Shown here: piece after piece, positions 1-64,000 of the stretch
How the letters are laid out: the number at the start of each line of letters is the position of its first letter
Numbering within the stretch: the stretch's first letter is position 1
From: a bacterium
GTDB taxonomy: Bacteria > Patescibacteriota > Minisyncoccia > Phycocordibacterales > JAKAEA01
Length of the DNA: 64,000 nt
Direction of reading: 5' to 3'
Assembly (NCBI GenBank): GCA_021818465.1
Contig: JAKAEA010000002.1
Coordinates: 31,882-95,881, forward strand
The notes under the pieces: generated by a model
What the model was told of the DNA's origin: nothing
The model's input: only the letters and a program-made list of their open reading frames with translations
Databases searched by the model: none
Position numbers and translations under genes: made by a program

Positions 1-1291
1 CGTACGACGAGTTAGGTGGGCGACGATGATCGCATGTTCGTCCGGAATAATAGCGACATGCAGCATTTCGTTCAGCGGTGTAGGTACCCGCCGACGCACC
101 AAGATCGCCAAGAAAAATAGCGGAAGCAACAAAGGCTGTTTTGGGATCCCAAGGATTAGGCATACCGGTAGTGCCGAGCGCAGCGTTAATTTTCGGTTGC
201 ATTAATAGCCAGGTTGAAGGAATAAATTGCGCCGGTCCCATCGCCCCACCATAGCCACCACTTGCTTGTGGGCACGAAAGCGGCTGTGTAGCTGGATTAA
301 GACCGAGCGCTGAAGTAATTTGCAAATATGCCGGTTGATTTGCTCTAGACATAATAGATTGCCACTGTTTATAGGCTGGTTGACCGGGGCGATTGCACGT
401 GCCAACATTTTTTCCAAGGTTTGTCTCTTGAGTTAAGATGGCTAAAAGAAATGCTGGATCAACACCTGTTAATTGCTGTGCTGCTTGTGCATACTCAAGC
501 GCTGTACCAAAAGTAATTTGCGAAGTGGTCTGCAACAAGGAGAATAGTGCCTGCCGAATAGCATTTGCTTTCACTTGCTGCTCGGCGATAACACTCTTAT
601 AGTCGGCTTGCTGTTGTTTACTCAAACCCAAAAGGTGCGCTTTTTGATTTTCGTTTGCTTTCACTTGCTGCTCTTCTTGTTGAATTGCCGCTTGGGCATT
701 TTGCTCTTGGATTTGTTGCTGTGTCAGATTCTGCTTAGCGGTTTCTGTATTAGTTTGCGACTGTTGAATAGAGGCGAGTGTTATTTGAATTGATTGTTTA
801 AGTGAACTGAACGTGTCTAAATCTGAGAAAAAATTTGAAATACTTTGACCACTCAATATTACATCGGCCAGAGAAAATGAATCGAGTTGATTGGTTTCGC
901 GAATCAACTGCGCTAGCGATTGTTGGGTAGTGTTCACTTGAGCAGAAAGATCATTAATCGTTTGATTTTTTTGATCAATTTGCGTACCAAGTTGTTGAAT
1001 AGCGAGCTGGTGCGCCTTGATAGAAAGTTGCTCTTCTTTAATTTTATCGTTAAGAATATTGATATCTCGCTGCAGGGTTTGCCCTTTTTGTTGCTCGGTA
1101 ATTAGTGCTTGTTGCTGTTGGGCAATTTGGGCCAATACTTGCGAAAGTTCCGCTTGCAAAGCGGCTTGTTGAGCAGCTTTAGTAGCACTCGCGGATGATG
1201 AGGTTACTGATTGAGCAACCACCATATCAGGAGCCGCCGCATACAACAGTAACGAGAGTATGAGAGAAAGAGAAACGATTTGTGTCTTCAT
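1..1291 (-). CDS. Secreted coiled-coil protein with C-terminal lytic-transglycosylase-like (MltB/SLT_2-like) domain; 3' end runs off the window start
   Basis: Continuous minus-strand frame from ATG near 1291 to the window edge; partial ORFs are not in the supplied track. N-terminal signal peptide (MKTQIVSLSLILSLLLYAAAP), a long Q/A-rich coiled coil with an internal repeat (EQQVKAN x2), and a C-terminal segment with a GAMGPAQFIPSTW motif resembling the MltB-family GxMGQxQFMPS motif. Confidence 0.5.
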   Translation of the reverse strand, partial: MKTQIVSLSLILSLLLYAAAPDMVVAQSVTSSSASATKAAQQAALQAELSQVLAQIAQQQQALITEQQKGQTLQRDINILNDKIKEEQLSIKAHQLAIQQLGTQIDQKNQTINDLSAQVNTTQQSLAQLIRETNQLDSFSLADVILSGQSISNFFSDLDTFSSLKQSIQITLASIQQSQTNTETAKQNLTQQQIQEQNAQAAIQQEEQQVKANENQKAHLLGLSKQQQADYKSVIAEQQVKANAIRQALFSLLQTTSQITFGTALEYAQAAQQLTGVDPAFLLAILTQETNLGKNVGTCNRPGQPAYKQWQSIMSRANQPAYLQITSALGLNPATQPLSCPQASGGYGGAMGPAQFIPSTWLLMQPKINAALGTTGMPNPWDPKTAFVASAIFLGDLGASAGTYTAERNAACRYYSGRTCDHRRPPNSSY

Positions 1292-1358
1292 AGAAATAAA
1301 AATCCTGCGGCACAACCGCAAGATTTAGTATACTACAAATCCTGATTTTCCAAATAGA

Positions 1359-2027
1359 TTACTTTTTGTCGCTCGTTTTAGCCTCAGGAGCAGCACCATC
1401 ACCTTCCGCTGGTTCTTCTTTACCTTTGGCACCCACAACCTCAATATCTTCAATAGACTTGGTTGGCTCTTCAACTTCTTCTTTGGTAACTGCAATAGCC
1501 GCACTGACTTCTTCTCCATCAGTCAGCATTTCTACACCAACCGGCAGTGCTATATCTTTTACCAAAATTTGACTGTCTAAAGTAGCGAGCGAGGCAATAT
1601 CAACAGTCAATTCGTGTGGTAAATCTTTAGGGAGCGCTTCAATTTCAACTTCGTGCAATACTTTTACCAGCGTACCACCAAGATCTTTGACTGCCGGCGC
1701 AACGCCAGTAAATACAAGCGGTACAGAAATTTGCAGTTTTTTACCTTTCTCAATAACGTAAAAATCAGCATGGAGTGGTTGGTCACTTACGGGATTGAGT
1801 GCCACATCATGAATAAGCGCTTCGTGTTCTTCACCTTTTGGTCCTTTTAAGAGAATGATGGATGATTCACCTGCGCTCTTCCAAACCTTAGAAAAATCTA
1901 TAGCCGTAAGAGTGACTGGCGTCGATGGCTCTTTCGGCCCATATAAAACCGCAGGCAATGAACCGCTTTTTCGGAGCGCCTCTGGTTTTTTCGTACTATC
2001 GCGACCTGTGTAATGTAACGTCAACAT
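1359..2027 (-). CDS. rplY: 50S ribosomal protein L25 / general stress protein Ctc
   Basis: MLTLHYTGRDSTKKPEALRKSGSLPAVLYG N-terminus typical of L25/Ctc, plus an acidic C-terminal tail. The track ORF extends to 2048; the internal Met at 2027 is the more likely start. Confidence 0.8.
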   Translation of the reverse strand: MLTLHYTGRDSTKKPEALRKSGSLPAVLYGPKEPSTPVTLTAIDFSKVWKSAGESSIILLKGPKGEEHEALIHDVALNPVSDQPLHADFYVIEKGKKLQISVPLVFTGVAPAVKDLGGTLVKVLHEVEIEALPKDLPHELTVDIASLATLDSQILVKDIALPVGVEMLTDGEEVSAAIAVTKEEVEEPTKSIEDIEVVGAKGKEEPAEGDGAAPEAKTSDKK

Positions 2028-2072
2028 AAAAGTAGCAGCAGTATACAAGAACGCGCGAAAAATGCAACCGTT

Positions 2073-2966
2073 CTACACGAGTTTATTGAATAGTTTTAGA
2101 CGTGCACTCACTACCTTTTGCATAGCTTTGAGACCTTCATTGAGATATTTGTACGGCGCAACTTCGTCGGGTTTTTCTTGCAGTGTTAATTCTAGAGCCT
2201 TACGATAGGCTACGCGGATTTCAGTATTGATATGCACAATGGCCATTCCGGCTGTAATTGCGGCAGTAAAATCTTCATCTACCGTACCCGAACCACCGTG
2301 AAGCACGAGTGGTACACCCGCCGTCTGACGAATAGTGGCGATGCGATTAATATCGAGACGGGGATCGTGACCAACTCGCAGCATGCCATGTATATTACCG
2401 ACGGCCGGTGCCAGAAGATCAACGCCGGTTTTTTCGACAAATTCTTTGGCTTTCTCTGGTGACGTCAAACCAACGCCCGATGTGGAAACACCTTCAGGAA
2501 TTGCATCGAGTATTTTTGAAGAAACACCGATATAGCCAAGCTCACCTTCAATGAGAATATCGCGGCCAGTTTTTCGACTCACTTCACGGGCATAATCAAC
2601 ACACTGCTTTGCCTGCCGTACATTTTCCTCAAAAGAAAGCTGCGCACCATCAAAAATCACCGAGTCAAAACCGGCATCAATAGCTGCTTGTACTTTTTCA
2701 AACGAATAGGTGTGGTCACCATTGAGAAAAATCGGGTACTCAAATTCTTCACGGACACTTTTAACGAGAGCCGCCGCCTGCGGCACGCCGATAAAAGCCC
2801 GCTCACCTTCTGAAACACCAATAAGTATTGGGGTTTTTTGTTCCGGCTGTAGTTCCCGAGCCGCCTGAAAAACTGCCCACAAAGCTGTGACATCGGAAAT
2901 ATTAAAGTGACCAATGGCGATTTTTTTCTCGCTCGCTGCGGCGATGTATTCACGTAACGTTTTCAT
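2073..2966 (-). CDS. fba: Class II fructose/ketose-bisphosphate aldolase
   Basis: Motifs LNGDH, APAVGNIHG and LVLHGGSG. Met at 2964-2966 begins MKTLREYIAA. Confidence 0.85.
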   Translation of the reverse strand: MKTLREYIAAASEKKIAIGHFNISDVTALWAVFQAARELQPEQKTPILIGVSEGERAFIGVPQAAALVKSVREEFEYPIFLNGDHTYSFEKVQAAIDAGFDSVIFDGAQLSFEENVRQAKQCVDYAREVSRKTGRDILIEGELGYIGVSSKILDAIPEGVSTSGVGLTSPEKAKEFVEKTGVDLLAPAVGNIHGMLRVGHDPRLDINRIATIRQTAGVPLVLHGGSGTVDEDFTAAITAGMAIVHINTEIRVAYRKALELTLQEKPDEVAPYKYLNEGLKAMQKVVSARLKLFNKLV

Positions 2967-3066
2967 ATATACGTAGTATATCACAGCAATATTTAGTCTT
3001 GATTTTCTTGTGGTATACTAAAAATTGTCGGATCTATTTTAATGTTAATCCAATTTATTCTCCCCT

Positions 3067-4107
3067 ATGTTTTCTCAACCATTTGATTTTATAGCCATCG
3101 GTGACACAGTTACCGACGCATTTATCCGCTTGAACGATGCCAGTATTCTGCCCGCCGCTGACGGTGTCACCAAAGAATTGTGTGTTACTTTTGGCGACAA
3201 AGTTCCTTATGAATCTTTGAAAGTTATTGCTGGTGTTGGTAATAGTCCGAACGCTGCCGTTGCCGCTGCTCGTCTTGGCTTGCGTACCGCCATAGTCAGC
3301 GATATTGGCGGTGATACTTATGGCACAGAAATGCTGGCTTCCTATAAAAACAATCGGGTTGATACGCGCTTTGTACACAAGCATCAGAATATGGTTTCTA
3401 ATTATCATTTTGTCCTTTGGTATGGTGTCGAGCGCACCATACTCGTTAAACACGAAACATACCCCTATACATTCAAGAGTGAGCAGCGCACCTTAATTGG
3501 AAAAAATACACCACGCTGGATATATTTAAGTTCACTGGGAAAAAATTCCCTACCATACCATCAAGAAATTGCCGCGTATCTTGCTGCCCATCCATCAGTT
3601 AAACTTGCGTTTCAGCCAGGTACCTTCCAGATGGAATTTGGCACAGCCGCATTGGCAGATATATACAAACACACGGAAATTTTCTTTTGTAACCGTGAAG
3701 AGGCTGCACGTATACTAGGTAAACAAGAAACTGCCGACACAACTGCTCAAGCAAAACAAAATGAGATTTTAGAATTTTCAAAAGGCCTCAAAGCGCTTGG
3801 TCCTAAAACGGTCTGCATTACTGACGGCATTGACGGTGCGTGGGGTTACGACGGCACTGACCTGTGGTTCGTACCTATTTATCCGCATGACCCTTACGAA
3901 CGCACTGGTGCTGGCGACGCCTTCAGCTCAACAGTCACCGTGGCGCTGGCACTGGGAAAACCGTTGCCTGAAGCGCTCAGTTGGGGTCCGGTAAACTCAA
4001 TGTCCGTTGTGCAAAAAATCGGCGCTCAAGAAGGGTTGCTCACTCGCGCCCAACTACTTGATTATCTTGCCAAAGCACCCGTTGATTACAAAGTTAAAAA
4101 AATGTAA
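3067..4107 (+). CDS. PfkB-family carbohydrate/nucleoside kinase (ribokinase-like)
   Basis: N-terminal IGDTVTD glycine motif and C-terminal TGAGDAFSS anion-hole motif of the PfkB family. Lies inside the sugar-phosphate cluster. Confidence 0.75.
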   Translation: MFSQPFDFIAIGDTVTDAFIRLNDASILPAADGVTKELCVTFGDKVPYESLKVIAGVGNSPNAAVAAARLGLRTAIVSDIGGDTYGTEMLASYKNNRVDTRFVHKHQNMVSNYHFVLWYGVERTILVKHETYPYTFKSEQRTLIGKNTPRWIYLSSLGKNSLPYHQEIAAYLAAHPSVKLAFQPGTFQMEFGTAALADIYKHTEIFFCNREEAARILGKQETADTTAQAKQNEILEFSKGLKALGPKTVCITDGIDGAWGYDGTDLWFVPIYPHDPYERTGAGDAFSSTVTVALALGKPLPEALSWGPVNSMSVVQKIGAQEGLLTRAQLLDYLAKAPVDYKVKKM

Positions 4108-4152
4108 TAAAAAGTATCTTTTTATTGTGCAAAAATTTTAGATGCTTTAGTT

Positions 4153-5169
4153 TTAGGTGAGAGAATGTTTTCTCTGCAACACGCTGCGCACCGCATCACG
4201 AACACCAGTCACACCCATACCGTAATGCTCGATGAGTTCGGCAGGAGTACCGGACTGGCCAAATTGATTATGAACACCGACAAATTCTATCGGTACCGGC
4301 TGGCCTTTGGCAGCCACGAGCTCGGCTACGGCGCTACCCATGCCGCCAGCGATTTGGTGTTCTTCAACAGTGACGAGCGCACCAGCAGATGCAGCAAGAT
4401 GCAATAAAGCGCGTTCATCAAGTGGTTTGATGGTAGAAAGATTGAGCACGGTGACACCAATTTTTTCTTTTTCCAGCTCGCGCGCTACTTGAAGAGCTTT
4501 GTGCACCAGTGCGCCAGTAGCAATGATACCGACGTCGGGCGTGCGCGTAACAGGCTGCCAAAAAATCTGGGCTTTCCCTATTTCAAACGACGTACTAGCG
4601 GTGGTGATAATTGGTGTCTGCTCACGTGCCAAACGCACGTAAACGGGCGTGTCGGTCTTTGCAACAGCGAGCGTGGCTTTCTTCGCTTCAATAGCATCAC
4701 AAGGCGAAATAACCACCATACGCGGCAGTACACGAGTGATAGCAATATCTTCAATCGCTTGATGTGTACCGCCATCAGGACCAACAGAGACACCCGCGTG
4801 TGAGCCGGCAATTTTAACCGGACGATTGTTGTAACAAATAGTGGTGCGGATTTGTTCCCAATTACGGCCGGGACTAAACATGGCATACGATGCAATAAAA
4901 GGAATTTTTCCCATAGCTGCCATACCACTTGCCGTAGCTGCAAGATTTTGCTCAGCAATACCTATCTCCACAAAGCGCTCAGGAAATTTTTCTTTAAACA
5001 AGTGCATTTGGGCCGACTCAGTAAGATCAGCACATAAGCCAACCACTCGCTCATCAGCCTCACCAGCGGCGAGTAAACCTTCACCAAAACCACGACGAAT
5101 GGGCACCTGCTCCACAGCATCGTCAAAAATTTTCTGATTGAGTTTTACATGCGAGGGTATCATAGACAA
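4153..5169 (-). CDS. Transketolase, C-terminal (pyrimidine-binding) subunit of a split enzyme
   Basis: EIGIAEQNLAATASGMAAMGKIPF and HAGVSVGPDGGTHQAIEDIA motifs. Sits directly downstream of the N-terminal subunit gene. Confidence 0.9.
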   Translation of the reverse strand: MSMIPSHVKLNQKIFDDAVEQVPIRRGFGEGLLAAGEADERVVGLCADLTESAQMHLFKEKFPERFVEIGIAEQNLAATASGMAAMGKIPFIASYAMFSPGRNWEQIRTTICYNNRPVKIAGSHAGVSVGPDGGTHQAIEDIAITRVLPRMVVISPCDAIEAKKATLAVAKTDTPVYVRLAREQTPIITTASTSFEIGKAQIFWQPVTRTPDVGIIATGALVHKALQVARELEKEKIGVTVLNLSTIKPLDERALLHLAASAGALVTVEEHQIAGGMGSAVAELVAAKGQPVPIEFVGVHNQFGQSGTPAELIEHYGMGVTGVRDAVRSVLQRKHSLT

Positions 5170-5174
5170 GTAGA

Positions 5175-6074
5175 TTATTGATGTTCACTTTGAATGCGAC
5201 CTTGCAGAGTGCGCAATTCAGTAAGTGCCATTTTTGCTTCGACAGCGTTTGGTGGTTTACCATGCCATTCAAATTTTCGTTCAAACTCAACAACGCCTTT
5301 GCCGGGAATAGTGTGGGCAATAATAACCGAGGGTTTATCAAAAATCGCTTTTGCTTGATCCACCGCCGCGACAATGTCCGTAAAGCTATGTCCATCAATT
5401 TCCAAGACGTGCCAATTAAATGCTTCCCACTTGGCGCGTAAATCTTCTAGTGGTAAAACATTTTCAGTATAGCCGTCAATTTGGATATTATTACGATCTA
5501 CAATGGCAATGAGATTGCCTAGTCGCTCACGACCCGCCACCAGCACCGCTTCCCAGTTATTGCCCTCATTTAGTTCGCCATCGCCCAAAAGACAGAAAAA
5601 GAAATGCGACACCACCGCACTCGCATCATCACCATTTTTTTTGCGGTCGATAGCGGCGTTCATCCGGTCAGCGATAGCCATACCAACCGCTTGCGAAAGA
5701 CCTGAACCGAGTGGTCCTGAGCTTGTTTCCAATGCTGGCAAAAAGTCGCGGTGCGGATGACCTTGTAAACGTGAACCAAACTTACGCAACGTGACCAATT
5801 CTGCAATTGGAAAATAACCGGCGTGGGCCATACTAGCATAGAGCACTGGGCAAATGTGACCGTTCGAAAGAATCACCCGATCGCGATCGGGCCAATGGGG
5901 CTGCTTCGGATCATGCTTTAAAATATAAAAATAAAGAGCAGTAAAAATATCTGCCATACCGAGTGGGCCAGCAGTGTGACCGGAACCCGCAGCCAAGAGC
6001 ATTGTAATGATAGATTCGCGAATAGCGTTGGCCTGCAACTCTAATTTTTTGATCGTCGTATCATCAAGGTGCAT
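5175..6074 (-). CDS. Transketolase, N-terminal (TPP-binding) subunit
   Basis: GSGHTAGPLG, GHPHRD and GDGELNEGNNWEA (TPP-binding) motifs. Split tktN/tktC arrangement. Confidence 0.9.
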   Translation of the reverse strand: MHLDDTTIKKLELQANAIRESIITMLLAAGSGHTAGPLGMADIFTALYFYILKHDPKQPHWPDRDRVILSNGHICPVLYASMAHAGYFPIAELVTLRKFGSRLQGHPHRDFLPALETSSGPLGSGLSQAVGMAIADRMNAAIDRKKNGDDASAVVSHFFFCLLGDGELNEGNNWEAVLVAGRERLGNLIAIVDRNNIQIDGYTENVLPLEDLRAKWEAFNWHVLEIDGHSFTDIVAAVDQAKAIFDKPSVIIAHTIPGKGVVEFERKFEWHGKPPNAVEAKMALTELRTLQGRIQSEHQ

Positions 6075-6125
6075 TGTTTCATTTTACCATACACAAATAC
6101 TAATCTTAAAAAAACGCGAACAAAA

Positions 6126-6854
6126 TTATACACACGTTTTAAATTTTTCTAGAGCAGCAACAACTGACGTGTGGGCTAATGCTTCAGGAGAACCAAAAAT
6201 TGCTGATCCAATAATAAGGCGCGAGGCACCAGCTTCTACTAATACTCGAGCATGTTCCACATTCACGCCACCATCTACAGTAATAGGAATTTCTGGATGA
6301 GCACTATGAAACGCACGCACCCGATCAAACACCCGATCACCGGCAAATTCTTGCCCTTGATATCCCACTCGCTCAATTCCCATTAATTGAATACCGTTTA
6401 CGTCTTCTAGATACTCGGTTACCACCTCAAGAGGTGTTTCTAGAGCAAGTGCCAAACCAAATTCAAGAAACGTGGCGGCATCGCGGCGACTAGCCAAATG
6501 ACCAATAAGCTCTTTGAGGTGGTGCGGCGTGGCGCTCTCTAGATGCACAATAATTCGTGATGCACCCGCAGCAATCCAATCATCAATGATTGCCGGTGTC
6601 GGTCCCTGCACCATCAAATCAATTTCATAATCAAGTTGCTGCCACTGTGGTAACCCCTCCTGTTGATTAACTATGTTTGCAAAATGTTGGTCGCGGTGCA
6701 GATCTGCTCCTCTATAGGGCCAGCTACGTGACGGTACAAATCGACCATCGCAGACATCGAGCTGAACGAGCGGCACTCGACCAGCGACGAGCGCCACTTT
6801 TTCTTGTATTTCTTTAAAATCAGCCGGCAACATCGCCGGAATAATCTCCACCAT
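6126..6854 (-). CDS. rpe: Ribulose-phosphate 3-epimerase-like (TIM barrel)
   Basis: IIPAMLPADF...LDVCDGRFVP and ITVDGGVN resemble the Rpe catalytic and phosphate-binding motifs, with an insertion relative to the canonical HLDVMDxHFVPN. Confidence 0.7.
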   Translation of the reverse strand: MVEIIPAMLPADFKEIQEKVALVAGRVPLVQLDVCDGRFVPSRSWPYRGADLHRDQHFANIVNQQEGLPQWQQLDYEIDLMVQGPTPAIIDDWIAAGASRIIVHLESATPHHLKELIGHLASRRDAATFLEFGLALALETPLEVVTEYLEDVNGIQLMGIERVGYQGQEFAGDRVFDRVRAFHSAHPEIPITVDGGVNVEHARVLVEAGASRLIIGSAIFGSPEALAHTSVVAALEKFKTCV

Positions 6855-6866
6855 ATTCGTAGTATA

Positions 6867-7337
6867 TCAAACTCGTGTGCCGTGTTTCCTTTCAATATCA
6901 CGAATTTTTTCAATACGCCGCGCGTGACGTGGTTCGTTGGAAAATGCGGTTGAAAGCCAGATGTCCACAACCCGCTTGGCATCTGCCGGTGTAATAAATT
7001 TTGCACCCAGCGAAAGCACATTGGCATCATTGTGCTCGCGTAGTAGTTGAATAATTTCTTCTGATCCACCATAAAAAACACCGGCGCGCACATTGGCAAA
7101 TTTATTAGCAACCATAGCTTCACCCTGGCCAGACAAACCAATCACAATCCCCCGCGCTTCTGTTGGATTTTTAGCAACTTCTTGCGCGGCAAGGGAAATA
7201 AAATCGGGATAATCATCGTGCGGTTCGAATGTCGCTGGTCCCATATCAGAAACTTCAAAACCGGCGCTCCGCAGATACTCGCCGAGATGTTTTTTGAGGG
7301 TAAAACCCGCATGATCAGAAGCAAGATAAATTTTCAT
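6867..7337 (-). CDS. rpiB: Ribose-5-phosphate isomerase B
   Basis: MKIYLASDHAGFTLK N-terminus; RpiB/LacAB family; 156 aa. Confidence 0.9.
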   Translation of the reverse strand: MKIYLASDHAGFTLKKHLGEYLRSAGFEVSDMGPATFEPHDDYPDFISLAAQEVAKNPTEARGIVIGLSGQGEAMVANKFANVRAGVFYGGSEEIIQLLREHNDANVLSLGAKFITPADAKRVVDIWLSTAFSNEPRHARRIEKIRDIERKHGTRV

Positions 7338-7383
7338 ATCACTTTATAATACCAACGAAAAAAATGACACATGCGCACAGTAT

Positions 7384-7656
7384 TTACTGCACCGCTGCCG
7401 CTGGTGTTTGTGTTAGCGTCGGCGTAAAGGCGGGCGTATGCGACTGAATTTGCATTTCACCAAGTACCACAAACACAATTGCACCTATAAACATAATAAG
7501 AGCTAGGCCAATAATGATAGCGGTGCCAACATTTTTTGATTTAGCAATATGATACCGAATCAAAAAACGAACAAGTGGAGAAGAGACCGATTCTTCAATA
7601 AGCTTGCGCTCAGTCGGTTTAAATGATTCTTCTTCAAATTGAACACCGGAAGACAT
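7384..7656 (-). CDS. Small membrane protein (one C-terminal TM helix), hypothetical
   Basis: 90-aa ORF between gap and rpiB on the same strand; hydrophobic segment AIIIGLALIMFIGAIVFVVLG. Confidence 0.35.
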   Translation of the reverse strand: MSSGVQFEEESFKPTERKLIEESVSSPLVRFLIRYHIAKSKNVGTAIIIGLALIMFIGAIVFVVLGEMQIQSHTPAFTPTLTQTPAAAVQ

Positions 7657-7670
7657 GGTTAGCTATGTTA

Positions 7671-8705
7671 TTAAAGTTGCTGCGCAGCTCGTATGACGTG
7701 TTCCACTAATGAATGGGTGTACCCCATTTCATTGTCGTACCACGCCATCACCTTCACAAGCGTACCGTCTACAACACGAGTCAAACCCAAGTCGGCAATA
7801 GACGCGTGACTATCACCGACAATATCACTCGAGACTAATGGCTCATCGGTTACAGCAAACGTTTTTTGCCACTGCGGATCAGCTGCTGCTTTTTTCAAAA
7901 TAGCATTAACTTCTTCAACACTCGTCGGCCGTTTGGCAATAAATGTAATATCGGCTATAGAACCAGTAATAACCGGCACACGAATAGAAATGCCATCAAA
8001 TTTACCCTTCAGAGCCGGCACAGCTTTAGTCACAGCAATAGCCGCACCAGTTGATGTCGGTACCAAGTTATGAGCGGCCGCTCGTCCTTCTTTCCAATCA
8101 CCTTTCTTACTCGGCCCATCAACAAGCGCCTGACTTGCCGTATATCCATGTACCGTATTGAGAATCGCTTTTTCAATACCAATTGTTTCGTTTAAAATTT
8201 GAATGACTGGCGAACTAGCATTCGTGGTACATGATGCATTGGAGCTCAACTGACTGGCATCGAGTTCATGCTCGTTAATCCCCATAAGAACGGTCACACC
8301 GGCAACAGCGGATGATGGATCATCTTTGGCGGGCGCACTAATAACAACACGCTTTGCTCCCGCTGAAATATGAGCCGAAGCTTTACCAAAATTAGTAAAG
8401 AAACCAGTGGATTCAATAACAATATCGATATTTAAATCTTTCCACGGCAAAGCCGCTGGATCTTTTTCTGATAGATATGCCACTTCCGTACCGTTTACAA
8501 TAAGAGCCTTCGCGTCATCACGAACCGTAATATCAAGTCCGCTGCGGCCATATGCAGAATCATATTTGAGTAAGTAAGCAATGTTGTGAATGTCTGCTAA
8601 ATCATTCATCGCCACCACCTCAAGTTCGGGTCGGGTGATAGCAACTTTATAAAATGCTCGGCCGATACGGCCAGCGCCATTGATGGCAATGCGTATTTTT
8701 TTCAT
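7671..8705 (-). CDS. gap: Glyceraldehyde-3-phosphate dehydrogenase
   Basis: N-terminal IAINGAGRIGR NAD-binding motif and SNASCTTNASSPV active-site Cys motif. Confidence 0.92.
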   Translation of the reverse strand: MKKIRIAINGAGRIGRAFYKVAITRPELEVVAMNDLADIHNIAYLLKYDSAYGRSGLDITVRDDAKALIVNGTEVAYLSEKDPAALPWKDLNIDIVIESTGFFTNFGKASAHISAGAKRVVISAPAKDDPSSAVAGVTVLMGINEHELDASQLSSNASCTTNASSPVIQILNETIGIEKAILNTVHGYTASQALVDGPSKKGDWKEGRAAAHNLVPTSTGAAIAVTKAVPALKGKFDGISIRVPVITGSIADITFIAKRPTSVEEVNAILKKAAADPQWQKTFAVTDEPLVSSDIVGDSHASIADLGLTRVVDGTLVKVMAWYDNEMGYTHSLVEHVIRAAQQL

Positions 8706-8743
8706 ATACGTCTAGTATAGCAAATATTCGAATGATTAAAAAA

Positions 8744-9334
8744 TTAATTTTGAGCAATCAGATTAGGCGGTATGGCAACGTTTGTCCCCACCGTCACGCC
8801 CGTAGCAGCAGCCGTTCCAGCATCTGCCTCAATAACATACATCGCCTGAGAAAAGCTAGTTGGTGCAAATACGGTCGGATAGGTACTTGTTGCCACATTC
8901 TCTTTCATATAGATAACCTTTCCTGTTTTATCAAGCCAAAAAATATCTAGTGGAAAATTCATACCTTTCATCCAAATACCCCAGTTACTCGCCGATGGAA
9001 ATACAAAGAGCATCACGCTATTTGCTGGTAAATTTTGCTGATATGAAAGACCGAGCTCTCGACTAGCTAAACTCGTGACAATGTCAGCAGAAAACACTTT
9101 TCCATTAAGCATCACCGTATTGGGTGCACTCGTAAGAGCTAGTGGAGTGTGCGAACTCTGCGTTGCTGTTGTCCCTGCCGATTGCGTATCTGACGATGCG
9201 GTAAATTGACTATTATCGACAGACGCCGCTTGTATTTTTTGAGCTAAACCATGAAATACCAGCACAAATGTTGGTACAAAAAATCCTAAAAAAACGAGAG
9301 CCGCCACACCACCGAAAAGAAGAGCTTTAATCAT
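8744..9334 (-). CDS. DUF192-family protein with N-terminal membrane anchor
   Basis: FPLDIFWLDKTGKVIYM matches the conserved DUF192 (COG1430) core; N-terminal TM helix. Confidence 0.6.
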   Translation of the reverse strand: MIKALLFGGVAALVFLGFFVPTFVLVFHGLAQKIQAASVDNSQFTASSDTQSAGTTATQSSHTPLALTSAPNTVMLNGKVFSADIVTSLASRELGLSYQQNLPANSVMLFVFPSASNWGIWMKGMNFPLDIFWLDKTGKVIYMKENVATSTYPTVFAPTSFSQAMYVIEADAGTAAATGVTVGTNVAIPPNLIAQN

Positions 9335-9370
9335 ATGTGTATTGTGACATAGCCCGCAAGAACGAGCAAT

Positions 9371-10756
9371 TTACTTTCTACGCCAAAAAAATGTCGCGAG
9401 ATGTAATTTCTCAGGCACGCGATTGAGATATGGAATATAGGGAAACAAAATGAGTAAAAGAACCAATGCGCCAAGAATTTCCGCGCCATCTCGATCGCCA
9501 TTAGGATCATTGGCGAGCACAGTATGATCTAACACGCCAAGCGGCGCCAGCCACCATGCTCCTGGTGGAACACTGCGCCCTTCCTCGTGAATCATTCCCC
9601 ACTGGTCGGTTGTTATGTGCAAATCACTCGCTTCATCATCCATCACACCAGTATCATCCAAGAAACGGAGTGAGTAGGTTGGCGCAATCGTGGGCGCTTC
9701 AGCATCCACTACCGCCTGATAGGTACCGCTGCTACTCATATGTACGAGCGATGTAATAACTGAAAGAAAGGGATTACCAATTGTAGACGTGGCAACTGAT
9801 GCGCCCTGGAAATACGCTTCGGCAGTTGTAATATCACTTTTTTGTTGAGCGGCCGACTCAGCAAAAAATACCGTCAGCTCATTGGGACCACCCGCAAGCG
9901 CCACGTACTGATCGTACGGCTTCACAATATACACCGTGCGCGTATTAAATGTGTAAGGATCAATAGAATCAAAATAGGTTGCTGTATCAGAGGTGTGATT
10001 AAATTCAGCAATAAGTGTTTGGGCAACACCGGCAGCATCGTCGGCAGCCACAGAAGCAATGGTAGCTGGTGTAATAAGCGGCGAAGGAAAAATAATTGCT
10101 AAAACAACAATGCACACCACAAGAACCCCACCTCGCACAAAAAGCTTTGTGTGATTTGCTGGCACAATCGGCACACGCACATCCTGCCGATACGGCGATG
10201 CAATGCCACGCGCTTTCACTAAAAGATAGTGCGTCAGCAGCAGGCCAAGCATAATGAGTGGAAGAATAACGATATGCAGACCGAATACTTGGAGATGGTT
10301 AAGTGTGTTTATATAATAGCCAAGATACGCACCATTCCAAAAATCAGCACCTTGTAAAGCGCGATATTGGGAAGAAAAATCACCACGCAAGTAATAACCA
10401 AATTCTGCTTCAAGTAATAAAAATACAAGCACGATAGCTCCCAGCGTCCACGTCAATCGACGTGGATGTTTAAAACCGCTCGTGGCAAATACCACCAACA
10501 GGTGCAACAAAATAATGAGAACGAACGCCTGCGCCGCCCACAAGTGAATGCTACGAAACAGAATTCCCCAAAAATTTATTGTCCACCACGCACTCCCCTC
10601 AAACACCATAACCAGACCAGTACCAAGCAAGATTGCAAAACACACCAATCCCAAAAATCCGAGTGAATAAAAAATACTATTGCCGTAGCGCGGCACATCA
10701 GTAATAAAAATTTTTTTTCTAATAATGCCGAGCACGCCTGGCGTATCGTTCTGCAT
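9371..10756 (-). CDS. Cytochrome b/b6 N-terminal-domain protein fused to a large extracytoplasmic domain and a terminal TM helix
   Basis: FRSIHLWAAQAFVLIILLHLLVVF has two His 14 residues apart (helix B heme ligands). PRRLTWTLGAIVLVFLLLEAEFGYYL parallels QcrB/PetB PRELNWIVGVLIF...GYLLPWD. HLQVFGLHIVILPLIMLGLLLTHYLLVKARGIASP parallels the helix-D His-containing segment. This is followed by about 250 non-hydrophobic residues and a final TM helix. Confidence 0.6.
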   Translation of the reverse strand: MQNDTPGVLGIIRKKIFITDVPRYGNSIFYSLGFLGLVCFAILLGTGLVMVFEGSAWWTINFWGILFRSIHLWAAQAFVLIILLHLLVVFATSGFKHPRRLTWTLGAIVLVFLLLEAEFGYYLRGDFSSQYRALQGADFWNGAYLGYYINTLNHLQVFGLHIVILPLIMLGLLLTHYLLVKARGIASPYRQDVRVPIVPANHTKLFVRGGVLVVCIVVLAIIFPSPLITPATIASVAADDAAGVAQTLIAEFNHTSDTATYFDSIDPYTFNTRTVYIVKPYDQYVALAGGPNELTVFFAESAAQQKSDITTAEAYFQGASVATSTIGNPFLSVITSLVHMSSSGTYQAVVDAEAPTIAPTYSLRFLDDTGVMDDEASDLHITTDQWGMIHEEGRSVPPGAWWLAPLGVLDHTVLANDPNGDRDGAEILGALVLLLILFPYIPYLNRVPEKLHLATFFWRRK

Positions 10757-10804
10757 AGTAGATAGATGCAGTATACCAAACCACCACTATGTGCTGCCAG
10801 CTAT

Positions 10805-13219
10805 TTACGCAATATCCAAGAGTTTTTGAATACCGCGTATTCTTTTTATTGCTTCAATAAGTATAAAACTTAGAATTGCCCCAATAATGATGAGCCAGAA
10901 AAAGAGCGGTGGCAATGGCGCGATAAAGAGACCCAGCCCGGCCACAATTGTTGAAAATGCCAATGAAAAGAGTAATGCAATAATGAGAATGCTTTTAGGT
11001 CGCACACTCCAACTAAACGGCCACGCTCGAATAGCAAGCAGTGTCGTAGCACCAAGGTAGATGAGTGACAAGTACACAATGGTTCTAATCGTATTAAACG
11101 GATACCGCATATGCCAAGCAATGACATATAAACTCATAGTAAAAATGTACGGAATAACGGCAATAAAGAACGCAGCAATGATGAGATTGCGAATATTCCA
11201 GCGAGCTGGATGATGAATAGGACTGGTATGATCAGTAGATATAGAAATGGTAACGAAGTCATTTGATAGAAGAATCAGAATAGCAATGAGCGGCGAGAGA
11301 ATGTATGAGTGTGTCAAAACAAAAATAACTGTCGCAATAAAAAGCGATTCCACTGATTTTATAACCTTATTTAAAGCCCACGTACGAATTCTAAAATACA
11401 CCCGGCGACCAGCCGTCACCACTCGCCGCACCCCCTCCAAACCAGGTGTCGTGAGAATGAAACTGGCTGCTTGCTTAGCAACCTCCGTTGCGCCCAACAC
11501 AGCAATGCCCACTTCCGCGCGGTGTAATGCCGGCGCATCATTCACACCATCACCAGTCATGCCAACTGAATGTCCAGCCTTCTGCAAAGCTTCAATAATA
11601 ATGAGCTTATCCTCGGGATATGCTTCAGCAAACACTACACCAGTAAGAGCGATGCTGGGGTTTTTATGTAATTCAGCAGGTGTAAACACGTCTCCCTCTA
11701 GTCCGAGACTGCGAGCAACCGCTTGCGCTGTTATTCGTCCATCGCCCGTAATCATTACCACGCGTACACCTAAACCGTTGAGTTCTTTAATTAATGCTGG
11801 AGCATCAGGACGAATCGGATCACTTAAACCAATAAGACCGACACACTCCTTAGGCGCACCAACCTCACCAGCAACAACAGCCAGAACTCGCAATCCATCA
11901 TCGCTCATGCGCGCGACATCCTGCAAAGCTTCGGGAGCGAAATGTACATCATTCGTCAGCAACAAATCCGGCAAACCCATTTGTATGTGTATATGCTTAT
12001 CTCCTTCAAGCACCTCAGCTTCTGTTCGCTTTGTTGATGGATCAAACGGTGTAAAACTCAAACGTTGCGGAGCGGTAAAACCTTCCGTTGCTGCTTTTTG
12101 TAAAATTGCCTGGTCAATAGAATTTTCATCAGCCGCATCGCTCGCTGCCGAGGCAAGCATGAACACTCTTTTTTCATCATTTGTACCATAATATTTTGTT
12201 GCCGAAACCGCTAGTTTATTTTGGGTCAACGTACCAGTTTTATCACTACAGAGCACATCAATAACCGCTGCTTCTTGCACAGCCCCCAATCGACGTACTA
12301 ACACGCGCCGATCATCACCATCACTACCACCATCTCCCGCATTAAGTTGGAGCGCGCCATAGGTTTGAGCAACCGCAAACATTGTCGGAAACGCAATAGG
12401 TACCGACATAAGCATAAGCACAATGACGTAATTAATAATTTGTAGTGCGGGCGCATGCACCAATACGCCAAAGATAATAACCCCGAGTGCTACCAACATG
12501 TTCAAAATAAAAAAGTATTTGATGATAGCAAATACCACCTTTTCCATATGCGTTGGTGGATGAGCCACTTGGAGAAGCTCTGTTGTTTTGCCGTAGCGCG
12601 TCGCTTTACCAATAGTGGTTACTGCCACCGTTGCTTCACCGCGGCGCACAATGCTACCTGAATACACCGTATCGTGTACGGTCACATCCTGTGGCAATGA
12701 TTCACCAGTCAAACTAGAAAGATCAACACTCACATTGCCATCTAAAATTTTTGCATCAGCAGGAACAACGTCACCAGCCCGAATACGCACCACATCCCCT
12801 GGTAAAAGTTCTCGCGCTGCCACCACCTTCCAATTACCACTACGATTAACACGCGCTTCAACTTGAATTGCTTTGCGTAATGTCGCCAACGCCTTATCAG
12901 CCGAGCGGCGCTGTAAAATATTGATAGCGCTGTTCACAAAAAGCAAAACAACGATAATGAGTGCCTCAACCTGATTACCTGAAAAATAGGTAATGACCAC
13001 CATGAGCTCCAAAAGCCACGGTAATGGACCCCAAAAATTTTTAAAGTAGAGCAGAAGTAAACTCTCATGATACTCCGGTAGCTCGTTCCATCCATAGCGT
13101 GTTCGTAACGCTGTAATATCCGAATCTTGTAAACCTGTATGCGTATTTTTAGGAGTACCGTTTGTCGTTAGCATCATTTCTAACCATACCAAATTTTTCA
13201 AGACAGCGTCAATAAACAA
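10805..13219 (-). CDS. P-type ATPase, type III-like (plasma-membrane H+/Mg2+ type)
   Basis: CSDKTGTLT phosphorylation site, TGES, MTGDGVNDAPAL hinge and 10 predicted TM segments. The N-terminus (WNELPEYHESLLLLYFKNFWGPLPWLLE) resembles P3A proton pumps. Confidence 0.88.
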   Translation of the reverse strand: MFIDAVLKNLVWLEMMLTTNGTPKNTHTGLQDSDITALRTRYGWNELPEYHESLLLLYFKNFWGPLPWLLELMVVITYFSGNQVEALIIVVLLFVNSAINILQRRSADKALATLRKAIQVEARVNRSGNWKVVAARELLPGDVVRIRAGDVVPADAKILDGNVSVDLSSLTGESLPQDVTVHDTVYSGSIVRRGEATVAVTTIGKATRYGKTTELLQVAHPPTHMEKVVFAIIKYFFILNMLVALGVIIFGVLVHAPALQIINYVIVLMLMSVPIAFPTMFAVAQTYGALQLNAGDGGSDGDDRRVLVRRLGAVQEAAVIDVLCSDKTGTLTQNKLAVSATKYYGTNDEKRVFMLASAASDAADENSIDQAILQKAATEGFTAPQRLSFTPFDPSTKRTEAEVLEGDKHIHIQMGLPDLLLTNDVHFAPEALQDVARMSDDGLRVLAVVAGEVGAPKECVGLIGLSDPIRPDAPALIKELNGLGVRVVMITGDGRITAQAVARSLGLEGDVFTPAELHKNPSIALTGVVFAEAYPEDKLIIIEALQKAGHSVGMTGDGVNDAPALHRAEVGIAVLGATEVAKQAASFILTTPGLEGVRRVVTAGRRVYFRIRTWALNKVIKSVESLFIATVIFVLTHSYILSPLIAILILLSNDFVTISISTDHTSPIHHPARWNIRNLIIAAFFIAVIPYIFTMSLYVIAWHMRYPFNTIRTIVYLSLIYLGATTLLAIRAWPFSWSVRPKSILIIALLFSLAFSTIVAGLGLFIAPLPPLFFWLIIIGAILSFILIEAIKRIRGIQKLLDIA

Positions 13220-13256
13220 ACTGTTAATATAGTTCTTTTATACATTGTCTAAACTT

Positions 13257-14399
13257 TTACTGATACTGAATAAAAATAGGTCGCGGCCGCAACGAAAGAA
13301 TCTCTCGTGGCGTCATAAGGTGACTACCGTTGGCCACATCGTTTTTATAAAATATTTTTATACCGGCAAATTGAACTGGCTCGGGATAGATAATTTCGTT
13401 ATAAACCTTAGTCTTTTGTGCAGGTGTACCGAAACCATCCATATCCATAACTATCTCGGTTTGCGGTAATGGCGTAATATCCTGATAATTGGTCACCATA
13501 GACTTAGTAAAACGGTGCACCACAAGAAATTTTGGTGGCAAATTGTATTGTGTAACAAGGTGCGCAAGATATCGTGCCGCAAAATTTATATCCGAAGCAT
13601 CCAAAGAACCGATGGCGGTACCGGGGCGTTTAGGCGGCTGGAGAGCAAATTCTGGATCTAAAGCCAATTCAACATTCGGCAATTTTAGATATGGTTCAAG
13701 CAACGGTACCTCTTGCTCTACCGTACTCCAACCAACTTGTACATCTAAAATGACTAAACCGTGCACTTGGTTTGCTAACTGTATTGCTTCTTCAATACTG
13801 CTCGATGCCATGCGCAAGCGATACATACCATTTGGCCCTGGACTTCCCTGTGCTGAAACGGCTATGTAATCCAGAGCTGGTATCACCGGCGTAGCTGGGT
13901 CAGCAGCTTTCCATTGGGCCACCTGATTCATAAGGCGCGTAAGCATTTCCTGTGGCGGATATTGTCCCAAAATACCCATTGCTGGAGAAAGAAAATTACC
14001 ATAATACGCCACCACTCGATTAAATGGCAAAATAGCACCATACGCAGGATACGCTGCATGGGCAGGCCAAAGATATGTGGGCTGCCGCACAATAGTTGAG
14101 GAAGCCCGGGCAGCACTCGTGCTTGCTACAAAAGAAGGTGCGACTGGATTGTTCGCCAACTCTTCCATCAATTTGTTATACAAAGCTATATTCAGCTGTG
14201 GTTGAGGTGGTGGTGGGTCTATTTTGGGTGGATCTACTTTTATAGGGGGCACGTGGTAATACACCACTGGATTAAAAAAAGCCGCATGGTCGGCAACAAC
14301 TACAAACAAGACAACTACAATAAAGAGCACGGGCATCAGAAGTCCCCACACAATCGGATACTTTTCTTTTGATTTTTTACTCTTTTTAATAATAGACAA
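13257..14399 (-). CDS. Membrane-anchored hypothetical protein with Pro-rich linker and a possible hydrolase-like extracytoplasmic domain
   Basis: N-terminal basic stretch plus TM helix, PPIKVDPPKIDPPPPQPQ linker, then a 280-aa globular region with no motif I can name confidently. Confidence 0.45.
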   Translation of the reverse strand: MSIIKKSKKSKEKYPIVWGLLMPVLFIVVVLFVVVADHAAFFNPVVYYHVPPIKVDPPKIDPPPPQPQLNIALYNKLMEELANNPVAPSFVASTSAARASSTIVRQPTYLWPAHAAYPAYGAILPFNRVVAYYGNFLSPAMGILGQYPPQEMLTRLMNQVAQWKAADPATPVIPALDYIAVSAQGSPGPNGMYRLRMASSSIEEAIQLANQVHGLVILDVQVGWSTVEQEVPLLEPYLKLPNVELALDPEFALQPPKRPGTAIGSLDASDINFAARYLAHLVTQYNLPPKFLVVHRFTKSMVTNYQDITPLPQTEIVMDMDGFGTPAQKTKVYNEIIYPEPVQFAGIKIFYKNDVANGSHLMTPREILSLRPRPIFIQYQ

Positions 14400-14599
14400 A
14401 AGTATATCAATAAAGTGTCGTTATAGACATATTGGAAAACTAGCCAATATAAATTACTGCGATTATGGTGACGTTTCAAACGTTTAAAGCAAGACTGTTT
14501 GAAATGTTTTTTAACCTATATTGTCTATATAGGTGCATGGCCTAGTATCAAGGTAAAAAGTAATTATAGGTCGATAATTACTATAGTAATAGCTTAATT

Positions 14600-15553
14600 A
14601 TGAGTATTATGAATATAACGAACATACAACGAACTCTACTCGGGGTGTTTCTTGGTGGCATCATGATTCCAGCATTAACTTTTGCGGCAGGTGGAAGTGG
14701 TGGCGGTGGCGCTAGTGGTGGCGGGACAGGAGGAGTTGGTACGAGTGTAAACGTAAACACGGGTATCCAGCAACAAGATCAAACGCGTGATCGTATTCAA
14801 GATCCAACCACGCATACAGGCGATGAGCCACTACAGACGCGTGATCAGGATCGTGATCGTCTCTATCTTTATCAAAGTACCACCACAGTACCAATGGGAG
14901 CTGGACAAATGAATCAAAATCAAGGTGTTGTACCGAGTCTTGGTAGTCAATATCAATATGGACAACCGATGCCAACCGCAACCACGGGTCAAGGCACCCA
15001 AACCCAATATCAATATCGACTCCAAATAGACCCTGAGCATCTACAGATACAAGCAGGTAATGCTGCACAATTGCAGCAAATGGTGCAAACACGCGAACAA
15101 GAACTCACACAAGAAGCATCGACAACTCCCACACAAAACCGTACAGCGGTACAAAACGCAAATCGTACACGCCTTGCAGTCTATGCTGTGATGGCAGCTC
15201 AAAATATGCTTCCGGCGACTATCGGTCAACAGATGACGCAACTCGCCAATCAAATAAATGCCTCAATCCAAACTTCAACCACTCTTGAAGCGCAGATGGA
15301 GAATAGAGGTTTCTTGGAGCGACTCTTATTTGGTGGTGATACCAATTCCGCACAAACACTTGCACAAATATCCAACGAAAACCAAGCGAGAGTCCAATAC
15401 ATGATGCAGTTACTTTCACAAGCGAGTTCAACACCAGACGTGCAAGCACAACTCCAGACACAACTCCAGACCATACTACAAGAGCAGCAACAGCTTCAAA
15501 ACCTTGCTCAACAAGAACAAAACCGATGGGGCATCTTTAGTTGGCGTTTGTGA
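14600..15553 (+). CDS. Secreted Gln/Thr-rich low-complexity protein
   Basis: Signal/TM segment followed by a Gly-rich stretch (GGSGGGGASGGGTGG) and a long Q/T-rich region with repeated QxQxQ and LQxQ patterns. Terminator-like hairpin plus T-run downstream. Confidence 0.5.
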   Translation: MSIMNITNIQRTLLGVFLGGIMIPALTFAAGGSGGGGASGGGTGGVGTSVNVNTGIQQQDQTRDRIQDPTTHTGDEPLQTRDQDRDRLYLYQSTTTVPMGAGQMNQNQGVVPSLGSQYQYGQPMPTATTGQGTQTQYQYRLQIDPEHLQIQAGNAAQLQQMVQTREQELTQEASTTPTQNRTAVQNANRTRLAVYAVMAAQNMLPATIGQQMTQLANQINASIQTSTTLEAQMENRGFLERLLFGGDTNSAQTLAQISNENQARVQYMMQLLSQASSTPDVQAQLQTQLQTILQEQQQLQNLAQQEQNRWGIFSWRL

Positions 15554-15581
15554 TGTGGTCTACGCACCTCGTAAAAACTGC

Positions 15582-15612
15582 CGGGCACTCCCCGACAGTT
15601 TTTAGTAGCGAT
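15582..15612 (+). terminator. Imperfect rho-independent terminator for the 14600..15553 gene
   Basis: CTGCCGGGCACTCCCCGACAG imperfect stem-loop followed by TTTTT. Confidence 0.35.
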
Positions 15613-15769
15613 AATATGTGTACTGACTAAAAAAGAAATTAACATTCAAAAATACCATGATTAGAATATTATCCATTATTTTTCTCATATGTTTTGTACT
15701 GTACTTTTTTTTATTTCTATTTTTAAAGATTGTAATGTACACGCTCATCTTTATATAAATATATAAAAG

Positions 15770-15795
15770 GAGCACTCGCGAATAATCGAGTGCTC
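15770..15795 (-). terminator. Rho-independent terminator for the 15808..16437 gene
   Basis: Perfect 9-bp inverted repeat GAGCACTCG-N8-CGAGTGCTC immediately 3' of the stop codon, followed on the minus strand by a T/A-rich run (CCTTTTATATATTT). Confidence 0.45.
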
Positions 15796-15807
15796 AAAGA
15801 TTAACTA

Positions 15808-16437
15808 CTATTTCATAACAGTAGCCAATCGCAGCGTAGGATACTTGTCCTCATCCCAACAATCACGTATATGAATTTTGTCGAGACTAACACCAACACA
15901 GATACGAAAATGTGATTCTAAATCAACACAGCGAATGTAATTTTCCTTAAATAACCGTTCCTTCGTAGCGAGATAATGGCCGATTATGGTGTAAATCAAA
16001 ATTCGAGCAGTTGGTATTTCCTCGTCGTTCGAGAGAAGTGTCTGCTGTTCACTCCAGGTCTTTGATGCCGATCCATTGACTGGCCTCTTGCGAACCAACT
16101 GCCAACCAATTTCACCTTTGTTTTGAAAAAACACTGCTTCTTCGTAGTTATATTCTTGATGAAATAAGTCTAATTTTTGTACGGTACCATATATATTGGC
16201 AATTGATAGTGGGAAAACAGCAACGAGGACATGACTATCCTTGCAGGCATTCAACGTTTTCTCGCTGAATGGAATTTGAGCAAGCGCAGCAAACTGGCGC
16301 GTAGTAGGATTAACCCCGAAGTGTTTGGCGGCTGCCTCGATGCCGAAAAAGTTGCGACCCATAATCTTGCAGGCAGTCTCATGAGATGACATTTCGTAGT
16401 TCTCGTTTAGAACAGATTCTGAACTGATTGTAGACAT
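15808..16437 (-). CDS. Hypothetical protein (209 aa, no recognisable family) in an AT-rich island
   Basis: Clean ORF with a terminator hairpin 3' and a structured AT-rich leader 5'. Codon usage by eye is more AT-rich than the flanking housekeeping genes. Confidence 0.45.
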   Translation of the reverse strand: MSTISSESVLNENYEMSSHETACKIMGRNFFGIEAAAKHFGVNPTTRQFAALAQIPFSEKTLNACKDSHVLVAVFPLSIANIYGTVQKLDLFHQEYNYEEAVFFQNKGEIGWQLVRKRPVNGSASKTWSEQQTLLSNDEEIPTARILIYTIIGHYLATKERLFKENYIRCVDLESHFRICVGVSLDKIHIRDCWDEDKYPTLRLATVMK

Positions 16438-16666
16438 GACATTCTCCTTTGTTATTAACCCTGAAGGGTCCTGAACAAATCTCCACGTAACCTGGGAGAT
16501 GAAGGTCTCAGTCTCGTTTAAGATGAGCTTTTTGTATCCTTGTAAAGACGCAAAAAGCTCACCTCAAGCAATAATTTACTTTCAAAGAACAGCCATAAAA
16601 TACAATATATTTCATCATTTGACAACAACTCGTAAAAAATCAGTAATATTATTACTCTCAAAAGTA

Positions 16667-17392
16667 CTAATTCTTCATCGCCTGCCTTTTAAGCTGCATG
16701 GGCATTTTTTCTATCGCATATCGTAGCGCAGTTCTCGGCATGTTGGTTTTACGCGTCATCACAAAAGCAAACACTTCTTTCTGATGATGAATCGACGTCG
16801 CTTTTAACAGCCAGCCGTAACCTTTTTGAACCAAGTCTTCCCCACTACACAGTAACGTGTCTACTACTTCGAAAATATCTTTTAAATTATGTCGCGTTGC
16901 ATACACAGCATTACTGGTGGTAATAAAACTCACTGCCGAAGCTCGTTGCGCCCAAATATTTTTTGCGCCTGCCCACCCTTTTACGGTATCAATTAGTTCC
17001 GGATATTTCTCAAGCATAGGATGAATAATGTGTAGACAAAAATCGTCATCCTTGCTCCAGTTATCTATATAGGTAAACAGTCAACCTTCAAAAACTTTAA
17101 AATCTTCTTTTTTGAAACGACCAATGAGTGCACTAATCCATTGTATGGCAACTGTCGCCTCCTCGTTGTATTTATTTTCCAGTAGTTTTTCGCTTAAAGA
17201 AAAAATCTGCCCAGTATCCAAATTTCGAATTTGTTTGAAATATTTTTTTGCAATCGTACGAACCATAGGAGTTCGCACACCGTACATAACAACGTTTTCC
17301 TTAAAGAACTTTTGACTGCTGGCACGATGTTTGGCGGTGCTCTCTTTTAACAATTCCTGTCGAATAGTGTCTACAATATTCATAGATGTCAT
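16667..17392 (-). pseudogene. DNA alkylation repair enzyme (AlkD/AlkC HEAT-like family) interrupted by one in-frame TGA
   Basis: Track ORFs 17081..17392 (KFFKENVVMYGVRTPMVRTIAKKYFK) and 16667..17017 (GYGWLLKATS...RTALRYAIEKMP) are the N- and C-halves of one AlkD-like protein. Both are in the same frame; hand translation of 17018..17080 shows a single TGA at 17081-17083 and no other stop. Confidence 0.6.
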
Positions 17393-17555
17393 CTTCTAAC
17401 TTTTAAAAAAGAAATACGAATAAACACATATAAATATAAATAATTTTTCTTTGGTGTACTATTTTATATAGTATATATGTTTGCTGTATAAAATATAAAT
17501 CACTAGTAAAACAAAGGCGCCTAAACCGTCGGCATAGTTCGATAAAAAGTGCTGT

Positions 17556-17643
17556 TGGCGGAGGGTAAGAGATTCGAACTCTTGGTGGGTTTCCCCACAC
17601 ACGCTTTCCAAGCGTGCGCACTAGACCACTATGCGAACCCTCC
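17556..17643 (-). tRNA. tRNA-Ser (anticodon GGA), class II with long variable arm, CCA encoded
   Basis: Hand-folded cloverleaf: acceptor GGAGGGT/ACCCTCC; D-stem GCA/TGC; anticodon stem CACGC/GCGTG with loop TTGGAAA; variable stem GTGGG-GAAA-CCCAC; T-arm AAGAG-TTCGAAT-CTCTT; discriminator G; CCA. Confidence 0.85.
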
Positions 17644-17666
17644 TTTAAAATCCGCCGCTTACTATA

Positions 17667-18500
17667 TCATCGAAATGTGACGGTGGAAAGAATTTGATAG
17701 AACAGTGTGGAAAGTTGACTTTCAAAAGTCTGATTAATTTGATTCATTTTTTGAAATGCTTGTTGACTTGGAGCATAGACGCCCGGATCAGTTACCGCTG
17801 CTTGTAAATCGAATTGATAACAGGTGTTGTGCTGGTACGCAGCAACGAGCGTGCCAAAGGCGCAGCCGCCGGCCCAACAACCGCCATACATATTTGGAAA
17901 CTGATAAAAATTGACGGGCGGCGCGCTTGGCACAGCAGTGGGTGGCACGATGGAAATTTGTGTCGGCGTAGTCGTGGGAACTGAGATGCCTGACGTTGTC
18001 ACACCTTGACTTACCGCATTGGCTGCAGACATACAATCAGCAAATGTTGGTGAGGTGGTTGCGGCAATTACTATCGCTGCTTGGCGTACCGTCGTACTGG
18101 CTGGATATTGCGACGAGGGCAACGTTAAGACAACTGTCGCCGCTGGATTAATTGGTAAAAAACCTTTTATACTTTTTATATCGGCAGGTTTGGTGTACGC
18201 ATGCATAATGCCCGAGGGATAATCAAACGAAAATCCGGCAGCAGCAATAGTGTACGTTCCCCACGACTCTCCGGTACCAATAGGTACCGTACCGGTAGCT
18301 GTTGATGGAATAGAAAATGGTGCGCCGATTTTAACGCGAACACCAGAAACGGTTGCGTAGCTACCAACTGCAGGTTGCGTCGGTGGTACTGATTGCGAGG
18401 ACGGCTTTGACGAAGTTGGTTGTACGGAATTAGTAAGAAACAACCAGCCGAGTAAGATAGCGATGATGACAATAACGAGAATGGCGAGAATTTTTTTCAT
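17667..18500 (-). CDS. Membrane-anchored secreted hypothetical protein (Ser/Thr/Pro-rich)
   Basis: N-terminal TM anchor (MKKILAILVIVIIAILLGWLFL), then a low-complexity S/T/P-rich linker and a Cys-containing C-terminal domain. Confidence 0.45.
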   Translation of the reverse strand: MKKILAILVIVIIAILLGWLFLTNSVQPTSSKPSSQSVPPTQPAVGSYATVSGVRVKIGAPFSIPSTATGTVPIGTGESWGTYTIAAAGFSFDYPSGIMHAYTKPADIKSIKGFLPINPAATVVLTLPSSQYPASTTVRQAAIVIAATTSPTFADCMSAANAVSQGVTTSGISVPTTTPTQISIVPPTAVPSAPPVNFYQFPNMYGGCWAGGCAFGTLVAAYQHNTCYQFDLQAAVTDPGVYAPSQQAFQKMNQINQTFESQLSTLFYQILSTVTFR

Positions 18501-18512
18501 ATACCTATCATA

Positions 18513-19409
18513 TTACGAATGTTCTTGGCCTCGCAAGATAGCGATACGTTTAGCAATTGGCGGATGCGTGCTGAACAAGTTAGAAATATGACGGCCAACC
18601 TTACCAAATGGATTAGCAATAAAAAGATGTGCTGTAGCTTCGTTTGCGTCACGCATTGGCTGAGCATGGGCGCCAATTTTTTCCAACGCACTCGCTAAAC
18701 CTTCTGGATAGCGCGTGAGCAGCGCACCAGAAGCATCAGCAAGGTATTCGCGATGACGAGAAACCGCAAGCTGAATCAACGTCACAGCAATGGGTGAAAG
18801 AATCGCCAACACCAAACCAATAATAATAAAAATCTGATTGTTGTTCCCGCGGCTGCGCCCTCCCCCTAAACCGCCAAAGAATGATGCCTGTAAAAAGAAG
18901 TGAGCCAACAAACTTACGAAGCCAACCAGCACCACTACAATAGTAGACAGCAGAATGTCGCGATTCTTAACGTGTGAAAGTTCGTGTGCAATGACACCCT
19001 CCAATTCTGTTTGGTTGAGTATCTGCAATAAGCCGGCGGTTACCACCACTGCCGAATGCTCTTTGTTGCGACCAGTGGCAAATGCATTAGGGGCCGGATC
19101 AGGAATAATGTATATTTTGGGCGTCGGAATACCAGCGGTAATAGCCAAATTTTCTACTGTATTGTATAACGCCGGATTGGTATCGTGCGTCACTACTTGT
19201 GCCTTATAGTGCGCCAAAATAATTTTGTCAGAATACCAATAGCTCGTAATGTTCATAACCAACGCAAAAGCAATGGCGACATAGAGAATTATAGGACTCT
19301 GAAATGCTTCAGCAAACACAAAACCGATACCAATCACCACCACTAAAAAAGCGGTTAGTATAAACCAGGTTTTCCAAATATTGCGCGATTGCTGTTTGTA
19401 GATATCCAT
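18513..19409 (-). CDS. htpX: Zinc metalloprotease HtpX (M48 family)
   Basis: HELSHV zinc-binding motif, downstream EYLADASGA motif and 4 TM helices. Confidence 0.85.
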   Translation of the reverse strand: MDIYKQQSRNIWKTWFILTAFLVVVIGIGFVFAEAFQSPIILYVAIAFALVMNITSYWYSDKIILAHYKAQVVTHDTNPALYNTVENLAITAGIPTPKIYIIPDPAPNAFATGRNKEHSAVVVTAGLLQILNQTELEGVIAHELSHVKNRDILLSTIVVVLVGFVSLLAHFFLQASFFGGLGGGRSRGNNNQIFIIIGLVLAILSPIAVTLIQLAVSRHREYLADASGALLTRYPEGLASALEKIGAHAQPMRDANEATAHLFIANPFGKVGRHISNLFSTHPPIAKRIAILRGQEHS

Positions 19410-20006
19410 TTAGAAACGTACTTGTGGTGCGGTGCGAGCAGCTTGGTCATCGGCGTTTTCACCGAGTTCAAAAAATTCCATTTTTTGAAAGTGGAACGAG
19501 GTAGCAATAATATTTGAAGGAAAACGTTGCATGCGAATAGCAAGATCGCGGACATTGGTGTTATAGAAACGACGTGCCGCTTGAATTTTATTTTCCGTAT
19601 CGGTGAGTTGCGCCTGCAAATCCAAGAAATTTTGATTGGCTTTAAGGTCGGGATAATTTTCCGCAACGGCAAAGAGTGATTTCAGTGTGCCAGATAGCAT
19701 ATTTTCAGCTTGAGATTTTCCAGCCACACCCGTTGCTCCCATCGCAGCCGTGCGCGCATCGGTGACATTTTGGAATGTTGTTTTTTCGTGAGCAGCATAC
19801 CCTTTAACGGAGTTGACAAGATTGGGAATGAGATCATATCGACGCTTCAGTTGAACATCAATATCAGCCCACGACTCCTGAGCGCGATTAGTGAGCGTCA
19901 CAAGACCGTTAAATGAAATAATAATCCATATAAGAACAGCAACAACCAAACCTAAAATAATATAGAGGGTAATCATATATAGTACGTAATTAAAACGTGC
20001 CCTCAA
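19410..20006 (-). CDS. lemA: LemA-family membrane protein
   Basis: N-terminal TM; the segment ESWADIDVQLKRRYDLIPNLVNSVKGYAAHEKTTFQNVTDAR matches LemA. Abuts htpX with no gap, the usual lemA-htpX pair. Confidence 0.85.
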   Translation of the reverse strand: MRARFNYVLYMITLYIILGLVVAVLIWIIISFNGLVTLTNRAQESWADIDVQLKRRYDLIPNLVNSVKGYAAHEKTTFQNVTDARTAAMGATGVAGKSQAENMLSGTLKSLFAVAENYPDLKANQNFLDLQAQLTDTENKIQAARRFYNTNVRDLAIRMQRFPSNIIATSFHFQKMEFFELGENADDQAARTAPQVRF

Positions 20007-20024
20007 TTGTACTACAATCTTTCT

Positions 20025-22364
20025 TTAATGACTATTGACGTACTCAATGGTGCTAGGACCAAAGAAACCAGTACCAACAGTGAGACCGCTAGGATGTAAG
20101 ATTGCAATAGCATGGGCATTTTGAAATGCAATAAGCGCAGCCTTGGTTTTTGAACCAAAATATTTCGTTTCCCGACCAGACGAACCCGGACCGCTGACCG
20201 CTACGGGAAAACCGTTCGCATTTAAGTATATTTGCAACGCGAGAACGTCCAAACCACGCATACCCTCTTTCAGCCAGCGAGTAAAAAGGTGGGGAGCGGG
20301 TGCGGTGGACGTGGCAACAGTAGGTGTGATTGATGCGTCGAGTGTGGTACTAAGATTTTGAGGGGCATAGTGACACAAAGTTGGATTGTTTGCCACCCAC
20401 GGTTGAAAATTGAGCGCACGCGGATCAGTGCAGCCATATTCAACAGGACCTCCAGCAGCAACCGGTGATCCTGCTACCGTTGCCTGCGCTGGTGCCGCCG
20501 TACCAAAAAGAGCAAAGTCAGAAAAATTAGACGTAGTACAAGTGACCGTATGAGCTGATGTATTAACACTACAGCCAGAAAGAGGCGTCCACGTGCCACT
20601 GTCATAGCGATATATCCAGAGCGACGATGTTTCTAGACTGGCCACATCACTCGGGGCATACGAGAGCGTTACAGTAATAGGCGTACTGAATGTGGAAAGT
20701 GCTGTTGTTTGTTTAATAAGCGCAACAAGATGCACAACAGTATTTCCTGCTTGTTCAAAACCGTTCGGTGTACCAGCAGTAGCAAAAAAATTCGTACTAT
20801 TGAGTTGGTCTGCCTGAAATGTCGCCGACGATGAAGAGGCGGTAAACATTGTCGGGATAGTAAGGGTTACAGCACCTTGTGTGAGTGTACCGCCACCATT
20901 CATGCTGATAATGTTTTGATTGTGCGCAATGATTGCAGCATTTCCAGTACAACCCGCAGTGGTAAATGTCGATGGAGAGCTGGTTGAAGTCTCATTACTT
21001 AAACTGGTACTCACAGCCACAAATTGATATGTCGTGCAAACAGAGAGACCAGAAAGACTCACTGCGTGACGAGTCACACCACCAGTATCATACGTCGGCG
21101 TAGCTGAAGCGACATCAGAACTGACACCAAAAAATATTTGCGATGAACCAGCATTCGCTGTTGACCAAGTAATAGTGGCCGCGTTGGATGTGGTGGAAGC
21201 AGTCACGAAGGCTGGTGCGGCAAGATTATTAATCATGAATGTCACCGCTGACGATGTTGCGTAATTATTAGACGTATCACGAGCCACAGCGAATGCGGTG
21301 TGTGTACCGCTGGAAGTCGCTGTGGTGGTATACAAAATCGTATATGGTGGATTGGTCACTTCACTACCCTCTTTAGTCCCATCAATATAAAACGTCACAC
21401 CCGCCACCGCGACATTGTCGCTTGATGACGCCACCAAAGTCATTGTGCTAGATGTGGCTTCGCCGGAAGTTGGTAAAACAAGTGATACGAGCGGTGGTGT
21501 CGTATCAGGCGGGTTCATGGTATACCAAAAAACATCGTAAGGCCCGTTGCCACCACCCAAGGTATACAAATAGCCCGCTGTGGCATTAGTGGCTAGACCA
21601 TGCATATACCCATCTTGGTTTGTTAGAGCAAATGTCTTGGAGTCATTTGCTGCGGTAGTAATATTCCACGGTGTAGAAAGGGTGTACTGTTCAAGAGACG
21701 CATCACCTGAACTAATACTTTGATGTAACAAATAGAGTGTAGAACCATCGGACGAAAAAGCTGCGCCCAAGATATAACCGCTCGGCTCAGCAATGGATCC
21801 AGTTTGCGAAGCGGTCGTAATGTCCCACGGTGTTGCAAGTGTGTACTCATACATCGTATCTGTATATTCGTTAAAATCGTAGAGCTTCGTACCATCAGAA
21901 CTGAATGTCATTGTGTAATTATTTCCGTAGGGTACCGCCATTGATGCTATTTTTGAAATCGTACTGATATTCCACGGCGTGGAGAGCGTATATTCATCCA
22001 GTATGTCATTATAAAATTCTAGTGCATACATTTTTGTACCATCGGAACTAAAATACAAACCAGTGATGCCATCGGCAACAGCATTACCGCTGCCCGTGTA
22101 CAAAGCAGTCGTGATATCCCACGGCGTAGAGAGCGTATATTCATAAATAGTAGTACCGCTGTAATTACTAGACAGGTACATATGCGTACCATCGGATGAA
22201 AAAGCCAATGACTCGCCGCCATTCGGCAACTGTGACGAAGCAGAAAATGCTTTGTTGGAATAGGTCAACGTGGAAAGATCGGCACGAGCGGCCTGTGGCA
22301 CCAAAAACCATAGACTAGCGAAGGCCATTATCCCCACAACACATGCGACCTGTACCTTTTGCAT
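20025..22364 (-). CDS. Large cell-surface protein: about six beta-propeller-like repeats, Ig-like and FN3-like domains, C-terminal peptidoglycan-binding domain
   Basis: Signal peptide; repeats of the form FSSDGTK(M/L)Y...EYTLSTPW(D/N)ITT; DNVAVAGVTFYIDG Ig-like motif; C-terminal GMRGLDVLALQIYLNANGF...KTKAALIAFQ PG_binding_1-like. The track ORF (to 22574) overlaps the groEL 3' end; the internal Met near 22364 (MQKVQVACVVGIMAFASLW, +/-1 nt) is the likely start. Confidence 0.65.
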   Translation of the reverse strand: MQKVQVACVVGIMAFASLWFLVPQAARADLSTLTYSNKAFSASSQLPNGGESLAFSSDGTHMYLSSNYSGTTIYEYTLSTPWDITTALYTGSGNAVADGITGLYFSSDGTKMYALEFYNDILDEYTLSTPWNISTISKIASMAVPYGNNYTMTFSSDGTKLYDFNEYTDTMYEYTLATPWDITTASQTGSIAEPSGYILGAAFSSDGSTLYLLHQSISSGDASLEQYTLSTPWNITTAANDSKTFALTNQDGYMHGLATNATAGYLYTLGGGNGPYDVFWYTMNPPDTTPPLVSLVLPTSGEATSSTMTLVASSSDNVAVAGVTFYIDGTKEGSEVTNPPYTILYTTTATSSGTHTAFAVARDTSNNYATSSAVTFMINNLAAPAFVTASTTSNAATITWSTANAGSSQIFFGVSSDVASATPTYDTGGVTRHAVSLSGLSVCTTYQFVAVSTSLSNETSTSSPSTFTTAGCTGNAAIIAHNQNIISMNGGGTLTQGAVTLTIPTMFTASSSSATFQADQLNSTNFFATAGTPNGFEQAGNTVVHLVALIKQTTALSTFSTPITVTLSYAPSDVASLETSSLWIYRYDSGTWTPLSGCSVNTSAHTVTCTTSNFSDFALFGTAAPAQATVAGSPVAAGGPVEYGCTDPRALNFQPWVANNPTLCHYAPQNLSTTLDASITPTVATSTAPAPHLFTRWLKEGMRGLDVLALQIYLNANGFPVAVSGPGSSGRETKYFGSKTKAALIAFQNAHAIAILHPSGLTVGTGFFGPSTIEYVNSH

Positions 22365-22449
22365 ACAGAAAATAGTAGCAGACCGGGTAAAAAAATGAAA
22401 AGCTCGGTGGGGATTACACCGAGCTTTTTCAAAATATATGTACGAATTA

Positions 22450-24454
<2,005 letters not shown>

Positions 24455-24488
24455 AATTTTAAATGTTATTACACGCTAGTAAATTGTT

Positions 24489-24541
24489 TTGAGGACTGCA
24501 TTATAATGAGCGAGCCTATTTTTGTCATCTTGCGTCCTCAA
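24489..24541 (-). promoter_or_regulatory. Sigma70-like groES promoter bracketed by an inverted repeat (candidate non-CIRCE operator)
   Basis: On the minus strand: -35 ATGACA (plus 24523-24528), 17-nt spacer, -10 TATAAT (plus 24500-24505). Flanked by TTGAGGACTGCA (24489-24500) and TGCGTCCTCAA (24531-24541), which are inverted repeats at 11 of 12 positions. Confidence 0.4.
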
Positions 24542-24564
24542 TAAAAGCGTGATACTATGCCGCG

Positions 24565-24801
24565 GTGACTACGTTTTCTGTTATCATCCCCTATGTGCAA
24601 ATTGCCCTCGCTGCCATTACGGTAGTGCTTGTCTTACTTCAACAGTCAGACGCTGATTTAGGCGGCGCTTTCGGCGGTAGCGATCTTGCAAGCGCACCGG
24701 CCCACACCCGCCGCGGCGCTGAGCGCGTTCTTTTTTATCTTACTATCGTTGGTGGCGCTCTATTTGCTCTCTCTGTCTTAATCGGTGTACTTGTCGGTTA
24801 G
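24565..24801 (+). CDS. secG: Preprotein translocase subunit SecG
   Basis: VVLVLLQQSDADLGGAFGG core typical of SecG, 2 TM, 78 aa. Confidence 0.7.
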   Translation: MTTFSVIIPYVQIALAAITVVLVLLQQSDADLGGAFGGSDLASAPAHTRRGAERVLFYLTIVGGALFALSVLIGVLVG

Positions 24802-24828
24802 TTTTTTGAACGTTAATTTTATTCCTCT

Positions 24829-26556
24829 ATGCGCGATGTGCGCGCAAAAATTATTGCGAAGATTACACAGGCTATTGTCGGTCTTTCTATCACCGGCCGT
24901 TTTGTATTCGGCGTACTTACCGTTACATGTATCGTTGCTATAGTATGGATGCTTTCTGCTATTAGTTTGCATTTTATTGTCACCATACCTGCATACGGTG
25001 GCACCGTCACGATCGGTTCTGTTGGTAATCCACAACTGATTAACCCTGTGCTCGCGATAAGCACCACAGACAAAGACATGACGACACTGGTGTATTCCGG
25101 GTTAACACGATGGGATCCGCAACGACATACGTTTATTCCTGATCTTGCCGATCATTGGACCGTTTCGCCAGATGGCACAACATACACCTTTACCCTTAAA
25201 AAAGGATTAACGTTTCAAGATGGCACACCACTGACCGCCGACGATGTCGTCTTCACGGTGCATGCTATTCAAAATCCCGCTTTACAAAGTCCACGAGCCG
25301 CAGACTGGGCTGGTATCACCGTTAAAAAAATTGATAGATATACTGTGCAATTTATTTTACCAGCTCCCTATGCGCCATTTATTGAAAACACGACTGTTGG
25401 TATTTTACCCGCCCATCTTTGGAAAAATCTTTCGCCCACAAACTTTCTCAACTCACCCCTCAACAGTATTCCTATTGGATCAGGACCATACGCCGTCGCA
25501 TACATACACTATACGAGAAACAATGTGGCCACCAGTTATGTACTCACGCCGTTTAGCCACTTTGCTCTAGGCCAACCATACATTAGTCACGTTATCGTTC
25601 ATTTCTATCAAGACACCGCTACTGCTTTAACCGCAGCACTCAATCACCAAATAGACGAGCTTGACAGTATCCCTGTCGCCCAAACGACCAAACTTTCTGC
25701 CGCTGGTTTTTCCATAGACCATTTTCCCCTGCCACGCGTATTTGGCATTTTCTTTAATCAAACGCAAAACATTGCGCTCGCCGACCCAGTCGTACGCCAA
25801 GCACTAGCTCTTGCCACTAATCGCACGCCAATCATTCAAACAGTTTTTGGCAACGCGGCACATCCGCTTAACGGCCCCGTACCTGCAGCATTTTTAAATA
25901 TGCCACCCCTACCCACAAGCCCCGCCAGCACGTCGCTAGCCGCCGCTCTTCTTGACAAAGATGGTTGGATCCTTAATACTAATGGTATTAGAGAAAAGAA
26001 GAGAGCCACGGGTACCACGACACTTTCTTTTGCCATCTCCACTGCCGACGCGCCGGAATTAGTAGCAGTCGCCAACCTCCTCGCGAGTCAATGGCGAGCT
26101 ATTGGTGCCGACGTCGCCGTGAAAGTATTCCAAAGCGGGTTTGAAGATCAAGTGATTCAGCCAAGAAATTATGACGCCCTGCTTTTTGGACAAGACGTTG
26201 GTCGGGATTTTGATCTCTATCCGTTTTGGGCATCATCGCAAGTAGCAAACCCAGGTCTCAACATTGCTCTCTATAAAAATCCGACTGCTGATATTTTACT
26301 GAACGATTTACGTGCTACCAGTAGTCCTGAAATTCGCCAGCAAGCATATACTGTGTTTGCCACGATGCTTTCCCAGGATGTGCCTGCCATTTTCCTCTAC
26401 GAACCCGATCTCATTGATGCGCGACGACGTATTCTCGGCGGAAATGTCGGGCCGATTATTGAAGAAAATGAACGACTCAATGACATATACCGCTGGTATG
26501 TACGAACACAAGACGTTTGGAAAATATTTGCCTCCAATGCCACCACCACATCGTAG
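24829..26556 (+). CDS. ABC transporter substrate-binding protein, family 5 (peptide/nickel type), membrane-anchored
   Basis: N-terminal TM anchor; YTFTLKKGLTFQDGTPLTADDVVFTV signature of SBP_bac_5; 575 aa. Confidence 0.75.
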   Translation: MRDVRAKIIAKITQAIVGLSITGRFVFGVLTVTCIVAIVWMLSAISLHFIVTIPAYGGTVTIGSVGNPQLINPVLAISTTDKDMTTLVYSGLTRWDPQRHTFIPDLADHWTVSPDGTTYTFTLKKGLTFQDGTPLTADDVVFTVHAIQNPALQSPRAADWAGITVKKIDRYTVQFILPAPYAPFIENTTVGILPAHLWKNLSPTNFLNSPLNSIPIGSGPYAVAYIHYTRNNVATSYVLTPFSHFALGQPYISHVIVHFYQDTATALTAALNHQIDELDSIPVAQTTKLSAAGFSIDHFPLPRVFGIFFNQTQNIALADPVVRQALALATNRTPIIQTVFGNAAHPLNGPVPAAFLNMPPLPTSPASTSLAAALLDKDGWILNTNGIREKKRATGTTTLSFAISTADAPELVAVANLLASQWRAIGADVAVKVFQSGFEDQVIQPRNYDALLFGQDVGRDFDLYPFWASSQVANPGLNIALYKNPTADILLNDLRATSSPEIRQQAYTVFATMLSQDVPAIFLYEPDLIDARRRILGGNVGPIIEENERLNDIYRWYVRTQDVWKIFASNATTTS

Positions 26557-26581
26557 TAATTAATTATCACCCTATCACATT

Positions 26582-28600
26582 ATGAATACACAACGACCCT
26601 ATTCGAGAGGCCGCGACAACAATCGTCGCCGTTCCAGCTGGATGGAACGACAGCCAGCACGTTCATTCCATCCACGTACCGGTACGTATCAAGCGCCTGA
26701 TATGAAAGCGCCACGTACCGCTACACATATAAGTAATGGCACCAAAAAGACCGCAATCGGACGACCTGCGGGCCGACCGATGCGACGCTCCCGTTTTAAT
26801 ACCGGAGCGCCCCGCTATGGCGGCACAAAATCAAATACCCCTCGATCAACGGAGCAACACGCTCCCAATCGTGATACAGGCGACACCAAAGAAAAGCTTG
26901 TACCCATTCCGCCCATCGGCGATAATTTGCGTATCATTCCCCTCGGTGGCGTAGAAGAAATCGGTCGCAATATGACGGCTATCCAATACCACGATGATAT
27001 TATTATCATTGATGTTGGTATTCAGTTCAGCGATGAAGAAACACCTGGCGTAGATTATATTTTACCGAATATTCGCTATCTTGAAGAAAATAAAGATAAA
27101 ATTCGTGGCGTATTCATCACGCACGGTCACCTCGACCACATTGGCGGTATTCCCTATGTCCTACCCCGCATCGGTAACCCACCAATTTACTGCCGTGAAT
27201 TCGCCGCACTCTTTATTCAAAAACGCCAAGAAGAATTTAGTCATTTGCCACCACTCGTTATTAAGACGGTTAAAAAAAATGATGCGCCGGTTGCTGCTGG
27301 CCCCCATTTTAAAATAAGTTTTTTCGGCTTGACCCACTCTATTCCCGACTCCACTGGCATTATCGTCGACACACCACTTGGTCGCATCATCACGACGGGC
27401 GATGTTCGTGTAGAAAATAACGACGGCGTCCCCGATGATGATGAAATCAGTCAGTATGAGATATTTAAAAAAGATAAAGCCTTGCTTTTGATGATGGATT
27501 CCACCGGCGTCGATCGTCCTGGTTGGACTATTTCTGAAAGTCAGGTTATTAAAAATATTGATGATATCGTTGCCAAAGTTGGCGGTCGCGTTATCATCGC
27601 CACCTTCGCCTCGCAAGTCGAACGCGTCATGGAGTTCATTAAGATTGCCGCAAAATACGATAAAAAAATTGTCATTGAAGGCCGTAGTATGAAAGCCAAC
27701 GTGGCCATCGTTAAGCAATTAGATCTCGTTAAAATGGATCATGTTATTCCCATCGAAGACATTGATACTGTTCCACCACACAAAGTAATGATTATCGCTA
27801 CAGGCGCTCAAGGTGAAGAGTTCGCCGCCCTGATGCGTATTTCTAACCAGACACATAAAAGTATTCGCCTGAATGAAACTGACACGGTTATTCTTTCGTC
27901 GTCCGTCATCCCTGGCAACGAGCGCGCGGTCACGAAATTAAAAGACAATCTCTATCGCCACAACGCGCGCATCATCACCTATCTTGATTCCGATGTGCAC
28001 GCATCCGGTCACGGCAAACGCTCCGAACTTGAGTGGATTCACCGTCAAATTCCCTACACCTTTTTTATTCCCGTTCACGGTCACCACTTTATGCTCAAGA
28101 TGCACGCCGAACTCGCCCGCAGTCTTGGAGCAGAAGCGAAAAATATTATCGTGCCCGACAACGGCTCAGTCATCGAAATTACACCCGAGAGCGCCGAGGG
28201 CGGCCAGAAAATTTTTGTTCGTCCCGAGCGCGCGCCGCATGAAGACATGATTGTGGAAGGCTTTCGCATCGGTGAAGCTCAAGAAGTAGTTATTCGCGAC
28301 CGCCAAGCACTGGCGCAAGACGGCATGTTCGTCTTGATCGCCTCCATCAACGTTGCTAACGGCAAGCTCAAAAAGAGTCCTGACATCATCTCTCGCGGCT
28401 TCGTCTACCTGCGCGAATCACAAGATTTACTCCACCAAACTCGCTGGATCATTAAGAAAACTATTGAGGATGCCACCGTCGGCATGAATCCCATCAACTT
28501 TGATTACGTCAAACAAGCCGTCACCGACGCCGTCTCTAAGTTTCTCTTCCAACAAACCGCCAAGCGACCTATCGTTATTCCGGTGCTATTAGGAGTGTAA
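26582..28600 (+). CDS. rnj: Ribonuclease J (beta-CASP metallo-beta-lactamase) with a 110-aa Arg/Gly-rich disordered N-terminal extension
   Basis: ITHGHLDHIGGIPYVLP motif II, beta-CASP and C-terminal domain. The N-terminus is RGRDNNRRRSSW...GRPAGRPMRRSRFNTGAPRYGG. Confidence 0.88.
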   Translation: MNTQRPYSRGRDNNRRRSSWMERQPARSFHPRTGTYQAPDMKAPRTATHISNGTKKTAIGRPAGRPMRRSRFNTGAPRYGGTKSNTPRSTEQHAPNRDTGDTKEKLVPIPPIGDNLRIIPLGGVEEIGRNMTAIQYHDDIIIIDVGIQFSDEETPGVDYILPNIRYLEENKDKIRGVFITHGHLDHIGGIPYVLPRIGNPPIYCREFAALFIQKRQEEFSHLPPLVIKTVKKNDAPVAAGPHFKISFFGLTHSIPDSTGIIVDTPLGRIITTGDVRVENNDGVPDDDEISQYEIFKKDKALLLMMDSTGVDRPGWTISESQVIKNIDDIVAKVGGRVIIATFASQVERVMEFIKIAAKYDKKIVIEGRSMKANVAIVKQLDLVKMDHVIPIEDIDTVPPHKVMIIATGAQGEEFAALMRISNQTHKSIRLNETDTVILSSSVIPGNERAVTKLKDNLYRHNARIITYLDSDVHASGHGKRSELEWIHRQIPYTFFIPVHGHHFMLKMHAELARSLGAEAKNIIVPDNGSVIEITPESAEGGQKIFVRPERAPHEDMIVEGFRIGEAQEVVIRDRQALAQDGMFVLIASINVANGKLKKSPDIISRGFVYLRESQDLLHQTRWIIKKTIEDATVGMNPINFDYVKQAVTDAVSKFLFQQTAKRPIVIPVLLGV

Positions 28601-28654
28601 AATTTTCTCCTACAATTTCCACGTAGCGTTGTAGAAATCTGTTACAATAGCGAC

Positions 28655-29875
28655 ATGGAAAAACCGCCAGCAATTGCTCTGGAAAATCCGCCCGTTGCCC
28701 TGGAGCAACAGTCCGTAACTCGTCGATCATTCAAGACCATGTACCTGGCGGTTTTTTTGTTGTCCCTGGTCACTGCCGGCACACTCTATATTAACTCCAG
28801 CTATCTGACACAATATTTTTCGGCAGGCTGGATGGAAGCACTCTATATTTTTGCGGCAATCGGCAATATCATCGGGTTAGTAATCGGGCCACGTGTCATT
28901 CGGCGCTGGAGCAATTTTCGTTGTCTACTTACCTATCTGATTGGCGAAACCGTTGCCCTGTTTGGACTGGCGACAATACATAATATCGTCATTGTCGCGC
29001 TCTTGTTTGTGGCGCAGCAAATGCTGCCGCCACTTGTGCTCTTTTCTTTTGACATCGTACTGGAGCACGCCATTGATACTGAGAGTATTACCGGTGGCGT
29101 GCGTTCACTGTATTTAACCGCGAGCAATGCCGCCTATGTTATCGTGCCGTTTTTTGTTGGCACAGTCATCAGTGCGTATTCGTTTCAGGCAGTGTATGCC
29201 ATCACCGGCATCGTCATGGTGCTTGTTGTTATTTTGGCACTCACCCGCTTCAATCGCACAGAGCCACAGCGATTTCGCCAGGTGAATATTTTTGAGAGCA
29301 TCCGCGGTTTCCCCAGTCGAGCAGGCATCCTCGAAGTGTTTGGCAGTGACCTATTGCTACAATCATTTTATGCAATCATGAGCATTTTTCTACCACTATA
29401 TTTGTTGTACGTGATGAAGTTTCCTTGGCAGACTATCGGCTTGATTATTTCAGTGATGCTCATTCCCTTCGTGATTTTCGAAGCGCCGCTCGGGCGAATT
29501 TTTGACTACTTCCGTGTGGAGCGCGACGTGATTATGGTTGGATTTTTTATTATGAGTGTCAGCACGATGATTATGTTTTTCGACAACAGTCACAGTGCCA
29601 TTACGTGGGCGGCGCTTCTTTTTATCGGACGTATTGGTTCCAGTTTTGTGGAAGTCGGTAATGAATATTCATTTTTCCGTCGGGTCAACGACAGTGACGC
29701 TGGATTCATCAGTGTATTTCGATCAACGTTTCCCCTCGCATATATTATCGGGCCGCTCGTACTAGCACTGCTCGGTTCATCATCATCACCACTCGCGCTA
29801 CTGTTGATCGCAGTACTGATGCTCTGCGGCATATTTGTAGCATACCGTTTACCACCACGACCTCGACGCGTTTAA
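28655..29875 (+). CDS. MFS-family transporter
   Basis: About 12 TM helices in two 6-helix halves separated by a basic loop (TRFNRTEPQRFRQ). Confidence 0.65.
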   Translation: MEKPPAIALENPPVALEQQSVTRRSFKTMYLAVFLLSLVTAGTLYINSSYLTQYFSAGWMEALYIFAAIGNIIGLVIGPRVIRRWSNFRCLLTYLIGETVALFGLATIHNIVIVALLFVAQQMLPPLVLFSFDIVLEHAIDTESITGGVRSLYLTASNAAYVIVPFFVGTVISAYSFQAVYAITGIVMVLVVILALTRFNRTEPQRFRQVNIFESIRGFPSRAGILEVFGSDLLLQSFYAIMSIFLPLYLLYVMKFPWQTIGLIISVMLIPFVIFEAPLGRIFDYFRVERDVIMVGFFIMSVSTMIMFFDNSHSAITWAALLFIGRIGSSFVEVGNEYSFFRRVNDSDAGFISVFRSTFPLAYIIGPLVLALLGSSSSPLALLLIAVLMLCGIFVAYRLPPRPRRV

Positions 29876-30333
29876 GCACTATCAAGCTGCGATGTACAAT
29901 TGGGGCAACGGTGAGCTTCAAGAGGAATACTGGTACAACACTGGGGACATATTTTCGTGGTAGCAGGCGGTGACACCTTTTTTGTAGTGCCACGATTTCG
30001 CCAATAAGTAATGTGCTTAATCACAAGGAATATAACAAAGGCAATGATAATAAATGAAATGAACGTATTGAGAAAATCACCATACTGCAAAATAGGCGCC
30101 CCGGCCGTTTGCGCAGCAGCTAGTGTTGGATAGGAAACACCATTAAGACTCAAGAAGAGAGTACTGAAATTAACGCTATTGAGTACAATACTGATTGGCG
30201 GGGTTATAATATCTTTAACGAGCGCGTTAACCACACCATTAAAAGCAGTGCCAATCATAATACCGACAGCTAAATCAATGACGCTGCCTTTAGTGGCAAA
30301 TTCTTTAAATTCGTTAAAAAACTTTTTCATCAA
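29872..30333 (-). CDS. mscL: Large-conductance mechanosensitive channel MscL with C-terminal CxxC...CxxC zinc-ribbon extension
   Basis: FKEFATKGSVIDLAVGIMIGTAFNGVVNALVKDIITPP aligns with the E. coli MscL TM1. The extra C-terminal tail is KICPQCCTSIPLEAHRCPNCTSQL. Confidence 0.85.
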   Translation of the reverse strand: MMKKFFNEFKEFATKGSVIDLAVGIMIGTAFNGVVNALVKDIITPPISIVLNSVNFSTLFLSLNGVSYPTLAAAQTAGAPILQYGDFLNTFISFIIIAFVIFLVIKHITYWRNRGTTKKVSPPATTKICPQCCTSIPLEAHRCPNCTSQLDSA

Positions 30334-30575
30334 TTGAGAAAATTGCCCGACAATGGCGCAGCATAGTTGTTAATAAATTGCGGAATAGCCCACACCAGTC
30401 CAATAGCTGGCAAAAGAATAGCGGCAACACTAATGATAACGGTAATGAGAAAATATAGTCGTAGACGATTCACGATTTTAGACAGTACGTCTATTTTGTG
30501 CTCAATAGCAGCGAGACGGGTGACAATGTCGTTTTGCTGTGGATCCATACGCCTATTATACCAGGCGCGCCTCAA
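30330..30575 (-). CDS. Small membrane protein (81 aa), hypothetical
   Basis: 4-nt ATGA overlap with mscL; single TM (LYFLITVIISVAAILLPAIGLVWAI). Confidence 0.4.
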   Translation of the reverse strand: MRRAWYNRRMDPQQNDIVTRLAAIEHKIDVLSKIVNRLRLYFLITVIISVAAILLPAIGLVWAIPQFINNYAAPLSGNFLN

Positions 30576-31311
30576 TCAACATAAAAAGTGGTATTTCCTT
30601 GCGAAGGCGGTCTTCTTCTTTTTGTCGAGGACCGTGTTGGGATTTTTTCGGCGAAATCCACTCTTCTAGGCGCGTAACCACGAAACCAGCAGCGGTGAGT
30701 AATTTGACATAGTATTGCAAAGGCCGATGAAATGAGATGGTTGCTTTTGATTTTTGTTGACCAGGATGAGCAACGATGTCTACCGTTTTTTCCGACAGAT
30801 AATAGTCCACGCGGCGATATTGTTTGTGCGTTGTTGCATCCCAACCCCACGCCGATCCTTGGGGAATGCGAAACGCCGGATGATTGAGGACGAGCTCTAG
30901 ACGACCCGATGGTTTCAATACTCGCGCGCACTCAACGAACGTTTCTTTGACCGACTGAATATTTTGAATGGCGAGCACACACACCGCACTATCTACAGCA
31001 CGATCAGCGAGAGGTAGTTTGTCGGCCGGAGTAACATAGAATTTTGGTTGCGGAGAAATATCGACTGTACTTTTTTGAGCATGCGCAATAAGGGTACTGC
31101 TTGCATCAACCCCCGTAACCAATGCTCCCGCTTGCGCAAGTGCAGCACTCACCACACCAGCACCGCAAGCCAAGTCGAGTACACCACAATCACGCACCGG
31201 ACCAAGAACACGTATAAGATTGGGAATGATGACCGTCTGATGATAACTGCGCGCATCAGCGGAGTAATCAGCGTACCAATCAGCAACCTTCTGCCACGAC
31301 GTATCTTTCAT
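30556..31311 (-). CDS. Class I SAM-dependent methyltransferase
   Basis: VLDLACGAGVVSAALAQAGALVTGVDAS motif I/II. Confidence 0.75.
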   Translation of the reverse strand: MKDTSWQKVADWYADYSADARSYHQTVIIPNLIRVLGPVRDCGVLDLACGAGVVSAALAQAGALVTGVDASSTLIAHAQKSTVDISPQPKFYVTPADKLPLADRAVDSAVCVLAIQNIQSVKETFVECARVLKPSGRLELVLNHPAFRIPQGSAWGWDATTHKQYRRVDYYLSEKTVDIVAHPGQQKSKATISFHRPLQYYVKLLTAAGFVVTRLEEWISPKKSQHGPRQKEEDRLRKEIPLFMLIEARLV

Positions 31312-31574
31312 GATTTAAAAAGTCTGCGGAAAAAACGTTTTAAAAACATGAGTCGCGTTTTAAGGCGAGCGTGGCGTCGATGCAAATCGTGACGTAATGT
31401 TTCGACATCATGAACAACGTTATTTGTTTCAGTCTCAATAGTTTTTGAAATACGAAAAAGAGTACGTACGGAAGCAATTGCATATATAAGTAGAATGAGA
31501 AGCGCGACTGCCAAACAGATAACCACAATAGTGGTAATAAAAAAGAAAATGTCGGCGTGAATGAAACTAGACAT
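31308..31574 (-). CDS. Small membrane protein (88 aa) with basic amphipathic C-terminus, hypothetical
   Basis: N-terminal TM (IFFFITTIVVICLAVALLILLIYAIA), Arg/Lys-rich C-terminus, 4-nt overlap with the methyltransferase gene. Confidence 0.4.
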   Translation of the reverse strand: MSSFIHADIFFFITTIVVICLAVALLILLIYAIASVRTLFRISKTIETETNNVVHDVETLRHDLHRRHARLKTRLMFLKRFFRRLFKS

Positions 31575-31586
31575 AGCGGTATGATA

Positions 31587-32660
31587 TCACGGCTTAGGAA
31601 GCAATGAAATGATAGGTTGACCAGCAGTTACTAATTGACCAATACTGGGGAGCCGCGCCGGCGCAGCCGGCGCGGCAATACTGCCGGCGGCCGGTGCGTG
31701 CAATGTAAGTTTAGCTAATGCCGCCAGTGTAGAACTAGCAACCGATTTAGCACTCGCCAGCGCACGGGCGGCCGCCGCTTCGTGACTAGCTAAATGGTTA
31801 TCGAGCACCACCGCAGAAGACGAAGCCTGCGGCATCTGCGTATCGTAGGTTAGGGCGTCTTGGGCTGAGAGAATACTATAAATAAGTGTATCGATACCTG
31901 TGCGAGCAGTCGCAATTTTTTGTTGCCACAGGTCTAATTGTGCTGTACTTGTAGCAGCACTCGTGCTCGCTTGTTGTTCTAGAAAATGTAAACTTTCTAG
32001 AAACAATTGAATTTCAGCAATGTCAGCAGTGGCATTTTGCGCAGTTGCAATAAGATCTGCCGACGTTGAGGAAGCAGAAACACTATTTTCTAAAGCAACA
32101 AGGTTGTCTACATTAGCAGTTACCGATGTTCGACCCGATTCCGCTGCTGCTGCAGACAGAGCATCGGCAGGAACAAGAAGCACCGGATTAGAACTTGTTG
32201 CGTTAATAAAAAGCGCATTCGTATGAGCCACCGCATTTTGTGTTGTTGTAGCCATGGTGGCAAGAACCGTACGCAATGTCTGACGATCTTTTTTAAAAAG
32301 TGCATTTTGATCGTTCGTAGCCTCACGCATTGCCGTGCGACTAAGTAGATTTTGTTCCGCGGCAACAGCTTGTAATTCTGCTGCTTTTGCTTCTGCAACA
32401 GCAACATTAACCTCAGCTTGTCGTACCGCAGCAGAAAGTGCACTATCGTCGAGACGCGCCACCACATCACCGGCAGCAACAGTGGTACCAATCGGCACCA
32501 CAAATGTTAACCGACCAGGCACGCTAAAATACATATTGAGAGGACGCTCTGCAGAAACAGTGGGGTGATTCCATCCCAACACCACAGCACTCACACCGAC
32601 ACCAACAGCCACGCCAAGTAACATTATTCCTCCTATATACACTATTCGTTGAATACGCAT
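31587..32660 (-). CDS. HlyD-family periplasmic adaptor / membrane-fusion-like protein
   Basis: N-terminal TM, biotin-lipoyl-like hairpins (VPIGTTVAAGDVVARLDD; LVTAGQPIISL) and a long Ala-rich coiled coil. Confidence 0.6.
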   Translation of the reverse strand: MRIQRIVYIGGIMLLGVAVGVGVSAVVLGWNHPTVSAERPLNMYFSVPGRLTFVVPIGTTVAAGDVVARLDDSALSAAVRQAEVNVAVAEAKAAELQAVAAEQNLLSRTAMREATNDQNALFKKDRQTLRTVLATMATTTQNAVAHTNALFINATSSNPVLLVPADALSAAAAESGRTSVTANVDNLVALENSVSASSTSADLIATAQNATADIAEIQLFLESLHFLEQQASTSAATSTAQLDLWQQKIATARTGIDTLIYSILSAQDALTYDTQMPQASSSAVVLDNHLASHEAAAARALASAKSVASSTLAALAKLTLHAPAAGSIAAPAAPARLPSIGQLVTAGQPIISLLPKP

Positions 32661-32905
32661 AATTAGTCAATAAGTTTGGTCCACCAATCAAATGTTAAAA
32701 ATAAAAAGAGGCCTAGAGTTCCATACACGGGCAAAAGCACTATAAACAATATTCTTTTCCAGGTAATTTTCATATTAAAGGGCCATAATACGCCACCAAA
32801 GTGCTTTTTGCAATGAAGCCCTTACAAAGAGATAAAAATTTTTTAAAGCCTAATCCACACTCTTATTTTTAAAAAAATCGACTATTTTGTTAATCTATTT
32901 ACTAT

Positions 32906-33580
32906 ATGCGAATGCTTATTGCGGACGACGATGCTACGGTGCGAGAATCCTTACGACGCGCTTTTGAAGAAGAACGAATTGTGGTTGACATTGCTACCGA
33001 CGGCGAGCGAGCTTCATATTTGGGACGAATCAATGAATACGATATTGCTATTATAGATCTCATTATGCCCAATAAAGACGGCTGCACCGTGTGTAGCGAC
33101 TTGCGCCACCGTGGACGCACCTTCCCCATTCTCGTACTTTCCGTCAATGCCACCACTGAACAGAAAGTGCGACTCTTAAATGTTGGCGCCGATGATTATA
33201 TGACAAAACCATTTTCCTTTCGGGAAATTTCTGCACGTGTTAAAGCCCTCACTCGTCGGCCACAACCGATTGAACCTGACGTCCTAGAAGTCGGCGATTT
33301 GCGCGTAGATACAGCTCAGCAAAAAGTGACTCGCGGTAAACGTGATATTTACCTAACACGTAAAGAATTTTCTCTCTTGGAATTTTTAATGCGGCGACAC
33401 GGACAAGTAATTTCGCGCGGTAGTATTATGGAACATATTTGGAACGCTGACGCAGATCCATTCTCAAACACCATAGAAGCCCACATTCTTAATATTCGAA
33501 AAAAAATTAGTGATACCAAACGTAATCGCCTCGTTCACACTGTTCCTGGTCGCGGTTACAAAGTAGACTGTACATCTTGA
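32906..33580 (+). CDS. OmpR-family response regulator
   Basis: Receiver domain (LIADDD...DLIMPNKDG...KPF) plus winged-helix Trans_reg_C (LTRKEFSLLEFLMRRHGQVISRGSIMEHIW). Confidence 0.9.
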   Translation: MRMLIADDDATVRESLRRAFEEERIVVDIATDGERASYLGRINEYDIAIIDLIMPNKDGCTVCSDLRHRGRTFPILVLSVNATTEQKVRLLNVGADDYMTKPFSFREISARVKALTRRPQPIEPDVLEVGDLRVDTAQQKVTRGKRDIYLTRKEFSLLEFLMRRHGQVISRGSIMEHIWNADADPFSNTIEAHILNIRKKISDTKRNRLVHTVPGRGYKVDCTS

Positions 33581-33583
33581 AAA

Positions 33584-34825
33584 ATGAGACACGACTCCAT
33601 ACTCAGCGTACTTTTGATTTCATTTATTATAGTAATTATTTTCGGTGACAGTTTAGCTATCACGCACTCGGTTTTAGTTGGTTATAGTGGTGTACATTTT
33701 TGGCTACTATCAAGTTTGCTACCTTTAGCCGTTGGATTATTGTGGTTGTCAAAAAGCGGTAAACCGGAACTTGCCGCACACGGTTTTATTTTGACACTTA
33801 TAGCTATAACAACATATGTGAGTTTCATCTGGGGTGCAAATCTTCAACATGCCCTGCTCGGTTCAGTCCTTGTTATTATTATCGCCAACGTGCTTATTGG
33901 TACCACATACAGTGTCATTGTTGCCACTATTATTTCTATCATCACTGTTATTCTTTGGGATTTACAAATTAGAGCAATCATTAAACCGCACTGGTTTTGG
34001 CAATACCCGTTACAATTTCATCACGCTACTGATTTTATTATTTTATTTTTTAGTATTACTGCCGTTCTGTGGTTATCCAATAGAGAAACTGAGCGAGTGG
34101 CACATACCGCGCACACGCTCTATCGTTTTGCTAAAGTTGGTAAACTCTCATCTGGTATTTTTCATGATCTTGCTAGTCCCCTTACCGCAGTAACGCTCAG
34201 CATAGAATATCTTAAACACCATCGCGACGATGCCTCTGCAGATCTCGAATCACATATCACGACCGCCCTCCGCGCGACAGATGAAATGCGAATGCTCATT
34301 ACCGCCATCAGTAAAAATCTTCATGGTCAAACTGATACGGTGAGTGTTTTTTCTGTATCTAAAGAAATTGGTGATGCAATAGCTGTATTAGCCTACAAAA
34401 GTCGCTTAGCTGGCGTACACATACAATATCGCAACAGCGATGCTTATTTTCTCCTCGGAAACTCGTTACGTTTTCATCAGGCAATTATTAATGTGTTGGC
34501 AAACGCTATTGATGCATGTGAGCGTAACGAGACAGGAACCACTCGGTTGTGCACGATTACGTGCACTGAAGAATCGAGGACCGTCTGGGTTGTCATTTCA
34601 AATAGTGGTCCAGAAATTCCCGAAGCAATACGACAATATATTTTTGATCCATTCTTTACCACAAAAACAAAAGGATACGGCAACGGCATAGGTCTATCTA
34701 TTACTAAAGAAATTGTAGAAAAAGAATTCGGTGGAAAGGTGCTGGTTGAAAGCACGCCAGCCAGTACAACATTTTATTTAGGATTTCCTAGTACTAAAGA
34801 TATTCGACTTCCCGTTCGAGCGTAA
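33584..34825 (+). CDS. Sensor histidine kinase (multi-TM sensor, HisKA, HATPase_c)
   Basis: Six N-terminal TM helices, H-box HDLASPLTAV, N-box and G-box (GNGIGLSITKEIVE). Confidence 0.85.
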   Translation: MRHDSILSVLLISFIIVIIFGDSLAITHSVLVGYSGVHFWLLSSLLPLAVGLLWLSKSGKPELAAHGFILTLIAITTYVSFIWGANLQHALLGSVLVIIIANVLIGTTYSVIVATIISIITVILWDLQIRAIIKPHWFWQYPLQFHHATDFIILFFSITAVLWLSNRETERVAHTAHTLYRFAKVGKLSSGIFHDLASPLTAVTLSIEYLKHHRDDASADLESHITTALRATDEMRMLITAISKNLHGQTDTVSVFSVSKEIGDAIAVLAYKSRLAGVHIQYRNSDAYFLLGNSLRFHQAIINVLANAIDACERNETGTTRLCTITCTEESRTVWVVISNSGPEIPEAIRQYIFDPFFTTKTKGYGNGIGLSITKEIVEKEFGGKVLVESTPASTTFYLGFPSTKDIRLPVRA

Positions 34826-35828
34826 TGCCTGTGGCGGCGGCAGTTGCCGCCGCCATGCGCGCGGCGGCAGCGGCAACATCCGCTGCCGCCGCGCCACCAA
34901 AATTAACAAGTACCAACGCCTGTTCACTGTGTGTCCCCACCGCACCCCATCGCTTTCCTTTTAAACCGCAAACTTTATCCAAAAGCCAACCAGCAGGCAC
35001 CTTAATTCGCAACGCCGAATCAGGTTCAGAAAATCCGGGCATATCTGGAAACTGCTTTTTTAATTTTTCAAAAACTGAACTTCCTATAATAGGATTTTTA
35101 AAAAACGAGCCAGCCGTTCCCACCTGCTGAAGATTGGGTAATTTTTTCGCCCGAATTTCTAATACCGCCGTTCGCACATGATGTGGTGTCACTGTAGCTA
35201 CTGCGATATGTTCTTTTGCAAAGTATGCGTGTACATCCGGGTAGTCTGCTGCTACTATCGGTTTTCGATGCAATTGAAATGTTGCTCGCACTACCACGAG
35301 TTTTTTTCCATCTGCTGTCTTAAAAAAACTAGAGCGATACCCGAAGCGACATTCGTCGGCTGTTAATTGCCGCATTTTTTCACCATCAATAACTTCAACT
35401 GAGACGAGCGTGTCACACACTTCTCGTCCGTAGGCACCAACATTACCCACAACTGCACCGCCAACTGTTCCGGGAATTCCCGAAAGATTTTCTAACCCAA
35501 AAAGTTTGTGTGCTATCGTCCACGCCACAAAATCATCCCATATAACACCAGCGCCTACAGTCACGCATTCACCAACACTACGTATACCGCCGATGGCCAT
35601 TTTTGCCACTAATCCCGAAAAACCAGCATCTGCAAAAAGCATATTAGAACCGCCGCCGAGAACAAAAAACGGCACCCGTAATTCGTCGCTCATTTTTTTT
35701 GCTTCACGTGCTTCTTCAGAAGTTTTAACTACAGTAAAAAATTGCGCTGGGCCACCAATACGAAAAGTGCCATGCGCAGCAAGTGGAATATGTTCTTGCA
35801 CCTCAATCATTACCTCATAATACCTCAC
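34794..35828 (-). CDS. murB: UDP-N-acetylenolpyruvoylglucosamine reductase MurB
   Basis: FAD-binding N-domain (GTFRIGGPAQFF...FVLGGGSN) and MurB C-domain. Ala-rich C-terminal tail. The 3' end overlaps the convergent HK gene by 32 nt. Confidence 0.85.
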   Translation of the reverse strand: MRYYEVMIEVQEHIPLAAHGTFRIGGPAQFFTVVKTSEEAREAKKMSDELRVPFFVLGGGSNMLFADAGFSGLVAKMAIGGIRSVGECVTVGAGVIWDDFVAWTIAHKLFGLENLSGIPGTVGGAVVGNVGAYGREVCDTLVSVEVIDGEKMRQLTADECRFGYRSSFFKTADGKKLVVVRATFQLHRKPIVAADYPDVHAYFAKEHIAVATVTPHHVRTAVLEIRAKKLPNLQQVGTAGSFFKNPIIGSSVFEKLKKQFPDMPGFSEPDSALRIKVPAGWLLDKVCGLKGKRWGAVGTHSEQALVLVNFGGAAAADVAAAAARMAAATAAATGITLEREVEYL

Positions 35829-35950
35829 CTGCGATTATGTCCAAAATTGGTTGACGGGGCTAGCTCCAAAACAATGTAGTATGTGAGTGCGACCGTCAAC
35901 CAATTCTGCACGTAATCTTCTGACAAAAGTATACCATACGGCCATCACGT

Positions 35951-35976
35951 AAAAAACCTGCCGAAGCAGGTTTTTT
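35951..35976. terminator. Bidirectional rho-independent terminator
   Basis: AAAAAACCTGC-CGAA-GCAGGTTTTTT: perfect 5-bp GC-rich stem flanked by an A6 run and a T6 run. Lies 3' of the 36060..38558 gene. Confidence 0.6.
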
Positions 35977-36059
35977 ACGCTACATTGAGAGATGCCAGAG
36001 CCAAAACTCTTACACTCACGCATAGTAGTATAGCACAAGCTACTTAATTGTCAATAAAC

Positions 36060-38558
36060 CTACGCTACCTTTCCTTGTTGGATAGCTTGAATGTATTGCT
36101 CTACTTGTGATTTTGCTTGTGGATCTAATGTCTCTACTTTCTTAAGTGTTGCAATAGCATCAACACTATCTTTGACTAATAAGTATGCCCCGGCCAAAGA
36201 AACATAATTATTAACATTTGTAGGATCAATTGCCACCCGTTCTTGCCACATTTTCAGTACCGCCTTGTAATCCCCAATAAAATAGTAGGCGTGCAAAATT
36301 GCATCATTCGTCGCGAGCGTCGTTGTCGACACCGCCGGCGCTTGGAGAATCTGGTTAGCGAGTGTTTCATTTTTGTTGTAAATGGCGGCGGCAGCATACA
36401 GTAATTGTGCGGCTTGATCTTTTGTATCTAATTCATAAGCAGTTCGTAAGGTTTTCAGTGCGTTCACAAAATCCTCCTCGCCAATATACACTGAAGCAAT
36501 TTCAAAGAGAATGGTTTGTTTATCAGGAGATAGTTGCTGTGCTTTTTGGAGAAGCGGTAACGCCACCTGATACTGACCAGCGCTGGCAAGTACCGAACCA
36601 GGTAATAGATAGTAGCGTGCATCATACGGCGTGCGAGAAATTTGAATATTCGCCTGCTGCTCAACAAATGCGATGAGTTTATTTTCTTCAGTGACAAGAC
36701 CAGGGTCAGGTTGACCAGTGCCACTTTGCTGAGCAGAGTTAGCGACTTGCGTGGAAAGTTGATCAAGCGCGCCAAAAAGCTGTTCACGAATTTCCGGATC
36801 ACCAAAGGTACGCCAGGAGAGCGCCTGTTGATAGGCGGCAATGGTTTCCTCAACGGTCGGCTGGGTAGATGGATTAATAGCAGCAATCAAATCAACGTTA
36901 GCCATTATGGGCTTCACATTAACAAAGTACAGCAGCAGCACGAGCGCCACAGCGGTAATCGGTACAATAACCCGATTAGGTTGATAGCTAGCAGATGCTG
37001 TTTCAAGCACTTTTGTATCAGCGTCTACAGACATTGTCCGACGAGTATAGACATACGCCGCGATACTAACATAGAAAAGATAGCTTGCTATATTATCAAA
37101 CACAAAAAAGTTATTGATAAAGTAGCCAGCAAGCATGCCAGTTAATACTGATTTTTCCGCAACTGAAAAAGGATTATCACCCGCAATGCCGCCAAGACGT
37201 TTAAGATATCTTAAACTACGCCACCCCCGAGCGGTGTCAGTATCTTCAAGCAATGTGTAGTCGCGTTTCCCCACCCAGATATACCAGATGATCGACGCAA
37301 AGAGGGCGATATACGAAAGGAAGCCGAGCGCACCACCAGTGACGAGCCAATCAAAAATAATATTGTGAGCGCGATCAAACCACTGCTCGTCGGCATACAA
37401 CCGAGGATCGTAAAATTTATTAAAGACGTAGTTAAAACTTTCTTGACCCCAACCAAGTATCGGCCGCTCCAAGAAACCTTGCCAGGCCATACCCCACAAA
37501 ATGAGACGCGACTGAGTTGTAGTATTGTGAATTGAAATATCAGCAAAGCGTTTCAACGTGCCGTTATCCTTCATAAGGCTGGTATTTTTCAGACCAAAGA
37601 AAAGTATCAGTATAGCGACCATACCAATCACAATCCCCCAGCCTGTGCGACGCAACCAGCGGCGATCACGTTCAAAAATTCCTATGAGCAGTGCTACCAA
37701 ACCTAAGCCACCCAAAAAACCGAGAATGGCGCCGCGTGTTTCTGTTTCAAAAACTACCCAGAAGTCTAACAGGAACAGTAGAGCGTACAACCAATAGCCG
37801 CGCTCAAAGAGAGCAGAAAAAAGTAAGAGTAAGTCGCCAATAATAAGACCCGCGACGGTCCAAAACACTGCTGCCGGCAACATCGTCGAATTCACCGCTG
37901 TCGCTGTTAAATTAGGGGCAATAAAAGCAATGACACCGACGTTGAGACCAAGCGCAACAAACCAATGATTGCGAATGTTGAAATTCCCTTTTCGCCGCAC
38001 CAAGAAAAACAAAACCAAGAAAGCGCTAAAGAGCATGTAGATAGCGAGGTAGGCCGAGTTTCCCAGAGCCGCGTCAATACGTGTATTACCTTGATCAATA
38101 CGTAGCAAGCCGAATGTTTGCAAAAACGAAAAAAGAATCATCGCACCACTCGCGCCAATCCATGTTTGCCAGAGGCGCTCCCACATATCTTTCGTGAGAA
38201 TAGTGCCGGCAACAATACCATAACCAAGTAGATGTGCGAATGTTACCCACCCCTCCATGCGCTCAAAATTTGACCAGAAACTTTTATAGGGGTACTGACT
38301 ATGGAGATCGGCGATAAACATAATTGCCACCACCAACACTGCCGCCCAGCCTAACCAAGAATTTTTCGGACGGAATTTTGTGTTAGTCACCGCCAAAATA
38401 AGCCATGAACCGAAAATGATTTCGGTAATGATTCGGAAGTAAAAACCCTTACCGGTAATAAATGGAAAAAACAGATTATTAGAAACGAGGAGTGGCACGA
38501 AGGCAAGCGCAAACAAGCCGACGATGCACACCCATTGTAAAATACGGTTGAGCTTCAT
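36060..38558 (-). CDS. O-antigen ligase/polymerase-like (Wzy_C-type) polytopic membrane protein fused to C-terminal TPR repeats
   Basis: About 12 TM helices in the N-terminal 470 aa with a large periplasmic loop, then about 350 aa of TPR-like helical repeats. Confidence 0.65.
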   Translation of the reverse strand: MKLNRILQWVCIVGLFALAFVPLLVSNNLFFPFITGKGFYFRIITEIIFGSWLILAVTNTKFRPKNSWLGWAAVLVVAIMFIADLHSQYPYKSFWSNFERMEGWVTFAHLLGYGIVAGTILTKDMWERLWQTWIGASGAMILFSFLQTFGLLRIDQGNTRIDAALGNSAYLAIYMLFSAFLVLFFLVRRKGNFNIRNHWFVALGLNVGVIAFIAPNLTATAVNSTMLPAAVFWTVAGLIIGDLLLLFSALFERGYWLYALLFLLDFWVVFETETRGAILGFLGGLGLVALLIGIFERDRRWLRRTGWGIVIGMVAILILFFGLKNTSLMKDNGTLKRFADISIHNTTTQSRLILWGMAWQGFLERPILGWGQESFNYVFNKFYDPRLYADEQWFDRAHNIIFDWLVTGGALGFLSYIALFASIIWYIWVGKRDYTLLEDTDTARGWRSLRYLKRLGGIAGDNPFSVAEKSVLTGMLAGYFINNFFVFDNIASYLFYVSIAAYVYTRRTMSVDADTKVLETASASYQPNRVIVPITAVALVLLLYFVNVKPIMANVDLIAAINPSTQPTVEETIAAYQQALSWRTFGDPEIREQLFGALDQLSTQVANSAQQSGTGQPDPGLVTEENKLIAFVEQQANIQISRTPYDARYYLLPGSVLASAGQYQVALPLLQKAQQLSPDKQTILFEIASVYIGEEDFVNALKTLRTAYELDTKDQAAQLLYAAAAIYNKNETLANQILQAPAVSTTTLATNDAILHAYYFIGDYKAVLKMWQERVAIDPTNVNNYVSLAGAYLLVKDSVDAIATLKKVETLDPQAKSQVEQYIQAIQQGKVA

Positions 38559-38649
38559 AGTGGTGGTTGATAATTAATACGTCTTTCAATACTACCACAG
38601 AGATTTTTTCGCGCTAGCGGTTACTACTTGCTCATGCTACCATTTTTGC

Positions 38650-39933
38650 ATGTTTTCTGAGCTACGAAACCGCACGTATCGTTTTTTGCGCTGGAGCGAG
38701 CGTTATACAAAAATGGACATGATCTACTTGACATCTGGAAGTTTTTGGGCCGTATTTGGACAATTCTCTGCAGCCATTATTGCCTTTGGACTAGCAATTG
38801 CCGTAGCGCGTTTCGTATCCAAAGACGTCTACGGTACCTATAAATACGTTTTAGCTATCGTTTCAGTTGTCGCTACCCTTTCGCTAAGTGGCATTGGTCA
38901 GGCCGTCTTTCAATCCATCACTCGCGGCTTCCGTCGCTCGCTCTCCGACGGATTCTGGGCAAATTTACGCTGGAGTTTTTTAGTTTTTATAATCACTCTT
39001 ACTGTTGGTGGATACTACCTTTTCCAAGGCAATCAAACACTTGGTTTGGGTATTTTACTTGGTGGCTGTATAACACCATTTCTTTCCGGCTTTAATTTAT
39101 ACACATCACTCTTCTCTGGTGAAAAAGATTTTCGACGCGCAGCATGGTATGGCGACGTTGTCACCAACATCATTCCCGCACTCACCTTGATAGCGGTTGC
39201 CCTTATTGCTCCCACTGCACTCAATTTGGTTATCGCCTATTTTCTCGCAAACCTTGCTGCTGCTGCATATAGTTATTGGCGCGGCACACGACATTATCGT
39301 TCAACAGCCGATGCTGCACATGATCCTGATCTACTTTCGTATGGCAAACACCTAAGTTTAATGGCCGTCTTAAGTGGCATCGCTGGCAATATTGACCAAC
39401 TGCTACTTTTTCACTTTGGTGGCGCTATTGATCTTGCTATCTATAATTTTGCCATTGCTATTCCTGATCAAGCAAAAGGCCCTCTTAAGCAACTCGATAC
39501 GATGACACAAGCTCGTTTTGTTAATCGAACTACTCATGACATTCATACGAGTTTGCGTAACAAAATGCTGTGGCTCACTGCAACAAGTATTATTACTATA
39601 AGTGTTTACGTTATAGTCGCTCCATTCATCTACCAATTATTTTTCCCTGCGTACAGCATTGCTGCTGCGTATTCTCAAATTTATGCACTATCATTATTCT
39701 CAATGATTATAAGTCCTGCTGCTTCATATCTTTCAGCAAAAAAACGAGTACGAGCTCTGTATGTTAATACTTTCGGCAGTTCCATCTTACATATCGGACT
39801 TATGGTAATTGGTGTAGTTTGGTTTGGTTTATGGGGTTTAATTATTGCTCGCGTTTTCATTCGACTTGGTGGTGCTCTGTTATCACTTGGACTCTATTAC
39901 CGAACGACGCGTCTTGAACGAAAAACAATATGA
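38650..39933 (+). CDS. Polysaccharide biosynthesis protein / oligosaccharide flippase (Wzx, MOP superfamily)
   Basis: 427 aa with about 12-14 TM helices and Wzx-like topology. The stop overlaps the start of the downstream methyltransferase (ATGA). Confidence 0.6.
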   Translation: MFSELRNRTYRFLRWSERYTKMDMIYLTSGSFWAVFGQFSAAIIAFGLAIAVARFVSKDVYGTYKYVLAIVSVVATLSLSGIGQAVFQSITRGFRRSLSDGFWANLRWSFLVFIITLTVGGYYLFQGNQTLGLGILLGGCITPFLSGFNLYTSLFSGEKDFRRAAWYGDVVTNIIPALTLIAVALIAPTALNLVIAYFLANLAAAAYSYWRGTRHYRSTADAAHDPDLLSYGKHLSLMAVLSGIAGNIDQLLLFHFGGAIDLAIYNFAIAIPDQAKGPLKQLDTMTQARFVNRTTHDIHTSLRNKMLWLTATSIITISVYVIVAPFIYQLFFPAYSIAAAYSQIYALSLFSMIISPAASYLSAKKRVRALYVNTFGSSILHIGLMVIGVVWFGLWGLIIARVFIRLGGALLSLGLYYRTTRLERKTI

Positions 39934-40862
39934 AAAATATTCCATGTATATTGTGTGGAAAAAATAAAGCGGATACCGTAAAACGTCTGCGTGATATGCA
40001 TATGTATATTGATAGATCTACATTTACTCTTGTTCGCTGTCGCCAATGTGGTCTTATGTACCTAAATCCTCAACCAACAATAGAAGAATTGGCTCGTTAC
40101 TATCCTCCCCATTATTCTGCATACTGCAATGAAGTATCAGTTTTTGGACAAAATTATTTTTACAACGTTCTGCGACATATAAAACGTTTTTTTACATCGC
40201 ACCGTTCCATAAAAGTTTTTACAAAACTACACAACGATAACTCGAGTAAAACCGTTTTAGATTTCGGTTGTGGCAATGGCACCTACCTCTTAGGTTTACG
40301 TCACAACCACCCATCATGGAAACTATATGGTTCAGATATTCAAATAAATGAAACAGTAAAAAATGCACTTGAGAAAAATACTATCGTAACAATAATAGGA
40401 CCAACACACCTACCTTGGAAACAATTACCAACAAAAAGTTTTGATCGCATAACTCTTTTTCAAGTATTAGAACATGTAAATAATCCTCGTGAGGTTTTGG
40501 AAAATCTTCGACCGCTGCTTAAAAAAGATGGGGAGTTGCATATTGAAGTTCCTAATATTGCTACCTTAAAATTTAAAATTTTTGGACGTTATTTTTCCAA
40601 TCTTGATGCCCCGCGCCATCTCTATCATTTCTCACCCAATACACTTCAGCGTCTTTGTGAGCAGTGTGGTTTCCGTATTACGAAACTAGAGGTATCCGGC
40701 ACCACAAAAAGCACCGTACGCAGTCTATATAATTTGTTTCATATTCACAATCGCCAACTTGATCCGTTACTCTATAGTCTTGTGGATATACTCACAAAAT
40801 ATATCGGTAAAAATCGCCTTAATACCGAAGCGTTAGAGGTTAGATGTGTACCTGCCAAATAA
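39930..40862 (+). CDS. Class I SAM-dependent methyltransferase with N-terminal zinc-ribbon (CxxC...CxxC)
   Basis: CILCG...CRQCG zinc ribbon followed by the VLDFGCGNGTYLLGL SAM motif I. Confidence 0.7.
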   Translation: MKNIPCILCGKNKADTVKRLRDMHMYIDRSTFTLVRCRQCGLMYLNPQPTIEELARYYPPHYSAYCNEVSVFGQNYFYNVLRHIKRFFTSHRSIKVFTKLHNDNSSKTVLDFGCGNGTYLLGLRHNHPSWKLYGSDIQINETVKNALEKNTIVTIIGPTHLPWKQLPTKSFDRITLFQVLEHVNNPREVLENLRPLLKKDGELHIEVPNIATLKFKIFGRYFSNLDAPRHLYHFSPNTLQRLCEQCGFRITKLEVSGTTKSTVRSLYNLFHIHNRQLDPLLYSLVDILTKYIGKNRLNTEALEVRCVPAK

Positions 40863-41810
40863 TTTTTTTAACCAATGATATGGGCGTGGATAGTGCCATT
40901 TTAAAAACCATTTAAAACGTTGCATGTGTGTGCGGCCAATACCAAAAACATATTGAGAAGTGTACCGTTCCGCTTGTTGATTAATTACGAAAAAGTTAGG
41001 GTGCTTGAGTGGAAACATCATTGATTCGGATGGGATATTGGCAAGTGGATCATTTGGATTTTTTGCTGAGACTGCCTCTTGTCCAAAACCAATATTGGTC
41101 ACGAGATTAACACACGGATTAATGCAAAGACCACCTTGCGACAAAACTGCAAACGTCCACTGTCCATCCCATGACCGAATGCGATCTTCGTAATAGTCTT
41201 GGAAACGTTGTTCCCAACGGTAGGCTACCGCTGGATCAGAAAAGATATTGTATGTCAGTTGTTGCTTTCGTGCTTCAGGCCAATGCTGTACGTCAGGATC
41301 ATAATGCACCCAAGCACGTCGCCAACTTGCCCAACCCCAAATATGCGGGATGTGCGAAAAATAATAACTTTCTCGACAAACAAATTTTTTATTATTTTGT
41401 TGAAAATTATTACCACCAATATGCATCACCCGCGTATCATCAGCATAACGTTCTAAAAGTTCTTCGCAAAAACGAAAAAAACTCTGATTTGGTAAACAAT
41501 CATGCTCAAGAATAATAGCGCGTTCTTCGTTTTCAAAAATCCACTGAAGACCAGTTGCTAAACGACGTTTTACGTCCATGTGTTCTGTAGCATAATTAGT
41601 TCGCACTTCACACCAATCAATTTTCTCCACAAGCGCTTTGCTAGCAGCAAACCTTGCCTTATCTGCGGGCGTTTGCCCTTCATCACAAAAGCAATAGAGT
41701 ATTTTCGGCCGCGCTTCTTTAATGGCAGCAATCACACGCGTCAGTGTTTCGGTTCGATTAGAAAGCACGAGAGCAACGGGTGTGTGTAGTTGATATATTT
41801 TTTCATTCAT
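40833..41810 (-). CDS. Putative glycosyltransferase (GT-A-like; HlpA/EPS-cluster-like), family uncertain
   Basis: 325-aa soluble protein inside the glycan cluster with DxD-like acidic motifs (ILEHDCLP). Internal Met at 41810 (MNEKIYQL) is the likely start. Assignment is by context and weak resemblance only. Confidence 0.35.
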   Translation of the reverse strand: MNEKIYQLHTPVALVLSNRTETLTRVIAAIKEARPKILYCFCDEGQTPADKARFAASKALVEKIDWCEVRTNYATEHMDVKRRLATGLQWIFENEERAIILEHDCLPNQSFFRFCEELLERYADDTRVMHIGGNNFQQNNKKFVCRESYYFSHIPHIWGWASWRRAWVHYDPDVQHWPEARKQQLTYNIFSDPAVAYRWEQRFQDYYEDRIRSWDGQWTFAVLSQGGLCINPCVNLVTNIGFGQEAVSAKNPNDPLANIPSESMMFPLKHPNFFVINQQAERYTSQYVFGIGRTHMQRFKWFLKWHYPRPYHWLKKLFGRYTSNL

Positions 41811-43050
41811 AAAAAGCAGTATAGACTTTTTCTGTGCGTTGCACCCAATCATCTAGAGAAAAAAGATTTTTGACTCTTTTATAACCAGCTATTCCTAATG
41901 TGTGTTGTAATTTTTGATCAGCAAGAATTTTTTCTAGAGCAACAGAAAAAGCATGTATATCGTTCGGATCAATAATGAATCCTGTTTCTCCATTTTTTAC
42001 CATTTCAGGAGTACCGCCCCAACATGTGCCCACAACTGGTTTACGAGAAGCCATCGCTTCCAACACAACCGTCGGTAATGGATCAAGATAAAGGGATGGC
42101 ACCACAACAACACTCGCCGCCGCGTATATTGTCGTCAGCTCATCACCACTAAGCCAGCCCATGCTCACCACGTTTTCTTTCATTCCCCACGCTGCTGCTT
42201 GTTGTATTAGTTGATTACTATATGCAGTAGATGCACCAAGAAGTACGAGAGTCGCTGATGGTTCTTTATGTATCACGTGTCGCATCGCTTGTAGTATTAC
42301 ATTACCACCTTTAGAAGCACTTATTCGTCCACCAAACAACACAATTCGCTTTTGTTCTAGGTGATTTTTTTTAATATACACATCTACTTGCTGTACTTGC
42401 ACATCCCATGCCTCTACAGCAATACCGTTATGTATCATTGCAATATTATGAATACCATTTTCTTGTAACGCACTTTGGAGAGCATTACTAACAGCAAATA
42501 TTTTATGAACATTTTTTAATAAAATTTTAATAAAAATATTTCTAAAAGGATTGTATCGGAATCGGTATTCACACCACTGCTGCCATGCTGATAACACATA
42601 ATTCCCTTTTTTATTTTTAAAAAGTTTTCCGTAATGCACAAGCATTGCATCATGTGCGGTTAAAAAGACTTTTGCACCACTTCGATGTGCTTGATGAAGC
42701 GTCCAATACGACAAATGATAATGAATATTGTGCGCATGCACTACATCTGGTTTTATTTCTCTAAGCAAACGACTCACTGTTGAAACTGTTGTTGGATTAT
42801 ACAGGCTTCGCCACCCTCGCCAACGCTCGGTGTAGTTAGAATATATCCGCTCTACTCGAATCCCATCTTCGTAAAATGTGCCTGTATGTGCACGATTTCC
42901 AACCGCAGTAATAACAGTTACTGTATGCTTTCGCCGAACAAGTGCACGAGCAAGCGTATGTGCAACAATCCCTGCCCCACCCTTAGCATATGGTGGAAAA
43001 TCGTCTTGAAGAAAAAGTATGTTCATTTTTTTTGAAATACTGCGCACCAC
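41803..43050 (-). CDS. Glycosyltransferase family 4
   Basis: N-terminal GGAGIVAHTLARAL Gly-rich motif and C-terminal Glycos_transf_1 (LVLLGAS...; EAMASRKPVVGT). Confidence 0.8.
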   Translation of the reverse strand: MVRSISKKMNILFLQDDFPPYAKGGAGIVAHTLARALVRRKHTVTVITAVGNRAHTGTFYEDGIRVERIYSNYTERWRGWRSLYNPTTVSTVSRLLREIKPDVVHAHNIHYHLSYWTLHQAHRSGAKVFLTAHDAMLVHYGKLFKNKKGNYVLSAWQQWCEYRFRYNPFRNIFIKILLKNVHKIFAVSNALQSALQENGIHNIAMIHNGIAVEAWDVQVQQVDVYIKKNHLEQKRIVLFGGRISASKGGNVILQAMRHVIHKEPSATLVLLGASTAYSNQLIQQAAAWGMKENVVSMGWLSGDELTTIYAAASVVVVPSLYLDPLPTVVLEAMASRKPVVGTCWGGTPEMVKNGETGFIIDPNDIHAFSVALEKILADQKLQHTLGIAGYKRVKNLFSLDDWVQRTEKVYTAFYE

Positions 43051-43712
43051 CCTATAGTATGTTTACGATTGGCAACAGAATGGTCACGACGATCACGCCA
43101 TATCGCTAACCGACCCCATAGAGCAAAAATCTTGCTGGCTATTCGCCCCCCCCAAGGATGGTTGTGCAGATGGAATACGTCTATATAAAATCGCATAGCC
43201 ATTTGAGCTCGCGTTGAAAAATATCCACCGCGCTGATCGATACTAATAAGTTTTAGATCATGCCGTTCAAAAAGTGCGACTAGTCCATAGCGAGTATAAC
43301 GCCAATAATCGTGTGGTTCTTCATGAAGTTCATTCCACTGCGGTACTGTAATAAGTAGGTATCCATCTTTTCTTAGAACTCTCCCCACTTCCGTTGCGGC
43401 TTGTTCAGGATTTTCCACATGCTCAAAAACCTGCGTTGAAATTATTGCATCGAAACATGTATCAGGAAATGGTAATTTTTCAGCACGTCCCACCACATCA
43501 ACATTTTCGCCGGCAGCAATATCCATACGTACATACTCAGTTACTGTCGTTGGCAGTTCATATCGCTCAAACTGACCACTACCAATATTTAATGTTTTTC
43601 CTTTTAAATATCTGATTTTTTCAGCAATTTGTTTCTGTAAAAGAAACCTGTCAACTTGAAAAATATACATATGTTTATGAATTGTATTAACCGAGTATAT
43701 GCACAATCTCAT
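43023..43712 (-). CDS. Class I SAM-dependent methyltransferase (Methyltransf_11-like)
   Basis: TLNIGSGQFER...FDAIISTQVFEHVENP...LRKDGYLLITVP. True start is probably an internal Met near 43670. Confidence 0.7.
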   Translation of the reverse strand: MRLCIYSVNTIHKHMYIFQVDRFLLQKQIAEKIRYLKGKTLNIGSGQFERYELPTTVTEYVRMDIAAGENVDVVGRAEKLPFPDTCFDAIISTQVFEHVENPEQAATEVGRVLRKDGYLLITVPQWNELHEEPHDYWRYTRYGLVALFERHDLKLISIDQRGGYFSTRAQMAMRFYIDVFHLHNHPWGGRIASKIFALWGRLAIWRDRRDHSVANRKHTIGWCAVFQKK

Positions 43713-44811
43713 GAATAACCATTTCTACTGAAATAGCCTCGACCTGCCGCCGCGCCTCGACTCTATTATACATACGAGCGTTCATAATATGCAGCTGTGG
43801 CGCGCGACGTGTATGATCAAATACGACTCGATTTTTTTCGCTCCGCGGCGGCTGCTCCTGTTCACTCATTGGACCGAGAATATCGACCGTCGGGACATTA
43901 AAAGCTTCGGCTATATACAATGGACCAGTATCAACACTTACAAAAATTTTTGCTTGAGCAATAAGCGCCTTGAGTTCATCTAAAGAAAAAAGTTCGCTGA
44001 CGTTTATAACGCCACGCTGTCCATGAAGCGCTGCTACCATAGCTGCAACTTCTTCTGTATCACGTTTACCGCCAATAATAATAACCGGTATATGGCGAGC
44101 AATAAAATATTCAGCCACCTGCGCAAAACGTTCGGCTGGCCAATTTTTTATTTTGTTTCCTGCAGACGGTGATATAAGAGCAAATTCACCTCGCATCACG
44201 TTTTTGTCGTGCAGAAATTTTTCTATGGTTAACCGTGCAGCATCAGAATAGCCGAGTCGCTTGGTTGTATCGTTATTGGTTATACTAAGCGGCTCCAACA
44301 GTCGCATATACTCTCGAGGAGCATACTGATACATTGTATGAGGACGTGTTTCGGCAACGTGACGCAGTAACACATATGGTTTTGTTTCATACGGACTCCA
44401 ACCGCCTTCTACTCGCGGCACAGCAATCACACGCACACCACCGAGATACATCGCCGACAGCGCTCGAAAATCCGGCACAACAGTGCACCCAAAATCAAAA
44501 TTCTCTTGCCGAATCAATCGGATTAATTCTTTCGTTGAAAATTTGTCGTAAGAAATATACGCATCAACATCGTGGTTATATGCGAGCACCTCGCGATTAA
44601 GCGAATTACCAACAACAGTAAGTAGTACATGAGGATATGTTGCTTTCAGTGCCCGAAACACTGGCGTAGTGCACACCATGTCCCCTAACTTTGCTCCCTG
44701 AAACACAATAACTTTTTGAGGGGTTTGTACCTCGCCTTTAGCAAATCCACGAAATGGAAAAAAAACGAAACTTTTTAATAACAAAAATATATTTTGAAAT
44801 CTAGAATTCAT
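43687..44811 (-). CDS. Glycosyltransferase family 9 (heptosyltransferase-like)
   Basis: VIVFQGAKLGDMVCTTPVFRALKATYPHV N-terminal motif and C-terminal VDTGPLYIAEAFNVPTVDILGP motif. Confidence 0.7.
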   Translation of the reverse strand: MNSRFQNIFLLLKSFVFFPFRGFAKGEVQTPQKVIVFQGAKLGDMVCTTPVFRALKATYPHVLLTVVGNSLNREVLAYNHDVDAYISYDKFSTKELIRLIRQENFDFGCTVVPDFRALSAMYLGGVRVIAVPRVEGGWSPYETKPYVLLRHVAETRPHTMYQYAPREYMRLLEPLSITNNDTTKRLGYSDAARLTIEKFLHDKNVMRGEFALISPSAGNKIKNWPAERFAQVAEYFIARHIPVIIIGGKRDTEEVAAMVAALHGQRGVINVSELFSLDELKALIAQAKIFVSVDTGPLYIAEAFNVPTVDILGPMSEQEQPPRSEKNRVVFDHTRRAPQLHIMNARMYNRVEARRQVEAISVEMVIHEIVHILG

Positions 44812-45674
44812 AGGTGCAGAAAATTTTTAAGGCGCACATACATCGCAATAGCATCAGACACTTTCGCTTTAAATTGCCCGAAGGTGGTTGAAGAATCTAT
44901 AGAATTTCTTTTTAATTCATATAGAGCATCACCAGCATGAACAATACCCTCGTGCACGGTCACCCCCGCACAGTAACCAGTTTCGTGGGCAATGGTGACA
45001 GTTTCGTCAGTATATTTACCTTTTGGATACGCAATAACGGGCTCAGGTATGTGCACGAGTTTTTGTATATCAGCAAGTGCTGTGTGCAATTCGTATCGCT
45101 GCTCTTCTCGTGTCGCCTCGCGCAAGATGCGGTGCGTCGCTGTATGTGGCATAAAATCAATACGTCCCTGATGAGCAACATCTGTAACCTCTGCCGCAGT
45201 AACTATATCAGACGTACCGAGCAATTTGCTGGCAATAAATACGGTCGCCGGAAACCCTACGTCATTCAAAACTGGTAGCGCGTGTGTTAAAAAATTTTTA
45301 TATCCATCGTCAAAGGTAATAACGACGCTTGGTTGCAGTGTTCGACCAGCTCGCATATCGCGCACTACCTCACTAAGCCGTCGCACTAAAAATTTCTTCT
45401 CTTTCAAATACATCATCTGCCGCCGAAATTCCTGCACGGAAACCGTAAAAAACCGACTATCTTCCCCCACCGAGTGATACATTAAAATGCTCACCCCGGA
45501 AAGGCGCGGCTTCCACATCCGCAAGAAAAAAAATAAGATTGATTTAATAACCGCTTTCATGATTTTTTTCCATAAACGCAAGAATCGCTTGAGCTCGCCT
45601 ATCCCACGTATAAGCTTGAACATCACGTAATGCTTGTGTAGCCCGACGAGAGGCCTCTTCTTTGTTAGCAACAA
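44808..45674 (-). CDS. Polysaccharide deacetylase (NodB-homology)
   Basis: ITFDDGYKNF catalytic motif 1 and downstream His motifs. The track ORF overlaps the upstream GT4 gene; the true start is likely an internal Met near 45518-45560. Confidence 0.7.
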   Translation of the reverse strand: MLLTKKRPLVGLHKHYVMFKLIRGIGELKRFLRLWKKIMKAVIKSILFFFLRMWKPRLSGVSILMYHSVGEDSRFFTVSVQEFRRQMMYLKEKKFLVRRLSEVVRDMRAGRTLQPSVVITFDDGYKNFLTHALPVLNDVGFPATVFIASKLLGTSDIVTAAEVTDVAHQGRIDFMPHTATHRILREATREEQRYELHTALADIQKLVHIPEPVIAYPKGKYTDETVTIAHETGYCAGVTVHEGIVHAGDALYELKRNSIDSSTTFGQFKAKVSDAIAMYVRLKNFLHL

Positions 45675-46683
45675 CTGACTGGATTTTCACCGCGAGTGCA
45701 TCAACATCGCCTGGAGGCACTAGAAATGCATTCTTCTCTGATAAAATTTCCCGAATACTTGGCAAATCAGAGGCAACAATAGGTGTGCCGCTTGCCATAT
45801 ATTCAAAAAGCTTCAACGGCGAGGTGTAGCGTTCAGAATTAGCATCACCACGCGTATTAGGTAATACGAGAACATCCGCCACCTGAAGATACGCGGCAAC
45901 TTCAGCATGTTTTTTTCTACCAATTAGTAGAAGATTTTTTGCCGTTGGATACGTGGTTTGAATAGTCGCTATTTCGTGTTCGTTACCACCAACAGCAACG
46001 ACAACAATGTTTTCTGGTAATTTCTCAGCGGCTCGCAGAAGTACATCAACCCCCTTCCAGTCATACAAATAGAAACTACCAACATACATAGCTATTTTTT
46101 TCTCAACAGGTAAACCGAGTTGGTGTCGAATCTGGTGATGAGAATTCAAGGCATTAAAAGCCTGAAGATTAACACCATCTGGCGCAACAATTATTTTTGA
46201 TTCTGGAATACCTTGTGCAACAATTTCCTCTTTTAGATATTTCGTGAGTACAACAATTTTTTGTGCTCGCCGCCACACTAGTCGCTGCCACCGAGAAATA
46301 TGCTTCGGCAAATCGTGAACTTCTAAAACAAAATTTTTAAACATGAGTCCCACTCGTGGTTCGCGAGTATAGAGCACGTCAGACGACTCACGAGCCAATA
46401 CACGACGCGCCATCCAGAGAAATGTTATTGTTTGAATCCAAAAACCCAACGCTCCAATAGGCCATCCCACCGCATCAACACACCACAGATATTTAATAGA
46501 AAATGTTTTGTTAATTCCATAATAGGTAAAAGGATTTTCAATAATCGGTGTGGCTCGTCGTGGCACCAAAAGGTGCACATCGGCGCCTGCCTTTGCAAAG
46601 GCAGCACACATTTCCATAATCTGCACACCATGTGCTTTTTCCGTCGGTAAGCGTATGTTAGCAATGTAGTAAAATCGCTTCAT
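45544..46683 (-). CDS. Glycosyltransferase family 4
   Basis: C-terminal Glycos_transf_1 (IGRKKHAEVAAYLQVADVLVLPN...LKLFEYMASGTPIVASDLPSIREIL). Confidence 0.8.
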   Translation of the reverse strand: MKRFYYIANIRLPTEKAHGVQIMEMCAAFAKAGADVHLLVPRRATPIIENPFTYYGINKTFSIKYLWCVDAVGWPIGALGFWIQTITFLWMARRVLARESSDVLYTREPRVGLMFKNFVLEVHDLPKHISRWQRLVWRRAQKIVVLTKYLKEEIVAQGIPESKIIVAPDGVNLQAFNALNSHHQIRHQLGLPVEKKIAMYVGSFYLYDWKGVDVLLRAAEKLPENIVVVAVGGNEHEIATIQTTYPTAKNLLLIGRKKHAEVAAYLQVADVLVLPNTRGDANSERYTSPLKLFEYMASGTPIVASDLPSIREILSEKNAFLVPPGDVDALAVKIQSVVANKEEASRRATQALRDVQAYTWDRRAQAILAFMEKNHESGY

Positions 46684-46868
46684 CTTTTTTTATCTAGATA
46701 TATAGCATTAGCTGGAGTCTGGGCCATAAGCTCATAGTCGTGCTCGGTCAGGAGTTTTTGAACTGTATCTGAAAAATGCGATACTCCCTCTGTACCAAAA
46801 ATTACCGACTCCACACAGAATATAACCGGTCTCGTTTTCCAACTGAAATTAGAAATAATACGGCGACA

Positions 46869-47930
46869 TTATAGGTCAGTATAGAAACGAACGAGCTTAC
46901 GAGCCGATTTTTCCCACGATTGACCAGCAACACTCTGTATAATAGCATCCCCCCTCGGTAGTGGACAGGTGGAGATTTTTTGAAAAATTTTTTTGAGTTC
47001 TGCGTCATCACGAAAAACCCAACCCGTACTAGCAGGTTGAATTATTTCCGCAGCAGCAATATCTCTTATAATAACAGGAACCCCATACGACAGTGCCAGC
47101 AACATACCGCCCGAGGTCATTTCCGAATTGTCATAATAAAACACGCACACATCCGCAACTCCGAGAAGACGTGGTAATTCATCATTGGGAATATAACGAT
47201 TTTCAAACACAATGTGCGGACAACCCTCGCTGGCACGACGTATACAAGCGGAATACGTTTCATCAGCTTTACCAACAATATATAGTTTTACTTTTTTATT
47301 TCCCCAATCAATAGTTTTAAAAACCTGTATGATGCTGTCGATTTTTTTGTAAGGCCGGACAGCACCAAAAACTAAAAATACAATTTCTTCATGAGTACAA
47401 CCGTAGTTTCTTTTTATTGCATCACGATCAGGCACAACGGGACCATACGCACCACTATAGTTTCCATGGGCAACAAAACACATTTTTTTCCTCTGCCCGA
47501 TGGACGCAGAAAGCGCATCGTAGGTACATTGCTGCTGCACAACAATACCATCTGCTATATACCCAAGCACATATCTACCCAACCTATCAATCAAAGGATG
47601 CGGGTAGTCGTGCGCGTAGGCGTTATGCATAGTCCAACAAATTTTATATCCCCGATATTTGAGAATATAAAGCAACGCCGCTGTTCCGAAAATCATCAAA
47701 AAACTTTTAAGCGCATAGCGACTGCCGTAGAGAACCGTTGACCAATGAATGGTAATTATTTTTTTCGTGGCAGCAGGTGTACGCTCTGTGTTAGCAAGAA
47801 GGCCAAGGAGACCGTATCGCGGCAATGATTTAATTTCTATACCACCCTGAGCTTCTAGAGCGGCATGCAAAAGTTCAAAATAAGCATTGTGCTTATCAGA
47901 AAAAGGTATGGAGTAAAGAAGAATAGACAT
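46869..47930 (-). CDS. Glycosyltransferase (GT4-like, GT-B fold)
   Basis: C-terminal half LVFGAVRPYKKI...VCVFYY...GGMLLALSYGVPVII consistent with Glycos_transf_1. Confidence 0.6.
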   Translation of the reverse strand: MSILLYSIPFSDKHNAYFELLHAALEAQGGIEIKSLPRYGLLGLLANTERTPAATKKIITIHWSTVLYGSRYALKSFLMIFGTAALLYILKYRGYKICWTMHNAYAHDYPHPLIDRLGRYVLGYIADGIVVQQQCTYDALSASIGQRKKMCFVAHGNYSGAYGPVVPDRDAIKRNYGCTHEEIVFLVFGAVRPYKKIDSIIQVFKTIDWGNKKVKLYIVGKADETYSACIRRASEGCPHIVFENRYIPNDELPRLLGVADVCVFYYDNSEMTSGGMLLALSYGVPVIIRDIAAAEIIQPASTGWVFRDDAELKKIFQKISTCPLPRGDAIIQSVAGQSWEKSARKLVRFYTDL

Positions 47931-47932
47931 AG

Positions 47933-50143
47933 TTACAACTTCCTAAGCTCGTTAGAGATAGTGTCTATGAGCCCAGTAATGTTCGCTTGTGTACGCACGG
48001 TGTTTTGCAGCTCTTCAGTAAGGGTGCGTATATCTTTGTATTCGTGGAGTGCTGATATTTTTAAGGCCAAATCCTCAGCGTCTCGTTCTCTAAACATAAG
48101 GATTTGGCTATATGGTCCTAGCACTTCTTTGAATGCGGGATTGGAAGTTAACACGGGTGTTCCGGCGGCCATAGATTCGAGCACCGCTTTATCTTGACCA
48201 CCGCTTGGCGCGGCATTAATACTAATGTCAGCGTGCCAATACTGCTCGGCAATTTTTGTCGACGCAATAGCACCGACCCAACGAATTTCTTTGGTAAGAT
48301 TAAGTGCGCTAATCTGTTGTTCTAATTTTTTCTTATATATTGTATCGGCGGGATACGTTGCCTCACCGACAAGATCAAGCGCCACCATATTACCTCGTTT
48401 TTTCAAAAGCGCGACGGCATCAATAATCGTATCCAGATTTTTAATGGGCGTGACACGACCCACACTCACGAGATGTAGTGAATGGTGGTGGCGATGGTGG
48501 TGCTGCGCCACGCTCGTGTGCGGTCGAATAAAAGCAGCAACGTCTACTGCCTGTCCTAGATAGTGAACTTTTTTACTTGCAATCCGAAAACTTTGTGGCG
48601 TCGCGGTAAAAACGCTATTGGCTATACGCGTCGCTAACCGCAAGGTTATACTAACGTGTCGATGCACATACCACAACGCAATTTTTTTACGCCACTGTTT
48701 CCACAACAATCCTCCGAGCACAACGTATATGGGATTCATGTGTACCAACACCGCATCATATTTTTCCCGTTCGTGACGAATATAATAAAAAAATCTGCGA
48801 ATATATTTCCACCGCGAACGACCGTTTTCTTTGCCAAGCGAACGTATAGTGACATTAGCCGGCAGAGCATGTCGTCCTTCTTCTAAACAAATTACCGTCA
48901 CTGTCTCAAAATGCTCCGCGAATGCTTCAATCCACCGATGAAAAAAACCAAGGACAGGATTATCGAGATTAACACTCTGGGTCACAATAAGTAATCGTTT
49001 TATTTTTTCGACGTGTAGTGTTTGTTCAAACAATGTCTTATATTCTTCCAGATACCGCTCGTTGGAAATTAAACCTTGGGTAACAGCAGCACCCGCAGCA
49101 ACACCGAGCCTCTGACACGTCTCGGGTGCAGCCAGTAACTCGCTGAGCGTTTTTTCAAAATCATCTTCGTTCGCCACTCGACACACGCGCGCACTCACGT
49201 TATCACGTAACACATCTCCAGCAATACCAACGTCAGACGTCACAATAGTCTTACCTGCCGCAGCTGCTTCGAGAAGCGTCAAACCGTAGCCTTCATAGAG
49301 CGACGTAGAAAGAAAAATGTTCGCTGCCGCATAATACGGAGCAACATCATTCGTCCACGGCTCAAAAACTACCGCCTCACCGAGACCGAGCTTCGCGCAT
49401 AAACGTTGTAATCGTTTTTTTTCTGGACCATCGCCAACAATAACCAAACCAACCGTTGGAAAATCAGCAAGAATTTTTTTAAAAACACGTATAGCCAGAG
49501 CGATATTTTTTTCTGGCGCTAAACGAGATACCATCAAAATGACATCGGAAAATTGCGGATACTTGTCGGTACTGGTGGCAGCTATCGCTTGGAATCGCGT
49601 CGCATCGGTGTAAATCGGGAGCACCGATATTTTTGTTCGATCGATGTCGGGAAAATGCTCGACGAGTGAACGAGCGATGCGTTGAGAAACAACGCGAACG
49701 GTATCAGCTCGAGGTACCACCCGCCAGGCAATAAACGATCGCAAAAAATTGAGCACAGAGTGGCGCCAAAAGTATGGGCTCAAAAAATCAGTGTGCACCT
49801 GCACCTGCAATCGCATGCCGAATCGTTTTTTTAAAAATATCCCCACAAGACCCGTTTCAAACGGATCTTGTACCGAAACAATTGTGTCAGCTGCTGTATA
49901 TTTTTTCTGACGAATGCATGTCGCAGCGACACGCCGAGCATCCTGTATATAGAAAAATTTTGAACGAGAATTTGTCGGATAGACCCACACATTATGTGCA
50001 AGCTGTTGTGGCGTATACCCACGTACGGTAAAAACAATAATGTGCATTTCTCCCACACGATTGCCATATGCGACCATTCGCTGGCGCACAGCGCTGCCCT
50101 CTTCAAAAAGTTTGCGATCGGTACCAATACTAATGACGTTCAT
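47933..50143 (-). CDS. Tandem (fused) double GT4 glycosyltransferase
   Basis: Two complete Glycos_transf_1 units: SLYEGYGLTLLEAAAAGKTIVTSDVG (N-half) and PSGGQDKAVLESMAAGTPVLTSNPAF (C-half); 736 aa. Confidence 0.75.
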   Translation of the reverse strand: MNVISIGTDRKLFEEGSAVRQRMVAYGNRVGEMHIIVFTVRGYTPQQLAHNVWVYPTNSRSKFFYIQDARRVAATCIRQKKYTAADTIVSVQDPFETGLVGIFLKKRFGMRLQVQVHTDFLSPYFWRHSVLNFLRSFIAWRVVPRADTVRVVSQRIARSLVEHFPDIDRTKISVLPIYTDATRFQAIAATSTDKYPQFSDVILMVSRLAPEKNIALAIRVFKKILADFPTVGLVIVGDGPEKKRLQRLCAKLGLGEAVVFEPWTNDVAPYYAAANIFLSTSLYEGYGLTLLEAAAAGKTIVTSDVGIAGDVLRDNVSARVCRVANEDDFEKTLSELLAAPETCQRLGVAAGAAVTQGLISNERYLEEYKTLFEQTLHVEKIKRLLIVTQSVNLDNPVLGFFHRWIEAFAEHFETVTVICLEEGRHALPANVTIRSLGKENGRSRWKYIRRFFYYIRHEREKYDAVLVHMNPIYVVLGGLLWKQWRKKIALWYVHRHVSITLRLATRIANSVFTATPQSFRIASKKVHYLGQAVDVAAFIRPHTSVAQHHHRHHHSLHLVSVGRVTPIKNLDTIIDAVALLKKRGNMVALDLVGEATYPADTIYKKKLEQQISALNLTKEIRWVGAIASTKIAEQYWHADISINAAPSGGQDKAVLESMAAGTPVLTSNPAFKEVLGPYSQILMFRERDAEDLALKISALHEYKDIRTLTEELQNTVRTQANITGLIDTISNELRKL

Positions 50144-50153
50144 ATACTATAGA

Positions 50154-51302
50154 TTATGTTATTTGAGCCAACACGCGTTCGTGAGCGACGAGCACATCTT
50201 TCCACGTCCAGTGTGGCATACATTTTCGTAAACTCGCTGCAAATGCTTGGTACTCGATCGGATCAAGCAAGCGATTAAGTTTCTCGGCTATATCATCCAC
50301 AGATGCTGGATTGATTTTTAAAAAGTCACTGGAGGCAAAAGGCAAGTAATTTTCTTGTGTTATTAAACAAGGAATATCGGCGGCCACACATTCGTACATT
50401 TGGTGTGGTGAAATATCTGTCCAACTTGGTATGACCACAAGGTAGCAGGCACGAATTTTTTGATACAGTTGCGTCTGCGATTGCGCCGGTAAAAAACGGA
50501 CGCGTGATTGTAGACCAAGTGTGTCTACTAATTGTCGTAGTCGCCCTTCCTCCGGCCCTTCGCCGATAATCGTAAGTATAAATGATGTGTCGCGCAAGCG
50601 CGCGAAGGCTCGCACAAGCGAGTCTATGTTTTTCATAATAATTAATCGACCAGCAAAAACGATTTCATGCTGGCGATTTTCTAACGCAATCGGTGCAGTG
50701 GCGGCTGCAACATCATGGTTCGGTGCAACGTTATAAATAGTTTGTGTACGCAGTGCGGGTAATTTGTAATATGTCTCAAACAAGAGTCGCTGCTCGTTTG
50801 AATTAAAAATGACCATTCGTGCCCCGCGCAGCACCCAGCCAATCAGAATAAATAAATGTTGATACTCACGATATATTCCCCGTTCATAAAACGACTTGAG
50901 TGTCATCGGTGGTCGACCTTGTGAAAGATATTTTTCCCAAATATAGCCACCACCAACGCGTACGATGTACGGTATACCGCGTAGTCGGCACACCGCCGCC
51001 GCTGGCACACCCGCTGAAAACCAATCCAATAAATACACGCTATCTGGTCGGCTCGCGCGACCTGTCAAACGCCACAGTTGCCAAAAGTAACGGGCATAAT
51101 TAGAAAGTTTATTACGCCGACGTTTAACTCGAACTATAGGAAATGAAAAATTAGTACCATCAGCATCAGTCAACACTGGTGCATAGGTTACCAGCGTCAC
51201 ATGATGTCCGGCCGCCATGAGACGTTCACCAATCTCCGCAGCAAATGTCGCCGGTCCGCCAAGCTCTGGTTTAAAAATACCCGTGGCTATAATAATTTTC
51301 AC
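50154..51302 (-). CDS. Glycosyltransferase family 4
   Basis: GT-B fold, FAGRLIIMKNIDSLVRAFARL...IPSWTDISPHQMYECVAADIPCLI. Confidence 0.75.
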   Translation of the reverse strand: MKIIIATGIFKPELGGPATFAAEIGERLMAAGHHVTLVTYAPVLTDADGTNFSFPIVRVKRRRNKLSNYARYFWQLWRLTGRASRPDSVYLLDWFSAGVPAAAVCRLRGIPYIVRVGGGYIWEKYLSQGRPPMTLKSFYERGIYREYQHLFILIGWVLRGARMVIFNSNEQRLLFETYYKLPALRTQTIYNVAPNHDVAAATAPIALENRQHEIVFAGRLIIMKNIDSLVRAFARLRDTSFILTIIGEGPEEGRLRQLVDTLGLQSRVRFLPAQSQTQLYQKIRACYLVVIPSWTDISPHQMYECVAADIPCLITQENYLPFASSDFLKINPASVDDIAEKLNRLLDPIEYQAFAASLRKCMPHWTWKDVLVAHERVLAQIT

Positions 51303-51345
51303 GCTTTAACTATAGCGTTTTTACCAATAAGAGCAAATAAAATTT

Positions 51346-52479
51346 TCAACAAAAAAATGTCGTATCCATCCTCTCGGCAAGCAGGTCCCAATCATACGCC
51401 ACAACCAGCTTCTTGCCGTTTGCAATCAGTGTCGCCTGTAGCGTAGCGTCATGCATTATTTTTTGTACTGCCGTAGCAATACTGTGAGGATTATGCGGCT
51501 GACAAAAAACACCAGTTTCTCCATCATGCAAAAAATCAGGAATGCCCCCAACCGGCGTACCCACAATCGGCACACCCGCAGCCATTGCTTCAATAAAAAC
51601 ATTACCCATCCCCTCTGAACGTGAGGGGCGAATAAAAATATCGCTGGCCGAAAGCCACACGGGCAGCTCACCATGAGGCACCTGCCCAGCAAAAAAAACT
51701 CTAGTAGATAGACCGAGAGCGACCGTCTGTTCGCGTAATTTTTTTTCTAACACACCCGTACCAAGTATATAGAGGCCAACATGTTCAGGTAGTATAGCGA
51801 GAGCGCGTAGAATGTCTTCTGTGCCATTCTTTTCTACTAATCGGGAAACCGTGATGAGACGCACGGTCACGTGCGGCAACTGTTGAAGAATTTTTTGTTG
51901 TTCGATGTGCGCGATAGTGGCACCGAATTTTTTTACATCAACACCATTAGGAATAATTTCTATTGGTGCTCGTGCCCCCATATCGTGCGCAAAATGTCGT
52001 AGATATGAAGAAATTGCCTGAATTCGATGGGCCTGGCGAAAAATTTGCGTGAAGAGTGGCCACACAATCATCGCTCGATGTTTGGGTCGCTCGAGCGGAT
52101 CTCCTTCCTGAAGCGACAAAAAATACGGCACCTGAGGATACAACATTTTAAAAAAAATAGCAGCAAAACCACTGAAACTAGCCATAATACTCCACGTTGC
52201 CGTAAAAGACTTTTTTGTATGCAGTCGGCGCGCCAGATACAGTGCGGCAAATGGATATAGTATTTTATAGAAATACCCCCGCCCACCAAGTCGGTGTACA
52301 CGCACCGCCCCCACCACTTCGTCTCTCGACTCACGACCAGTAAGATTAATGGTGATCATCTCAAATTCATACCCACGTCGCGCCAGACGATCGGTAATTT
52401 CTTTAACAGCAATTTCCGCCCCGCCCACCCACGGCAAGTACGCAGTAGAAAAAATAAGAATTCGTTTATTCGCCACCAT
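51346..52479 (-). CDS. Glycosyltransferase family 4
   Basis: LPWVGGAEIAVKEITDRLARRGYE; C-terminal RPSRSEGMGNVFIEAMAAGVPIVGTPVGG. Internal Met at about 52479 is the likely start; the track ORF runs to 52551. Confidence 0.8.
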   Translation of the reverse strand: MVANKRILIFSTAYLPWVGGAEIAVKEITDRLARRGYEFEMITINLTGRESRDEVVGAVRVHRLGGRGYFYKILYPFAALYLARRLHTKKSFTATWSIMASFSGFAAIFFKMLYPQVPYFLSLQEGDPLERPKHRAMIVWPLFTQIFRQAHRIQAISSYLRHFAHDMGARAPIEIIPNGVDVKKFGATIAHIEQQKILQQLPHVTVRLITVSRLVEKNGTEDILRALAILPEHVGLYILGTGVLEKKLREQTVALGLSTRVFFAGQVPHGELPVWLSASDIFIRPSRSEGMGNVFIEAMAAGVPIVGTPVGGIPDFLHDGETGVFCQPHNPHSIATAVQKIMHDATLQATLIANGKKLVVAYDWDLLAERMDTTFFC

Positions 52480-54256
52480 TGAGAATATTGCGCAACACTG
52501 ATTCCGGCACTTCTTGTGTCTCGTGTACTGGGCGTGTATTTTTTTCGGCAACTGTAGCAGGTGTGTCAGATTTTTTTTCTTCTTTTTTAGGCGCCGCGAC
52601 AGATGTGGGGACGGCTCGTGACAGTGCTGATGCCGTTGACTGTTTTTCTTTTACTGCTGCTTCAATTGCGTTTCGTAACGCATTTTTATTTTCTGTCGAT
52701 AGCGTTTTTGTAGTAGCATTCGACGTGAAAGGATGCGGCGTCGGGGAACTAGGGCGAGGCTGTGACGGTGGTACCACAGGTGGTTGATGCGGTTTGACCT
52801 GCTGCTGTGGCCGCGCACCATCTGCCGCCGGTCGCTCAAATTTTCTATCACGTGAGCCACGGTTTTCCTGAGAAGAACCAATACCATTTTGCTGCTGACG
52901 GGAACTTGGTGGCGACACTATTGGCGCATGCCAATCGCGAATTATTTTCTCAACATCTGCGCGCGGCCGAGCAAAAAATTCTCGCGAAAAGGTAATCACA
53001 TCTTCCTTGAAAGAGACCGTGGGCGCATCAATGGGTGGCAAGGTGCGTGCCGAAAATGGCTGCGATGTGACACCATCAATCATCAACTTTAAATAAATCT
53101 GTACGAATCCCAAATTCACCAAATCCTCCTTAGTAAAAGTGGGGAAAAATTCTTTCTCCAGTACCTCGGCATCGTAGGCACCAACACGAAACACAATCAT
53201 GGTGCCCACGTTGCCAAACACAGCCGCTCGCACCTCTTCACTCATTTGCTCAATATACTGATGGGCAATCGTGAGATTGAGTTTGTATTTGCGGGCTTCT
53301 GAAAGAATATCAGCGAATGACTCATTGGCGAACGATTGAAATTCATCCACATACAAATAGAAATTCGGCAATGCTTTTTGCGAAGCGCCAGACACGTCAG
53401 CACGCGACATTGCCGCCAAATAAATTTTGGTAATAATCATTGAGCCAAGCAAGTTGGCATTCATTTCCCCCACTCGCCCCTTAGATAGGTTAATAATAAT
53501 AATTTTTCGCTCATCCATCATTGCGCGTAAATCAAATGTGGACTTTGATTGACCGATAATGTTGCGTACCAGCGGATTAGACACAAATTGACCGACTTTA
53601 TTCTGAATTGCCGCAGTTGCATCGGTAGCAAGTCGGTCGTTATATTTAGCAAATTCATCTGTCCAAAATGCTTTTACCGAAGGATCGGTAACCTTTTCCA
53701 CCACTTTATTTCTATAAGCCTTGTCAGCAAACATTCTGTTAACGCCCAAAATAGTCGCGCCAGGATATTCCAAAAGAGCCAGGAGTGCATTGTTGAGAAT
53801 GTATTCCATGCGCGCACTCCATGCATCCACCCAAATTTTCTTAAACGCACTCATAAGACCACTCACCACCAAGTGGCGCTTATCAAAACCAACATCTTCC
53901 ATAACGTTAAAAGCGATCGGATATTCCAGATCAAATGGCGCGAAATAGAGCACATCCTTCATCCGCTCCGGCGGAATGTAATCAAGCAGAAGTTCAGCTG
54001 TTTTACCGTGCGGATCAATAAAAGCCAATCCTTCACCAGCAGCAATATCTTGAATGGCCATATTTTCTAATACCGTCGACTTACCCATACCGGTTTTGCC
54101 GATGATGTAGGTATGACGTGAACGATCATCGCTCTTAATGCCAAAAGGGATACGCTGACCACGGCTATCTGTTTCAGCAAAATAGGTTATCCGATTACCA
54201 TTAATAACTGGCGGCGTCTTTTTATTTTCATGGTTACGAGGAGGCATACGATACAA
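52466..54256 (-). CDS. TraG/TraD/VirD4-family or HerA/FtsK-like P-loop ATPase (type-IV-secretion-coupling-protein-like), soluble, with Pro/Gln-rich disordered C-terminal tail
   Basis: Walker A YIIGKTGMGKST; downstream hydrophobic-DE Walker B (LYVDEF); about 430-aa ATPase core followed by about 160 aa of low-complexity P/Q/S tail. No TM helices and no other T4SS genes nearby. Confidence 0.55.
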   Translation of the reverse strand: MYRMPPRNHENKKTPPVINGNRITYFAETDSRGQRIPFGIKSDDRSRHTYIIGKTGMGKSTVLENMAIQDIAAGEGLAFIDPHGKTAELLLDYIPPERMKDVLYFAPFDLEYPIAFNVMEDVGFDKRHLVVSGLMSAFKKIWVDAWSARMEYILNNALLALLEYPGATILGVNRMFADKAYRNKVVEKVTDPSVKAFWTDEFAKYNDRLATDATAAIQNKVGQFVSNPLVRNIIGQSKSTFDLRAMMDERKIIIINLSKGRVGEMNANLLGSMIITKIYLAAMSRADVSGASQKALPNFYLYVDEFQSFANESFADILSEARKYKLNLTIAHQYIEQMSEEVRAAVFGNVGTMIVFRVGAYDAEVLEKEFFPTFTKEDLVNLGFVQIYLKLMIDGVTSQPFSARTLPPIDAPTVSFKEDVITFSREFFARPRADVEKIIRDWHAPIVSPPSSRQQQNGIGSSQENRGSRDRKFERPAADGARPQQQVKPHQPPVVPPSQPRPSSPTPHPFTSNATTKTLSTENKNALRNAIEAAVKEKQSTASALSRAVPTSVAAPKKEEKKSDTPATVAEKNTRPVHETQEVPESVLRNILNGGE

Positions 54257-54353
54257 AAAATTATACTATAAAATTCGTTGTTTTAGAAGGTGCTGTGACA
54301 CATTGCATACGGCGGTCAAAAGAAGTACTCTATAGACATACTTACCCATACTA

Positions 54354-55502
54354 TTGTACACGCATATGGCTCTTGAAACATATCAACAAGAACAAGAACG
54401 ACACAGTACCCCAGCTCAACCCGCACAGCCGGTAGAAAACCTATATAGTCTGAAAACTGTACTACGCAATCCTGAACTGAATACTCTTTTTAGTAAATAT
54501 ATATCATTACAAAACGATGATGCGCACAAAAAAATATTCGCGCATTTACATTCTGAAAACCCCAATCTTTCAAACGATGAAATGGATGTTTTGAAACAAT
54601 TAGAGGATGGATTTTCAAAACACATGCGCGCCGTTGATACTTTCAAACAACAACTAACCCCAAAAATAATTACTGAAATGGGTCGAGATCCTCGTTTCAA
54701 AGAACTGATTCAACGACTCGGGGGCGAATCGGAAACAAAGAATTTTTTTACCAAAAACGTAGCCGAATGGAGTGTAAAAGAACCTTCTCTTCTTAATGCT
54801 ATTACTCAGAGCATAACCGAGCTTCAAGCTTACGAAAACGGTGAATTAAAAACGCTTAACGATGAAATTGTGAAGCGCTGTAAAGAAGAAAAAATCAACG
54901 TTAATGCATATATGAGAGTTATGGCAATTAAAGATGACGCTGAACGACAAGAAGCTTTAAAAAATTTTATGAGAAATGTGCAAGGAGAACGGGGCTTGGT
55001 TAAAAAAGGCCTTGATTGGCTACGGGGAGAATCTTCAAAAGATATATTGAAACGTTTATTAGAACCTGGTGCCAGAAAAGAAGATATCGATGATCATTTA
55101 AGAGAACTTCAACAACGCAAACAATCTTTAGGCCAGATACTTGCAGCAAGTATTGAAAACAACCAAACTGTCCGTACATCATTTGTGCGAGATATATTGG
55201 GAACATCTCTTGTACAAGAACCAGGAATGAAAGAAGCTGCACAAAAAATTCGTGAAGCTGCACAGATTAACAATAACGATTTGCAGCGCTTTTGGAGAGA
55301 GAAAAAAATAGAAATAATAAAACAACAAGGGAAAGGGGCTTGGAGTCAAATTCCCAAGAACGAACAAGAGCAAATACGAAAAGAATTTATTCAGGATATT
55401 TTTGAAAAACAAAAAGCAAAAATCCAAAAACCAGGTTGGTTTGATATTTTGGAATATTTATTTGATATGTTTTTTACTATTGATAAAAATTCACTACAAT
55501 AA
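54354..55502 (+). CDS. Hypothetical Lys/Glu-rich alpha-helical protein (382 aa), AT-rich codon usage
   Basis: Long ORF with strongly charged helical composition and no recognisable motif. Divergent from the ATPase gene; stop overlaps the next ORF start. Confidence 0.5.
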   Translation: MYTHMALETYQQEQERHSTPAQPAQPVENLYSLKTVLRNPELNTLFSKYISLQNDDAHKKIFAHLHSENPNLSNDEMDVLKQLEDGFSKHMRAVDTFKQQLTPKIITEMGRDPRFKELIQRLGGESETKNFFTKNVAEWSVKEPSLLNAITQSITELQAYENGELKTLNDEIVKRCKEEKINVNAYMRVMAIKDDAERQEALKNFMRNVQGERGLVKKGLDWLRGESSKDILKRLLEPGARKEDIDDHLRELQQRKQSLGQILAASIENNQTVRTSFVRDILGTSLVQEPGMKEAAQKIREAAQINNNDLQRFWREKKIEIIKQQGKGAWSQIPKNEQEQIRKEFIQDIFEKQKAKIQKPGWFDILEYLFDMFFTIDKNSLQ

Positions 55503-55504
55503 CC

Positions 55505-55792
55505 ATGAACCAATCTTTACAAGAACAGTTTTTAAAAATTATAGAAACCGGTGATGAAGAAGCGGCTGAGAAATTTCTGATTGCGCACATACAGGAATTT
55601 TCAGAACCATTGCAAAAGAAAATCGCTTTTGCTTTTCTAGAAAAAACTGTACGCAAACAAACTACTGAAACCGAAGCTATTATAGATTTTCAAAAACAAG
55701 CACTGGCAGCATTTGATGACATAGAAAAAGAAGAGCGCATACTTACTGACAAAAAGAAAGAACTAGAGACCAGGGAGCAACTGGGGTTGTAA
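55505..55792 (+). CDS. Hypothetical small helical protein (95 aa)
   Basis: Start 3 nt after the upstream stop (translational coupling) with similar composition. Confidence 0.4.
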   Translation: MNQSLQEQFLKIIETGDEEAAEKFLIAHIQEFSEPLQKKIAFAFLEKTVRKQTTETEAIIDFQKQALAAFDDIEKEERILTDKKKELETREQLGL

Positions 55793-55812
55793 TTTTTCTA
55801 ATAACGCATATT

Positions 55813-57165
55813 CTAGTTCCCCGTCAAAAGCTGTTTCGTAGCAGTGTAGGCATTGCTCGGATCCCAAATGATCCAGCTACTGAGGCCCACGTCTTGAATC
55901 GCCCGCATTTCGTCGGCAATCATGGCAGGAGTATATGAAATTCCATGAAGAGTGAAGTCTTGAATCCACGGGCGCAATTCTGAAGGACTCGTCCGACGAC
56001 GATCAGCTAGCGGAATAGCTAGAATACTAGCAATAACGCCCGCAGTGCGAGGCACACCATAGGACGTAGTGGTAGCAACACTCCCTTGAGCCAAACGCGT
56101 GGCACGATACACCGCTGAACTCATTGCTTCTTGCACAACTTGATAGGGATATTTGTCCGGCGGCGTAAAACCACCCCACCCATTTACGAAATGTGATGGA
56201 TATACTTCTGGATCAACATAATCAAAATATGGCAGAGCATCTTCCAACACTTCGCCAATACCCATATCGCCAGACGTTGTCGTTGTCTGACCAAAAAGAT
56301 CTTGCGATATTTTTAAACCCGGACCAGAGTGACTTGTAGGGCCGCGGTAATCGTGTAAATTTTTATACAAATATTGATACACCCGAGTTAACACCACTGG
56401 CGCCGGTGTTGATCCGCTTGCTGGAAATACCGCATCGGCCACGTCACCATCTGAAGGAAATCTCATATAATCAAAATTGACTTCGTCGAAACCTCGAGCA
56501 TAAGCTTCTTGGGCAATGTGTACGAAATAATTCCAGTCGCCTGTAGCGGCTGGATCAATCCACATATTTCCATGTGCATCTTTCCAAGGAGTACCGATGA
56601 GATTAGCTGGTGTACGAATGCGTTTTCCCGCAACGTTCATCATATATTTGCCATACTGAACTGCCCACGCTGGATGTTTCTGTGCCATAAGCGGATCTTC
56701 AAACACATTTACACGACCAATAACATACACTCCGGCGGCATGTAATTGAGCAATCAGTGCATCGATATTTGAAATGCGATTTTGATATGTATGGAGCGCC
56801 CGCAGCGTTGGATCATTGGGGACAAATGAAAGGTATCCGGTTTCGTCTTTGATATCAATAACTACTGCATTAAGTTTAGTTGATTCAATTAGTGAAAAGA
56901 GTGGTGCACGCAAACGTGGTGTACCTGCCACCCAACTAGTAAGATATAGTGCCCTAATAGAAGCCGGCGCCGAAATATGATTGGTTGTAGACGACACTTC
57001 TTCGGTTGTTGGCAACGTCGAAACCGACACTGCACTCGATACAGGAGAGACCTTACTACTGTACACCACCTGATTAATTCCTGGTAAAAAACTGCCGGCA
57101 ATACCACACGCTACAATAACCATAACGAGCGCGCCAACACTACGCAGCCGGCCTGTACGTTTCAT
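55813..57165 (-). CDS. Membrane-anchored putative glycoside-hydrolase-like TIM-barrel protein (GHL/DUF4015-like)
   Basis: N-terminal TM anchor and S/T linker, then ALYLTSW...LNAVVIDIKDETGYLSF...GVYVIGRVNVFEDP and FDEVNFDYMRFP motifs reminiscent of GH-like TIM barrels. Assignment is tentative. Confidence 0.45.
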   Translation of the reverse strand: MKRTGRLRSVGALVMVIVACGIAGSFLPGINQVVYSSKVSPVSSAVSVSTLPTTEEVSSTTNHISAPASIRALYLTSWVAGTPRLRAPLFSLIESTKLNAVVIDIKDETGYLSFVPNDPTLRALHTYQNRISNIDALIAQLHAAGVYVIGRVNVFEDPLMAQKHPAWAVQYGKYMMNVAGKRIRTPANLIGTPWKDAHGNMWIDPAATGDWNYFVHIAQEAYARGFDEVNFDYMRFPSDGDVADAVFPASGSTPAPVVLTRVYQYLYKNLHDYRGPTSHSGPGLKISQDLFGQTTTTSGDMGIGEVLEDALPYFDYVDPEVYPSHFVNGWGGFTPPDKYPYQVVQEAMSSAVYRATRLAQGSVATTTSYGVPRTAGVIASILAIPLADRRRTSPSELRPWIQDFTLHGISYTPAMIADEMRAIQDVGLSSWIIWDPSNAYTATKQLLTGN

Positions 57166-57168
57166 GGT

Positions 57169-57393
57169 TTAAGATATAGAAGCATCTTCTGCGGTCTTTT
57201 TTTGAGACTCACGTTGTGCCCGCGGTCGCTGTGGTGCATGAGCGCGAATATACGAAATAAATACCCCGACAGCTAATGCAAAACCTGAAAGTATATAGAA
57301 AATATTTTTCCATACTTGCGGAAAACCGAGAACAGGAAAAGGCATGGCTATAAGCACAAGACCCAAAATAAAAAGTGCAGTACGCGGTGACAT
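57169..57393 (-). CDS. Small membrane protein (2 TM, 74 aa), hypothetical
   Basis: Two hydrophobic helices and a basic C-terminal tail; tightly packed between the DedA and GH-like genes. Confidence 0.4.
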   Translation of the reverse strand: MSPRTALFILGLVLIAMPFPVLGFPQVWKNIFYILSGFALAVGVFISYIRAHAPQRPRAQRESQKKTAEDASIS

Positions 57394-57413
57394 ATGTTGT
57401 ATCTTAAGTATAG

Positions 57414-58088
57414 TTATTTTTTACGCTCGAGCAAGTTGGTAATAAAAAGCGGAATGAGTACAGCCGAACCAACAAGAAACAGAGCCAGTACTATTTCCCT
57501 GATTGATTTTGCAAGCACCAGCAATTCAAAAATTTGATCATGAAAAAACCAACCAATGCCGATAATTATAGGTATATATATGGCGGCCGAAACAAAAGAA
57601 GCACCAAAAAAAATCCGCCAACGAATTTCAACCAGGCCAGAAATAAGCGGAGAAAGTGCACGTAAGCCAATAATAAAGCGCGAGAAAAAAACCGTTCGAA
57701 ATGGAGCTTGACGCATATGGCGCACATACCAGCCGGCGTGGGTTTTTTCCACCGAAGCATGATATTTTTGGGTAAAACGAGTGCCATGGCCAGCAAGGTA
57801 ATAAATCAAATTATCACCACAGACAGCACCGGCAATACCCGTAAGCGCCACGAGCGGTAAAAACAAAATATGTTCAGCTGCTAAAAAACCGCCAGCAAGT
57901 AATACGAGTTCTTCAGGAACAGGTATGAGATAGCCGCTAAACGCTACTGCCAAAAAAATACCAGCGTACGATAATTGCGCCAAAGACTGTACATTGAAAT
58001 TCGTCAGCGACGGTATATGGACGAGATGTCGCACATAGGAAAAATAATACAGAAACGGTAGTGTGCTAACAAAAAAGTGATGGAACAT
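57414..58088 (-). CDS. DedA-family (VTT/SNARE-associated domain) membrane protein
   Basis: GYLIPVPEELVLLAGGFLAA and FFSRFIIGLRALSPLISG motifs. Confidence 0.8.
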   Translation of the reverse strand: MFHHFFVSTLPFLYYFSYVRHLVHIPSLTNFNVQSLAQLSYAGIFLAVAFSGYLIPVPEELVLLAGGFLAAEHILFLPLVALTGIAGAVCGDNLIYYLAGHGTRFTQKYHASVEKTHAGWYVRHMRQAPFRTVFFSRFIIGLRALSPLISGLVEIRWRIFFGASFVSAAIYIPIIIGIGWFFHDQIFELLVLAKSIREIVLALFLVGSAVLIPLFITNLLERKK

Positions 58089-58092
58089 TGTT

Positions 58093-59439
58093 TTAGTATA
58101 CTAAAGCGTCAGCGAGTTCTGTGCTATTCCCTGCCCCCATCACCACTACAACATCTTTTTCAGAAAGTTCGTGGCTCAGATGACGTTTGGCTTCCGAAAA
58201 ATCGAGACACGCGATTGCTGTAGTGTGTGGCGCCACAGCGATAAGTTTTTCTGCAAGCATATTTGAGGAAATACTTGCGTCTGGAGCTTCACGCGCCGCA
58301 TAAATAGGCGTGAGCACCACTTTGTCGGCCGCGGCTAATGCGTTAATGAAATCCATAAAAAATTGTTTTGTTCGACTATAGAGATGCGGTTGGAATATTA
58401 CCACCAGCCGACGATCAGGGTATAATTCACGCGCGCCAGCTATAGTAGCACTAACTTTTTGTGGATTATGTGCATAATCATCGTAGACAAGTGCGCCACC
58501 TGAAGTGGTTCCCTTATATTGAAAACGGCGCCATGTACCAGGAAAATTTTTTACAGAGTTCTCGATGGTTGCGAATGAAACGCCCAACATCTGTGCCGCC
58601 GTAGCGGCAGCCTGAGCATTGGCATAATTGTGTTTACCGGGAACCATAAGCTTAGGGAGTATACATTGAGTATAATCGACAACGCGGCCACGGGCCGAAG
58701 ACAGTACTGGTCTAATATGTGCATCGTTGGGGTTACATACAATATACCCTTCAGGTGGTATTCGACGCACAAGTTCCGCAAACGTTGCCTGAATATCATC
58801 GATGTCCTTATAAAAATCCAAGTGATCGGCATCAATGTTGGTGATAACCACGAGCCGCGGAGCTAAATGGAGAAACGATTTTCGATACTCATCTGCTTCA
58901 ACGACAAAATAATCACTTGCACCAAGAATAAAATTTACGCCGTGCTGCTCAAATGTTGGTGTTGATATATTTTTCTGTCGCGGATCAAACATAAGTCCCC
59001 CAACTAAAATAGTCGGGTCCACACCAGCCTCAAGAAGAATCGAACCGAGCATCGCTGTTGTGGTGGTTTTGCCATGCGTACCAGCCACAGCAACTGTGTA
59101 TTTTTCTGCAGATATAAGTTCTAACATTTCAGGATATGTTGCAATTGGCATACCTCGCTGACGCGCTTGTACTAATTCTGGATTATCATGGGGAATAGCA
59201 ACGGTGTGTACCACAAGATCACACCCATCAGGAATAATATCTGAAGTATGACCAATGGAAATGTTCGCGCCAGCACGCGTTAAACTTTTTGTAACCGCAG
59301 ACGTCGCACGATCTGAACCACTTATTTTGACACCACGACCCAACAACATACGTGCAATAGCAGACGTACCAATGCCACCAATACCAACGAAATGCACCCG
59401 AGAAAGATGGTTGAAATTAATATGTTTCATTATGCGCAA
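58093..59439 (-). CDS. murC: UDP-N-acetylmuramate--L-alanine ligase
   Basis: VHFVGIGGIGTSAIARML N-terminus and GTHGKTTTTAM P-loop; Mur ligase middle and C-terminal domains. Confidence 0.9.
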   Translation of the reverse strand: MRIMKHINFNHLSRVHFVGIGGIGTSAIARMLLGRGVKISGSDRATSAVTKSLTRAGANISIGHTSDIIPDGCDLVVHTVAIPHDNPELVQARQRGMPIATYPEMLELISAEKYTVAVAGTHGKTTTTAMLGSILLEAGVDPTILVGGLMFDPRQKNISTPTFEQHGVNFILGASDYFVVEADEYRKSFLHLAPRLVVITNIDADHLDFYKDIDDIQATFAELVRRIPPEGYIVCNPNDAHIRPVLSSARGRVVDYTQCILPKLMVPGKHNYANAQAAATAAQMLGVSFATIENSVKNFPGTWRRFQYKGTTSGGALVYDDYAHNPQKVSATIAGARELYPDRRLVVIFQPHLYSRTKQFFMDFINALAAADKVVLTPIYAAREAPDASISSNMLAEKLIAVAPHTTAIACLDFSEAKRHLSHELSEKDVVVVMGAGNSTELADALVY

Positions 59440-60784
59440 AACCTAAAACCAATTGATTAAATTGATCACCCCGATCAAATTCATGGGTAAACAAACCGAA
59501 AGACGCAAAAGCAGGACTTAATAAAATAGTATCGCCCGGCTCGGAAGAGTCAACTGCTGCTGCAACAGCCTCAGCCATAGTTGCCGCTTCTCGAATTGGC
59601 AGGCCAAGTGTATGTAATTGTGACGAAATCCGTGTCGTACCAGATCCAGGCAACAACACGATCGTTTTAGTAAACCTTGGTAAAAAAGTTAATAATGCAC
59701 TCATATCTAACTGTTTATCAGCACCGCCCATAATAAGTATGGTGGATTTTCCCAGTGCTTGCAGTGCCGCAATAGTTGCATCTGGTGTAGTTGCCGTGGT
59801 GTCGTTATAAAAAGAGACGCCTCGCACCGTGGCCACCAACTCTAGTCGACCAGGTACGCCAGTAAAAGATTCTATAACCGACCGACTAATAGTATCAGGA
59901 ACACCAGCGGCCCGGGCTGCGGCCATGGCCACCCCAGCATTATAACGATTATGTATACCTGGTACACGTATGCGCCAACTGTCTGGCAGTGTCGCCTGAT
60001 TGGCAATGATAATTTTTTTAGCACCAGACGATGATGTTGTTTTCATATACTCTTGAAAATAAGGATTCATTGTCACCTGTTCACCGACAACACACACATC
60101 ACGTACTTTTTGATACAAAAAAATAGCCGCTTTATCAGAAAAATAACTACAAAGATTATTTTTATAATAATTTAAGTGATCAGGTAAAAATGTAGTAAAA
60201 ACGCCTATGTGGGGACTTATCTGTCGCTCAGCAAAACCTTGTAACTGCCATGAGTCAAGTTCCAAAACCGCTACATCACCAACCGCCGCTTTCGTTAAGA
60301 AAGGCAATGTTGAGATACCGCGCACATTGCCACCAAGAAACACCTTGCCAGTAGTATGTGCAGTGAAAATAGCGTGCAACAAATGAGTAACCGTTGACTT
60401 TCCGCGTGTTCCTGTAACACCAACGATTGTCGCTGGCGTATACGCAGCAAAGAGAGCCGTACTCATTTCTATAGGAATATGATTACGACGCGCTTCGGCA
60501 ATATAAGGAGAATCCAGTGGCACACCAGCTGCTTTAAGAATAAAATCACGATTACGAAAATCTTCTAGGCGATGTTCACCTAAAATATATTCTATGTGCC
60601 CATTAATCGTAGCGAGTTCACGCAAACTCGATGAAAGTTCTTCCCGAGATTTAAGATCAGTGACAATAAGCCGAGCGCCCTGTTCAGCTAAAAAACGAAC
60701 ATCACCAATCCCCCGCCCTAAAAGCCCCAGACCCATCACGGTTACTTTTTTATCTCGTATATAGTTTTGCCAATCGTTTGTCAC
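59417..60784 (-). CDS. murD: UDP-N-acetylmuramoyl-L-alanine--D-glutamate ligase
   Basis: KVTVMGLGLLGRG Rossmann motif and GVTGTRGKSTVTHLL P-loop; overlaps the murC start. Confidence 0.9.
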   Translation of the reverse strand: MTNDWQNYIRDKKVTVMGLGLLGRGIGDVRFLAEQGARLIVTDLKSREELSSSLRELATINGHIEYILGEHRLEDFRNRDFILKAAGVPLDSPYIAEARRNHIPIEMSTALFAAYTPATIVGVTGTRGKSTVTHLLHAIFTAHTTGKVFLGGNVRGISTLPFLTKAAVGDVAVLELDSWQLQGFAERQISPHIGVFTTFLPDHLNYYKNNLCSYFSDKAAIFLYQKVRDVCVVGEQVTMNPYFQEYMKTTSSSGAKKIIIANQATLPDSWRIRVPGIHNRYNAGVAMAAARAAGVPDTISRSVIESFTGVPGRLELVATVRGVSFYNDTTATTPDATIAALQALGKSTILIMGGADKQLDMSALLTFLPRFTKTIVLLPGSGTTRISSQLHTLGLPIREAATMAEAVAAAVDSSEPGDTILLSPAFASFGLFTHEFDRGDQFNQLVLGFAHNETY

Positions 60785-60815
60785 GTCAGTAGAATCAAAA
60801 AATCATCAATTAATT

Positions 60816-61100
60816 TTATTTTTTCGCCACCAAAAGAGATTTTATCTTAATGAGCTCGTGCACAAGTGATTCGAGTCGTTCCGATTCAGCGGTCAACACA
60901 TTACTGGCCTGATCAAACCTAACTAATCTGGCAAGCAATAACTTATACACGTCGTTATAGTATTGCTCTAAAATGGAAATTGTTTTGGATTCAGTTCGGG
61001 ATATTGTCGTATGTTTAATTTTTACGTCACGCTCACTGTCACGAATTAAGAACAATGGTTTACTAATAACGTAAGGACTCTTTAAAGTGGTTATATTCAT
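60816..61100 (-). CDS. Hypothetical small protein (94 aa)
   Basis: ORF between murD and radC on the same strand; predicted helical C-terminus; no recognisable family. Confidence 0.3.
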   Translation of the reverse strand: MNITTLKSPYVISKPLFLIRDSERDVKIKHTTISRTESKTISILEQYYNDVYKLLLARLVRFDQASNVLTAESERLESLVHELIKIKSLLVAKK

Positions 61101-61144
61101 ATTTTTTCGACTGCGCTTTTTAACGAAGCCGTATTACATACTAA

Positions 61145-61930
61145 TTAATACTCCGCGGGGACGCTAGCAAAGGAATGTCTTCCAACAATAATATGATCAA
61201 TAAGATGTATACCGATAAGTTTACCGACGACTATAAGTTGTTTGGTTATATCAATATCAGCCTGACTTGGCGTAACATCATCAGAAGGATGATTGTGTGC
61301 CAAAATAACCGCCACGGCGCCATATTCAATAGCAGGTTTGAAAATTTCTCGCGGATGAATAAGACTTGAATTTACCGTACCAATAGAAACAACTTCATCG
61401 TGAATTATTTTATGGTGGCTAGTAAGATAGATGCCACGCATATGTTCACGTGGCAAATCACGCATATCTTTAAGATATTCAAACACTTCATTTGGTGTAC
61501 GAATAATAGGCGCCACTGAAGGGTTTTGTGCGAAAAAACGTCTACCCAGTTCGGCACACGCCACTACTTGCATAGCTTTTTGCAAAGGGATATCTAATTC
61601 GTGTGATAATTGAGCGGCGTTAGTTTGACGTGACAATATTCGTTCACCATACTCTTTAACGATTCTCGCAGCCATAGCGAGAACATCTTCTTTTTTTGAA
61701 CCCGTCCCAAAAACAATAGCCAGAAGTTCTGCCACTGAAAGCGTCATTGGACCTGCCGCTAAAAGTTTTTCCCGAGGCTTTTCTTCCGCCAACATATCCT
61801 TAATCTTAAGAACATAGCGCCGTTCTGATATAGATGGAAAACAATTAGCTGACTCTTCATCAAGTAAGAGATCCGAATCGGCAATAGTATATACAACGCT
61901 AGTATTTTTCATGCACCCATTATACTTCAC
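61145..61930 (-). CDS. radC: RadC-family JAB/MPN-domain protein
   Basis: C-terminal ILAHNHPSDDVTPSQADIDITKQL (JAMM HxH-type motif) and N-terminal helix-hairpin-helix region. The true start may be the internal Met at 61912. Confidence 0.85.
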   Translation of the reverse strand: MKYNGCMKNTSVVYTIADSDLLLDEESANCFPSISERRYVLKIKDMLAEEKPREKLLAAGPMTLSVAELLAIVFGTGSKKEDVLAMAARIVKEYGERILSRQTNAAQLSHELDIPLQKAMQVVACAELGRRFFAQNPSVAPIIRTPNEVFEYLKDMRDLPREHMRGIYLTSHHKIIHDEVVSIGTVNSSLIHPREIFKPAIEYGAVAVILAHNHPSDDVTPSQADIDITKQLIVVGKLIGIHLIDHIIVGRHSFASVPAEY

Positions 61931-62052
61931 ATAGATAAAATTATTATTAAAATATACTAAAGAAAAAATAAAATAACCCTATAAGCAACATTTTTTAAAC
62001 TTAGACAAGTGTCCAGTAAAAAATATATAGTACAAATCGCCATTACCTAATA

Positions 62053-62137
62053 TGGTGGGCACGGAGGGATTTGAACCCTCAACCCTTTCGGGATACGCTT
62101 CTGAGACGTACGCGTATGCCAATTCCGCCACGTGCCC
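62053..62137 (-). tRNA. tRNA-Leu (anticodon CAG), class II, CCA encoded
   Basis: Hand-folded: acceptor GGGCACG/CGTGCCC; anticodon stem TACGT/GCGTA with loop CTCAGAA; long variable arm TCCCGAAAGGGT; T-arm GAGGG-TTCAAAT-CCCTC; discriminator A; CCA. Confidence 0.85.
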
Positions 62138-62173
62138 GTGGTTTTAGATTACCACATACTGTCTTTGCCGCTA

Positions 62174-63628
62174 CTAGAGCGCATTTACAAGGAGAGTGTT
62201 TGTTGTTTCGCTATGGTTACCAAGTGGCAAACCAAACGTGAGCACCGTTAAATCTTTTTTATCTCCCAATGCACGCTTGAAAATTTCATTTCGGGCAACA
62301 GTTAAAACTTGCTCAACGCGCGACATTTTTTTTACCATAACAGGAATAATGCCGAATTGTAAAAGAAGTTGACGATAGGATGTCTCATTATCAGTAAGAG
62401 CGATAACTGGCTGCAATGGTTTGTAACGAGAAATCATACGTGCAGTAAAACCTGATTGAGTCAATACAGTAATAACTTTTGCTCCAACAGAATTAGCAAC
62501 GTCTACCACCTCGCTTGCTACAGCGTTCGCCACGTGACGTGACGAGGAAAGACTTTTTTCTGTAGCTATATCTGCATGTTTGCTTTTTTGTGATTCGAGC
62601 ACGCGTTGGCAATAGAGTGGATCATGTTCCGTCTTGATTGCCACTTTAGTCATAACCTCTACCGCTTCCACAGGAAACTGTCCCAATGTTGTTTCTTCAG
62701 ACAGCATCACCGCATCGGTACCATCAAAAATTGCATTAGCAATATCAGAAACTTCAGCACGCGTTGGTACCGGTGACTTAATCATTGATTCAAGCATTTG
62801 TGTAGCGGTAATGACCGGTTTACCTACTTCATTACACTTCTTAATCATCATTTTTTGCGCTGCAGGCACATTTTCTGCGCCAATTTCCACCGCCAAATCA
62901 CCACGAGCAACCATAATGCCGTCAGAAAGTTCAAGAATACTATCAAAATTTTCTATAGCCTCAGCAGTCTCAATTTTTGAGATGATTTTTGCTGAGCTTT
63001 TAGCTTTGGTGAGTAATGCTCGCAACTCCTCAACATCTTTTGCGCGGCGCACAAATGAAAAAGCAACATAATCAACCTTATTCTGTATACCGAACTGCAA
63101 ATCTTTCTTATCTTTACTTGTCAGCGAACCAATAGACAGCCGAGCACCGGGTAAATTAACGCTTCGACGGCCTTTAGTATCACCGCCAATTATTATTTTA
63201 CACTTCACTTCCTTGCCTGAAATTTCTACTACTTCAAACTTTTTTTTACCATCATCCACCATAATACTACTGCCAACAGACAGTTCACTAGCGAGCGACG
63301 GGTAATTAAGAGAAACTCGTTTTTCATCACCCACTATTTTTTCCGGCGTCAGTGTAATATAGTCACCGGCTTTCAAAACAACACGTTCTTGATAAAAATC
63401 ACCGATACGAAACTTTGGGCCTGACAAATCTTGTAAAACGGCAGCGGGAATACCCGTTTTCTTTACAGCTTTAGCGAGATTGTCCACTTTAGCTTGATGT
63501 TCAGCAAAATCACCGTGAGAAAAATTGAGACGCATAATATTAAAACCAGCTTGCAAGAGCTTAGCAAGCATTTCAGGTGATTGTGTTGCAGGGCCGATAG
63601 TTGCCACAATTTTTGTCTTCTTATCCAT
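62174..63628 (-). CDS. pyk: Pyruvate kinase
   Basis: N-terminal KTKIVATIGPA, NFSHG, MVARGDLAVEIG and a C-terminal regulatory domain; 484 aa. Confidence 0.95.
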   Translation of the reverse strand: MDKKTKIVATIGPATQSPEMLAKLLQAGFNIMRLNFSHGDFAEHQAKVDNLAKAVKKTGIPAAVLQDLSGPKFRIGDFYQERVVLKAGDYITLTPEKIVGDEKRVSLNYPSLASELSVGSSIMVDDGKKKFEVVEISGKEVKCKIIIGGDTKGRRSVNLPGARLSIGSLTSKDKKDLQFGIQNKVDYVAFSFVRRAKDVEELRALLTKAKSSAKIISKIETAEAIENFDSILELSDGIMVARGDLAVEIGAENVPAAQKMMIKKCNEVGKPVITATQMLESMIKSPVPTRAEVSDIANAIFDGTDAVMLSEETTLGQFPVEAVEVMTKVAIKTEHDPLYCQRVLESQKSKHADIATEKSLSSSRHVANAVASEVVDVANSVGAKVITVLTQSGFTARMISRYKPLQPVIALTDNETSYRQLLLQFGIIPVMVKKMSRVEQVLTVARNEIFKRALGDKKDLTVLTFGLPLGNHSETTNTLLVNAL

Positions 63629-63672
63629 AAAGTCAGTTTTTGTTTTTTATCTTTATAAATACTACAGTGACT

Positions 63673-63698
63673 GGAAAAGCCGTCGCGTGTGCGACGGC
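63673..63698 (-). terminator. Rho-independent terminator downstream of tRNA-Ile
   Basis: GCCGTCGC-GTGT-GCGACGGC perfect 8-bp stem followed on the minus strand by TTTTCC. Confidence 0.45.
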
Positions 63699-63772
63699 CT
63701 CATCCACTAAAACTTCTTACGATAGTATCAAAACCATTCTCTCTGGTCAAGAATACCTGTTACGCTGTTTAG

Positions 63773-63846
63773 TGGGCGTACCACGACTCGAACGTGGGAC
63801 CTCGTCATTATCAGTGACGCGCTCTAACCACCTGAGCTATACGCCC
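63773..63846 (-). tRNA. tRNA-Ile (anticodon GAT), CCA not encoded
   Basis: Hand-folded: acceptor GGGCGTA/TACGCCC; D-arm GCTC-AGGTGGTTA-GAGC; anticodon stem CGTCA/TGACG with loop CTGATAA; T-arm CCACG-TTCGAGT-CGTGG. Confidence 0.85.
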
Positions 63847-63901
63847 GTCTACGTTGAGGGAATATAGCAGAAAAAAACGTTCTTGGCAAAAACCAGTTAA
63901 G

Positions 63902-63936
63902 AAAAAAGCCGCGGCTAGTGTGGTCTAGTCGCGGCT
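63902..63936 (-). terminator. Rho-independent terminator for a minus-strand gene lying beyond the window end
   Basis: AGCCGCGGCTAG / CTAGTCGCGGCT 12-bp stem with one mismatch, followed on the minus strand by T6. Confidence 0.45.
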
Positions 63937-64000
63937 TATATCAAGAACTCATCTTTCGGAGTGAAGGACTTTTTCAACCTTCCTCCAATAGCTTAAGGTA

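Follow-up and report, generated by a model that had tools for sequence, protein, structure and literature searches.

The gene of interest lies on the reverse strand of the window, by which we mean the whole 64 kb stretch of DNA analysed, between two genes of the same orientation. It is a complete open reading frame with an ATG start, and its product (identical to record P0001) is a 461-aa cytochrome b6-like protein with six transmembrane (TM) helices and an ecto-domain. The genes and features of the locus are as follows.

10805..13219 (-), upstream type IIIA (plasma-membrane H+-efflux type) P-type ATPase (TIGR01647, 8e-169, 563 bits)
9371..10756 (-), complete gene of the cytochrome b6-like protein
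10187..10756 (-), putative haem-binding four-helix core of b6 type (residues 1-190, helices A-D), from Pfam, b6 chains, hhalign and Foldseek
10544..10546 (-), His71, aligned with b6 His86 (outer, p-side haem ligand), codon checked
10502..10504 (-), His85, aligned with b6 His100 (inner, n-side haem ligand), codon checked
10331..10411 (-), clade-specific cd-region motif EAEFGYYLRGDFSSQY..ADFWNG, from the alignments
10274..10276 (-), His161, aligned with b6 His187 (outer haem), codon checked
10229..10231 (-), His176, aligned with b6 His202 (inner haem), codon checked
10085..10153 (-), fifth TM helix, at the helix E position (residues 202-224; AF2 helix 202-222)
9500..10084 (-), extracytoplasmic acidic all-helical cap domain (residues 225-419), with motifs SDTATY, DPY, RFLxDTG and QWGM
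9536..9565 (-), PGAWWLAPLG motif (residues 398-407), an amphipathic helix just ahead of helix F, with invariant residues
9437..9502 (-), acidic loop NGDRDGA with the sixth TM helix (residues 419-440, helix F position; AF2 helix 420-440)
9374..9436 (-), basic cytoplasmic tail IPYLNRVPEK...FFWRRK, from alignment and topology
8744..9334 (-), downstream DUF192 membrane-anchored protein (PF02643, 3e-23)

The first ~190 residues of the protein form a genuine cytochrome b/b6 core. Residues 27-230 were matched by PF13631 (1.2e-15, 58.3 bits against a gathering threshold of 27) and by PF00033, which also scored above gathering (8.9e-11, 42.4 bits against 27.2). Solved cytochrome b6 chains, the best sequence match, aligned with residues 21-188 at 2e-15, and an hhalign comparison of the family with Rhodococcus QcrB gave 6e-18 across residues 30-196. 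The AF2 model of the whole protein (pLDDT 79.9, pTM 0.75) has the four-helix-bundle fold of the cytochrome b/b6 superfamily, its best structural matches in Foldseek being actinobacterial QcrB and bc1 cytochrome b chains (E 3e-7, probability 1.0, TMq about 0.40). The motif SIHLWAAQAFVLIILLH carries H71 and H85, 14 positions apart, and helix D carries H161 and H176 at the b6-type distance of 15. These four residues are invariant in an alignment of 45 CPR sequences (A1) and in a second alignment (A4) that covers the fused form of Actinobacteria, the split form of Firmicutes and canonical b6. Judged from the alignments and the fold match, they are the predicted equivalents of the b6 haem ligands. 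An earlier note, made on this DNA from the letters alone, had proposed such a core from its motifs; SIHLWAAQAFVLIILLH, PRRLTW and GYYL are all real, and helix D, noted there as His-containing, carries a pair of histidines.

The resemblance to b6 (PetB) and to Firmicute QcrB comprises the four-helix core, the positions of the four histidines, their spacing (13 intervening residues in the helix B pair and 14 in the helix D pair) and the motifs VPxxxNxFYxLG (N-terminal), (K)PRxLTW and GI(A/S)xP. The protein differs from b6 in that Ser31, within IFYSLGF, stands where b6 has the haem cn cysteine Cys35 and CxGG is absent, in an A-B loop shorter by 11 residues, and in a rewritten cd loop. In this loop EAEFGYYLRGDFSSQY..ADFWNG takes the place of the canonical GY(S/V)LPWGQ of the quinol-oxidation site. 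Residues E116, E118, R124, D126, R132 and D138 of the motif are invariant in A1, and the motif is common to the split Firmicute and the fused actinobacterial forms but is not found in b6. Neither of the Qo-site motifs, P(E/D/V)WY and GY.LPWGQ, is present in the protein, which has PGAWW and GYYLRGDFSSQ instead.

Beyond helix D come, in order, a fifth TM helix, an acidic all-helical outward domain, PGAWW, the sixth TM helix and a tail rich in basic residues; this topology obeys the positive-inside rule. By this rule the ecto-domain, with 24 acidic against 5 basic residues, is placed outside, as had been supposed before. Its size is about 195 aa instead of the ~250 aa claimed earlier, and the C-terminal half does end in the one further TM helix that had been described (helix F), but it is not the only one, as the fifth TM helix precedes the soluble domain. 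His202, at the cytoplasmic-side start of this fifth helix, is invariant in A1 and missing from the split forms. In the PGAWWLAPLG motif G399, A400, W401, W402, L403, P405 and G407 are invariant in A1, W402 being so throughout the superfamily; the motif is placed where cytochrome b has PEWY, a resemblance of position. D421, R422 and D423 of the NGDRDGA loop are likewise invariant in A1, and the basic tail bears the signature P.IP.LN.IP...LIW common to the whole superfamily. Conserved Cys or His residues are missing from the ecto-domain, as is any recognisable cofactor site.

For the C-terminal module no match was found in Pfam, among PDB sequences or among solved folds. PF00032 (cytochrome b C-terminal domain/subunit IV) was found neither in the 461-aa protein nor in 19 C-module sequences, and a C-module profile run against the PDB recovered no cytochrome b or PetD chain. 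As the hhalign match to Rhodococcus QcrB also ends at residue 196, homology of the module with the cytochrome b C-domain or subunit IV was rejected, and its likeness to helices E and F of cytochrome b is positional and topological only. The long forms of actinobacterial QcrB and bc1 cytochrome b are, as here, single polypeptides that run beyond helix D into more TM helices. However, the window protein aligns with them over residues 30-196 only, has two extra helices and not four, shows PGAWW for PEWY/PDWY and carries a large helical insertion between helix E and PGAWW. The earlier view that this is not the architecture of a bc1/b6f subunit is correct. Two further leads were discarded. SDTATY is not an ApbE flavinylation site, since its terminal Thr is variable (N in P0005, Q or N in split forms) and positions -2 and -3 are unlike those of S/T-G-A-S/T. 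A beta-propeller fusion (P0123) was not accepted as a Rosetta stone, its PQQ-repeat similarity being faint (E about 1e-4 to 0.1) and the fusion itself a single cluster. The protein defines a C-terminal module that has not been annotated, belongs to no Pfam family and is without structural relatives.

Homologues of the window protein belong to Patescibacteria/Saccharimonadales, in agreement with the CPR-type genome suspected earlier. Hundreds of full-length homologues occur in Patescibacteria, 50-81% identical and coming from at least 118 GTDB species representatives. Since this identity spans the full length across CPR lineages, the ecto-domain included, strong selection is indicated, and the protein is among the better conserved CPR membrane proteins. 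In Actinobacteria the superfamily is also fused, whereas in the Firmicutes Alicyclobacillus, Thermaerobacter and Hydrogenisulfobacillus it is split into a b6-like gene and a C-module gene that abut or overlap; this pairing shows that both halves are parts of a single functional unit. In Alicyclobacillus mengziensis (CP071182.1, 4810100-4811954) the unit comprises three genes, encoding the b6-like protein, the C-module and a small protein with 2 TM helices. The fusion in the window is the joined form of a two-gene b6-like and C-module unit. The description of the protein as an orphan fused module stands in part: the bc partners are missing and the two modules are joined, but the family is large and highly conserved and the fusion is not a one-off. 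In the literature that was searchable, we found no paper that characterises the family or ties a cytochrome b to NQR/RNF-like clusters. On the sequence evidence the product is a well-conserved, uncharacterised membrane protein of the cytochrome b6 type with two putative haems and a novel outward helical domain.

Both neighbours named in the earlier note were confirmed. The ATPase gene and the start of the cytochrome b-like gene are separated by 48 nt on the same strand with no terminator-like site between them, a promoter-like site lies near the ATPase gene at 13253-13226, and the two genes are probably co-transcribed. A type IIIA H+-ATPase also adjoins the cytochrome b-like gene in at least six other loci (L009, L028, L042, L050, L054 and L061). 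The DUF192 gene begins 36 nt past the cytochrome b-like stop codon; it was rejected as a partner because the adjacency is confined to the closest relatives and DUF192 does not recur beside the gene in 80 CPR loci. No partner gene was universal in these 80 loci, the enriched ones being the type IIIA H+-ATPases and an NQR/RNF-like flavin module. That an H+-ATPase recurs beside the gene suggests that the protein has to do with energising the membrane or with pH homeostasis, and the repeated pairing with an ATPase of the eukaryotic plasma-membrane type points to a so far unexplored means by which fermentative ultra-small bacteria might energise their membrane.

We looked for the partners of a conventional bc complex, whose genes are normally co-operonic. 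As had been noted before, the 64 kb of the window contain no Rieske motif or domain, no cytochrome c (CxxCH) gene and no oxidase gene; a CxxCH at about 9358 is intergenic and a CxCH at about 11076 falls inside a spurious ORF. Rieske and cytochrome c genes were also absent from the annotated neighbour clusters of the 80 CPR loci and from 3 actinobacterial and 3 Firmicute contexts. The protein differs from b6 also in being fused to helices E and F and a 195-aa ecto-domain while having no Rieske, subunit IV or cytochrome f/c partner in the loci examined.

Given the core, the ligand histidines and the lack of bc partners nearby, we consider it fairly probable that the protein is a Rieske-independent, stand-alone di-haem transmembrane electron conduit of the cytochrome b6 type. 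The stand-alone transmembrane electron shuttle that the earlier note put forward remains the best-supported reading, though a putative one. Helices A-D would hold two b-haems, with H71/H161 as outer and H85/H176 as inner ligands, as in cytochrome b6, and a dedicated cap, acidic and wholly helical, would be held above the outer haem by helices E and F. In this clade the canonical quinol-oxidation and Rieske-docking surface has been rewritten, with RGDFSSQ for PWGQ and PGAWW for PEWY, and the cap may serve as the docking or substrate site of an extracytoplasmic redox partner. The inner face (VPxYxNxxFYSLGF, PRRLTW, H202/R208) is b6-like and conserved, and could be a second redox site, acting on a cytoplasmic or a quinone-like substrate. 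In this scheme the fold, the places of the ligands, the topology, the lack of bc partners in the loci examined and the two-module origin, split or fused, are demonstrated; that haem is bound, which way electrons flow and which molecules give and take them is what we infer. To our knowledge, CPR bacteria generally lack both haem and quinone biosynthesis, which weighs against the scheme. Conservation of the protein in CPR nevertheless implies that it is used; these epibionts would then obtain haem, and a transmembrane redox reaction of some kind would be of importance to them.

The alternative that survives best takes the protein as the dedicated membrane acceptor of an NQR/RNF-like flavin system, in which NAD(P)H electrons exported by RnfD-FNR to flavinylated FMN_bind would re-enter via the two haems, making a minimal flavin/haem loop that builds membrane potential. 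Counting genes within 10 kb, the flavin module was present at 19 of the 80 CPR loci, about 1-2 being expected, and, once the loci were de-replicated at 70%, in 12 of 46 clusters. Moreover, the tight order CYTB>FMN_bind>ApbE>RnfD-FNR was observed in L064, L066, L072 and L086, and CYTB>FMN_bind in L052, and the acidic cap would lie above the outer haem. NQR/RNF-like systems occur in Actinobacteria and CPR, which hold both systems (PMC8238504), and their acceptor is unidentified in the published accounts (PMC8238504, PMC11334425); the cytochrome b6-like protein is a candidate for this acceptor. However, in the reciprocal scan a cytochrome b-like gene was found in only 1 of 80 RnfD-FNR loci, and in 1 of 35 among the loci of at least 8 kb, which is chance level and rules out an obligate partnership. 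Only one lineage, with members 84-87% identical to each other, shows the tight operon, and flavin-module genes were absent from the window, from 61 of the 80 loci within 10 kb and from the six non-CPR contexts. The failure of the reciprocal test, together with the lack of flavin genes in the window and in the non-CPR contexts, indicates that flavin partnership is not the general mechanism, and as an explanation of this family we regard it as possible but unlikely. The published systems (Meheust et al. 2021; Huang et al. 2024) share with the present family their occurrence in CPR and Actinobacteria and, in a CPR subset, an operon with FMN_bind, ApbE and RnfD-FNR; they differ in having two subunits and no cytochrome, with cytochrome b unmentioned in the papers, and in an association that is non-reciprocal and does not extend to the window. 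Within the reading of a stand-alone conduit, the outer partner in some CPR lineages may still be the flavinylated FMN_bind subunit of an NQR/RNF-like NAD(P)H dehydrogenase, in which case the cytochrome b6-like protein would supply the missing return path into the cell and complete a flavin-to-haem redox loop.

A wider proposal, which we hold to be improbable, is that the b6-like core and its cap constitute an unrecognised class of Rieske-less haem-b transmembrane redox device common to the monoderm lineages Firmicutes, Actinobacteria and CPR. In the supposedly non-respiring CPR such a device would complete a minimal energy-conserving loop from NAD(P)H through outer flavins and two haems to an inner acceptor, or would work with the plasma-membrane-type H+-ATPase. 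As far as we know, CPR/Patescibacteria are widely described as having no electron transport chains and no haem or quinone biosynthesis. If the proposal were true, these bacteria would have an unsuspected means to make or use membrane potential with the help of haem, and perhaps quinone, that they scavenge.

It is quite improbable, in our judgement, that the protein is an electron exporter, for example a reductase of ferric iron or of another extracytoplasmic acceptor, comparable to MsrQ, Dcytb or FRE, in which a cytoplasmic donor would reduce a cation or partner on the acidic cap and the membrane potential made by the ATPase would aid export. The strongly acidic ecto-domain with its Asp-rich NGDRDGA loop and the recurrent type IIIA H+-ATPase neighbour are in line with this possibility, as are a weak DUF4405/MsrQ-like match and the occurrence of the split form in Firmicutes that are acidophilic and active on iron (Alicyclobacillus and the Sulfobacillus relative Hydrogenisulfobacillus); flavinylation-associated systems are, besides, often linked to iron reduction (PMC8238504). 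Yet the cap has no conserved His or Cys as metal ligands, no iron transporter was among the recurrent neighbours of the 80 loci, no cytoplasmic reductase domain or partner was found, and the DUF4405/MsrQ-like match (PF14358) is sub-threshold, with 20.6 bits against 26.7 over residues 34-87 only.

We think it very improbable that the protein is the cytochrome b subunit of a divergent but conventional bc-type quinol-oxidising complex whose Rieske, cytochrome c or further partner genes lie at other places in the genome. Both fold and ligands match cytochrome b, the cytochrome b helix E/F and PEWY positions are occupied here by helices E and F and by a P-x-x-W-W motif, some members are auto-annotated by JGI as 'ubiquinol-cytochrome c reductase cytochrome b subunit' and Patescibacteria/Saccharibacteria cytochrome b sequences were placed in bc subfamily G by Dibrova et al. 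2017 (PMC5600118), but the co-operonic partners are missing from all the loci above, the Qo-forming cd region and PEWY are both replaced, the 195-aa domain takes the Rieske-head docking surface, neither hhalign nor PF00032 reaches the C-domain, and electron transport chains are reportedly absent ancestrally in Patescibacteria (PMC7507113).

The split, two-part form in the cultivable Alicyclobacillus makes the function of the protein experimentally tractable. Di-haem membrane anchors of the FdnI/NarI type carry electrons across the membrane via two stacked bis-His b-haems. By analogy, the present protein may share this working principle with FdnI/NarI, MsrQ, PepSY-like and DUF4405 cytochromes, in which an outer partner exchanges electrons with an inner or membrane pool. 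These cytochromes belong to other folds and families, the sole trace of them here being the DUF4405 match, and the relation is one of analogy and not of homology. The best NCBIfam match was ExtP, the b-type cytochrome of a selenite/tellurite reduction operon (NF040969, 2.3e-17); at 63.5 bits it falls below the equivalog cutoff of 290, so the window protein is not an equivalog, and the ExtP model has 205 positions and no C-module. ExtP, itself a short b6-like cytochrome, is likewise employed outside the photosynthetic and respiratory bc complexes.

The product of the cytochrome b-like gene belongs to the cytochrome b/b6 superfamily. The gene lies in the window at:

9371-10756, minus strand: cytochrome b-like gene, a 461-aa ORF with an ATG start

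The window corresponds to a stretch of the 103-kb contig DAIEME010000002.1 in MAG GCA_027341405.1.

Pfam profiles PF13631 (residues 77-230, 1.2e-15, 58 bits against a gathering score of 27) and PF00033 (residues 27-126, 8.9e-11) both matched the protein, as the earlier note had proposed to check. The closest sequences of solved structure were cyanobacterial and chloroplast cytochrome b6 chains (2e-15, residues 21-188), a match far beyond chance, and the cytochrome b/b6 motifs that the note had read in the N-terminal part were correctly recognized. The top NCBIfam models were ExtP, cytochrome b6 and actinobacterial QcrB, all far under their equivalog cutoffs. By alignment with verified numbering, H71, H85, H161 and H176 correspond to b6 His86, His100, His187 and His202; in b6f structures H86/H187 is the bis-His pair of the p-side haem and H100/H202 that of the n-side haem. 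The protein has a b6-type di-haem scaffold, whose ligands are all conserved throughout the superfamily.

An AlphaFold2 model based on a 45-sequence family alignment (pLDDT 79.9, pTM 0.75) revealed six transmembrane helices and an acidic cap:

Residues 28-53, 62-91, 100-122 and 154-183: helices A-D
Residues 202-222: fifth transmembrane helix
Residues 233-378: all-helical region
Residues 384-395: low-confidence loop
Residues 401-411: short amphipathic helix bearing PGAWWLAPLG
Residues 420-440: sixth transmembrane helix, followed by a basic tail

According to charge counts, the N-tail, the B-C and D-E loops and the C-tail are basic, in keeping with the positive-inside rule, and therefore the 195-residue domain (24 acidic and 5 basic residues, no Cys) lies on the outside, over the p-side haem. 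Foldseek placed actinobacterial QcrB and bc1 cytochrome b at the top of the PDB matches of the model (E 3e-7, probability 1.0, TMq ~0.40). The n-side face is b6-like, and the p-side surface is rewritten where canonical cytochrome b has the Qo/Rieske site.

All the testable hallmarks of bc complexes are missing from the protein: Rieske association, the PEWY and PWGQ motifs, PF00032 and the haem-cn cysteine, replaced by Ser (IFYSLGF). The suggestion that its architecture is not that of a bc1/b6f subunit was well founded. Motif scans of the 64-kb window gave no true match to a Rieske box, a c-type haem motif or an oxidase signature, bearing out the reported absence of such genes, and no bc partner was present in any context examined (window, CPR, actinobacterial and Firmicute loci). 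In working principle the protein would resemble FdnI/NarI and MsrQ/DUF4405, as a di-haem membrane conduit, yet it shows no homology to them at a detectable level.

The gene had been described as an orphan, which does not hold at the protein level. A word-indexed search retrieved more than 600 relatives, and at least 118 GTDB species representatives carry the protein; each of the best 120 relatives was a full-length protein (430-497 aa) with 52-81% identity. Those named by their source are called 'cytochrome b N-terminal domain-containing protein' and assigned to Patescibacteria, Saccharimonadales or Levyibacteriota, and carrier record titles include Saccharimonadales/Saccharibacteria, Parcubacteria, Adlerbacteria, Daviesbacteria, Doudnabacteria, Berkelbacteria and similar groups. 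Mean column identity in the 45-sequence alignment was 61% over the whole length, non-hydrophobic domain included; this is a high value among CPR proteins and argues for strong selection on function. Invariant positions include H71, H85, H161, H176, H202, E116, E118, R124 and D126, together with the motifs SDTATY, DPY, GAWWLxPxG and DRD.

The C-terminal half (residues 196-461), which we call the C-module, yielded only 62 clusters at 50% identity in an exhaustive HMMER search; these fell into four groups:

Group 1: the CPR family and two distant full-length relatives
Group 2: a 639-aa fused form of actinobacterial composition
Group 3: a 982-aa form with an extra transmembrane helix and a beta-propeller
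Group 4: many C-module-only proteins of ~320-340 aa (transmembrane helix, ecto-domain, PGxWW, transmembrane helix, LIWR tail)

The fused actinobacterial-type form is plentiful (more than 3,000 matches, some named Streptosporangiaceae) and was a stand-alone gene in the three contexts examined. The split form occurs in Alicyclobacillus mengziensis, A. hesperidum, A. tolerans, Alicyclobacillus sp. ALC3, Thermaerobacter, Ca. Hydrogenisulfobacillus filiaventi and Solirubrobacteraceae. In three genomes it is a compact unit of a b6-like gene (204-213 aa, PF13631), a C-module gene and, immediately behind the latter, a conserved small gene of 69-77 aa with two transmembrane helices:

L093 (Firmicute locus) 9035-9244: small third gene
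L094 (Firmicute locus) 8969-9187: small third gene
L095 (Firmicute locus) 8984-9217: small third gene

The b6-like gene ends within 4 nt of the C-module gene start in these units, two of which show overlap; none contains a Rieske or cytochrome c gene, and no equivalent of the small gene was seen in the CPR loci. Since the split b6-like proteins bear the diagnostic cd motif (FTGYLSRGDFFSQW..KDAFNG in these proteins) that the window protein also has and canonical b6 lacks, the window protein is a fused version of this two-gene system. The split and fused forms parallel the dichotomy between petB/petD and long cytochrome b. The b6-like and C-module parts always occur together, and the cultivable Alicyclobacillus species offer an experimental route to their function.

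The most likely reading, which we hold with moderate confidence, is a self-contained transmembrane electron conduit that works without a Rieske protein and uses its cap to dock an extracytoplasmic partner or substrate. The protein would bind two b-haems, and electrons would cross the membrane between one site beneath the cap and another at the inner face.

When ORFs within ±10 kb of the gene were clustered across 80 genome loci, no universal partner appeared. The most enriched neighbours formed a Pfam-confirmed NQR/RNF-like module (a fusion of an RnfD-like membrane domain with an FNR-type FAD/NAD domain, plus ApbE and FMN_bind), found at 19 loci against a naive single-copy-gene expectation of about 1-2 (P below 1e-10) and in 12 of 46 clusters after de-replication of the cytochromes at 70% identity. 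In L064, L066, L072 and L086 the order is cytochrome b-like gene, FMN_bind, ApbE and RnfD-FNR, directly downstream on the same strand; this tight operon is limited to one lineage with members 84-87% identical. NQR and RNF possess a return path that the NQR/RNF-like module is without, and in a subset of CPR the flavinylated FMN_bind subunit might be the partner of the cap, the cytochrome supplying that path. As the principal role, we consider this unlikely. Of 80 metagenome loci retrieved with a CPR-type RnfD-FNR profile, 66 contained ApbE, 58 FMN_bind and a single one the cytochrome b-like gene (1/35 among loci of at least 8 kb), so the partnership can be no more than lineage-specific or optional. 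The 64-kb window gave no tblastn match to ApbE, FMN_bind or RnfD-FNR. Huang et al. 2024 (PMC11334425) modelled the NQR/RNF-like system as a two-subunit complex; neither they nor Meheust et al. 2021 (PMC8238504) mention cytochrome b, and the text of their supplements contains no PF13631 or PF00033 entries.

The second enriched neighbour was a P-type ATPase (12 of 80 loci, 11 of 46 clusters), also present in the window:

10805-13219, minus strand: P-type ATPase, best model TIGR01647 (type IIIA plasma-membrane H+-efflux, eukaryote-style; 563 bits)

It lies 48 nt upstream of the cytochrome b-like gene, and a DUF192 gene lies 36 nt downstream, followed on the same strand by glycolysis and pentose-phosphate genes. 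Co-transcription of the three genes is plausible because neither short gap holds a terminator-like site and a promoter-like site stands just 5' of the ATPase gene. Among ten neighbouring ATPases subtyped, TIGR01647 was the clear best model in seven (four above the curated cutoff) and top but weak in that of L067, and two were Ca-type. This subtype, uncommon in bacteria, adjoins the gene in at least six CPR genomes besides the window, with gaps as short as 6 nt (L009) and 8 nt (L042). Two Firmicute split units likewise have P-type ATPase genes nearby (Kdp in L093, fragments in L095), and Crp/Fnr-type regulators recur near the cytochrome b-like gene in nine loci. For the Rieske-independent conduit, the H+-ATPase as neighbour suggests a role coupled to membrane energisation or pH homeostasis; if a quinone takes part, CPR would need to scavenge both quinone and haem.

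Dibrova et al. 2017 (PMC5600118) placed the cytochrome b of Saccharibacteria and Patescibacteria in 'subfamily G' without functional comment. Database names for the family are generic, and we found no description of the C-module, the split/fused relationship or the ATPase and flavin-module neighbourhoods. Its presence in organisms regarded as devoid of electron transport gives the protein moderate to good interest.

Several other observations were made. The 982-aa metagenome homologue P0123 joins a CPR-type cytochrome b-like protein to an extra transmembrane helix and a beta-propeller of ~500 aa that faintly resembles PQQ-dehydrogenase repeats; this may hint at an extracytoplasmic dehydrogenase as partner. 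The actinobacterial fused homologue of L089 (8001-9932 and flanks) neighbours nitroreductase, F420H2-quinone-reductase-like, USP and cNMP-binding genes, a setting that recalls hypoxia/dormancy regulons. On several Rhodococcus plasmids (L097, H5-H11) there is a lone gene annotated 'cytochrome bc complex cytochrome b subunit' (qcrB); in the one context examined (L097 3698-5344, R. aetherivorans plasmid pRaL13f) it has no adjoining qcrA/qcrC.

Elsewhere the window encodes GroEL, an oligopeptide-binding protein, RNase J, a two-component system, Mur enzymes and pyruvate kinase, as well as:

~4153-6074, minus strand: transketolase as two genes (N-terminal 299 aa, C-terminal 336 aa) inside a compact cluster of GAPDH, RpiB, Rpe, transketolase, PfkB and FBA
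13257-14399, minus strand: 380 aa, Pro-rich N-terminus and transmembrane helix, no Pfam/NCBIfam match
14600-15553, plus strand: 317 aa, no Pfam/NCBIfam match
16667-17383, minus strand: DNA_alkylation repair gene (PF08713) as two consecutive ORFs (100 and 116 aa), possibly a frameshift or pseudogene
~38000-60000: large surface-polysaccharide locus with at least seven GT4 glycosyltransferases, one of them a 736-aa double-GT protein (47933-50143); it also includes a Wzy_C/TPR protein (36060-38558), a flippase, methyltransferases and a polysaccharide deacetylase
52466-54256, minus strand: 593-596 aa, weak TrwB/T4SS-DNA_transf/DUF87 matches, adjoining the glycosyltransferase cluster; may be a coupling-protein-like ATPase

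Follow-up and report, generated by a model that had tools for sequence, protein, structure and literature searches.

The window analyzed here is a 64-kb stretch of patescibacterial DNA, and the region of interest is located between the gene for a Q-rich protein and the tRNA-Ser(GGA) gene. Two genes are found in this region, an alkD-like DNA alkylation repair gene that is interrupted by a stop codon and a gene for a 209-aa protein that is framed by a structured leader and a hairpin terminator. The positions of these genes, of their flanking elements, and of the larger units to which they belong are collected in Table 1.

Table 1. Features of the region between the DUF192 gene and the tRNA-Ser(GGA) gene, in window coordinates
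Feature	Position	Strand	Description and evidence
tRNA-Ser(GGA) gene	17556..17643	-	ARAGORN; Rfam tRNA, 55.4 bits; fixed right-hand boundary of the slot
Spacer from tRNA 3' end to alkD start	17393..17555	-	GC 0.258; presumed alkD promoter and leader
alkD-like DNA alkylation repair gene (PF08713)	16667..17392	-	single 242-codon frame with one TGA
Premature TGA	17081..17083	-	position of near-invariant Trp (W104) in the homologue alignment
Leader of 209-aa gene	16438..16666	-	strong hairpin at 16513-16570; RNA fold z = -3.6
209-aa protein gene	15808..16437	-	short-form member of the Patescibacteria DGR variable-protein family
VR-equivalent	15811..15930	-	last ~120 coding nt; drifted, no matching template repeat
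Intrinsic terminator of 209-aa gene	15770..15795	-	9-bp stem followed by a U-run; terminator scan
Convergent intergenic spacer	15554..15807	.	31% GC; position of TR, avd and RT in complete cassettes
Q-rich protein gene	14600..15553	+	
380-aa protein gene	13257..14399	-	
P-type ATPase gene	10805..13219		
Cytochrome-b-like gene	9371..10756		Pfam
DUF192 gene	8744..9334		Pfam
Segment without counterpart in the closest species representative (L004)	13136..17555	.	4.4 kb; blastn breakpoints
Whole variable slot, tRNA-Ser to DUF192	9335..17555	.	ORF clustering, ~55 loci

The region 15560-17555 has a GC content of 0.374, compared with 0.440 for the window (standard deviation of 0.024 among 2-kb windows), which places it in the lowest 0.2% of 2-kb windows. 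No other 2-kb stretch is poorer in GC or deviates more in its tetranucleotide usage. In raw tetranucleotide distance, the stretch 15501-17500 ranks first of 249 windows, which is compatible with a foreign origin for part of the segment, and the lowest composition-normalised correlations (ranks 1-8) belong to windows starting at 14501-15751. The AT-richness that the initial annotation had reported for this region and for three of its intergenic stretches was borne out by the computed GC (0.254 for 15600-15800, 0.356 for 16440-16700, and 0.247 for 17393-17550), and the sliding-window analysis of GC and tetranucleotides proposed there sets the region apart from the rest of the 64 kb. The coding parts are less unusual, as the GC content is 0.419 for the 209-aa gene and 0.393 for alkD in a window where genes range from 0.358 to 0.498. 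Much of the dip is due to long intergenic DNA, since 68% of the region is coding versus 90% of the window. Patches with nearly equal GC were found at 53851-55846 (0.375), 39551-41546 (0.380), and 60051-62046 (0.387).

The 209-aa protein combines an N-terminal helical part with a C-type-lectin/FGE-like domain, and searches against Pfam, NCBIfam, PHROG, and PADLOC gave no match. The gene had been described as an orphan with no recognisable family, a label that does not hold, as over 200 close homologues were identified and the family comprises 3,073 cluster representatives. The leader and the terminator reported for the gene are both present. A match of the leader hairpin to Rfam mir-208 was sub-threshold and spurious, and we assigned no known RNA element to the leader or the spacers, for which Rfam returned only the tRNA and sub-threshold chance matches. 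The leader was also rejected as a remnant of the N-terminal ~45 codons of the family, as the open frame upstream of the gene is unlike the family profile. Because of this mismatch, and because members of only ~200-215 aa are frequent in the family, an N-terminal truncation by decay was dropped. A rearrangement junction lies near position 16676, where the homology to one relative (L088) ends. Downstream of the homologues, a similar terminator (GAGC...GCTC-UUUU) follows an additional hairpin close to the variable region (VR), and this additional hairpin is missing from the window copy.

The family of the 209-aa protein is a variable-protein (target) family of diversity-generating retroelements (DGRs). 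At 12 homologous loci, the C-terminal 40 codons of the gene are present as a second copy, a template repeat (TR) of ~120 nt located ~350 nt downstream and distinguished by adenine-specific mismatches. Among the 11 TR/VR pairs that were aligned, 174 mismatches fall at A and 73 at other bases, and the six cleanest pairs have 100 and 14 such mismatches, respectively. A reverse transcriptase (RT) is encoded just downstream, beside the TR, in nine of the 12 loci as determined by tblastn, and in one cassette (L099) the RVT_1 (E 1e-18) and bAvd (E 1e-14) domains were confirmed. Two paralogues at another locus (L085) differ near the 3' end at only eight codons, all of them NNC; this pair shows the NNC pattern of DGR mutagenesis, although no TR lies within 8 kb of it. 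Of the family members seen, roughly half have no adjacent TR, and many contigs of the family break off within the VR or directly behind it. In other Paceibacteria, DGR RTs also occur near the HtpX and tRNA-Ser genes (L037, L059).

The family is cellular, Patescibacteria-wide, large, and unannotated, with no model in Pfam or NCBIfam. A phage origin was rejected, as no relative was present on IMG/VR viral contigs. The three genomic contexts compared (ThrRS/DnaE, hypothetical proteins, and pilus genes) have no conserved neighbours besides the DGR parts. Among DGRs, a cellular clade that is confined to Patescibacteria and whose VRs invariably lie in C-Lec folds has been described previously (Roux et al. 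2021, PMC8144416). In complete cassettes, arranged as target, ~350 nt, TR, bAvd, and RT, the RT copies the template-repeat RNA with errors at adenines, and the resulting cDNA replaces the final ~120 nt of the target, thereby diversifying the ligand-binding face of the C-type-lectin domain. Known DGR variable proteins with this type of domain include Mtd of Bordetella phage BPP-1, TvpA of Treponema denticola, and TaqVP of Thermus aquaticus. The family described here has its own N-terminal helical module, lacks a Pfam model, and shares 5-11% identity with the solved variable proteins. Several characterised variable proteins are surface-displayed, whereas inspection by eye of the window protein and of the family consensus revealed neither a signal peptide nor a membrane anchor.

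Unlike the known DGR systems, the window copy is accompanied by no TR, Avd, or RT in the 64 kb, which cover ~16 kb on one flank of the gene and ~48 kb on the opposite flank. No repeat of 15808-16040 was found in the window by blastn, no second match was obtained with the HMM, and tblastn with an RT query (from L115) detected no RT. The cognate TR/VR pairs of the family have 0.90-0.99 identity at non-A positions and 0.23-0.61 at A positions. For the VR-equivalent of the window copy, the respective values are 0.61 and 0.57 over 88 aligned nucleotides, as measured against the best of the family TRs, all of which are non-cognate and come from other genomes, so that the comparison is a weak gauge of decay. 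The VR-equivalent has suffered two codon deletions, and its scaffold departs from the >=95% consensus at G176 (deleted), F183V, G187K, L188I, and G203R. The protein as a whole keeps 62 of 77 conserved columns (81%), compared with a family mean of 96%. The gene and its VR are 100% identical in L001 and L003, that is, in three assemblies including the window, although this lack of VR polymorphism is weak evidence because a single set of reads may underlie all three. Based on the missing TR, Avd, and RT, the drifted scaffold, the lack of an adenine signature, and the identity among the three assemblies, we conclude that the window copy is probably decoupled from diversification and inactive as a target. 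It may represent either a frozen variant, maintained because it binds one fixed ligand type, or a gene heading to decay. With an intact ORF and four fifths of the conserved positions retained, the protein may be fully functional.

Two other interpretations of the 209-aa gene were weighed against this one. The gene could still be an active DGR target that is diversified in trans by a TR/RT cassette elsewhere in the genome, and a remote TR and RT located beyond the 64 kb could indeed act on it. The many family members without an adjacent TR, the paralogues that differ only at NNC codons with no TR nearby, the remote targets recognised in the literature (PMC8144416), the RTs near HtpX and tRNA-Ser in other genomes, and the intact ORF are all consistent with such control. 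We nevertheless regard it as unlikely, since the VR-equivalent combines codon deletions with changes at highly conserved scaffold positions, shows no asymmetry between A and non-A positions against any known (non-cognate) family TR, lacks the VR-proximal hairpin of its homologues, and is invariant among the three assemblies, while the window offers neither a TR nor an RT. The initial annotation had suggested a toxin, an abortive-infection protein, or another conflict-system effector, and we consider this highly improbable. The position of the gene, alone between a structured leader and a terminator and within a variable region, would fit such a role, and DGR-diversified proteins are reported to belong to conflict systems in some cases (PMC10907252). 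However, neither the window protein nor three of its homologues matched PADLOC or PHROG, no partner gene is conserved in the three contexts, no homologue is found on viral contigs, and the fold is that of a ligand-binding C-type lectin and not of a nuclease, a pore-forming protein, or an NTPase. The suggestion thus gave way to membership in the DGR variable-protein family, and a target that is decoupled from its retroelement is the interpretation that we retain.

The alkD-like gene had been reported as broken by a stop codon, and this is confirmed by the presence of a single in-frame TGA. The two halves of the gene match profile positions 1-91 (E 6e-16) and 115-213 (E 2e-26) of the Pfam family, and the linker between them is conserved in frame, as seen when the in-frame translation is aligned with the homologues. 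The gene is 87% identical to an intact 256-aa homologue (P0121). It resembles the HEAT-like-repeat DNA glycosylase for alkylated bases, AlkD of Bacillus cereus, in its full-length match to PF08713, and it keeps all columns that are invariant in close homologues, including W112, D116, and W194; in contrast to intact AlkD, it carries a TGA at the conserved Trp104 codon. As the stop stands at a near-invariant tryptophan, a change from TGG to TGA is implied, and the base is the same in the three assemblies. The dN/dS ratio relative to L088 is 0.16 (0.12 before the stop and 0.18 after it). An alternative genetic code, with UGA read as Trp or Gly, was ruled out because TGA serves as an ordinary stop in this genome, terminating 11 of the 52 long ORFs including the neighbours of alkD. 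The nonsense change appears to be recent: alkD already resided beside tRNA-Ser in the ancestor shared with L088 (dS ~0.44), and would only recently have gained the stop codon. Full-length AlkD, if produced, could then come only from occasional read-through.

The position of the region became clearer from comparison with related genomes. In a tblastn survey, the genes for LemA, HtpX, and tRNA-Ser(GGA) were adjacent in most of 80 Paceibacteria loci. Clustering of ORFs from ~55 loci revealed between zero and eight mostly unclustered ORFs between tRNA-Ser and DUF192, and in several of these loci DUF192 is followed by gap, rpiB, rpe, and tkt, as in the window. The order LemA-HtpX-tRNA-Ser-[variable]-DUF192-gap-rpiB-rpe-tkt is a backbone common to Paceibacteria. 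In the window, the variable slot contains the genes for a P-type ATPase and a cytochrome-b-like protein in addition to the 4.4-kb segment that distinguishes it from the closest species representative (L004). The blastn homology to L004 stops exactly at the tRNA 3' end (L004 position 11882, corresponding to window position 17555) and resumes at 13135. The place of this segment, which comprises alkD, the 209-aa gene, and the genes for the Q-rich and 380-aa proteins, is taken in L004 by 1.28 kb with csoR and a DUF4396 gene (identified from ORFs and Pfam), so the difference between the two genomes is not a simple presence or absence of an insert. The 380-aa protein belongs to a very widespread CPR family, with at least 7,953 homologues in Patescibacteria.

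The order in L088 is tRNA-Ser, an intact alkD, an IS-type ORF with an HTH_Tnp_1 domain, and a VTT/DedA gene, and its alignment with the window covers 17622-16676 at a mean identity of 86.5%. Since the spacer between the tRNA and alkD lies inside this continuous alignment, it was inherited and not newly inserted; the promoter-like hexamers that it contains (17499-17461) are matches to the consensus and no more. Similarly, alkD is not a recent insert, because it is located beside the tRNA, in intact form, in L088 (dS 0.44). The transposase HTH ORF in this relative is the sole trace of a mobile element that we observed. On one side of the tRNA, the L001 contig matches the window at 100% identity over at least 11.8 kb, whereas the identity on the opposite side is ~73%; the junction falls inside the tRNA gene, and the contig is either real or an assembly chimera. 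The proposed synteny check had anticipated relatives that lack the insert; the contents of the slot do vary between close relatives, but no empty site was found and alkD is kept in L088. We infer that the slot turns over by recombination.

The initial annotation had viewed the region as a decayed, horizontally acquired islet, and in its explicit form this view would require site-specific integration at the tRNA-Ser 3' end followed by loss of the integrase and the att sites. Its compositional basis is sound, since the region is the extreme of the window for both low GC and tetranucleotide deviation, and the start of the variable, atypical DNA coincides exactly with the 3' end of a tRNA gene, as in tRNA-linked integrative genomic islands; the homology to L004 ends at that very nucleotide, the slot contents differ among relatives, and a transposase HTH ORF follows alkD in L088. 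Such islands, however, carry an integrase together with a directly repeated tRNA 3' end, and the window segment has neither. The absence of both had been noted before and was confirmed: Pfam searches identified no integrase among the four ORFs between 13.2 and 17.6 kb, and the attL/attR search, which was run across the whole 64-kb window, detected no second copy of the tRNA 3' end, whether exact (at least 13 nt) or approximate (18-30 nt with 2-6 mismatches). The contents of the slot were replaced rather than inserted, as L004 carries other genes at the same place instead of an empty site, and the slot is variable across the whole bacterial class. Furthermore, the arrangement of tRNA-Ser followed by alkD is common to a relative at dS 0.44, with alkD being an old resident under purifying selection, and equally low-GC patches elsewhere in the window encode ordinary glycosyltransferases and methyltransferases. 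The proposed extent of 15.5-17.6 kb also proved too small, as the segment that differs from L004 is more than twice as long and includes the widespread 380-aa family gene. The atypical and variable DNA 3' of tRNA-Ser thus stands as described, whereas its integration as an islet seems quite doubtful.

Taken together, the region is likely to be the tRNA-proximal end of a recombination-prone slot and not an integrase-borne island, holding an alkD broken by a nonsense change and a decoupled DGR target. The two genes are unrelated occupants of this slot, and the locus, though instructive, is an ordinary case of genome turnover and does not represent a classic integrated island. A bolder version, to which we give a small but real chance, is that the interval between tRNA-Ser(GGA) and DUF192 is an integrase-independent exchange hotspot operating by tRNA-anchored homologous recombination, where the 209-aa gene was captured and then frozen after loss of its template. 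Whole slot contents would then move between Paceibacteria species, and the gene would be a natural hypervariable receptor that became fixed to one specificity. The L001 contig fits this version and, if real and not chimeric, would document one such exchange directly.

None of these findings overturns current understanding. The family identification corrects the orphan label of the 209-aa gene and is useful for annotating thousands of CPR proteins. The window copy provides a concrete DGR target that is separated from its retroelement, and is relevant to the question of how binding proteins with hypervariable regions come to be retired or fixed. More generally, a patch of odd composition beside a tRNA gene in a reduced CPR genome can be a long-lived variable slot in a conserved backbone.

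The AT-rich region adjoining tRNA-Ser(GGA) (positions 15560-17555) belongs to a Patescibacteria (Paceibacteria/Parcubacteria-type) metagenome-assembled genome, and contig DAIEME010000002.1 of GCA_027341405.1 is 100% identical to the window. The window has 44% GC and is about 90% coding, and the stop codons of 52 long ORFs (TAA 33, TGA 11, TAG 8) indicate that the standard genetic code applies. With a GC content of 0.374 against a mean of 0.440 for 2-kb windows (sd 0.024), among which it ranks in the lowest 0.2%, the region is indeed clearly more AT-rich than its flanks, as the initial annotation held, three other patches being nearly equal; the spacers it named as especially AT-rich have 25-36% GC. 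Much of the dip reflects a coding share of only 68%, the 209-aa gene and alkD having GC contents of 0.419 and 0.393 among window genes that span 0.358-0.498. Tetranucleotide composition deviates as well: the segment 15501-17500 ranks first of 249 windows by raw distance, and starts from 14501 to 15751 take the eight lowest composition-normalised correlations (about 2.4-3 sd under the mean). Of the features elsewhere, the glycosyltransferase cluster and the 382-aa protein gene have gene GC of 0.36-0.41, the latter ranking second in the window for tetranucleotide deviation.

The gene layout of the region matches the initial description, including the structured leader and terminator of the 209-aa ORF and the stop codon that breaks the alkD-like gene. 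The Q-rich protein, with no match in Pfam or NCBIfam and no tblastn relative among 80 related loci, stands out as the real candidate for a gene specific to this lineage within the segment. At the far end of the window, the position of tRNA-Ile(GAT) suggests that an rRNA operon begins just past it.

Features of the AT-rich region, its slot and other parts of the window
Feature	Position	Strand	Remarks
Slot	9335-17555		alkD, 209-aa gene, Q-rich gene, 380-aa gene, P-type ATPase, cytochrome-b-like gene
Cytochrome-b-like membrane protein	9371-10756	-	PF13631/PF00033; common to L004
P-type cation ATPase	10805-13219	-	beside cytochrome-b-like gene; common to L004
Q-rich 317-aa protein	14600-15553	+	N-terminal hydrophobic segment, then Gly-rich stretch
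Terminator of 209-aa ORF	15770-15795		9-bp stem
209-aa ORF	15808-16437	-	
Leader of 209-aa gene		 	229 nt, structured (z = -3.6); strong hairpin 16513-16570
alkD	16667-17392	-	single frame, one TGA at 17081-17083
tRNA-Ser(GGA)	17556-17643	-	
Low-GC patch	39551-41546		GC 0.380
Low-GC patch	39930-43050		methyltransferase/GT4 glycosyltransferase cluster
Low-GC patch	53851-55846		GC 0.375
Low-GC patch	54354-55502		382-aa protein, no Pfam match
Low-GC patch	60051-62046		GC 0.387
RadC-like JAB-domain gene	61145-61930	-	adjoins tRNA-Leu(CAG)
tRNA-Leu(CAG)	62053-62137		
tRNA-Ile(GAT)	63772-63846		close to window end

The setting of the tRNA was compared across 80 HtpX loci from GTDB species representatives, and ORFs downstream of the tRNA were clustered over about 55 loci. 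The order LemA-HtpX-tRNA-Ser(GGA) is kept in most of the 80, and the backbone continues from the tRNA through 0-8 mostly unique ORFs to DUF192, followed in several loci and in the window by gap, rpiB, rpe and tkt. The initial annotation had read the region as a decayed, horizontally acquired islet. Variable, atypical DNA at the tRNA and the broken alkD agree with this, but a classical island is not what we found: there is no integrase, and the tRNA 3' end has no further copy within the 64-kb window, both as first noted. Relatives that simply lack the insert, as that reading expected, did not appear either. In the closest species representative, L004 (amino-acid identity 86% for HtpX and 82% for the ATPase), homology runs to the exact tRNA 3' end (17555) and resumes from 13135; between these points it carries a CsoR-type metal repressor and a DUF4396 protein, and the window a 4.4-kb segment. 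The repressor and DUF4396 genes precede the cytochrome-b-like gene/ATPase pair in L004, which suggests that together they form a metal-handling module. For a Patescibacteria genome, a cytochrome b is unusual. Another relative, L088, shares tRNA-Ser and alkD with the window, followed by an IS-type HTH_Tnp_1 ORF and a VTT/DedA gene. The 380-aa protein of the slot is not exotic, since its family has at least 7,953 Patescibacteria members. Given the lack of an integrase, an att repeat and an empty site in relatives, the region is best read as a recombination-prone slot of long standing, with the tRNA as its border, and not as a discrete insertion by an integrase.

The history of alkD also reaches far back. 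The L088 contig, which encodes the best alkD homologue (P0121; 87% identity, uninterrupted), starts inside tRNA-Ser and aligns continuously to window positions 17622-16676 at 86.5% identity; thus tRNA-Ser and alkD, with the AT-rich spacer between them, were already neighbours before the split from L088 (dS 0.44). The premature TGA aligns with a near-invariant tryptophan (W104, motif 'FE.WL') of close homologues, so the change was TGG to TGA, and all remaining invariant columns are kept. The dN/dS ratio against L088 is 0.16 overall (0.12 upstream and 0.18 downstream of the stop), which indicates purifying selection for most of the time since that split. We infer that the stop arose recently, or that read-through makes it tolerable. 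The same TGA base occurs in three assemblies (L001, L003 and the window), which possibly share reads. The L001 contig (ENA ERZ27237538, k141_2213002), compared over 5808-26334, matches the window at 100% identity from 5982 as far as the tRNA-Ser gene, the lone mismatch on this side (17628) lying inside the tRNA; beyond the tRNA, identity is about 73% to the window and 91% to L004. Either assembly has fused two sequences within the tRNA to make a chimera, or L001 is a true recombinant between species.

The 209-aa protein matches nothing in Pfam, NCBIfam, PHROGs, PADLOC or PDB sequences, yet the initial view of it as an orphan does not stand: its homologues at 45-59% identity number more than 200, and a profile search retrieved 3,073 cluster representatives (705 at E <= 1e-30). 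Named members are nearly all from Patescibacteria, and no relative was found on viral contigs. Most are about 254 aa long, and short forms of about 200-215 aa, like the window copy, are common. Two paralogues in L085 match over the last ~130 nt save eight codons, all NNC in both copies, the pattern expected if AAC codons are mutagenised. A scan of metagenome contigs gave 45 loci with the family, many of them on contigs stopping in or just past the gene 3' end, as population-level hypervariability, or the VR/TR repeat described next, would cause in short-read assemblies; six (L089, L093, L094, L096, L102, L114) end inside the gene 3' end or within ~90 nt after it. Twelve loci repeat the final ~40 codons ~350 nt downstream, as in the template repeat (TR) and variable region (VR) of a diversity-generating retroelement (DGR). 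These ~120-nt pairs, with TRs rich in AAC codons, have 174 mismatches at TR adenines vs 73 at other bases (100 vs 14 in the six cleanest pairs). A reverse transcriptase (RT) follows the TR in 9 loci; L099 carries a target (250 aa), the TR, a bAvd-like accessory gene (PF22296, E 1e-14) and RVT_1 (E 1e-18), in that order. Roux et al. 2021 (PMC8144416) describe a cellular DGR clade confined to Patescibacteria and report VRs that lie systematically on C-Lec folds; the cassettes described here fit that clade. On this sequence evidence the family is one of DGR targets; the gene is not the toxin first suggested, and no PADLOC match supports the abortive-infection or conflict role suggested with it.

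The window copy itself is probably a relic, a target decoupled from its retroelement. Neither an HMM search of six-frame translations nor sensitive blastn of its 3' 233 nt against the window found a TR for it, and no RT occurs anywhere in the 64 kb. Its VR equivalent (15811-15930) is about 50-60% identical to family TRs, with mismatches spread across all four bases (identity 0.61 at non-A and 0.57 at A, these TRs being non-cognate only), whereas cognate pairs show 0.90-0.99 at non-A and 0.23-0.61 at A. The protein keeps 62 of 77 columns conserved at >=90% (81%; family mean 96%, 5th percentile 91%), with departures in the VR scaffold (G176 deletion, F183V, G187K, L188I, G203R). Homologues have a VR-near hairpin and then a GC-rich terminator, and the window copy the terminator alone; the gene is also 100% identical across three assemblies. 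It is the missing TR and RT, the drifted scaffold, the lack of A-specific mismatches, the missing hairpin and this invariance that argue for decoupling. A caveat to this reading is that about half of the family members seen are likewise without an adjacent TR, and some of these (L085) nonetheless bear the NNC signature of DGR mutagenesis.

Retroelement parts occur at this tRNA elsewhere. A distant family member in L064 (11463-12182, minus strand; 32% identity, HMM E 4e-31) lies ~140 nt off the 3' end of tRNA-Ser(GGA) (11237-11323), convergent with it, and no TR was detected beside the gene. DGR-type RTs, 47-55% identical to the L115 RT, lie 4.5 kb downstream of tRNA-Ser(GGA) in L059 (16849-17571, minus strand) and 8.5 kb in L037 (20371-20877, plus strand), both other Paceibacteria; DGR cassettes thus turn up repeatedly in this slot or close to it. 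Of all these results, the assignment of the 209-aa family to DGR variable proteins is the most useful, and the window copy is a probable relic.

Follow-up and report, generated by a model that had tools for sequence, protein, structure and literature searches.

A single in-frame TGA at a conserved tryptophan codon of an AlkD-family gene in a Patescibacteriota contig, probably a recent nonsense mutation

We present here an AlkD-family gene (alkD) from an uncultured bacterium of the Patescibacteriota that is interrupted by one in-frame TGA at a position where related proteins carry tryptophan. The gene lies in a 64,000-nucleotide stretch of contig JAKAEA010000002.1 (assembly GCA_021818465.1), which is called the window below. 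The interruption is most probably an ordinary, recent TGG-to-TGA nonsense mutation in a genome that uses the standard code, and it would leave alkD as a young pseudogene or a strong hypomorph.

Reading frame and homologues

The AlkD-family (PF08713) coding frame extends over 16667..17392 on the minus strand and consists of 241 sense codons and a terminal TAG, with one internal stop. Its translation reads MTSMNIV…FKVFEG*LFTYIDNWSKDDDFCLHIIHPMLEKYPEL…QAMKN*. The internal stop is a TGA at codon 104 (17081..17083, minus strand; tca on the plus strand), which replaces Trp104 and is followed by a C (UGA-C). Before it lies an N-terminal ORF of 103 codons (17084..17392, minus strand; 17081-17392 in the ORF list), which, by the helix map of an orthologue model, would comprise the helices at the N-terminus together with the initial HEAT-like repeats, and no catalytic residue. 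The C-terminal ORF of 116 codons (16667..17017, minus strand) runs from the internal Met126 and carries W194. Both ORFs share one frame and lie 63 nt apart, separated by 21 codons outside either ORF (17018..17080, minus strand) that contain no further stop and no in-frame ATG, GTG, or TTG. Gene callers start the N-terminal ORF at Met4 (100 aa), and the split is annotated as 100 plus 116 aa. No Shine-Dalgarno-like sequence is visible upstream of Met126. The first-pass annotation had placed exactly one stop in this frame, at 17081-17083, and our translation agrees. Its hand translation of the gap was right in that the codons are sensible and wrong in one residue, giving LFYYIDNW where the sequence encodes LFTYIDNW (T, not Y). 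It gave no strand for the gene, which is minus.

A member of the AlkD family is expected to have an uninterrupted coding sequence, whereas this one is broken by the TGA at codon 104. With the stop masked, the protein matches PF08713 (DNA_alkylation) over the full profile (positions 1-213 of 213; E = 8.9e-53; 179.6 bits against a cut-off of 21). Because the joined protein spans the whole profile, the two ORFs are halves of one domain and not chance neighbours. We found 7732 homologues among 5.8 billion proteins. Almost all are single proteins of ~240 aa, and many come from Patescibacteria/CPR metagenome-assembled genomes (MAGs), for example of Moranbacteria, Nomurabacteria, Uhrbacteria, and Magasanikbacteria. 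The profile match and the homologue lengths bear out the earlier description of the two ORFs as same-frame N- and C-terminal halves of one HEAT-like glycosylase; the alternative named alongside it, that the halves are independent genes, does not fit homologues of this length. The gene callers' 100-aa and 116-aa ORFs speak for two independent or split functional genes, but the homologues are nearly all single proteins, and the 21 codons between the ORFs hold the catalytic residues W112 and D116 and offer no start codon. We regard this reading, taken together with selenocysteine at the UGA (discussed below), as highly improbable.

The residue lost at codon 104

In a first alignment, the column of codon 104 was Trp in all 22 homologues. 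Of a set of 40 homologues, 36 have Trp in this column, 2 have Ile, 1 has Phe, and 1 has a gap; none has Gly or Cys. An alignment with orthologues had been proposed earlier as a way to learn whether Trp, Gly, or Cys is expected here, and the answer is Trp. This excludes reading the codon as Gly (code 25) or as Cys or selenocysteine. The closest intact homologue, P0001 (DNA locus L001; Logan run ERR14790938), shares 87% protein identity with alkD, and the DNA alignment of the two has a mean column identity of ~90%. Around codon 104, L001 reads GGT TGG TTA and alkD reads GGT TGA CTG. As judged from this alignment, the lesion is a single G-to-A transition in the third base of the Trp codon (TGG to TGA). 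L001 thus carries a sense codon one substitution away from the TGA, and the catalytic residues lie downstream of it, as in a nonsense pseudogene.

The TGA was seen in no other member of the family. The exact DNA pattern spanning codon 104 had no match in metagenome contigs, and the 103-aa N-terminal product is absent from recorded proteins. No alkD of the same species was found in an independent sample; protein-guided scans of genome and metagenome contigs returned relatives of at most 67% identity, all intact. For the nearest relative, GCA_021785065.1 (S2 82% identical), the loci compared reach GAPDH, ~9 kb short of the expected position of alkD.

Selenocysteine at the UGA was considered and rejected. 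Folding the 121 nt that surround the stop gave no structured signal (z = -1.2) and no SECIS-like hairpin, and there is no Cys in the codon 104 column. An Rfam E-value scan returned only the tRNA and chance hairpin matches, with no read-through element or SECIS.

Catalytic residues and predicted effect

The catalytic residues of AlkD, which we take to be Trp109, Asp113, and Trp187, align in both sequence and profile alignments of the Bacillus cereus enzyme with W112 (17057-17059), D116 (17045-17047), and W194 (16811-16813) of the window protein, all on the minus strand. W112 is invariant among the 40 homologues, D116 is present in 39, and W194 is invariant or nearly so. All three are encoded downstream of the stop, and W112 and D116 fall in the 21 codons outside both ORFs. 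An AlphaFold2 model was made of the intact orthologue P0001, not of the window protein (pLDDT 91.6). Its best matches in the PDB are AlkD chains (TM normalised to target, 0.83-0.86, with 0.85 for B. cereus AlkD; rmsd, 2.6-3.1 Å), with corresponding TM values of 0.64 for AlkD2 and 0.40 for AlkC. The model has the alpha-alpha superhelix of this family, and the position of the stop lies in the helix that immediately precedes the catalytic one. Sequence, fold, and catalytic residues together assign the gene to AlkD among the HEAT-like-repeat glycosylases.

The proposed course of events is as follows. The third base of the Trp104 codon would have changed from G to A, converting TGG to TGA. Release factor 2 would terminate translation there, truncating AlkD after 103 residues and so removing the catalytic helix in full as well as the third catalytic Trp. 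A protein re-initiated at Met126 would also be without two of the three catalytic residues. Neither the N-terminal nor the C-terminal fragment should therefore be an active glycosylase, given a stop upstream of all three residues and two of these in the stretch that neither ORF covers. The expected outcome is loss of function, making alkD a pseudogene of recent origin or, in the most favourable case, a strong hypomorph. A minor share of the ribosomes may insert Trp at the UGA and produce the wild-type protein.

Age of the lesion and selection

Apart from the TGA, the alkD frame contains no second lesion, neither stop nor frameshift. Relative to P0001, dN/dS is 0.12 upstream of the stop and 0.17 downstream, at a dS of ~0.43. 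A relative-rate test counted 14 unique amino acid changes on the window branch and 7 on the P0001 branch, a difference that is not significant (chi2, 2.3); 8 of the 14 lie upstream of the stop. Neither the relative-rate test nor the half-by-half dN/dS comparison detected relaxed selection or decay in alkD, and both have little power for a recent event. The data are consistent with a young lesion, and its recency is inferred from them.

The first-pass annotation had offered four explanations: recent pseudogenisation, a sequencing or assembly error, stop-codon read-through, and local UGA recoding. The first is the best reading, with TGG in the nearest homologue, no other lesion in the frame, and TGA serving as a normal stop in this genome. 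From the wider list, an assembler error proves unlikely, and a genome-wide UGA-to-Trp code is excluded for this contig.

Reproducibility of the base

The same alkD, TGA included, is present in three assemblies, from NCBI, ENA, and Logan. NCBI contig DAIEME010000002.1 (GCA_027341405.1) is 100% identical to the window over 12.6 kb, ENA contig k141_2213002 (ERZ27237538) is 100% identical over 17,337 bp, and the Logan contig from SRR13299515 carries the same alkD with the TGA. Because all three share the identical base, an assembler artefact is unlikely. Their near-identity and accession pattern suggest a common read set, and the three probably derive from SRR13299515, being independent by assembler and not by sample.

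A sequencing or consensus artefact, or a minority variant, could have turned a true TGG into the assembled TGA. The assembled codon is one base away from the expected one, the source is a metagenome with co-occurring related populations whose contigs disagree at the neighbouring tRNA-Ser gene, and all three assemblies probably go back to one run. Set against this, three assemblers give the same base, the surrounding 17 kb are 100% identical between assemblies, and substitution errors in consensus sequences are rare. We judge such an artefact quite unlikely.

Use of TGA in the contig

All TAA/TAG-delimited frames of the window were checked for coding segments joined by TGA, and three candidates emerged: alkD, 6126-7337, and 32906-34825. 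The second was rejected as a split gene, as it consists of two genes, RpiB (PF02502, profile 1-138 of 138) followed by Rpe. The third was rejected likewise and comprises an OmpR-type response regulator followed by a histidine kinase; in the regulator, the Trans_reg_C match covers profile positions 2-76 of 77, and the domain ends 5 residues before the TGA. The TGA in alkD is thus the only true in-frame TGA in the window. Among 52 non-overlapping ORFs of the window, 33 end in TAA, 10 in TAG, and 9 in TGA, and 8 of these 9 are real gene ends. ATGA stop/start overlaps occur at 39930-39933 and 44808-44811. The window contains 248 TGG codons. The first-pass annotation had recommended a genome-wide count of in-frame TGAs in conserved genes. 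With the contig extended to 82 kb from neighbouring loci, there are 291 TGG codons and a single in-frame TGA (1 of 292 Trp positions). Genes that are uninterrupted on the 82 kb include rpoB (1095 aa) and those for S2, EF-Ts, L25, L31, and an RF1-type release factor.

The search for tRNA-Trp, tRNA(UCA), and prfB covered the ~82 kb reached, a part of the genome, and found none of the three there. The sole release-factor gene in the 82 kb is the RF1-like gene, located just beyond the window start (L022, 17699-18679). Its protein is short (326 aa) and scores 349-355 bits, below the NCBIfam prfA cut-offs of 400-423.

Reassignments of UGA to Trp and to Gly are both known in Patescibacteriota, and in the patescibacterial family JAKLIH01 the UGA-to-Trp change is marked by the presence of a tRNA(UCA), the absence of RF2, and gene ends free of UGA (PMC13092985). 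A genome- or lineage-wide reassignment, to Trp (code 4) or Gly (code 25), would suit a host of Patescibacteria type and, for Trp, the aligned residue. However, TGA ends at least 8 genes in the window, some after complete terminal domains, as in RpiB and the OmpR-type regulator, or in ATGA overlaps, so that the absence of UGA from gene ends seen in JAKLIH01 does not hold here. In addition, TGA occupies only 1 of 292 Trp positions, and Gly is absent from the aligned column. TGA is a normal stop here and is not subject to code-4, code-25, or selenocysteine decoding; genome-wide recoding is refuted for this contig, and as an account of alkD we give it next to no credence. The earlier judgement that genome-wide UGA-to-Gly recoding is unlikely was sound, as Gly never appears in the column and TGA ends at least 8 genes.

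Read-through of the UGA

UGA is the leakiest stop codon, and tRNA-Trp(CCA) is its classical near-cognate reader. UGA-C was reportedly found by Poole, Brown and Tate in 1995 to be the weakest termination signal in Escherichia coli, and Lovett et al. are said to have described UGA read-through by tRNA-Trp in Bacillus subtilis in 1991. Near-cognate Trp and Cys tRNAs are also stated to decode UGA in E. coli, with the fourth base modulating termination efficiency (PMC5373646). Of the 9 ORFs in the window that end in TGA, alkD alone has a C after the stop, and the remaining 8 have A or T. As it is a Trp codon that was lost, leakage would give back the wild-type enzyme, and it is plausible that low-level read-through by tRNA-Trp would restore some of it, as background leakiness and not as programmed recoding. 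An intact remaining frame and a weak UGA-C context are also what would be expected if the allele kept some function in this way.

A functionally retained leaky stop would go further, with UGA read as Trp often enough for selection to keep a low-expression AlkD allele. The reading could be done by tRNA-Trp(CCA) at the weak UGA-C, by a tRNA-Trp with a 4-bp anticodon stem, or by a suppressor tRNA(UCA). Trp is the one codon at which near-cognate UGA read-through restores the wild type, the TGA-C context is unique among the TGA-ended ORFs of the window, the frame has no second lesion, and the downstream dN/dS is 0.17. Many bacterial phyla have UGA-reading tRNA-Trp variants whose anticodon stem is 4 bp long, and 0.3% of standard-code genomes carry suppressor tRNAs (PMC13092985). 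However, dN/dS values at a dS of ~0.43 mostly record history before the mutation and say nothing on selection since. No promoting structure (z = -1.2) or Rfam match was found around the stop, no tRNA-Trp or tRNA(UCA) lies within the 82 kb reached, and no other family member carries TGA at codon 104. We consider selective retention of this kind unlikely.

More far-reaching still is the idea that a standard-code lineage functionally reads UGA as Trp at selected sites, as an ambiguous-decoding intermediate toward a UGA-to-Trp reassignment of the JAKLIH01 type. Such decoding could be carried out by a suppressor tRNA(UCA) or by a tRNA-Trp relaxed through a 4-bp anticodon stem, and the alkD TGA would then be among the first Trp codons to drift. 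We hold this to be very unlikely.

Flanking regions and other features of the window

A tRNA-Ser(GGA) gene (17556..17643, minus strand) lies 164 nt upstream of alkD and marks a junction at which contig versions differ. Between it and the alkD start are two overlapping putative promoters (17461..17499, minus strand), identified as matches to the sigma-70-like consensus. On the alkD side of the junction, ENA contig k141_2213002 is 100% identical to the window (from position 1 to ~17627 and on into S2, EF-Ts, RF1, and rpoB). Beyond the tRNA, its syntenic Big_7, LemA, HtpX, and 277-aa genes are only 70-77% identical to those of the window, and the two sequences also differ by an insertion of 33 nt in the ENA contig and by T/C at 17628. 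A second contig of the same ENA assembly, k141_397853 (L025), has the window-type far side and other DNA after the 5' half of the tRNA. The Logan contig ends at 17627, one base before the T/C difference inside the tRNA. In k141_397853, a second copy of the tRNA 3' end (CCCTCACCCTCCGCC) is present ~190 nt downstream (L025, ~10940-11125) and resembles an att-type duplication or a further piece of a tRNA gene. One of the contigs, the window's or the ENA one, may be a chimera joined at the tRNA; alternatively, strains living together may have one flank in common and differ strongly on the other, or may recombine there. The conclusion on alkD is unaffected by this junction, because the evidence for TGA as a stop lies on both sides of it.

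Directly downstream of alkD is a 209-aa ORF (15808-16437, minus strand) without a Pfam match. It has 203 homologues at E ≤ 1e-5, with 46-60% identity among the matches listed, many of them from Patescibacteria MAGs. The homologues are typically ~254 aa long and have a variable N-terminal extension that is missing in the window copy. The ORF represents an uncharacterised conserved family. The spacer between this gene and alkD contains a perfect 10-bp inverted repeat (GAGCTTTTTG … CAAAAAGCTC; 16525-16560), which gave chance Rfam microRNA matches and may be a terminator or an operator.

The G+C content is 0.41 at 14000-18000 and 0.44-0.48 in neighbouring windows, and L001, the locus of the closest alkD homologue, adjoins a transposase-type HTH gene and otherwise has neighbours different from those of alkD. 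The G+C dip, the neighbours of L001, and the lack of a close orthologue of the 209-aa gene (59% identity at most) suggest that alkD is part of an accessory region, perhaps one gained by horizontal transfer. A 317-aa ORF (14600-15553, plus strand) is rich in Gln, Thr, and Gly, of low complexity, and without a Pfam match; it has an N-terminal hydrophobic segment and ends in TGA. Farther along, a VirD4/TraD-type coupling-protein homologue (52466-54256, minus strand; weak NCBIfam and Pfam T4SS-DNA_transf matches) adjoins glycosyltransferase genes and may belong to a system for type IV secretion or for the uptake of DNA.

Significance

As a probable recent nonsense mutation, the TGA in alkD carries small biological weight: one accessory DNA-repair gene in one uncultured bacterium would be inactivated or have its output greatly reduced. 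Annotators would do well to join the two ORFs into a single entry, marked either as a pseudogene or as a gene containing an internal stop, and not to cite this contig in support of a non-standard genetic code. The case would gain interest if the rest of the genome had more TGAs at Trp positions or an unusual tRNA-Trp, given the UGA-to-Trp change elsewhere in the phylum.

Comparison with known systems

Among characterised proteins, the closest counterpart is the alkylpurine DNA glycosylase AlkD of B. cereus (PDB 3BVS, 3JX7, and 5CL3-5CLB). Both proteins match PF08713 over its full length, the alignment of the window protein with AlkD begins at residue 7, and the catalytic Trp-Asp-Trp positions are kept as W112, D116, and W194. 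A profile of the window subfamily searched against the PDB matches AlkD chains only (E, 6.5e-16). The two differ in that sequence identity is ~20% and the window copy is stopped at codon 104, a position that is Trp in the Patescibacteria subfamily and not Trp in B. cereus AlkD. AlkD2 of Streptococcus mutans (PDB 4X8Q and 3L9T) and AlkC (PDB 5VHV and 5VI0) share the superfamily fold but give a much weaker structural match and no sequence-level PDB match.

The UGA read-through of B. subtilis and E. coli (PMC5373646) resembles the situation in alkD in that tRNA-Trp is the near-cognate reader and the base after the stop matters; it was measured in those model bacteria, whereas for alkD it is a putative event. 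With the UGA-to-Trp code of table 4 (Mycoplasmatales, Hodgkinia, Zinderia, and JAKLIH01), alkD shares a UGA at a conserved Trp position, and it does so in a Patescibacteria genome. In table 4 genomes, however, UGA makes up a large share of the Trp codons (48% in Hodgkinia; PMC2704378), in contrast to 1 of 292 here. Genes in reassigned genomes do not end in UGA (PMC13092985), whereas in this contig TGA regularly serves as a terminator.

Follow-up and report, generated by a model that had tools for sequence, protein, structure and literature searches.

A gene for the mechanosensitive channel MscL that lies in one tight string with genes for an HlyD-family adaptor, a methyltransferase and small membrane proteins raises the question of whether these proteins form a device. 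The string lies on the minus strand (29872-32660) of the window, the 64-kb stretch of DNA that was analyzed. The genome is a Patescibacteria (Paceibacteria-like) one, of the candidate phyla radiation (CPR). We consider it likely that these closely spaced genes, which are probably transcribed together, make up two layers with no single dedicated machine, and that MscL is a later addition that acts alone.

Gene content and packing

The preliminary description listed five co-directional open reading frames, for an HlyD-like adaptor, an 88-aa membrane protein (TM88), a SAM methyltransferase, an 81-aa membrane protein and MscL with a Cys4 zinc-ribbon-like tail. All five exist where it placed them and the family assignments hold, but the second membrane protein has 72 aa when read from ATG 30548 (TM72), and one gene had been overlooked. 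This is an unannotated membrane micropeptide gene (32663..32773, minus strand; 36 aa, MKITWKRILFIVLLPVYGTLGLFLFLTFDWWTKLID) whose stop is 2 nt before the adaptor ATG.

The junctions, given as 13 nt or as overlaps of 4-20 nt, are indeed tight; corrected, they are a 12-nt gap, an ATGA overlap, a 7-nt gap and a TGATG overlap of 1 nt, and across all six same-strand genes they range from -4 to 12 nt. Such spacing had been taken as a sign of co-translation. In this genome, with a coding fraction of ~95%, same-strand neighbors are separated by a median of 13 nt, and by <=15 nt in 24 of 46 pairs, so the spacing is no tighter than expected by chance. Because tight junctions are the genome norm, and because a zinc-ribbon MscL gene in locus L091 shares the same 1-nt overlap with a GT2 gene, they are uninformative.

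A consensus scan placed a promoter-like element (TTGCAA-17-TATTAT; 32785..32813, minus strand) upstream of the micropeptide gene, where transcription of the unit probably starts. In a DNA alignment of the window, L003 and L011 this element is conserved together with the flanking sequence; overall, promoter and terminator consensus scans gave matches at background frequency. Co-transcription of the string is plausible.

The divergent OmpR-type two-component system reported at 32906-34825 was borne out by its domains: a response regulator (32906-33580, plus strand; Response_reg and Trans_reg_C) is followed by a histidine kinase (33584-34825, plus strand; HATPase_c). It lies directly upstream of the gene string in the window, L003 and L011 only; other loci with this string have the ribonucleotide reductase (RNR) small subunit at its position.

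The MscL channel and its Cys4 tail

The MscL gene (29872..30330, minus strand) most likely starts at ATG 30330 and encodes 152 aa. The protein scored 127 bits against PF01741 (cut-off 27.4; 6e-37) and 99 against TIGR00220 (cut-off 71). Its profile match to E. coli MscL (7e-39) is confined to positions 3-126 (E. coli residues 2-118), the AF2 model places TM1 at 17-49 and TM2 at 83-114, and the top Foldseek matches of the model were 4y7k and 2oar. The channel domain is canonical, and shares with E. coli MscL and M. tuberculosis MscL (PDB 2OAR) the N-terminal amphipathic helix, TM1, the periplasmic loop, TM2 and the basic linker.

Canonical MscL continues into a C-terminal cytoplasmic helix of the five-helix bundle, whereas the window protein has a CPxC-x10-CPxC knuckle instead (29890..29949, minus strand; C128 P Q C131 ... 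R C142 P N C145 T S, that is, C128-x2-C131...C142-x2-C145). The tail is thus present and outside canonical MscL, as had been noted, but it is not unusual: a CxxC...CxxC tail of the same CPxC...RCPxCTS form is carried by all 120 of the 120 best MscL relatives, which span Acidobacteriota, Desulfuromonadales and Patescibacteria. In 55 sequences C128, C131, R141, C142, C145 and T146 are invariant. The AF2 model folds the tail into two short strands, for which Foldseek returned RanBP2-type and zinc-ribbon knuckles at ~1 Å rmsd with non-significant E-values; Pfam zinc-ribbon models scored under their cut-offs. Zinc binding by the tail is putative. The tail falls outside all eight NCBIfam MscL models and is missing from every solved MscL, and no paper describing a zinc-ribbon-tail MscL was found.

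A truncated HlyD-family adaptor

The 357-aa protein encoded at 31587..32660 (minus strand) had only sub-threshold matches to HlyD/RND-adaptor sequence models; its HlyD-like label is upheld by fold search and profile comparison, with the qualification that it is C-terminally truncated. In the AF2 model (pLDDT 71) a TM helix (2-30) is followed by a split lipoyl-type domain (strands 41-70 and 319-355) that holds a long helical insert (helices 73-316). The top Foldseek matches were EmrA 4tko (3.5e-7), HlyD, LipC and MacA. The window adaptor has the same TM anchor, split lipoyl-type domain and long alpha-helical insert as EmrA 4TKO, HlyD 5C21, LipC 5NEN and MacA 3FPP, but stops just past the second lipoyl half; neither the model nor the sequence models revealed a beta-barrel (HlyD_3/HlyD_D23) or a membrane-proximal domain. 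Unlike in known HlyD-family adaptors, the helical region consists of five helices and not a simple hairpin, and there is no adjacent ABC, RND or DHA2-type partner gene.

Alignment with hhalign to the full-length adaptor of L039, which is ~80 C-terminal residues longer, gave a probability of 98.9% (E 1e-17), and the next relatives in an exhaustive profile search were HlyD_3/HlyD_D23 proteins of about 510-525 aa. The locus can be compared with the MacAB-type ABC exporter loci that monoderm and CPR bacteria have. In relatives, the equivalent position holds a full adaptor in L039, and an adaptor with an FtsX/MacB permease and an ABC ATPase in L075 and L022; in all three loci the exporter genes are followed by a TM88 homologue and then the methyltransferase. 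The window clade retains the truncated adaptor only, with permease and ATPase missing from the locus, and no pump gene (MacB permease, ABC ATPase) was found in the whole 64-kb window.

The small membrane proteins

The micropeptide has a basic N-terminus and consists of one hydrophobic, TM-like helix; its gene lies upstream of every truncated-adaptor gene with readable upstream sequence (L002, L003, L005, L006, L007, L009 and L011). Pairwise differences by codon position were 155/75/383, the pattern of a coding sequence under purifying selection. It is missing among public gene calls and had no family match in Pfam, NCBIfam or PADLOC.

TM88 (31308..31574, minus strand) is a bitopic protein predicted to have a single TM helix between a short N-terminus and a C-terminal helix that is basic and amphipathic, with the topology set by the positive-inside rule. 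In 19 of 90 loci a homologue with the motif M.TLIHADIFFF.TTI is encoded upstream of the methyltransferase; family models gave FtsL-like matches only, all sub-threshold. TM88 relatives adjoin YtxH-like stress-type proteins in L010 and L039.

TM72 (30330..30548, minus strand) is also bitopic, with an N-terminal helix and one TM helix. Its start is most likely ATG 30548 and not TTG 30575, since all homologues start there, directly past the methyltransferase stop. These homologues occur in the truncated-adaptor clade only, and a family search gave no match.

Selection clearly acts on the truncated adaptor, the micropeptide, TM88 and TM72, so these proteins do something. AcrZ is a small membrane-protein partner of the transporter AcrB; by analogy, here too one-TM micropeptides are encoded beside transport-related genes. 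No sequence relationship to AcrZ-like partners was found for the small membrane proteins of the window.

The methyltransferase and its synteny

The 251-aa enzyme encoded at 30556..31311 (minus strand) is a class I SAM-dependent methyltransferase (Methyltransf_11, 70 bits, cut-off 21; 2e-19). Relatives at E<=1e-10, with 50-60% identity, fall into 3555 clusters, of which the named ones belong to Parcubacteria/Patescibacteria, and by this measure the family is evidently widespread in Patescibacteria. The nearest solved structure, 3bkw, matched over the full length (8e-13) and is an uncharacterised protein; the score against the UbiE/MenG model was 61 (cut-off 158), and the cut-offs of BioC and other equivalog models were also unmet. 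Compared with the type of 3BKW (Mesorhizobium mll3908) and 3G5L, the similarity includes the C-terminal cap and the Methyltransf_11/25 domain, but the window enzyme falls in a distinct, highly conserved Patescibacterial subfamily with invariant motifs that include NHP..R, SWGWD, SFHRPLQ.Y and GPRQKEEDR.RKE.

On the other side of the string lies a convergent MFS transporter gene (28655..29875, plus strand; MFS_1 at 1.5e-21); the stops of this gene and of MscL overlap by 4 nt. In 42 of 90 loci a convergent MFS gene comes after the methyltransferase region, and RNase J and SBP_bac_5 usually come next. This order is kept across Paceibacteria although the genes are functionally unrelated; from gene order, the methyltransferase evidently anchors a long housekeeping synteny.

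Gain of MscL

The string of micropeptide, adaptor, TM88, methyltransferase and TM72 genes, called the cassette below, occurs in the window, L002, L003, L006, L007/8/12, L009, L011 and L093. Eight cassettes, all from metagenomes, are readable at the downstream end, and MscL directly follows TM72 in only three of them (window, L003 and L011); it was absent after the cassette in L002, L006, L007/8/12, L009 and L093. Gene order is therefore conserved for the micropeptide and the four other genes, and MscL is syntenic only in the two closest relatives of the window. There the TM72/MscL junction is, as in the window, an overlap of 1 or 4 nt.

In a neighbor-joining tree of the methyltransferase, the cassette clade is monophyletic and the three genomes with MscL form one nested subclade, which argues that MscL was gained once. 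Zinc-ribbon MscL relatives (57-60% identical) elsewhere follow GT2/GtrA genes, one with the 1-nt overlap mentioned above, and no adaptor or methyltransferase gene was found near them. By gene order and tree, MscL is evidently a recent addition to an older conserved gene string.

Discussion

The favored reading separates two layers. The first would be an inherited, lineage-specific cassette (micropeptide, truncated adaptor, TM88, methyltransferase and TM72), whose adaptor has lost its pump-docking beta-barrel and membrane-proximal domains, embedded in the old synteny of RNR ... methyltransferase, convergent MFS, RNase J and SBP5. For the truncated adaptor and the small membrane proteins, our best guess is that they serve as a scaffold in the envelope, left over from a MacAB-type exporter locus. 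The second layer would be MscL with its zinc-ribbon tail: a single insertion, in an ancestor shared by L003, L011 and the window genome, would have placed its gene between those for TM72 and the convergent MFS transporter. The channel most likely functions autonomously, and would be, as elsewhere, a homopentameric, tension-gated emergency valve that serves osmotic safety. With both MscL termini cytoplasmic, the five-helix bundle would give way to five Cys4 knuckles suspended beneath the pore.

A different possibility, which we regard as unlikely, is that the genes of the window, L003 and L011 form a real operon of recent origin for envelope or osmotic stress, in which the OmpR-type system drives one transcript, and MscL (solute release) and the truncated adaptor with the small membrane proteins (scaffold) share a stress response, not necessarily one complex. 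Six genes on one strand with junctions of -4 to 12 nt, the conserved promoter-like element, the YtxH-like neighbors of TM88 relatives and the fact that MscL and the two-component system occur together in precisely these three genomes agree with it. However, tight junctions are uninformative here, the promoter and terminator scans were at background level, and, as the three genomes are closely related, finding both features in each of them counts as one or two events and gives no independent support.

Far less probable is a physical channel-adaptor device, of the kind suggested by the preliminary description, in which the helical tube of the adaptor docks on MscL or the small membrane proteins as an export or release conduit across the envelope, and the methyltransferase modifies the cargo or a subunit. 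The adaptor does retain its TM anchor, lipoyl domain and long helical domain, conventional pump genes are missing nearby, and translational coupling extends to MscL. MscL is a pentamer and adaptors are hexamers, a symmetry mismatch; the adaptor lacks the domains that contact inner-membrane partners in known systems, five of the eight readable cassettes are without MscL, and the methyltransferase occurs in thousands of genomes with neither adaptor nor MscL adjoining. Together with zinc-ribbon MscL genes in unrelated contexts, the commonness of the tail and the normality of the spacing, this speaks against the device. Even less credit is due to a RiPP or bacteriocin-like locus, where the micropeptide would be a precursor modified by the methyltransferase and exported with help from the HlyD-like protein, and the small membrane proteins would confer immunity. 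The gene mix is only superficially similar: the TM-like micropeptide shows high conservation from genome to genome, carries neither a leader nor a double-glycine motif and occurs without the adaptor in L024, there is no ABC or peptidase exporter within the window, and the widespread methyltransferase has other neighbors elsewhere.

Since MscL was recently added and carries a tail that is common in its family, nothing at this locus points to a new channel-adaptor machine. What remains is modest novelty: the micropeptide, the truncated adaptor and a zinc-ribbon MscL subfamily that is common and apparently undescribed. In the subclade with MscL, the TM72/MscL overlap and the adjacent two-component system, found in exactly these genomes, may reflect a newly evolved regulatory or functional link.

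Gene content of the cassette

The five minus-strand ORFs that a preliminary description had placed at 29872–32660 were all present, and their identities were right; starts had to be corrected, and one gene had to be added on the same strand. In order of transcription, the five encode a 357-aa HlyD-like adaptor (31587–32660), an 88-aa one-TM protein (TM88, 31308–31574), a methyltransferase (30556–31311), a second one-TM protein (TM72, 30330–30548), and MscL. Neither TM88 nor TM72 matched any family in Pfam, NCBIfam, or further family scans. TM72 had been described as an 81-aa protein; it most likely has 72 aa, because all homologues begin at the position of the ATG at 30548. Direct reading of the strand gave a 12-nt gap between the adaptor stop and the TM88 ATG. 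TM88 and the methyltransferase share an ATGA overlap, 7 nt separate the methyltransferase stop from ATG 30548 (the earliest ATG in the ORF that follows), and TM72 and MscL overlap by 1 nt (TGATG). Begun at ATG 30330, MscL has 152 aa. An Rfam scan of the window found three tRNAs only, none of them inside the cassette region.

The added gene, at 32663–32773 on the minus strand, encodes a 36-aa membrane micropeptide (MKITWKRILFIVLLPVYGTLGLFLFLTFDWWTKLID), and 2 nt separate its stop from the adaptor ATG. The public gene calls for the window's contig (DAIEME010000002.1 of the MAG GCA_027341405.1) lack this gene, and its product had no family match in Pfam, NCBIfam, or PADLOC. The intergenic DNA between the adaptor gene and the response regulator of the divergent two-component system (32906–34825, plus strand) showed 81% identity among the window and the related genomes L003 and L011, and the changes within the micropeptide ORF were largely synonymous. 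The gene preceded the truncated-adaptor gene wherever the upstream region was readable (L002, L003, L005, L006, L007, L009, and L011). Pairwise differences among seven homologues numbered 155/75/383 at codon positions 1/2/3, a distribution that fits purifying selection on a coding sequence. The micropeptide does not always go with the adaptor: in one locus (L024), a tandem duplicate of it is fused in one ORF (4073–4294, plus strand) directly 3′ of the gene for the ribonucleotide reductase (RNR) small subunit, and the genes that follow encode a membrane protein of 166 aa and then Gmad2, in place of the adaptor.

Spacing and transcription

The tight packing of the genes had been taken to suggest co-translation. 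A greedy ORF set covered about 95% of the window; neighbouring genes on the same strand were a median of 13 nt apart, and 24 of the 46 such pairs were separated by 15 nt or less; the cassette junctions (−4 to 12 nt) are thus the genome norm. Because of this norm, and because an MscL of the same zinc-ribbon type shares a 1-nt overlap with an unrelated GT2 gene in L091, the spacing is no evidence for a dedicated unit. Promoter and terminator scans of the window gave matches at background level. A promoter-like element, TTGCAA-17-TATTAT, lies 5′ of the micropeptide gene and is kept in the DNA alignment of the window, L003, and L011; MscL and the upstream string probably share one transcript.

Convergent genes are packed as closely. 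The stop of an MFS gene (28655–29875, plus strand) overlaps that of MscL by 4 nt (29872–29875), and the histidine kinase and MurB genes overlap at their 3′ ends by 32 nt (34794–34825), which leaves zero space for terminators and illustrates the extreme packing of the genome. Just past the two-component system and MurB, the public gene calls give a cell-surface polysaccharide cluster (36060–45700) with a Wzy_C/TPR protein, a Polysacc_synt flippase, a Methyltransf_23 protein, and GT4 glycosyltransferases.

The methyltransferase

The methyltransferase scored 70.4 bits against Methyltransf_11 (cut-off 21.2; 2e-19) and 64.4 bits against Methyltransf_25 (cut-off 27), and by sequence it is a class I SAM-dependent enzyme with a Rossmann-type SAM-binding domain. 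Its nearest solved structure, 3bkw, is uncharacterised, and it fell below every NCBIfam equivalog cut-off. The JGI name for its homologues, UbiE/MenG quinone methyltransferase, was rejected: TIGR01934 gave 60.6 against a cut-off of 158, and all UbiE equivalogs were far below their cut-offs. Homologues formed 3555 clusters at E ≤ 1e-10, with 50–60% identity, and were Patescibacterial where named. Relatives of the window genome were Patescibacteria, from Paceibacterota/Parcubacteria groups where named. A PADLOC scan of six proteins had as its sole match the SAM-binding region of the methyltransferase to mad2 (mads_2, 2e-15); a role in anti-phage defence was rejected because this is generic domain similarity and no other component of the system is present.

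Gene order among relatives

Gene order was mapped with local HMMs in 90 loci, comprising the contexts of methyltransferase homologues and 80 GTDB species loci. The order adaptor, TM88, methyltransferase, TM72 occurred in L002, L003, L006, and the window's own contig; the L005 contig ends early. TM88 was upstream of the methyltransferase in 19 of the 90 loci, an adaptor match was found in 16, TM72 in 10 (all one clade), and MscL in 5. Only the window, L003, and L011 had MscL directly after TM72; the cassettes of L002, L006, L007/8/12, L009, and L093 had no MscL. In MscL-less cassettes, TM72 abuts the convergent MFS gene (TrmB in L006), with no room for MscL. Scanning metagenomes with the adaptor alignment yielded just one further locus.

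In a neighbor-joining tree of the methyltransferase, the truncated-adaptor cassettes were monophyletic, and the three with MscL formed a nested subclade; the parsimonious reading is that MscL was gained once. The two-component system was the upstream flank in the same three genomes, and the RNR small subunit was the flank in the other cassettes. In more distant loci, the genes around the methyltransferase differ, with a YtxH-like insertion on the upstream side.

Downstream of the methyltransferase region, we found the convergent MFS gene in 42 of the 90 loci, RNase J in 26, and SBP_bac_5 in 22. Because this order (methyltransferase, convergent MFS, RNase J, SBP5) persists among functionally unrelated genes, the synteny reflects descent and not function. 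The MFS gene itself is strongly conserved: the proteins of the window (28655–29875, plus strand) and L009 (6022–7218, minus strand) end identically (...AYRLPPRPRRV), although the L009 methyltransferase is only about 60% identical.

Two other proteins were seen after the methyltransferase. In L014, L015 (6770–6997), L022, L024, L031, L039, and L087, which are more distant Paceibacteria, the place of TM72 is taken by a Cys-rich acidic protein of about 70 aa with the pattern HY.CSECG..S...GTCQTD.C..QG..L..C.C.DG.H and no Pfam family. In L068 (6762–7642), L076, and L080, also Paceibacteria, a DUF1003/DUF948-like membrane protein of about 155 aa with DEIQEDV repeats follows; in L068, the next gene is a canonical Cys-free MscL, a second and apparently independent occurrence of MscL near the methyltransferase.

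The truncated adaptor

The adaptor, whose public gene call begins at M13, matched no Pfam model, those for HlyD included, and its NCBIfam adaptor matches were all sub-threshold. Its AF2 model (pLDDT 71) has an N-terminal TM helix, strands at 41–70, about 245 residues of long helices (73–316), and strands at 319–355; this amounts to a lipoyl-type (barrel-sandwich) domain split by an alpha-helical insert, with nothing C-terminal of the second lipoyl half. Foldseek neighbors were EmrA (3.5e-7), HlyD, LipC, and MacA. A word-index homology search returned only 5 matches, and full-length relatives emerged only when 1.84 billion representatives were searched exhaustively with a profile, which gave 300 representatives at E ≤ 1e-10. 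Only a handful had the length of the window protein; the next relatives, in the hundreds, have about 510–525 aa, with the full query aligned to their residues ~58–372. Ten relatives scanned against Pfam were mostly HlyD_3/HlyD_D23 proteins above the cut-offs. The positional orthologue in L039 has 436 aa and is a true HlyD-family adaptor by Pfam; hhalign aligned it to query columns 35–356 (probability 98.9%, E 1e-17). It extends about 80 residues further at the C-terminus, and full-length relatives have 80–170 more.

HlyD-family adaptors have a beta-barrel (HlyD_3/HlyD_D23) and a membrane-proximal domain, which are the transporter-docking parts in known adaptor systems. The window protein, in contrast, is an HlyD-family adaptor that has lost both. 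The truncation is no sequencing artefact, because all members share this length and only 12 nt remain to the next gene.

The gene that precedes TM88 varies among relatives: L039 has a full adaptor there, L075 an ABC ATPase behind a MacB/FtsX permease, L022 a MacB permease, and further loci Gmad2 or other genes. In L075 (1–2826), the genes for the TM88 homologue and the methyltransferase are preceded by a MacB/FtsX-type permease, an ABC ATPase, and the C-terminal part of an adaptor, and in L022 (4045–5567) the permease stands immediately upstream of these two genes. Since relatives have a full adaptor or MacB/ABC genes at the same position, the gene order suggests that the truncated adaptor is a remnant of a MacAB-type exporter locus. 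Searches with tblastn using MacB and ABC ATPase queries found neither in the 64-kb window. The adaptor gene has no ABC/MacB, RND, or 14-TM MFS partner beside it; the sole transporter nearby is the convergent 406-aa MFS protein. An EmrAB-like pairing of the two was rejected: the MFS gene is kept beside the methyltransferase at loci without an adaptor match, and it encodes 406 aa on the opposite strand.

MscL and its Cys4 tail

MscL is a bona fide family member by its scores against PF01741 (127.1 bits, cut-off 27.4) and TIGR00220 (99.3, cut-off 71). Its AF2 model (pLDDT 70) has helices at 2–14, 17–49, and 83–114, corresponding to the N-terminal amphipathic helix and two TM helices, and two short strands in the tail (pLDDT ~70–77); 4y7k and 2oar were the top Foldseek matches. 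Proteins of the family have a periplasmic loop between two TM helices, and a typical C-terminal helix that forms a pentameric bundle, is not known to be essential for gating, and has a long-debated role. E. coli MscL has this cytoplasmic helix, whereas the window protein has a Cys4 knuckle in its place: the match of the subfamily profile to E. coli MscL (7e-39) ends at residue 118, the end of the linker, and the Cys4 motif follows, so the tail replaces the helix. As both termini of MscL are cytoplasmic in the established topology, the knuckle would be cytoplasmic as well.

The tail had been described as foreign to canonical MscL. Among the best 120 of 810 relatives at E ≤ 1e-3, all 120 had CxxC...CxxC, with the consensus TTK[DE]CP[FY]C..[ST]IP..A.RCPNCTS.L, and C128, C131, R141, C142, C145, and T146 were invariant in a 55-sequence alignment. 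Source names of these zinc-ribbon MscLs included Bryobacteraceae, Acidobacteriia, Desulfuromonadales, Candidatus Acidoferrales, and Candidatus Taylorbacteria. The tail scored below the cut-offs of Pfam DZR, Zn_ribbon_15, and Cas12f TNB, and its Foldseek matches to RanBP2-type and zinc-ribbon knuckles (~1 Å rmsd) were without statistical significance (E > 0.1). None of eight NCBIfam MscL models reaches into the tail. We found no paper that mentions an MscL with a zinc-ribbon tail, and we met it in no curated model either; in the CPR literature, MscL turns up solely as a routine transporter, in a transporter inventory. The window MscL is 52–64% identical to zinc-ribbon MscLs of several phyla versus about 40% to two other Paceibacterial MscLs, a pattern compatible with acquisition of the gene.

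Interpretation of the locus

The most probable role of MscL is that of a homopentameric emergency valve working on its own, and the transcript that carries it and the upstream string would begin at the conserved promoter-like element that precedes the micropeptide gene. The string is an inherited set specific to the lineage, in which a methyltransferase widespread in Patescibacteria is surrounded by the truncated adaptor and three proteins of one TM helix each. The adaptor, micropeptide, TM88, and TM72 presumably still act in the envelope, since all are conserved; we would guess at a pump-less scaffold or tube.

The preliminary description had proposed an export or osmotic-release device of MscL, adaptor, and methyltransferase, for which we found no support. 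A physical device of MscL and adaptor is highly improbable: most cassettes do without MscL, the adaptor has lost its docking domains, a pentamer and a hexamer differ in symmetry, and the methyltransferase is not cassette-specific. The company of MscL and the two-component system in three genomes could mark a young stress operon under that system, but this rests on one or two evolutionary events among close relatives, and we regard it as rather unlikely. The mix of genes could also recall a RiPP-like locus; we give that reading next to no credence, as the 36-aa peptide is a conserved TM helix without a leader and there is no exporter or peptidase nearby.

A bolder pair of proposals, taken jointly, seems very unlikely. 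In one, the micropeptide, truncated adaptor, TM88, and TM72 would build, in one CPR lineage only, a pump-less assembly across the envelope, in which the adaptor, its pump-docking domains gone, would supply a TM anchor, a lipoyl ring, and a long helical tube, and to which the window subclade would have recruited the zinc-ribbon MscL and the two-component system. In the other, and separately, the zinc-ribbon tail would tune a large undescribed MscL subfamily by metal or redox.

Novelty is limited to variants: the zinc-ribbon MscL, the truncated adaptor, and the unannotated micropeptide. They represent a large multi-phylum MscL subfamily in which a Cys4 knuckle replaces the C-terminal helical bundle, an HlyD-family adaptor lineage that lacks the transporter-docking domains and yet remains under selection, and a conserved 36-aa membrane micropeptide overlooked by public annotation. 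The analysis also clears away an attractive misreading: same-strand overlap and long-kept gene order alone do not indicate a functional complex in a streamlined CPR genome.
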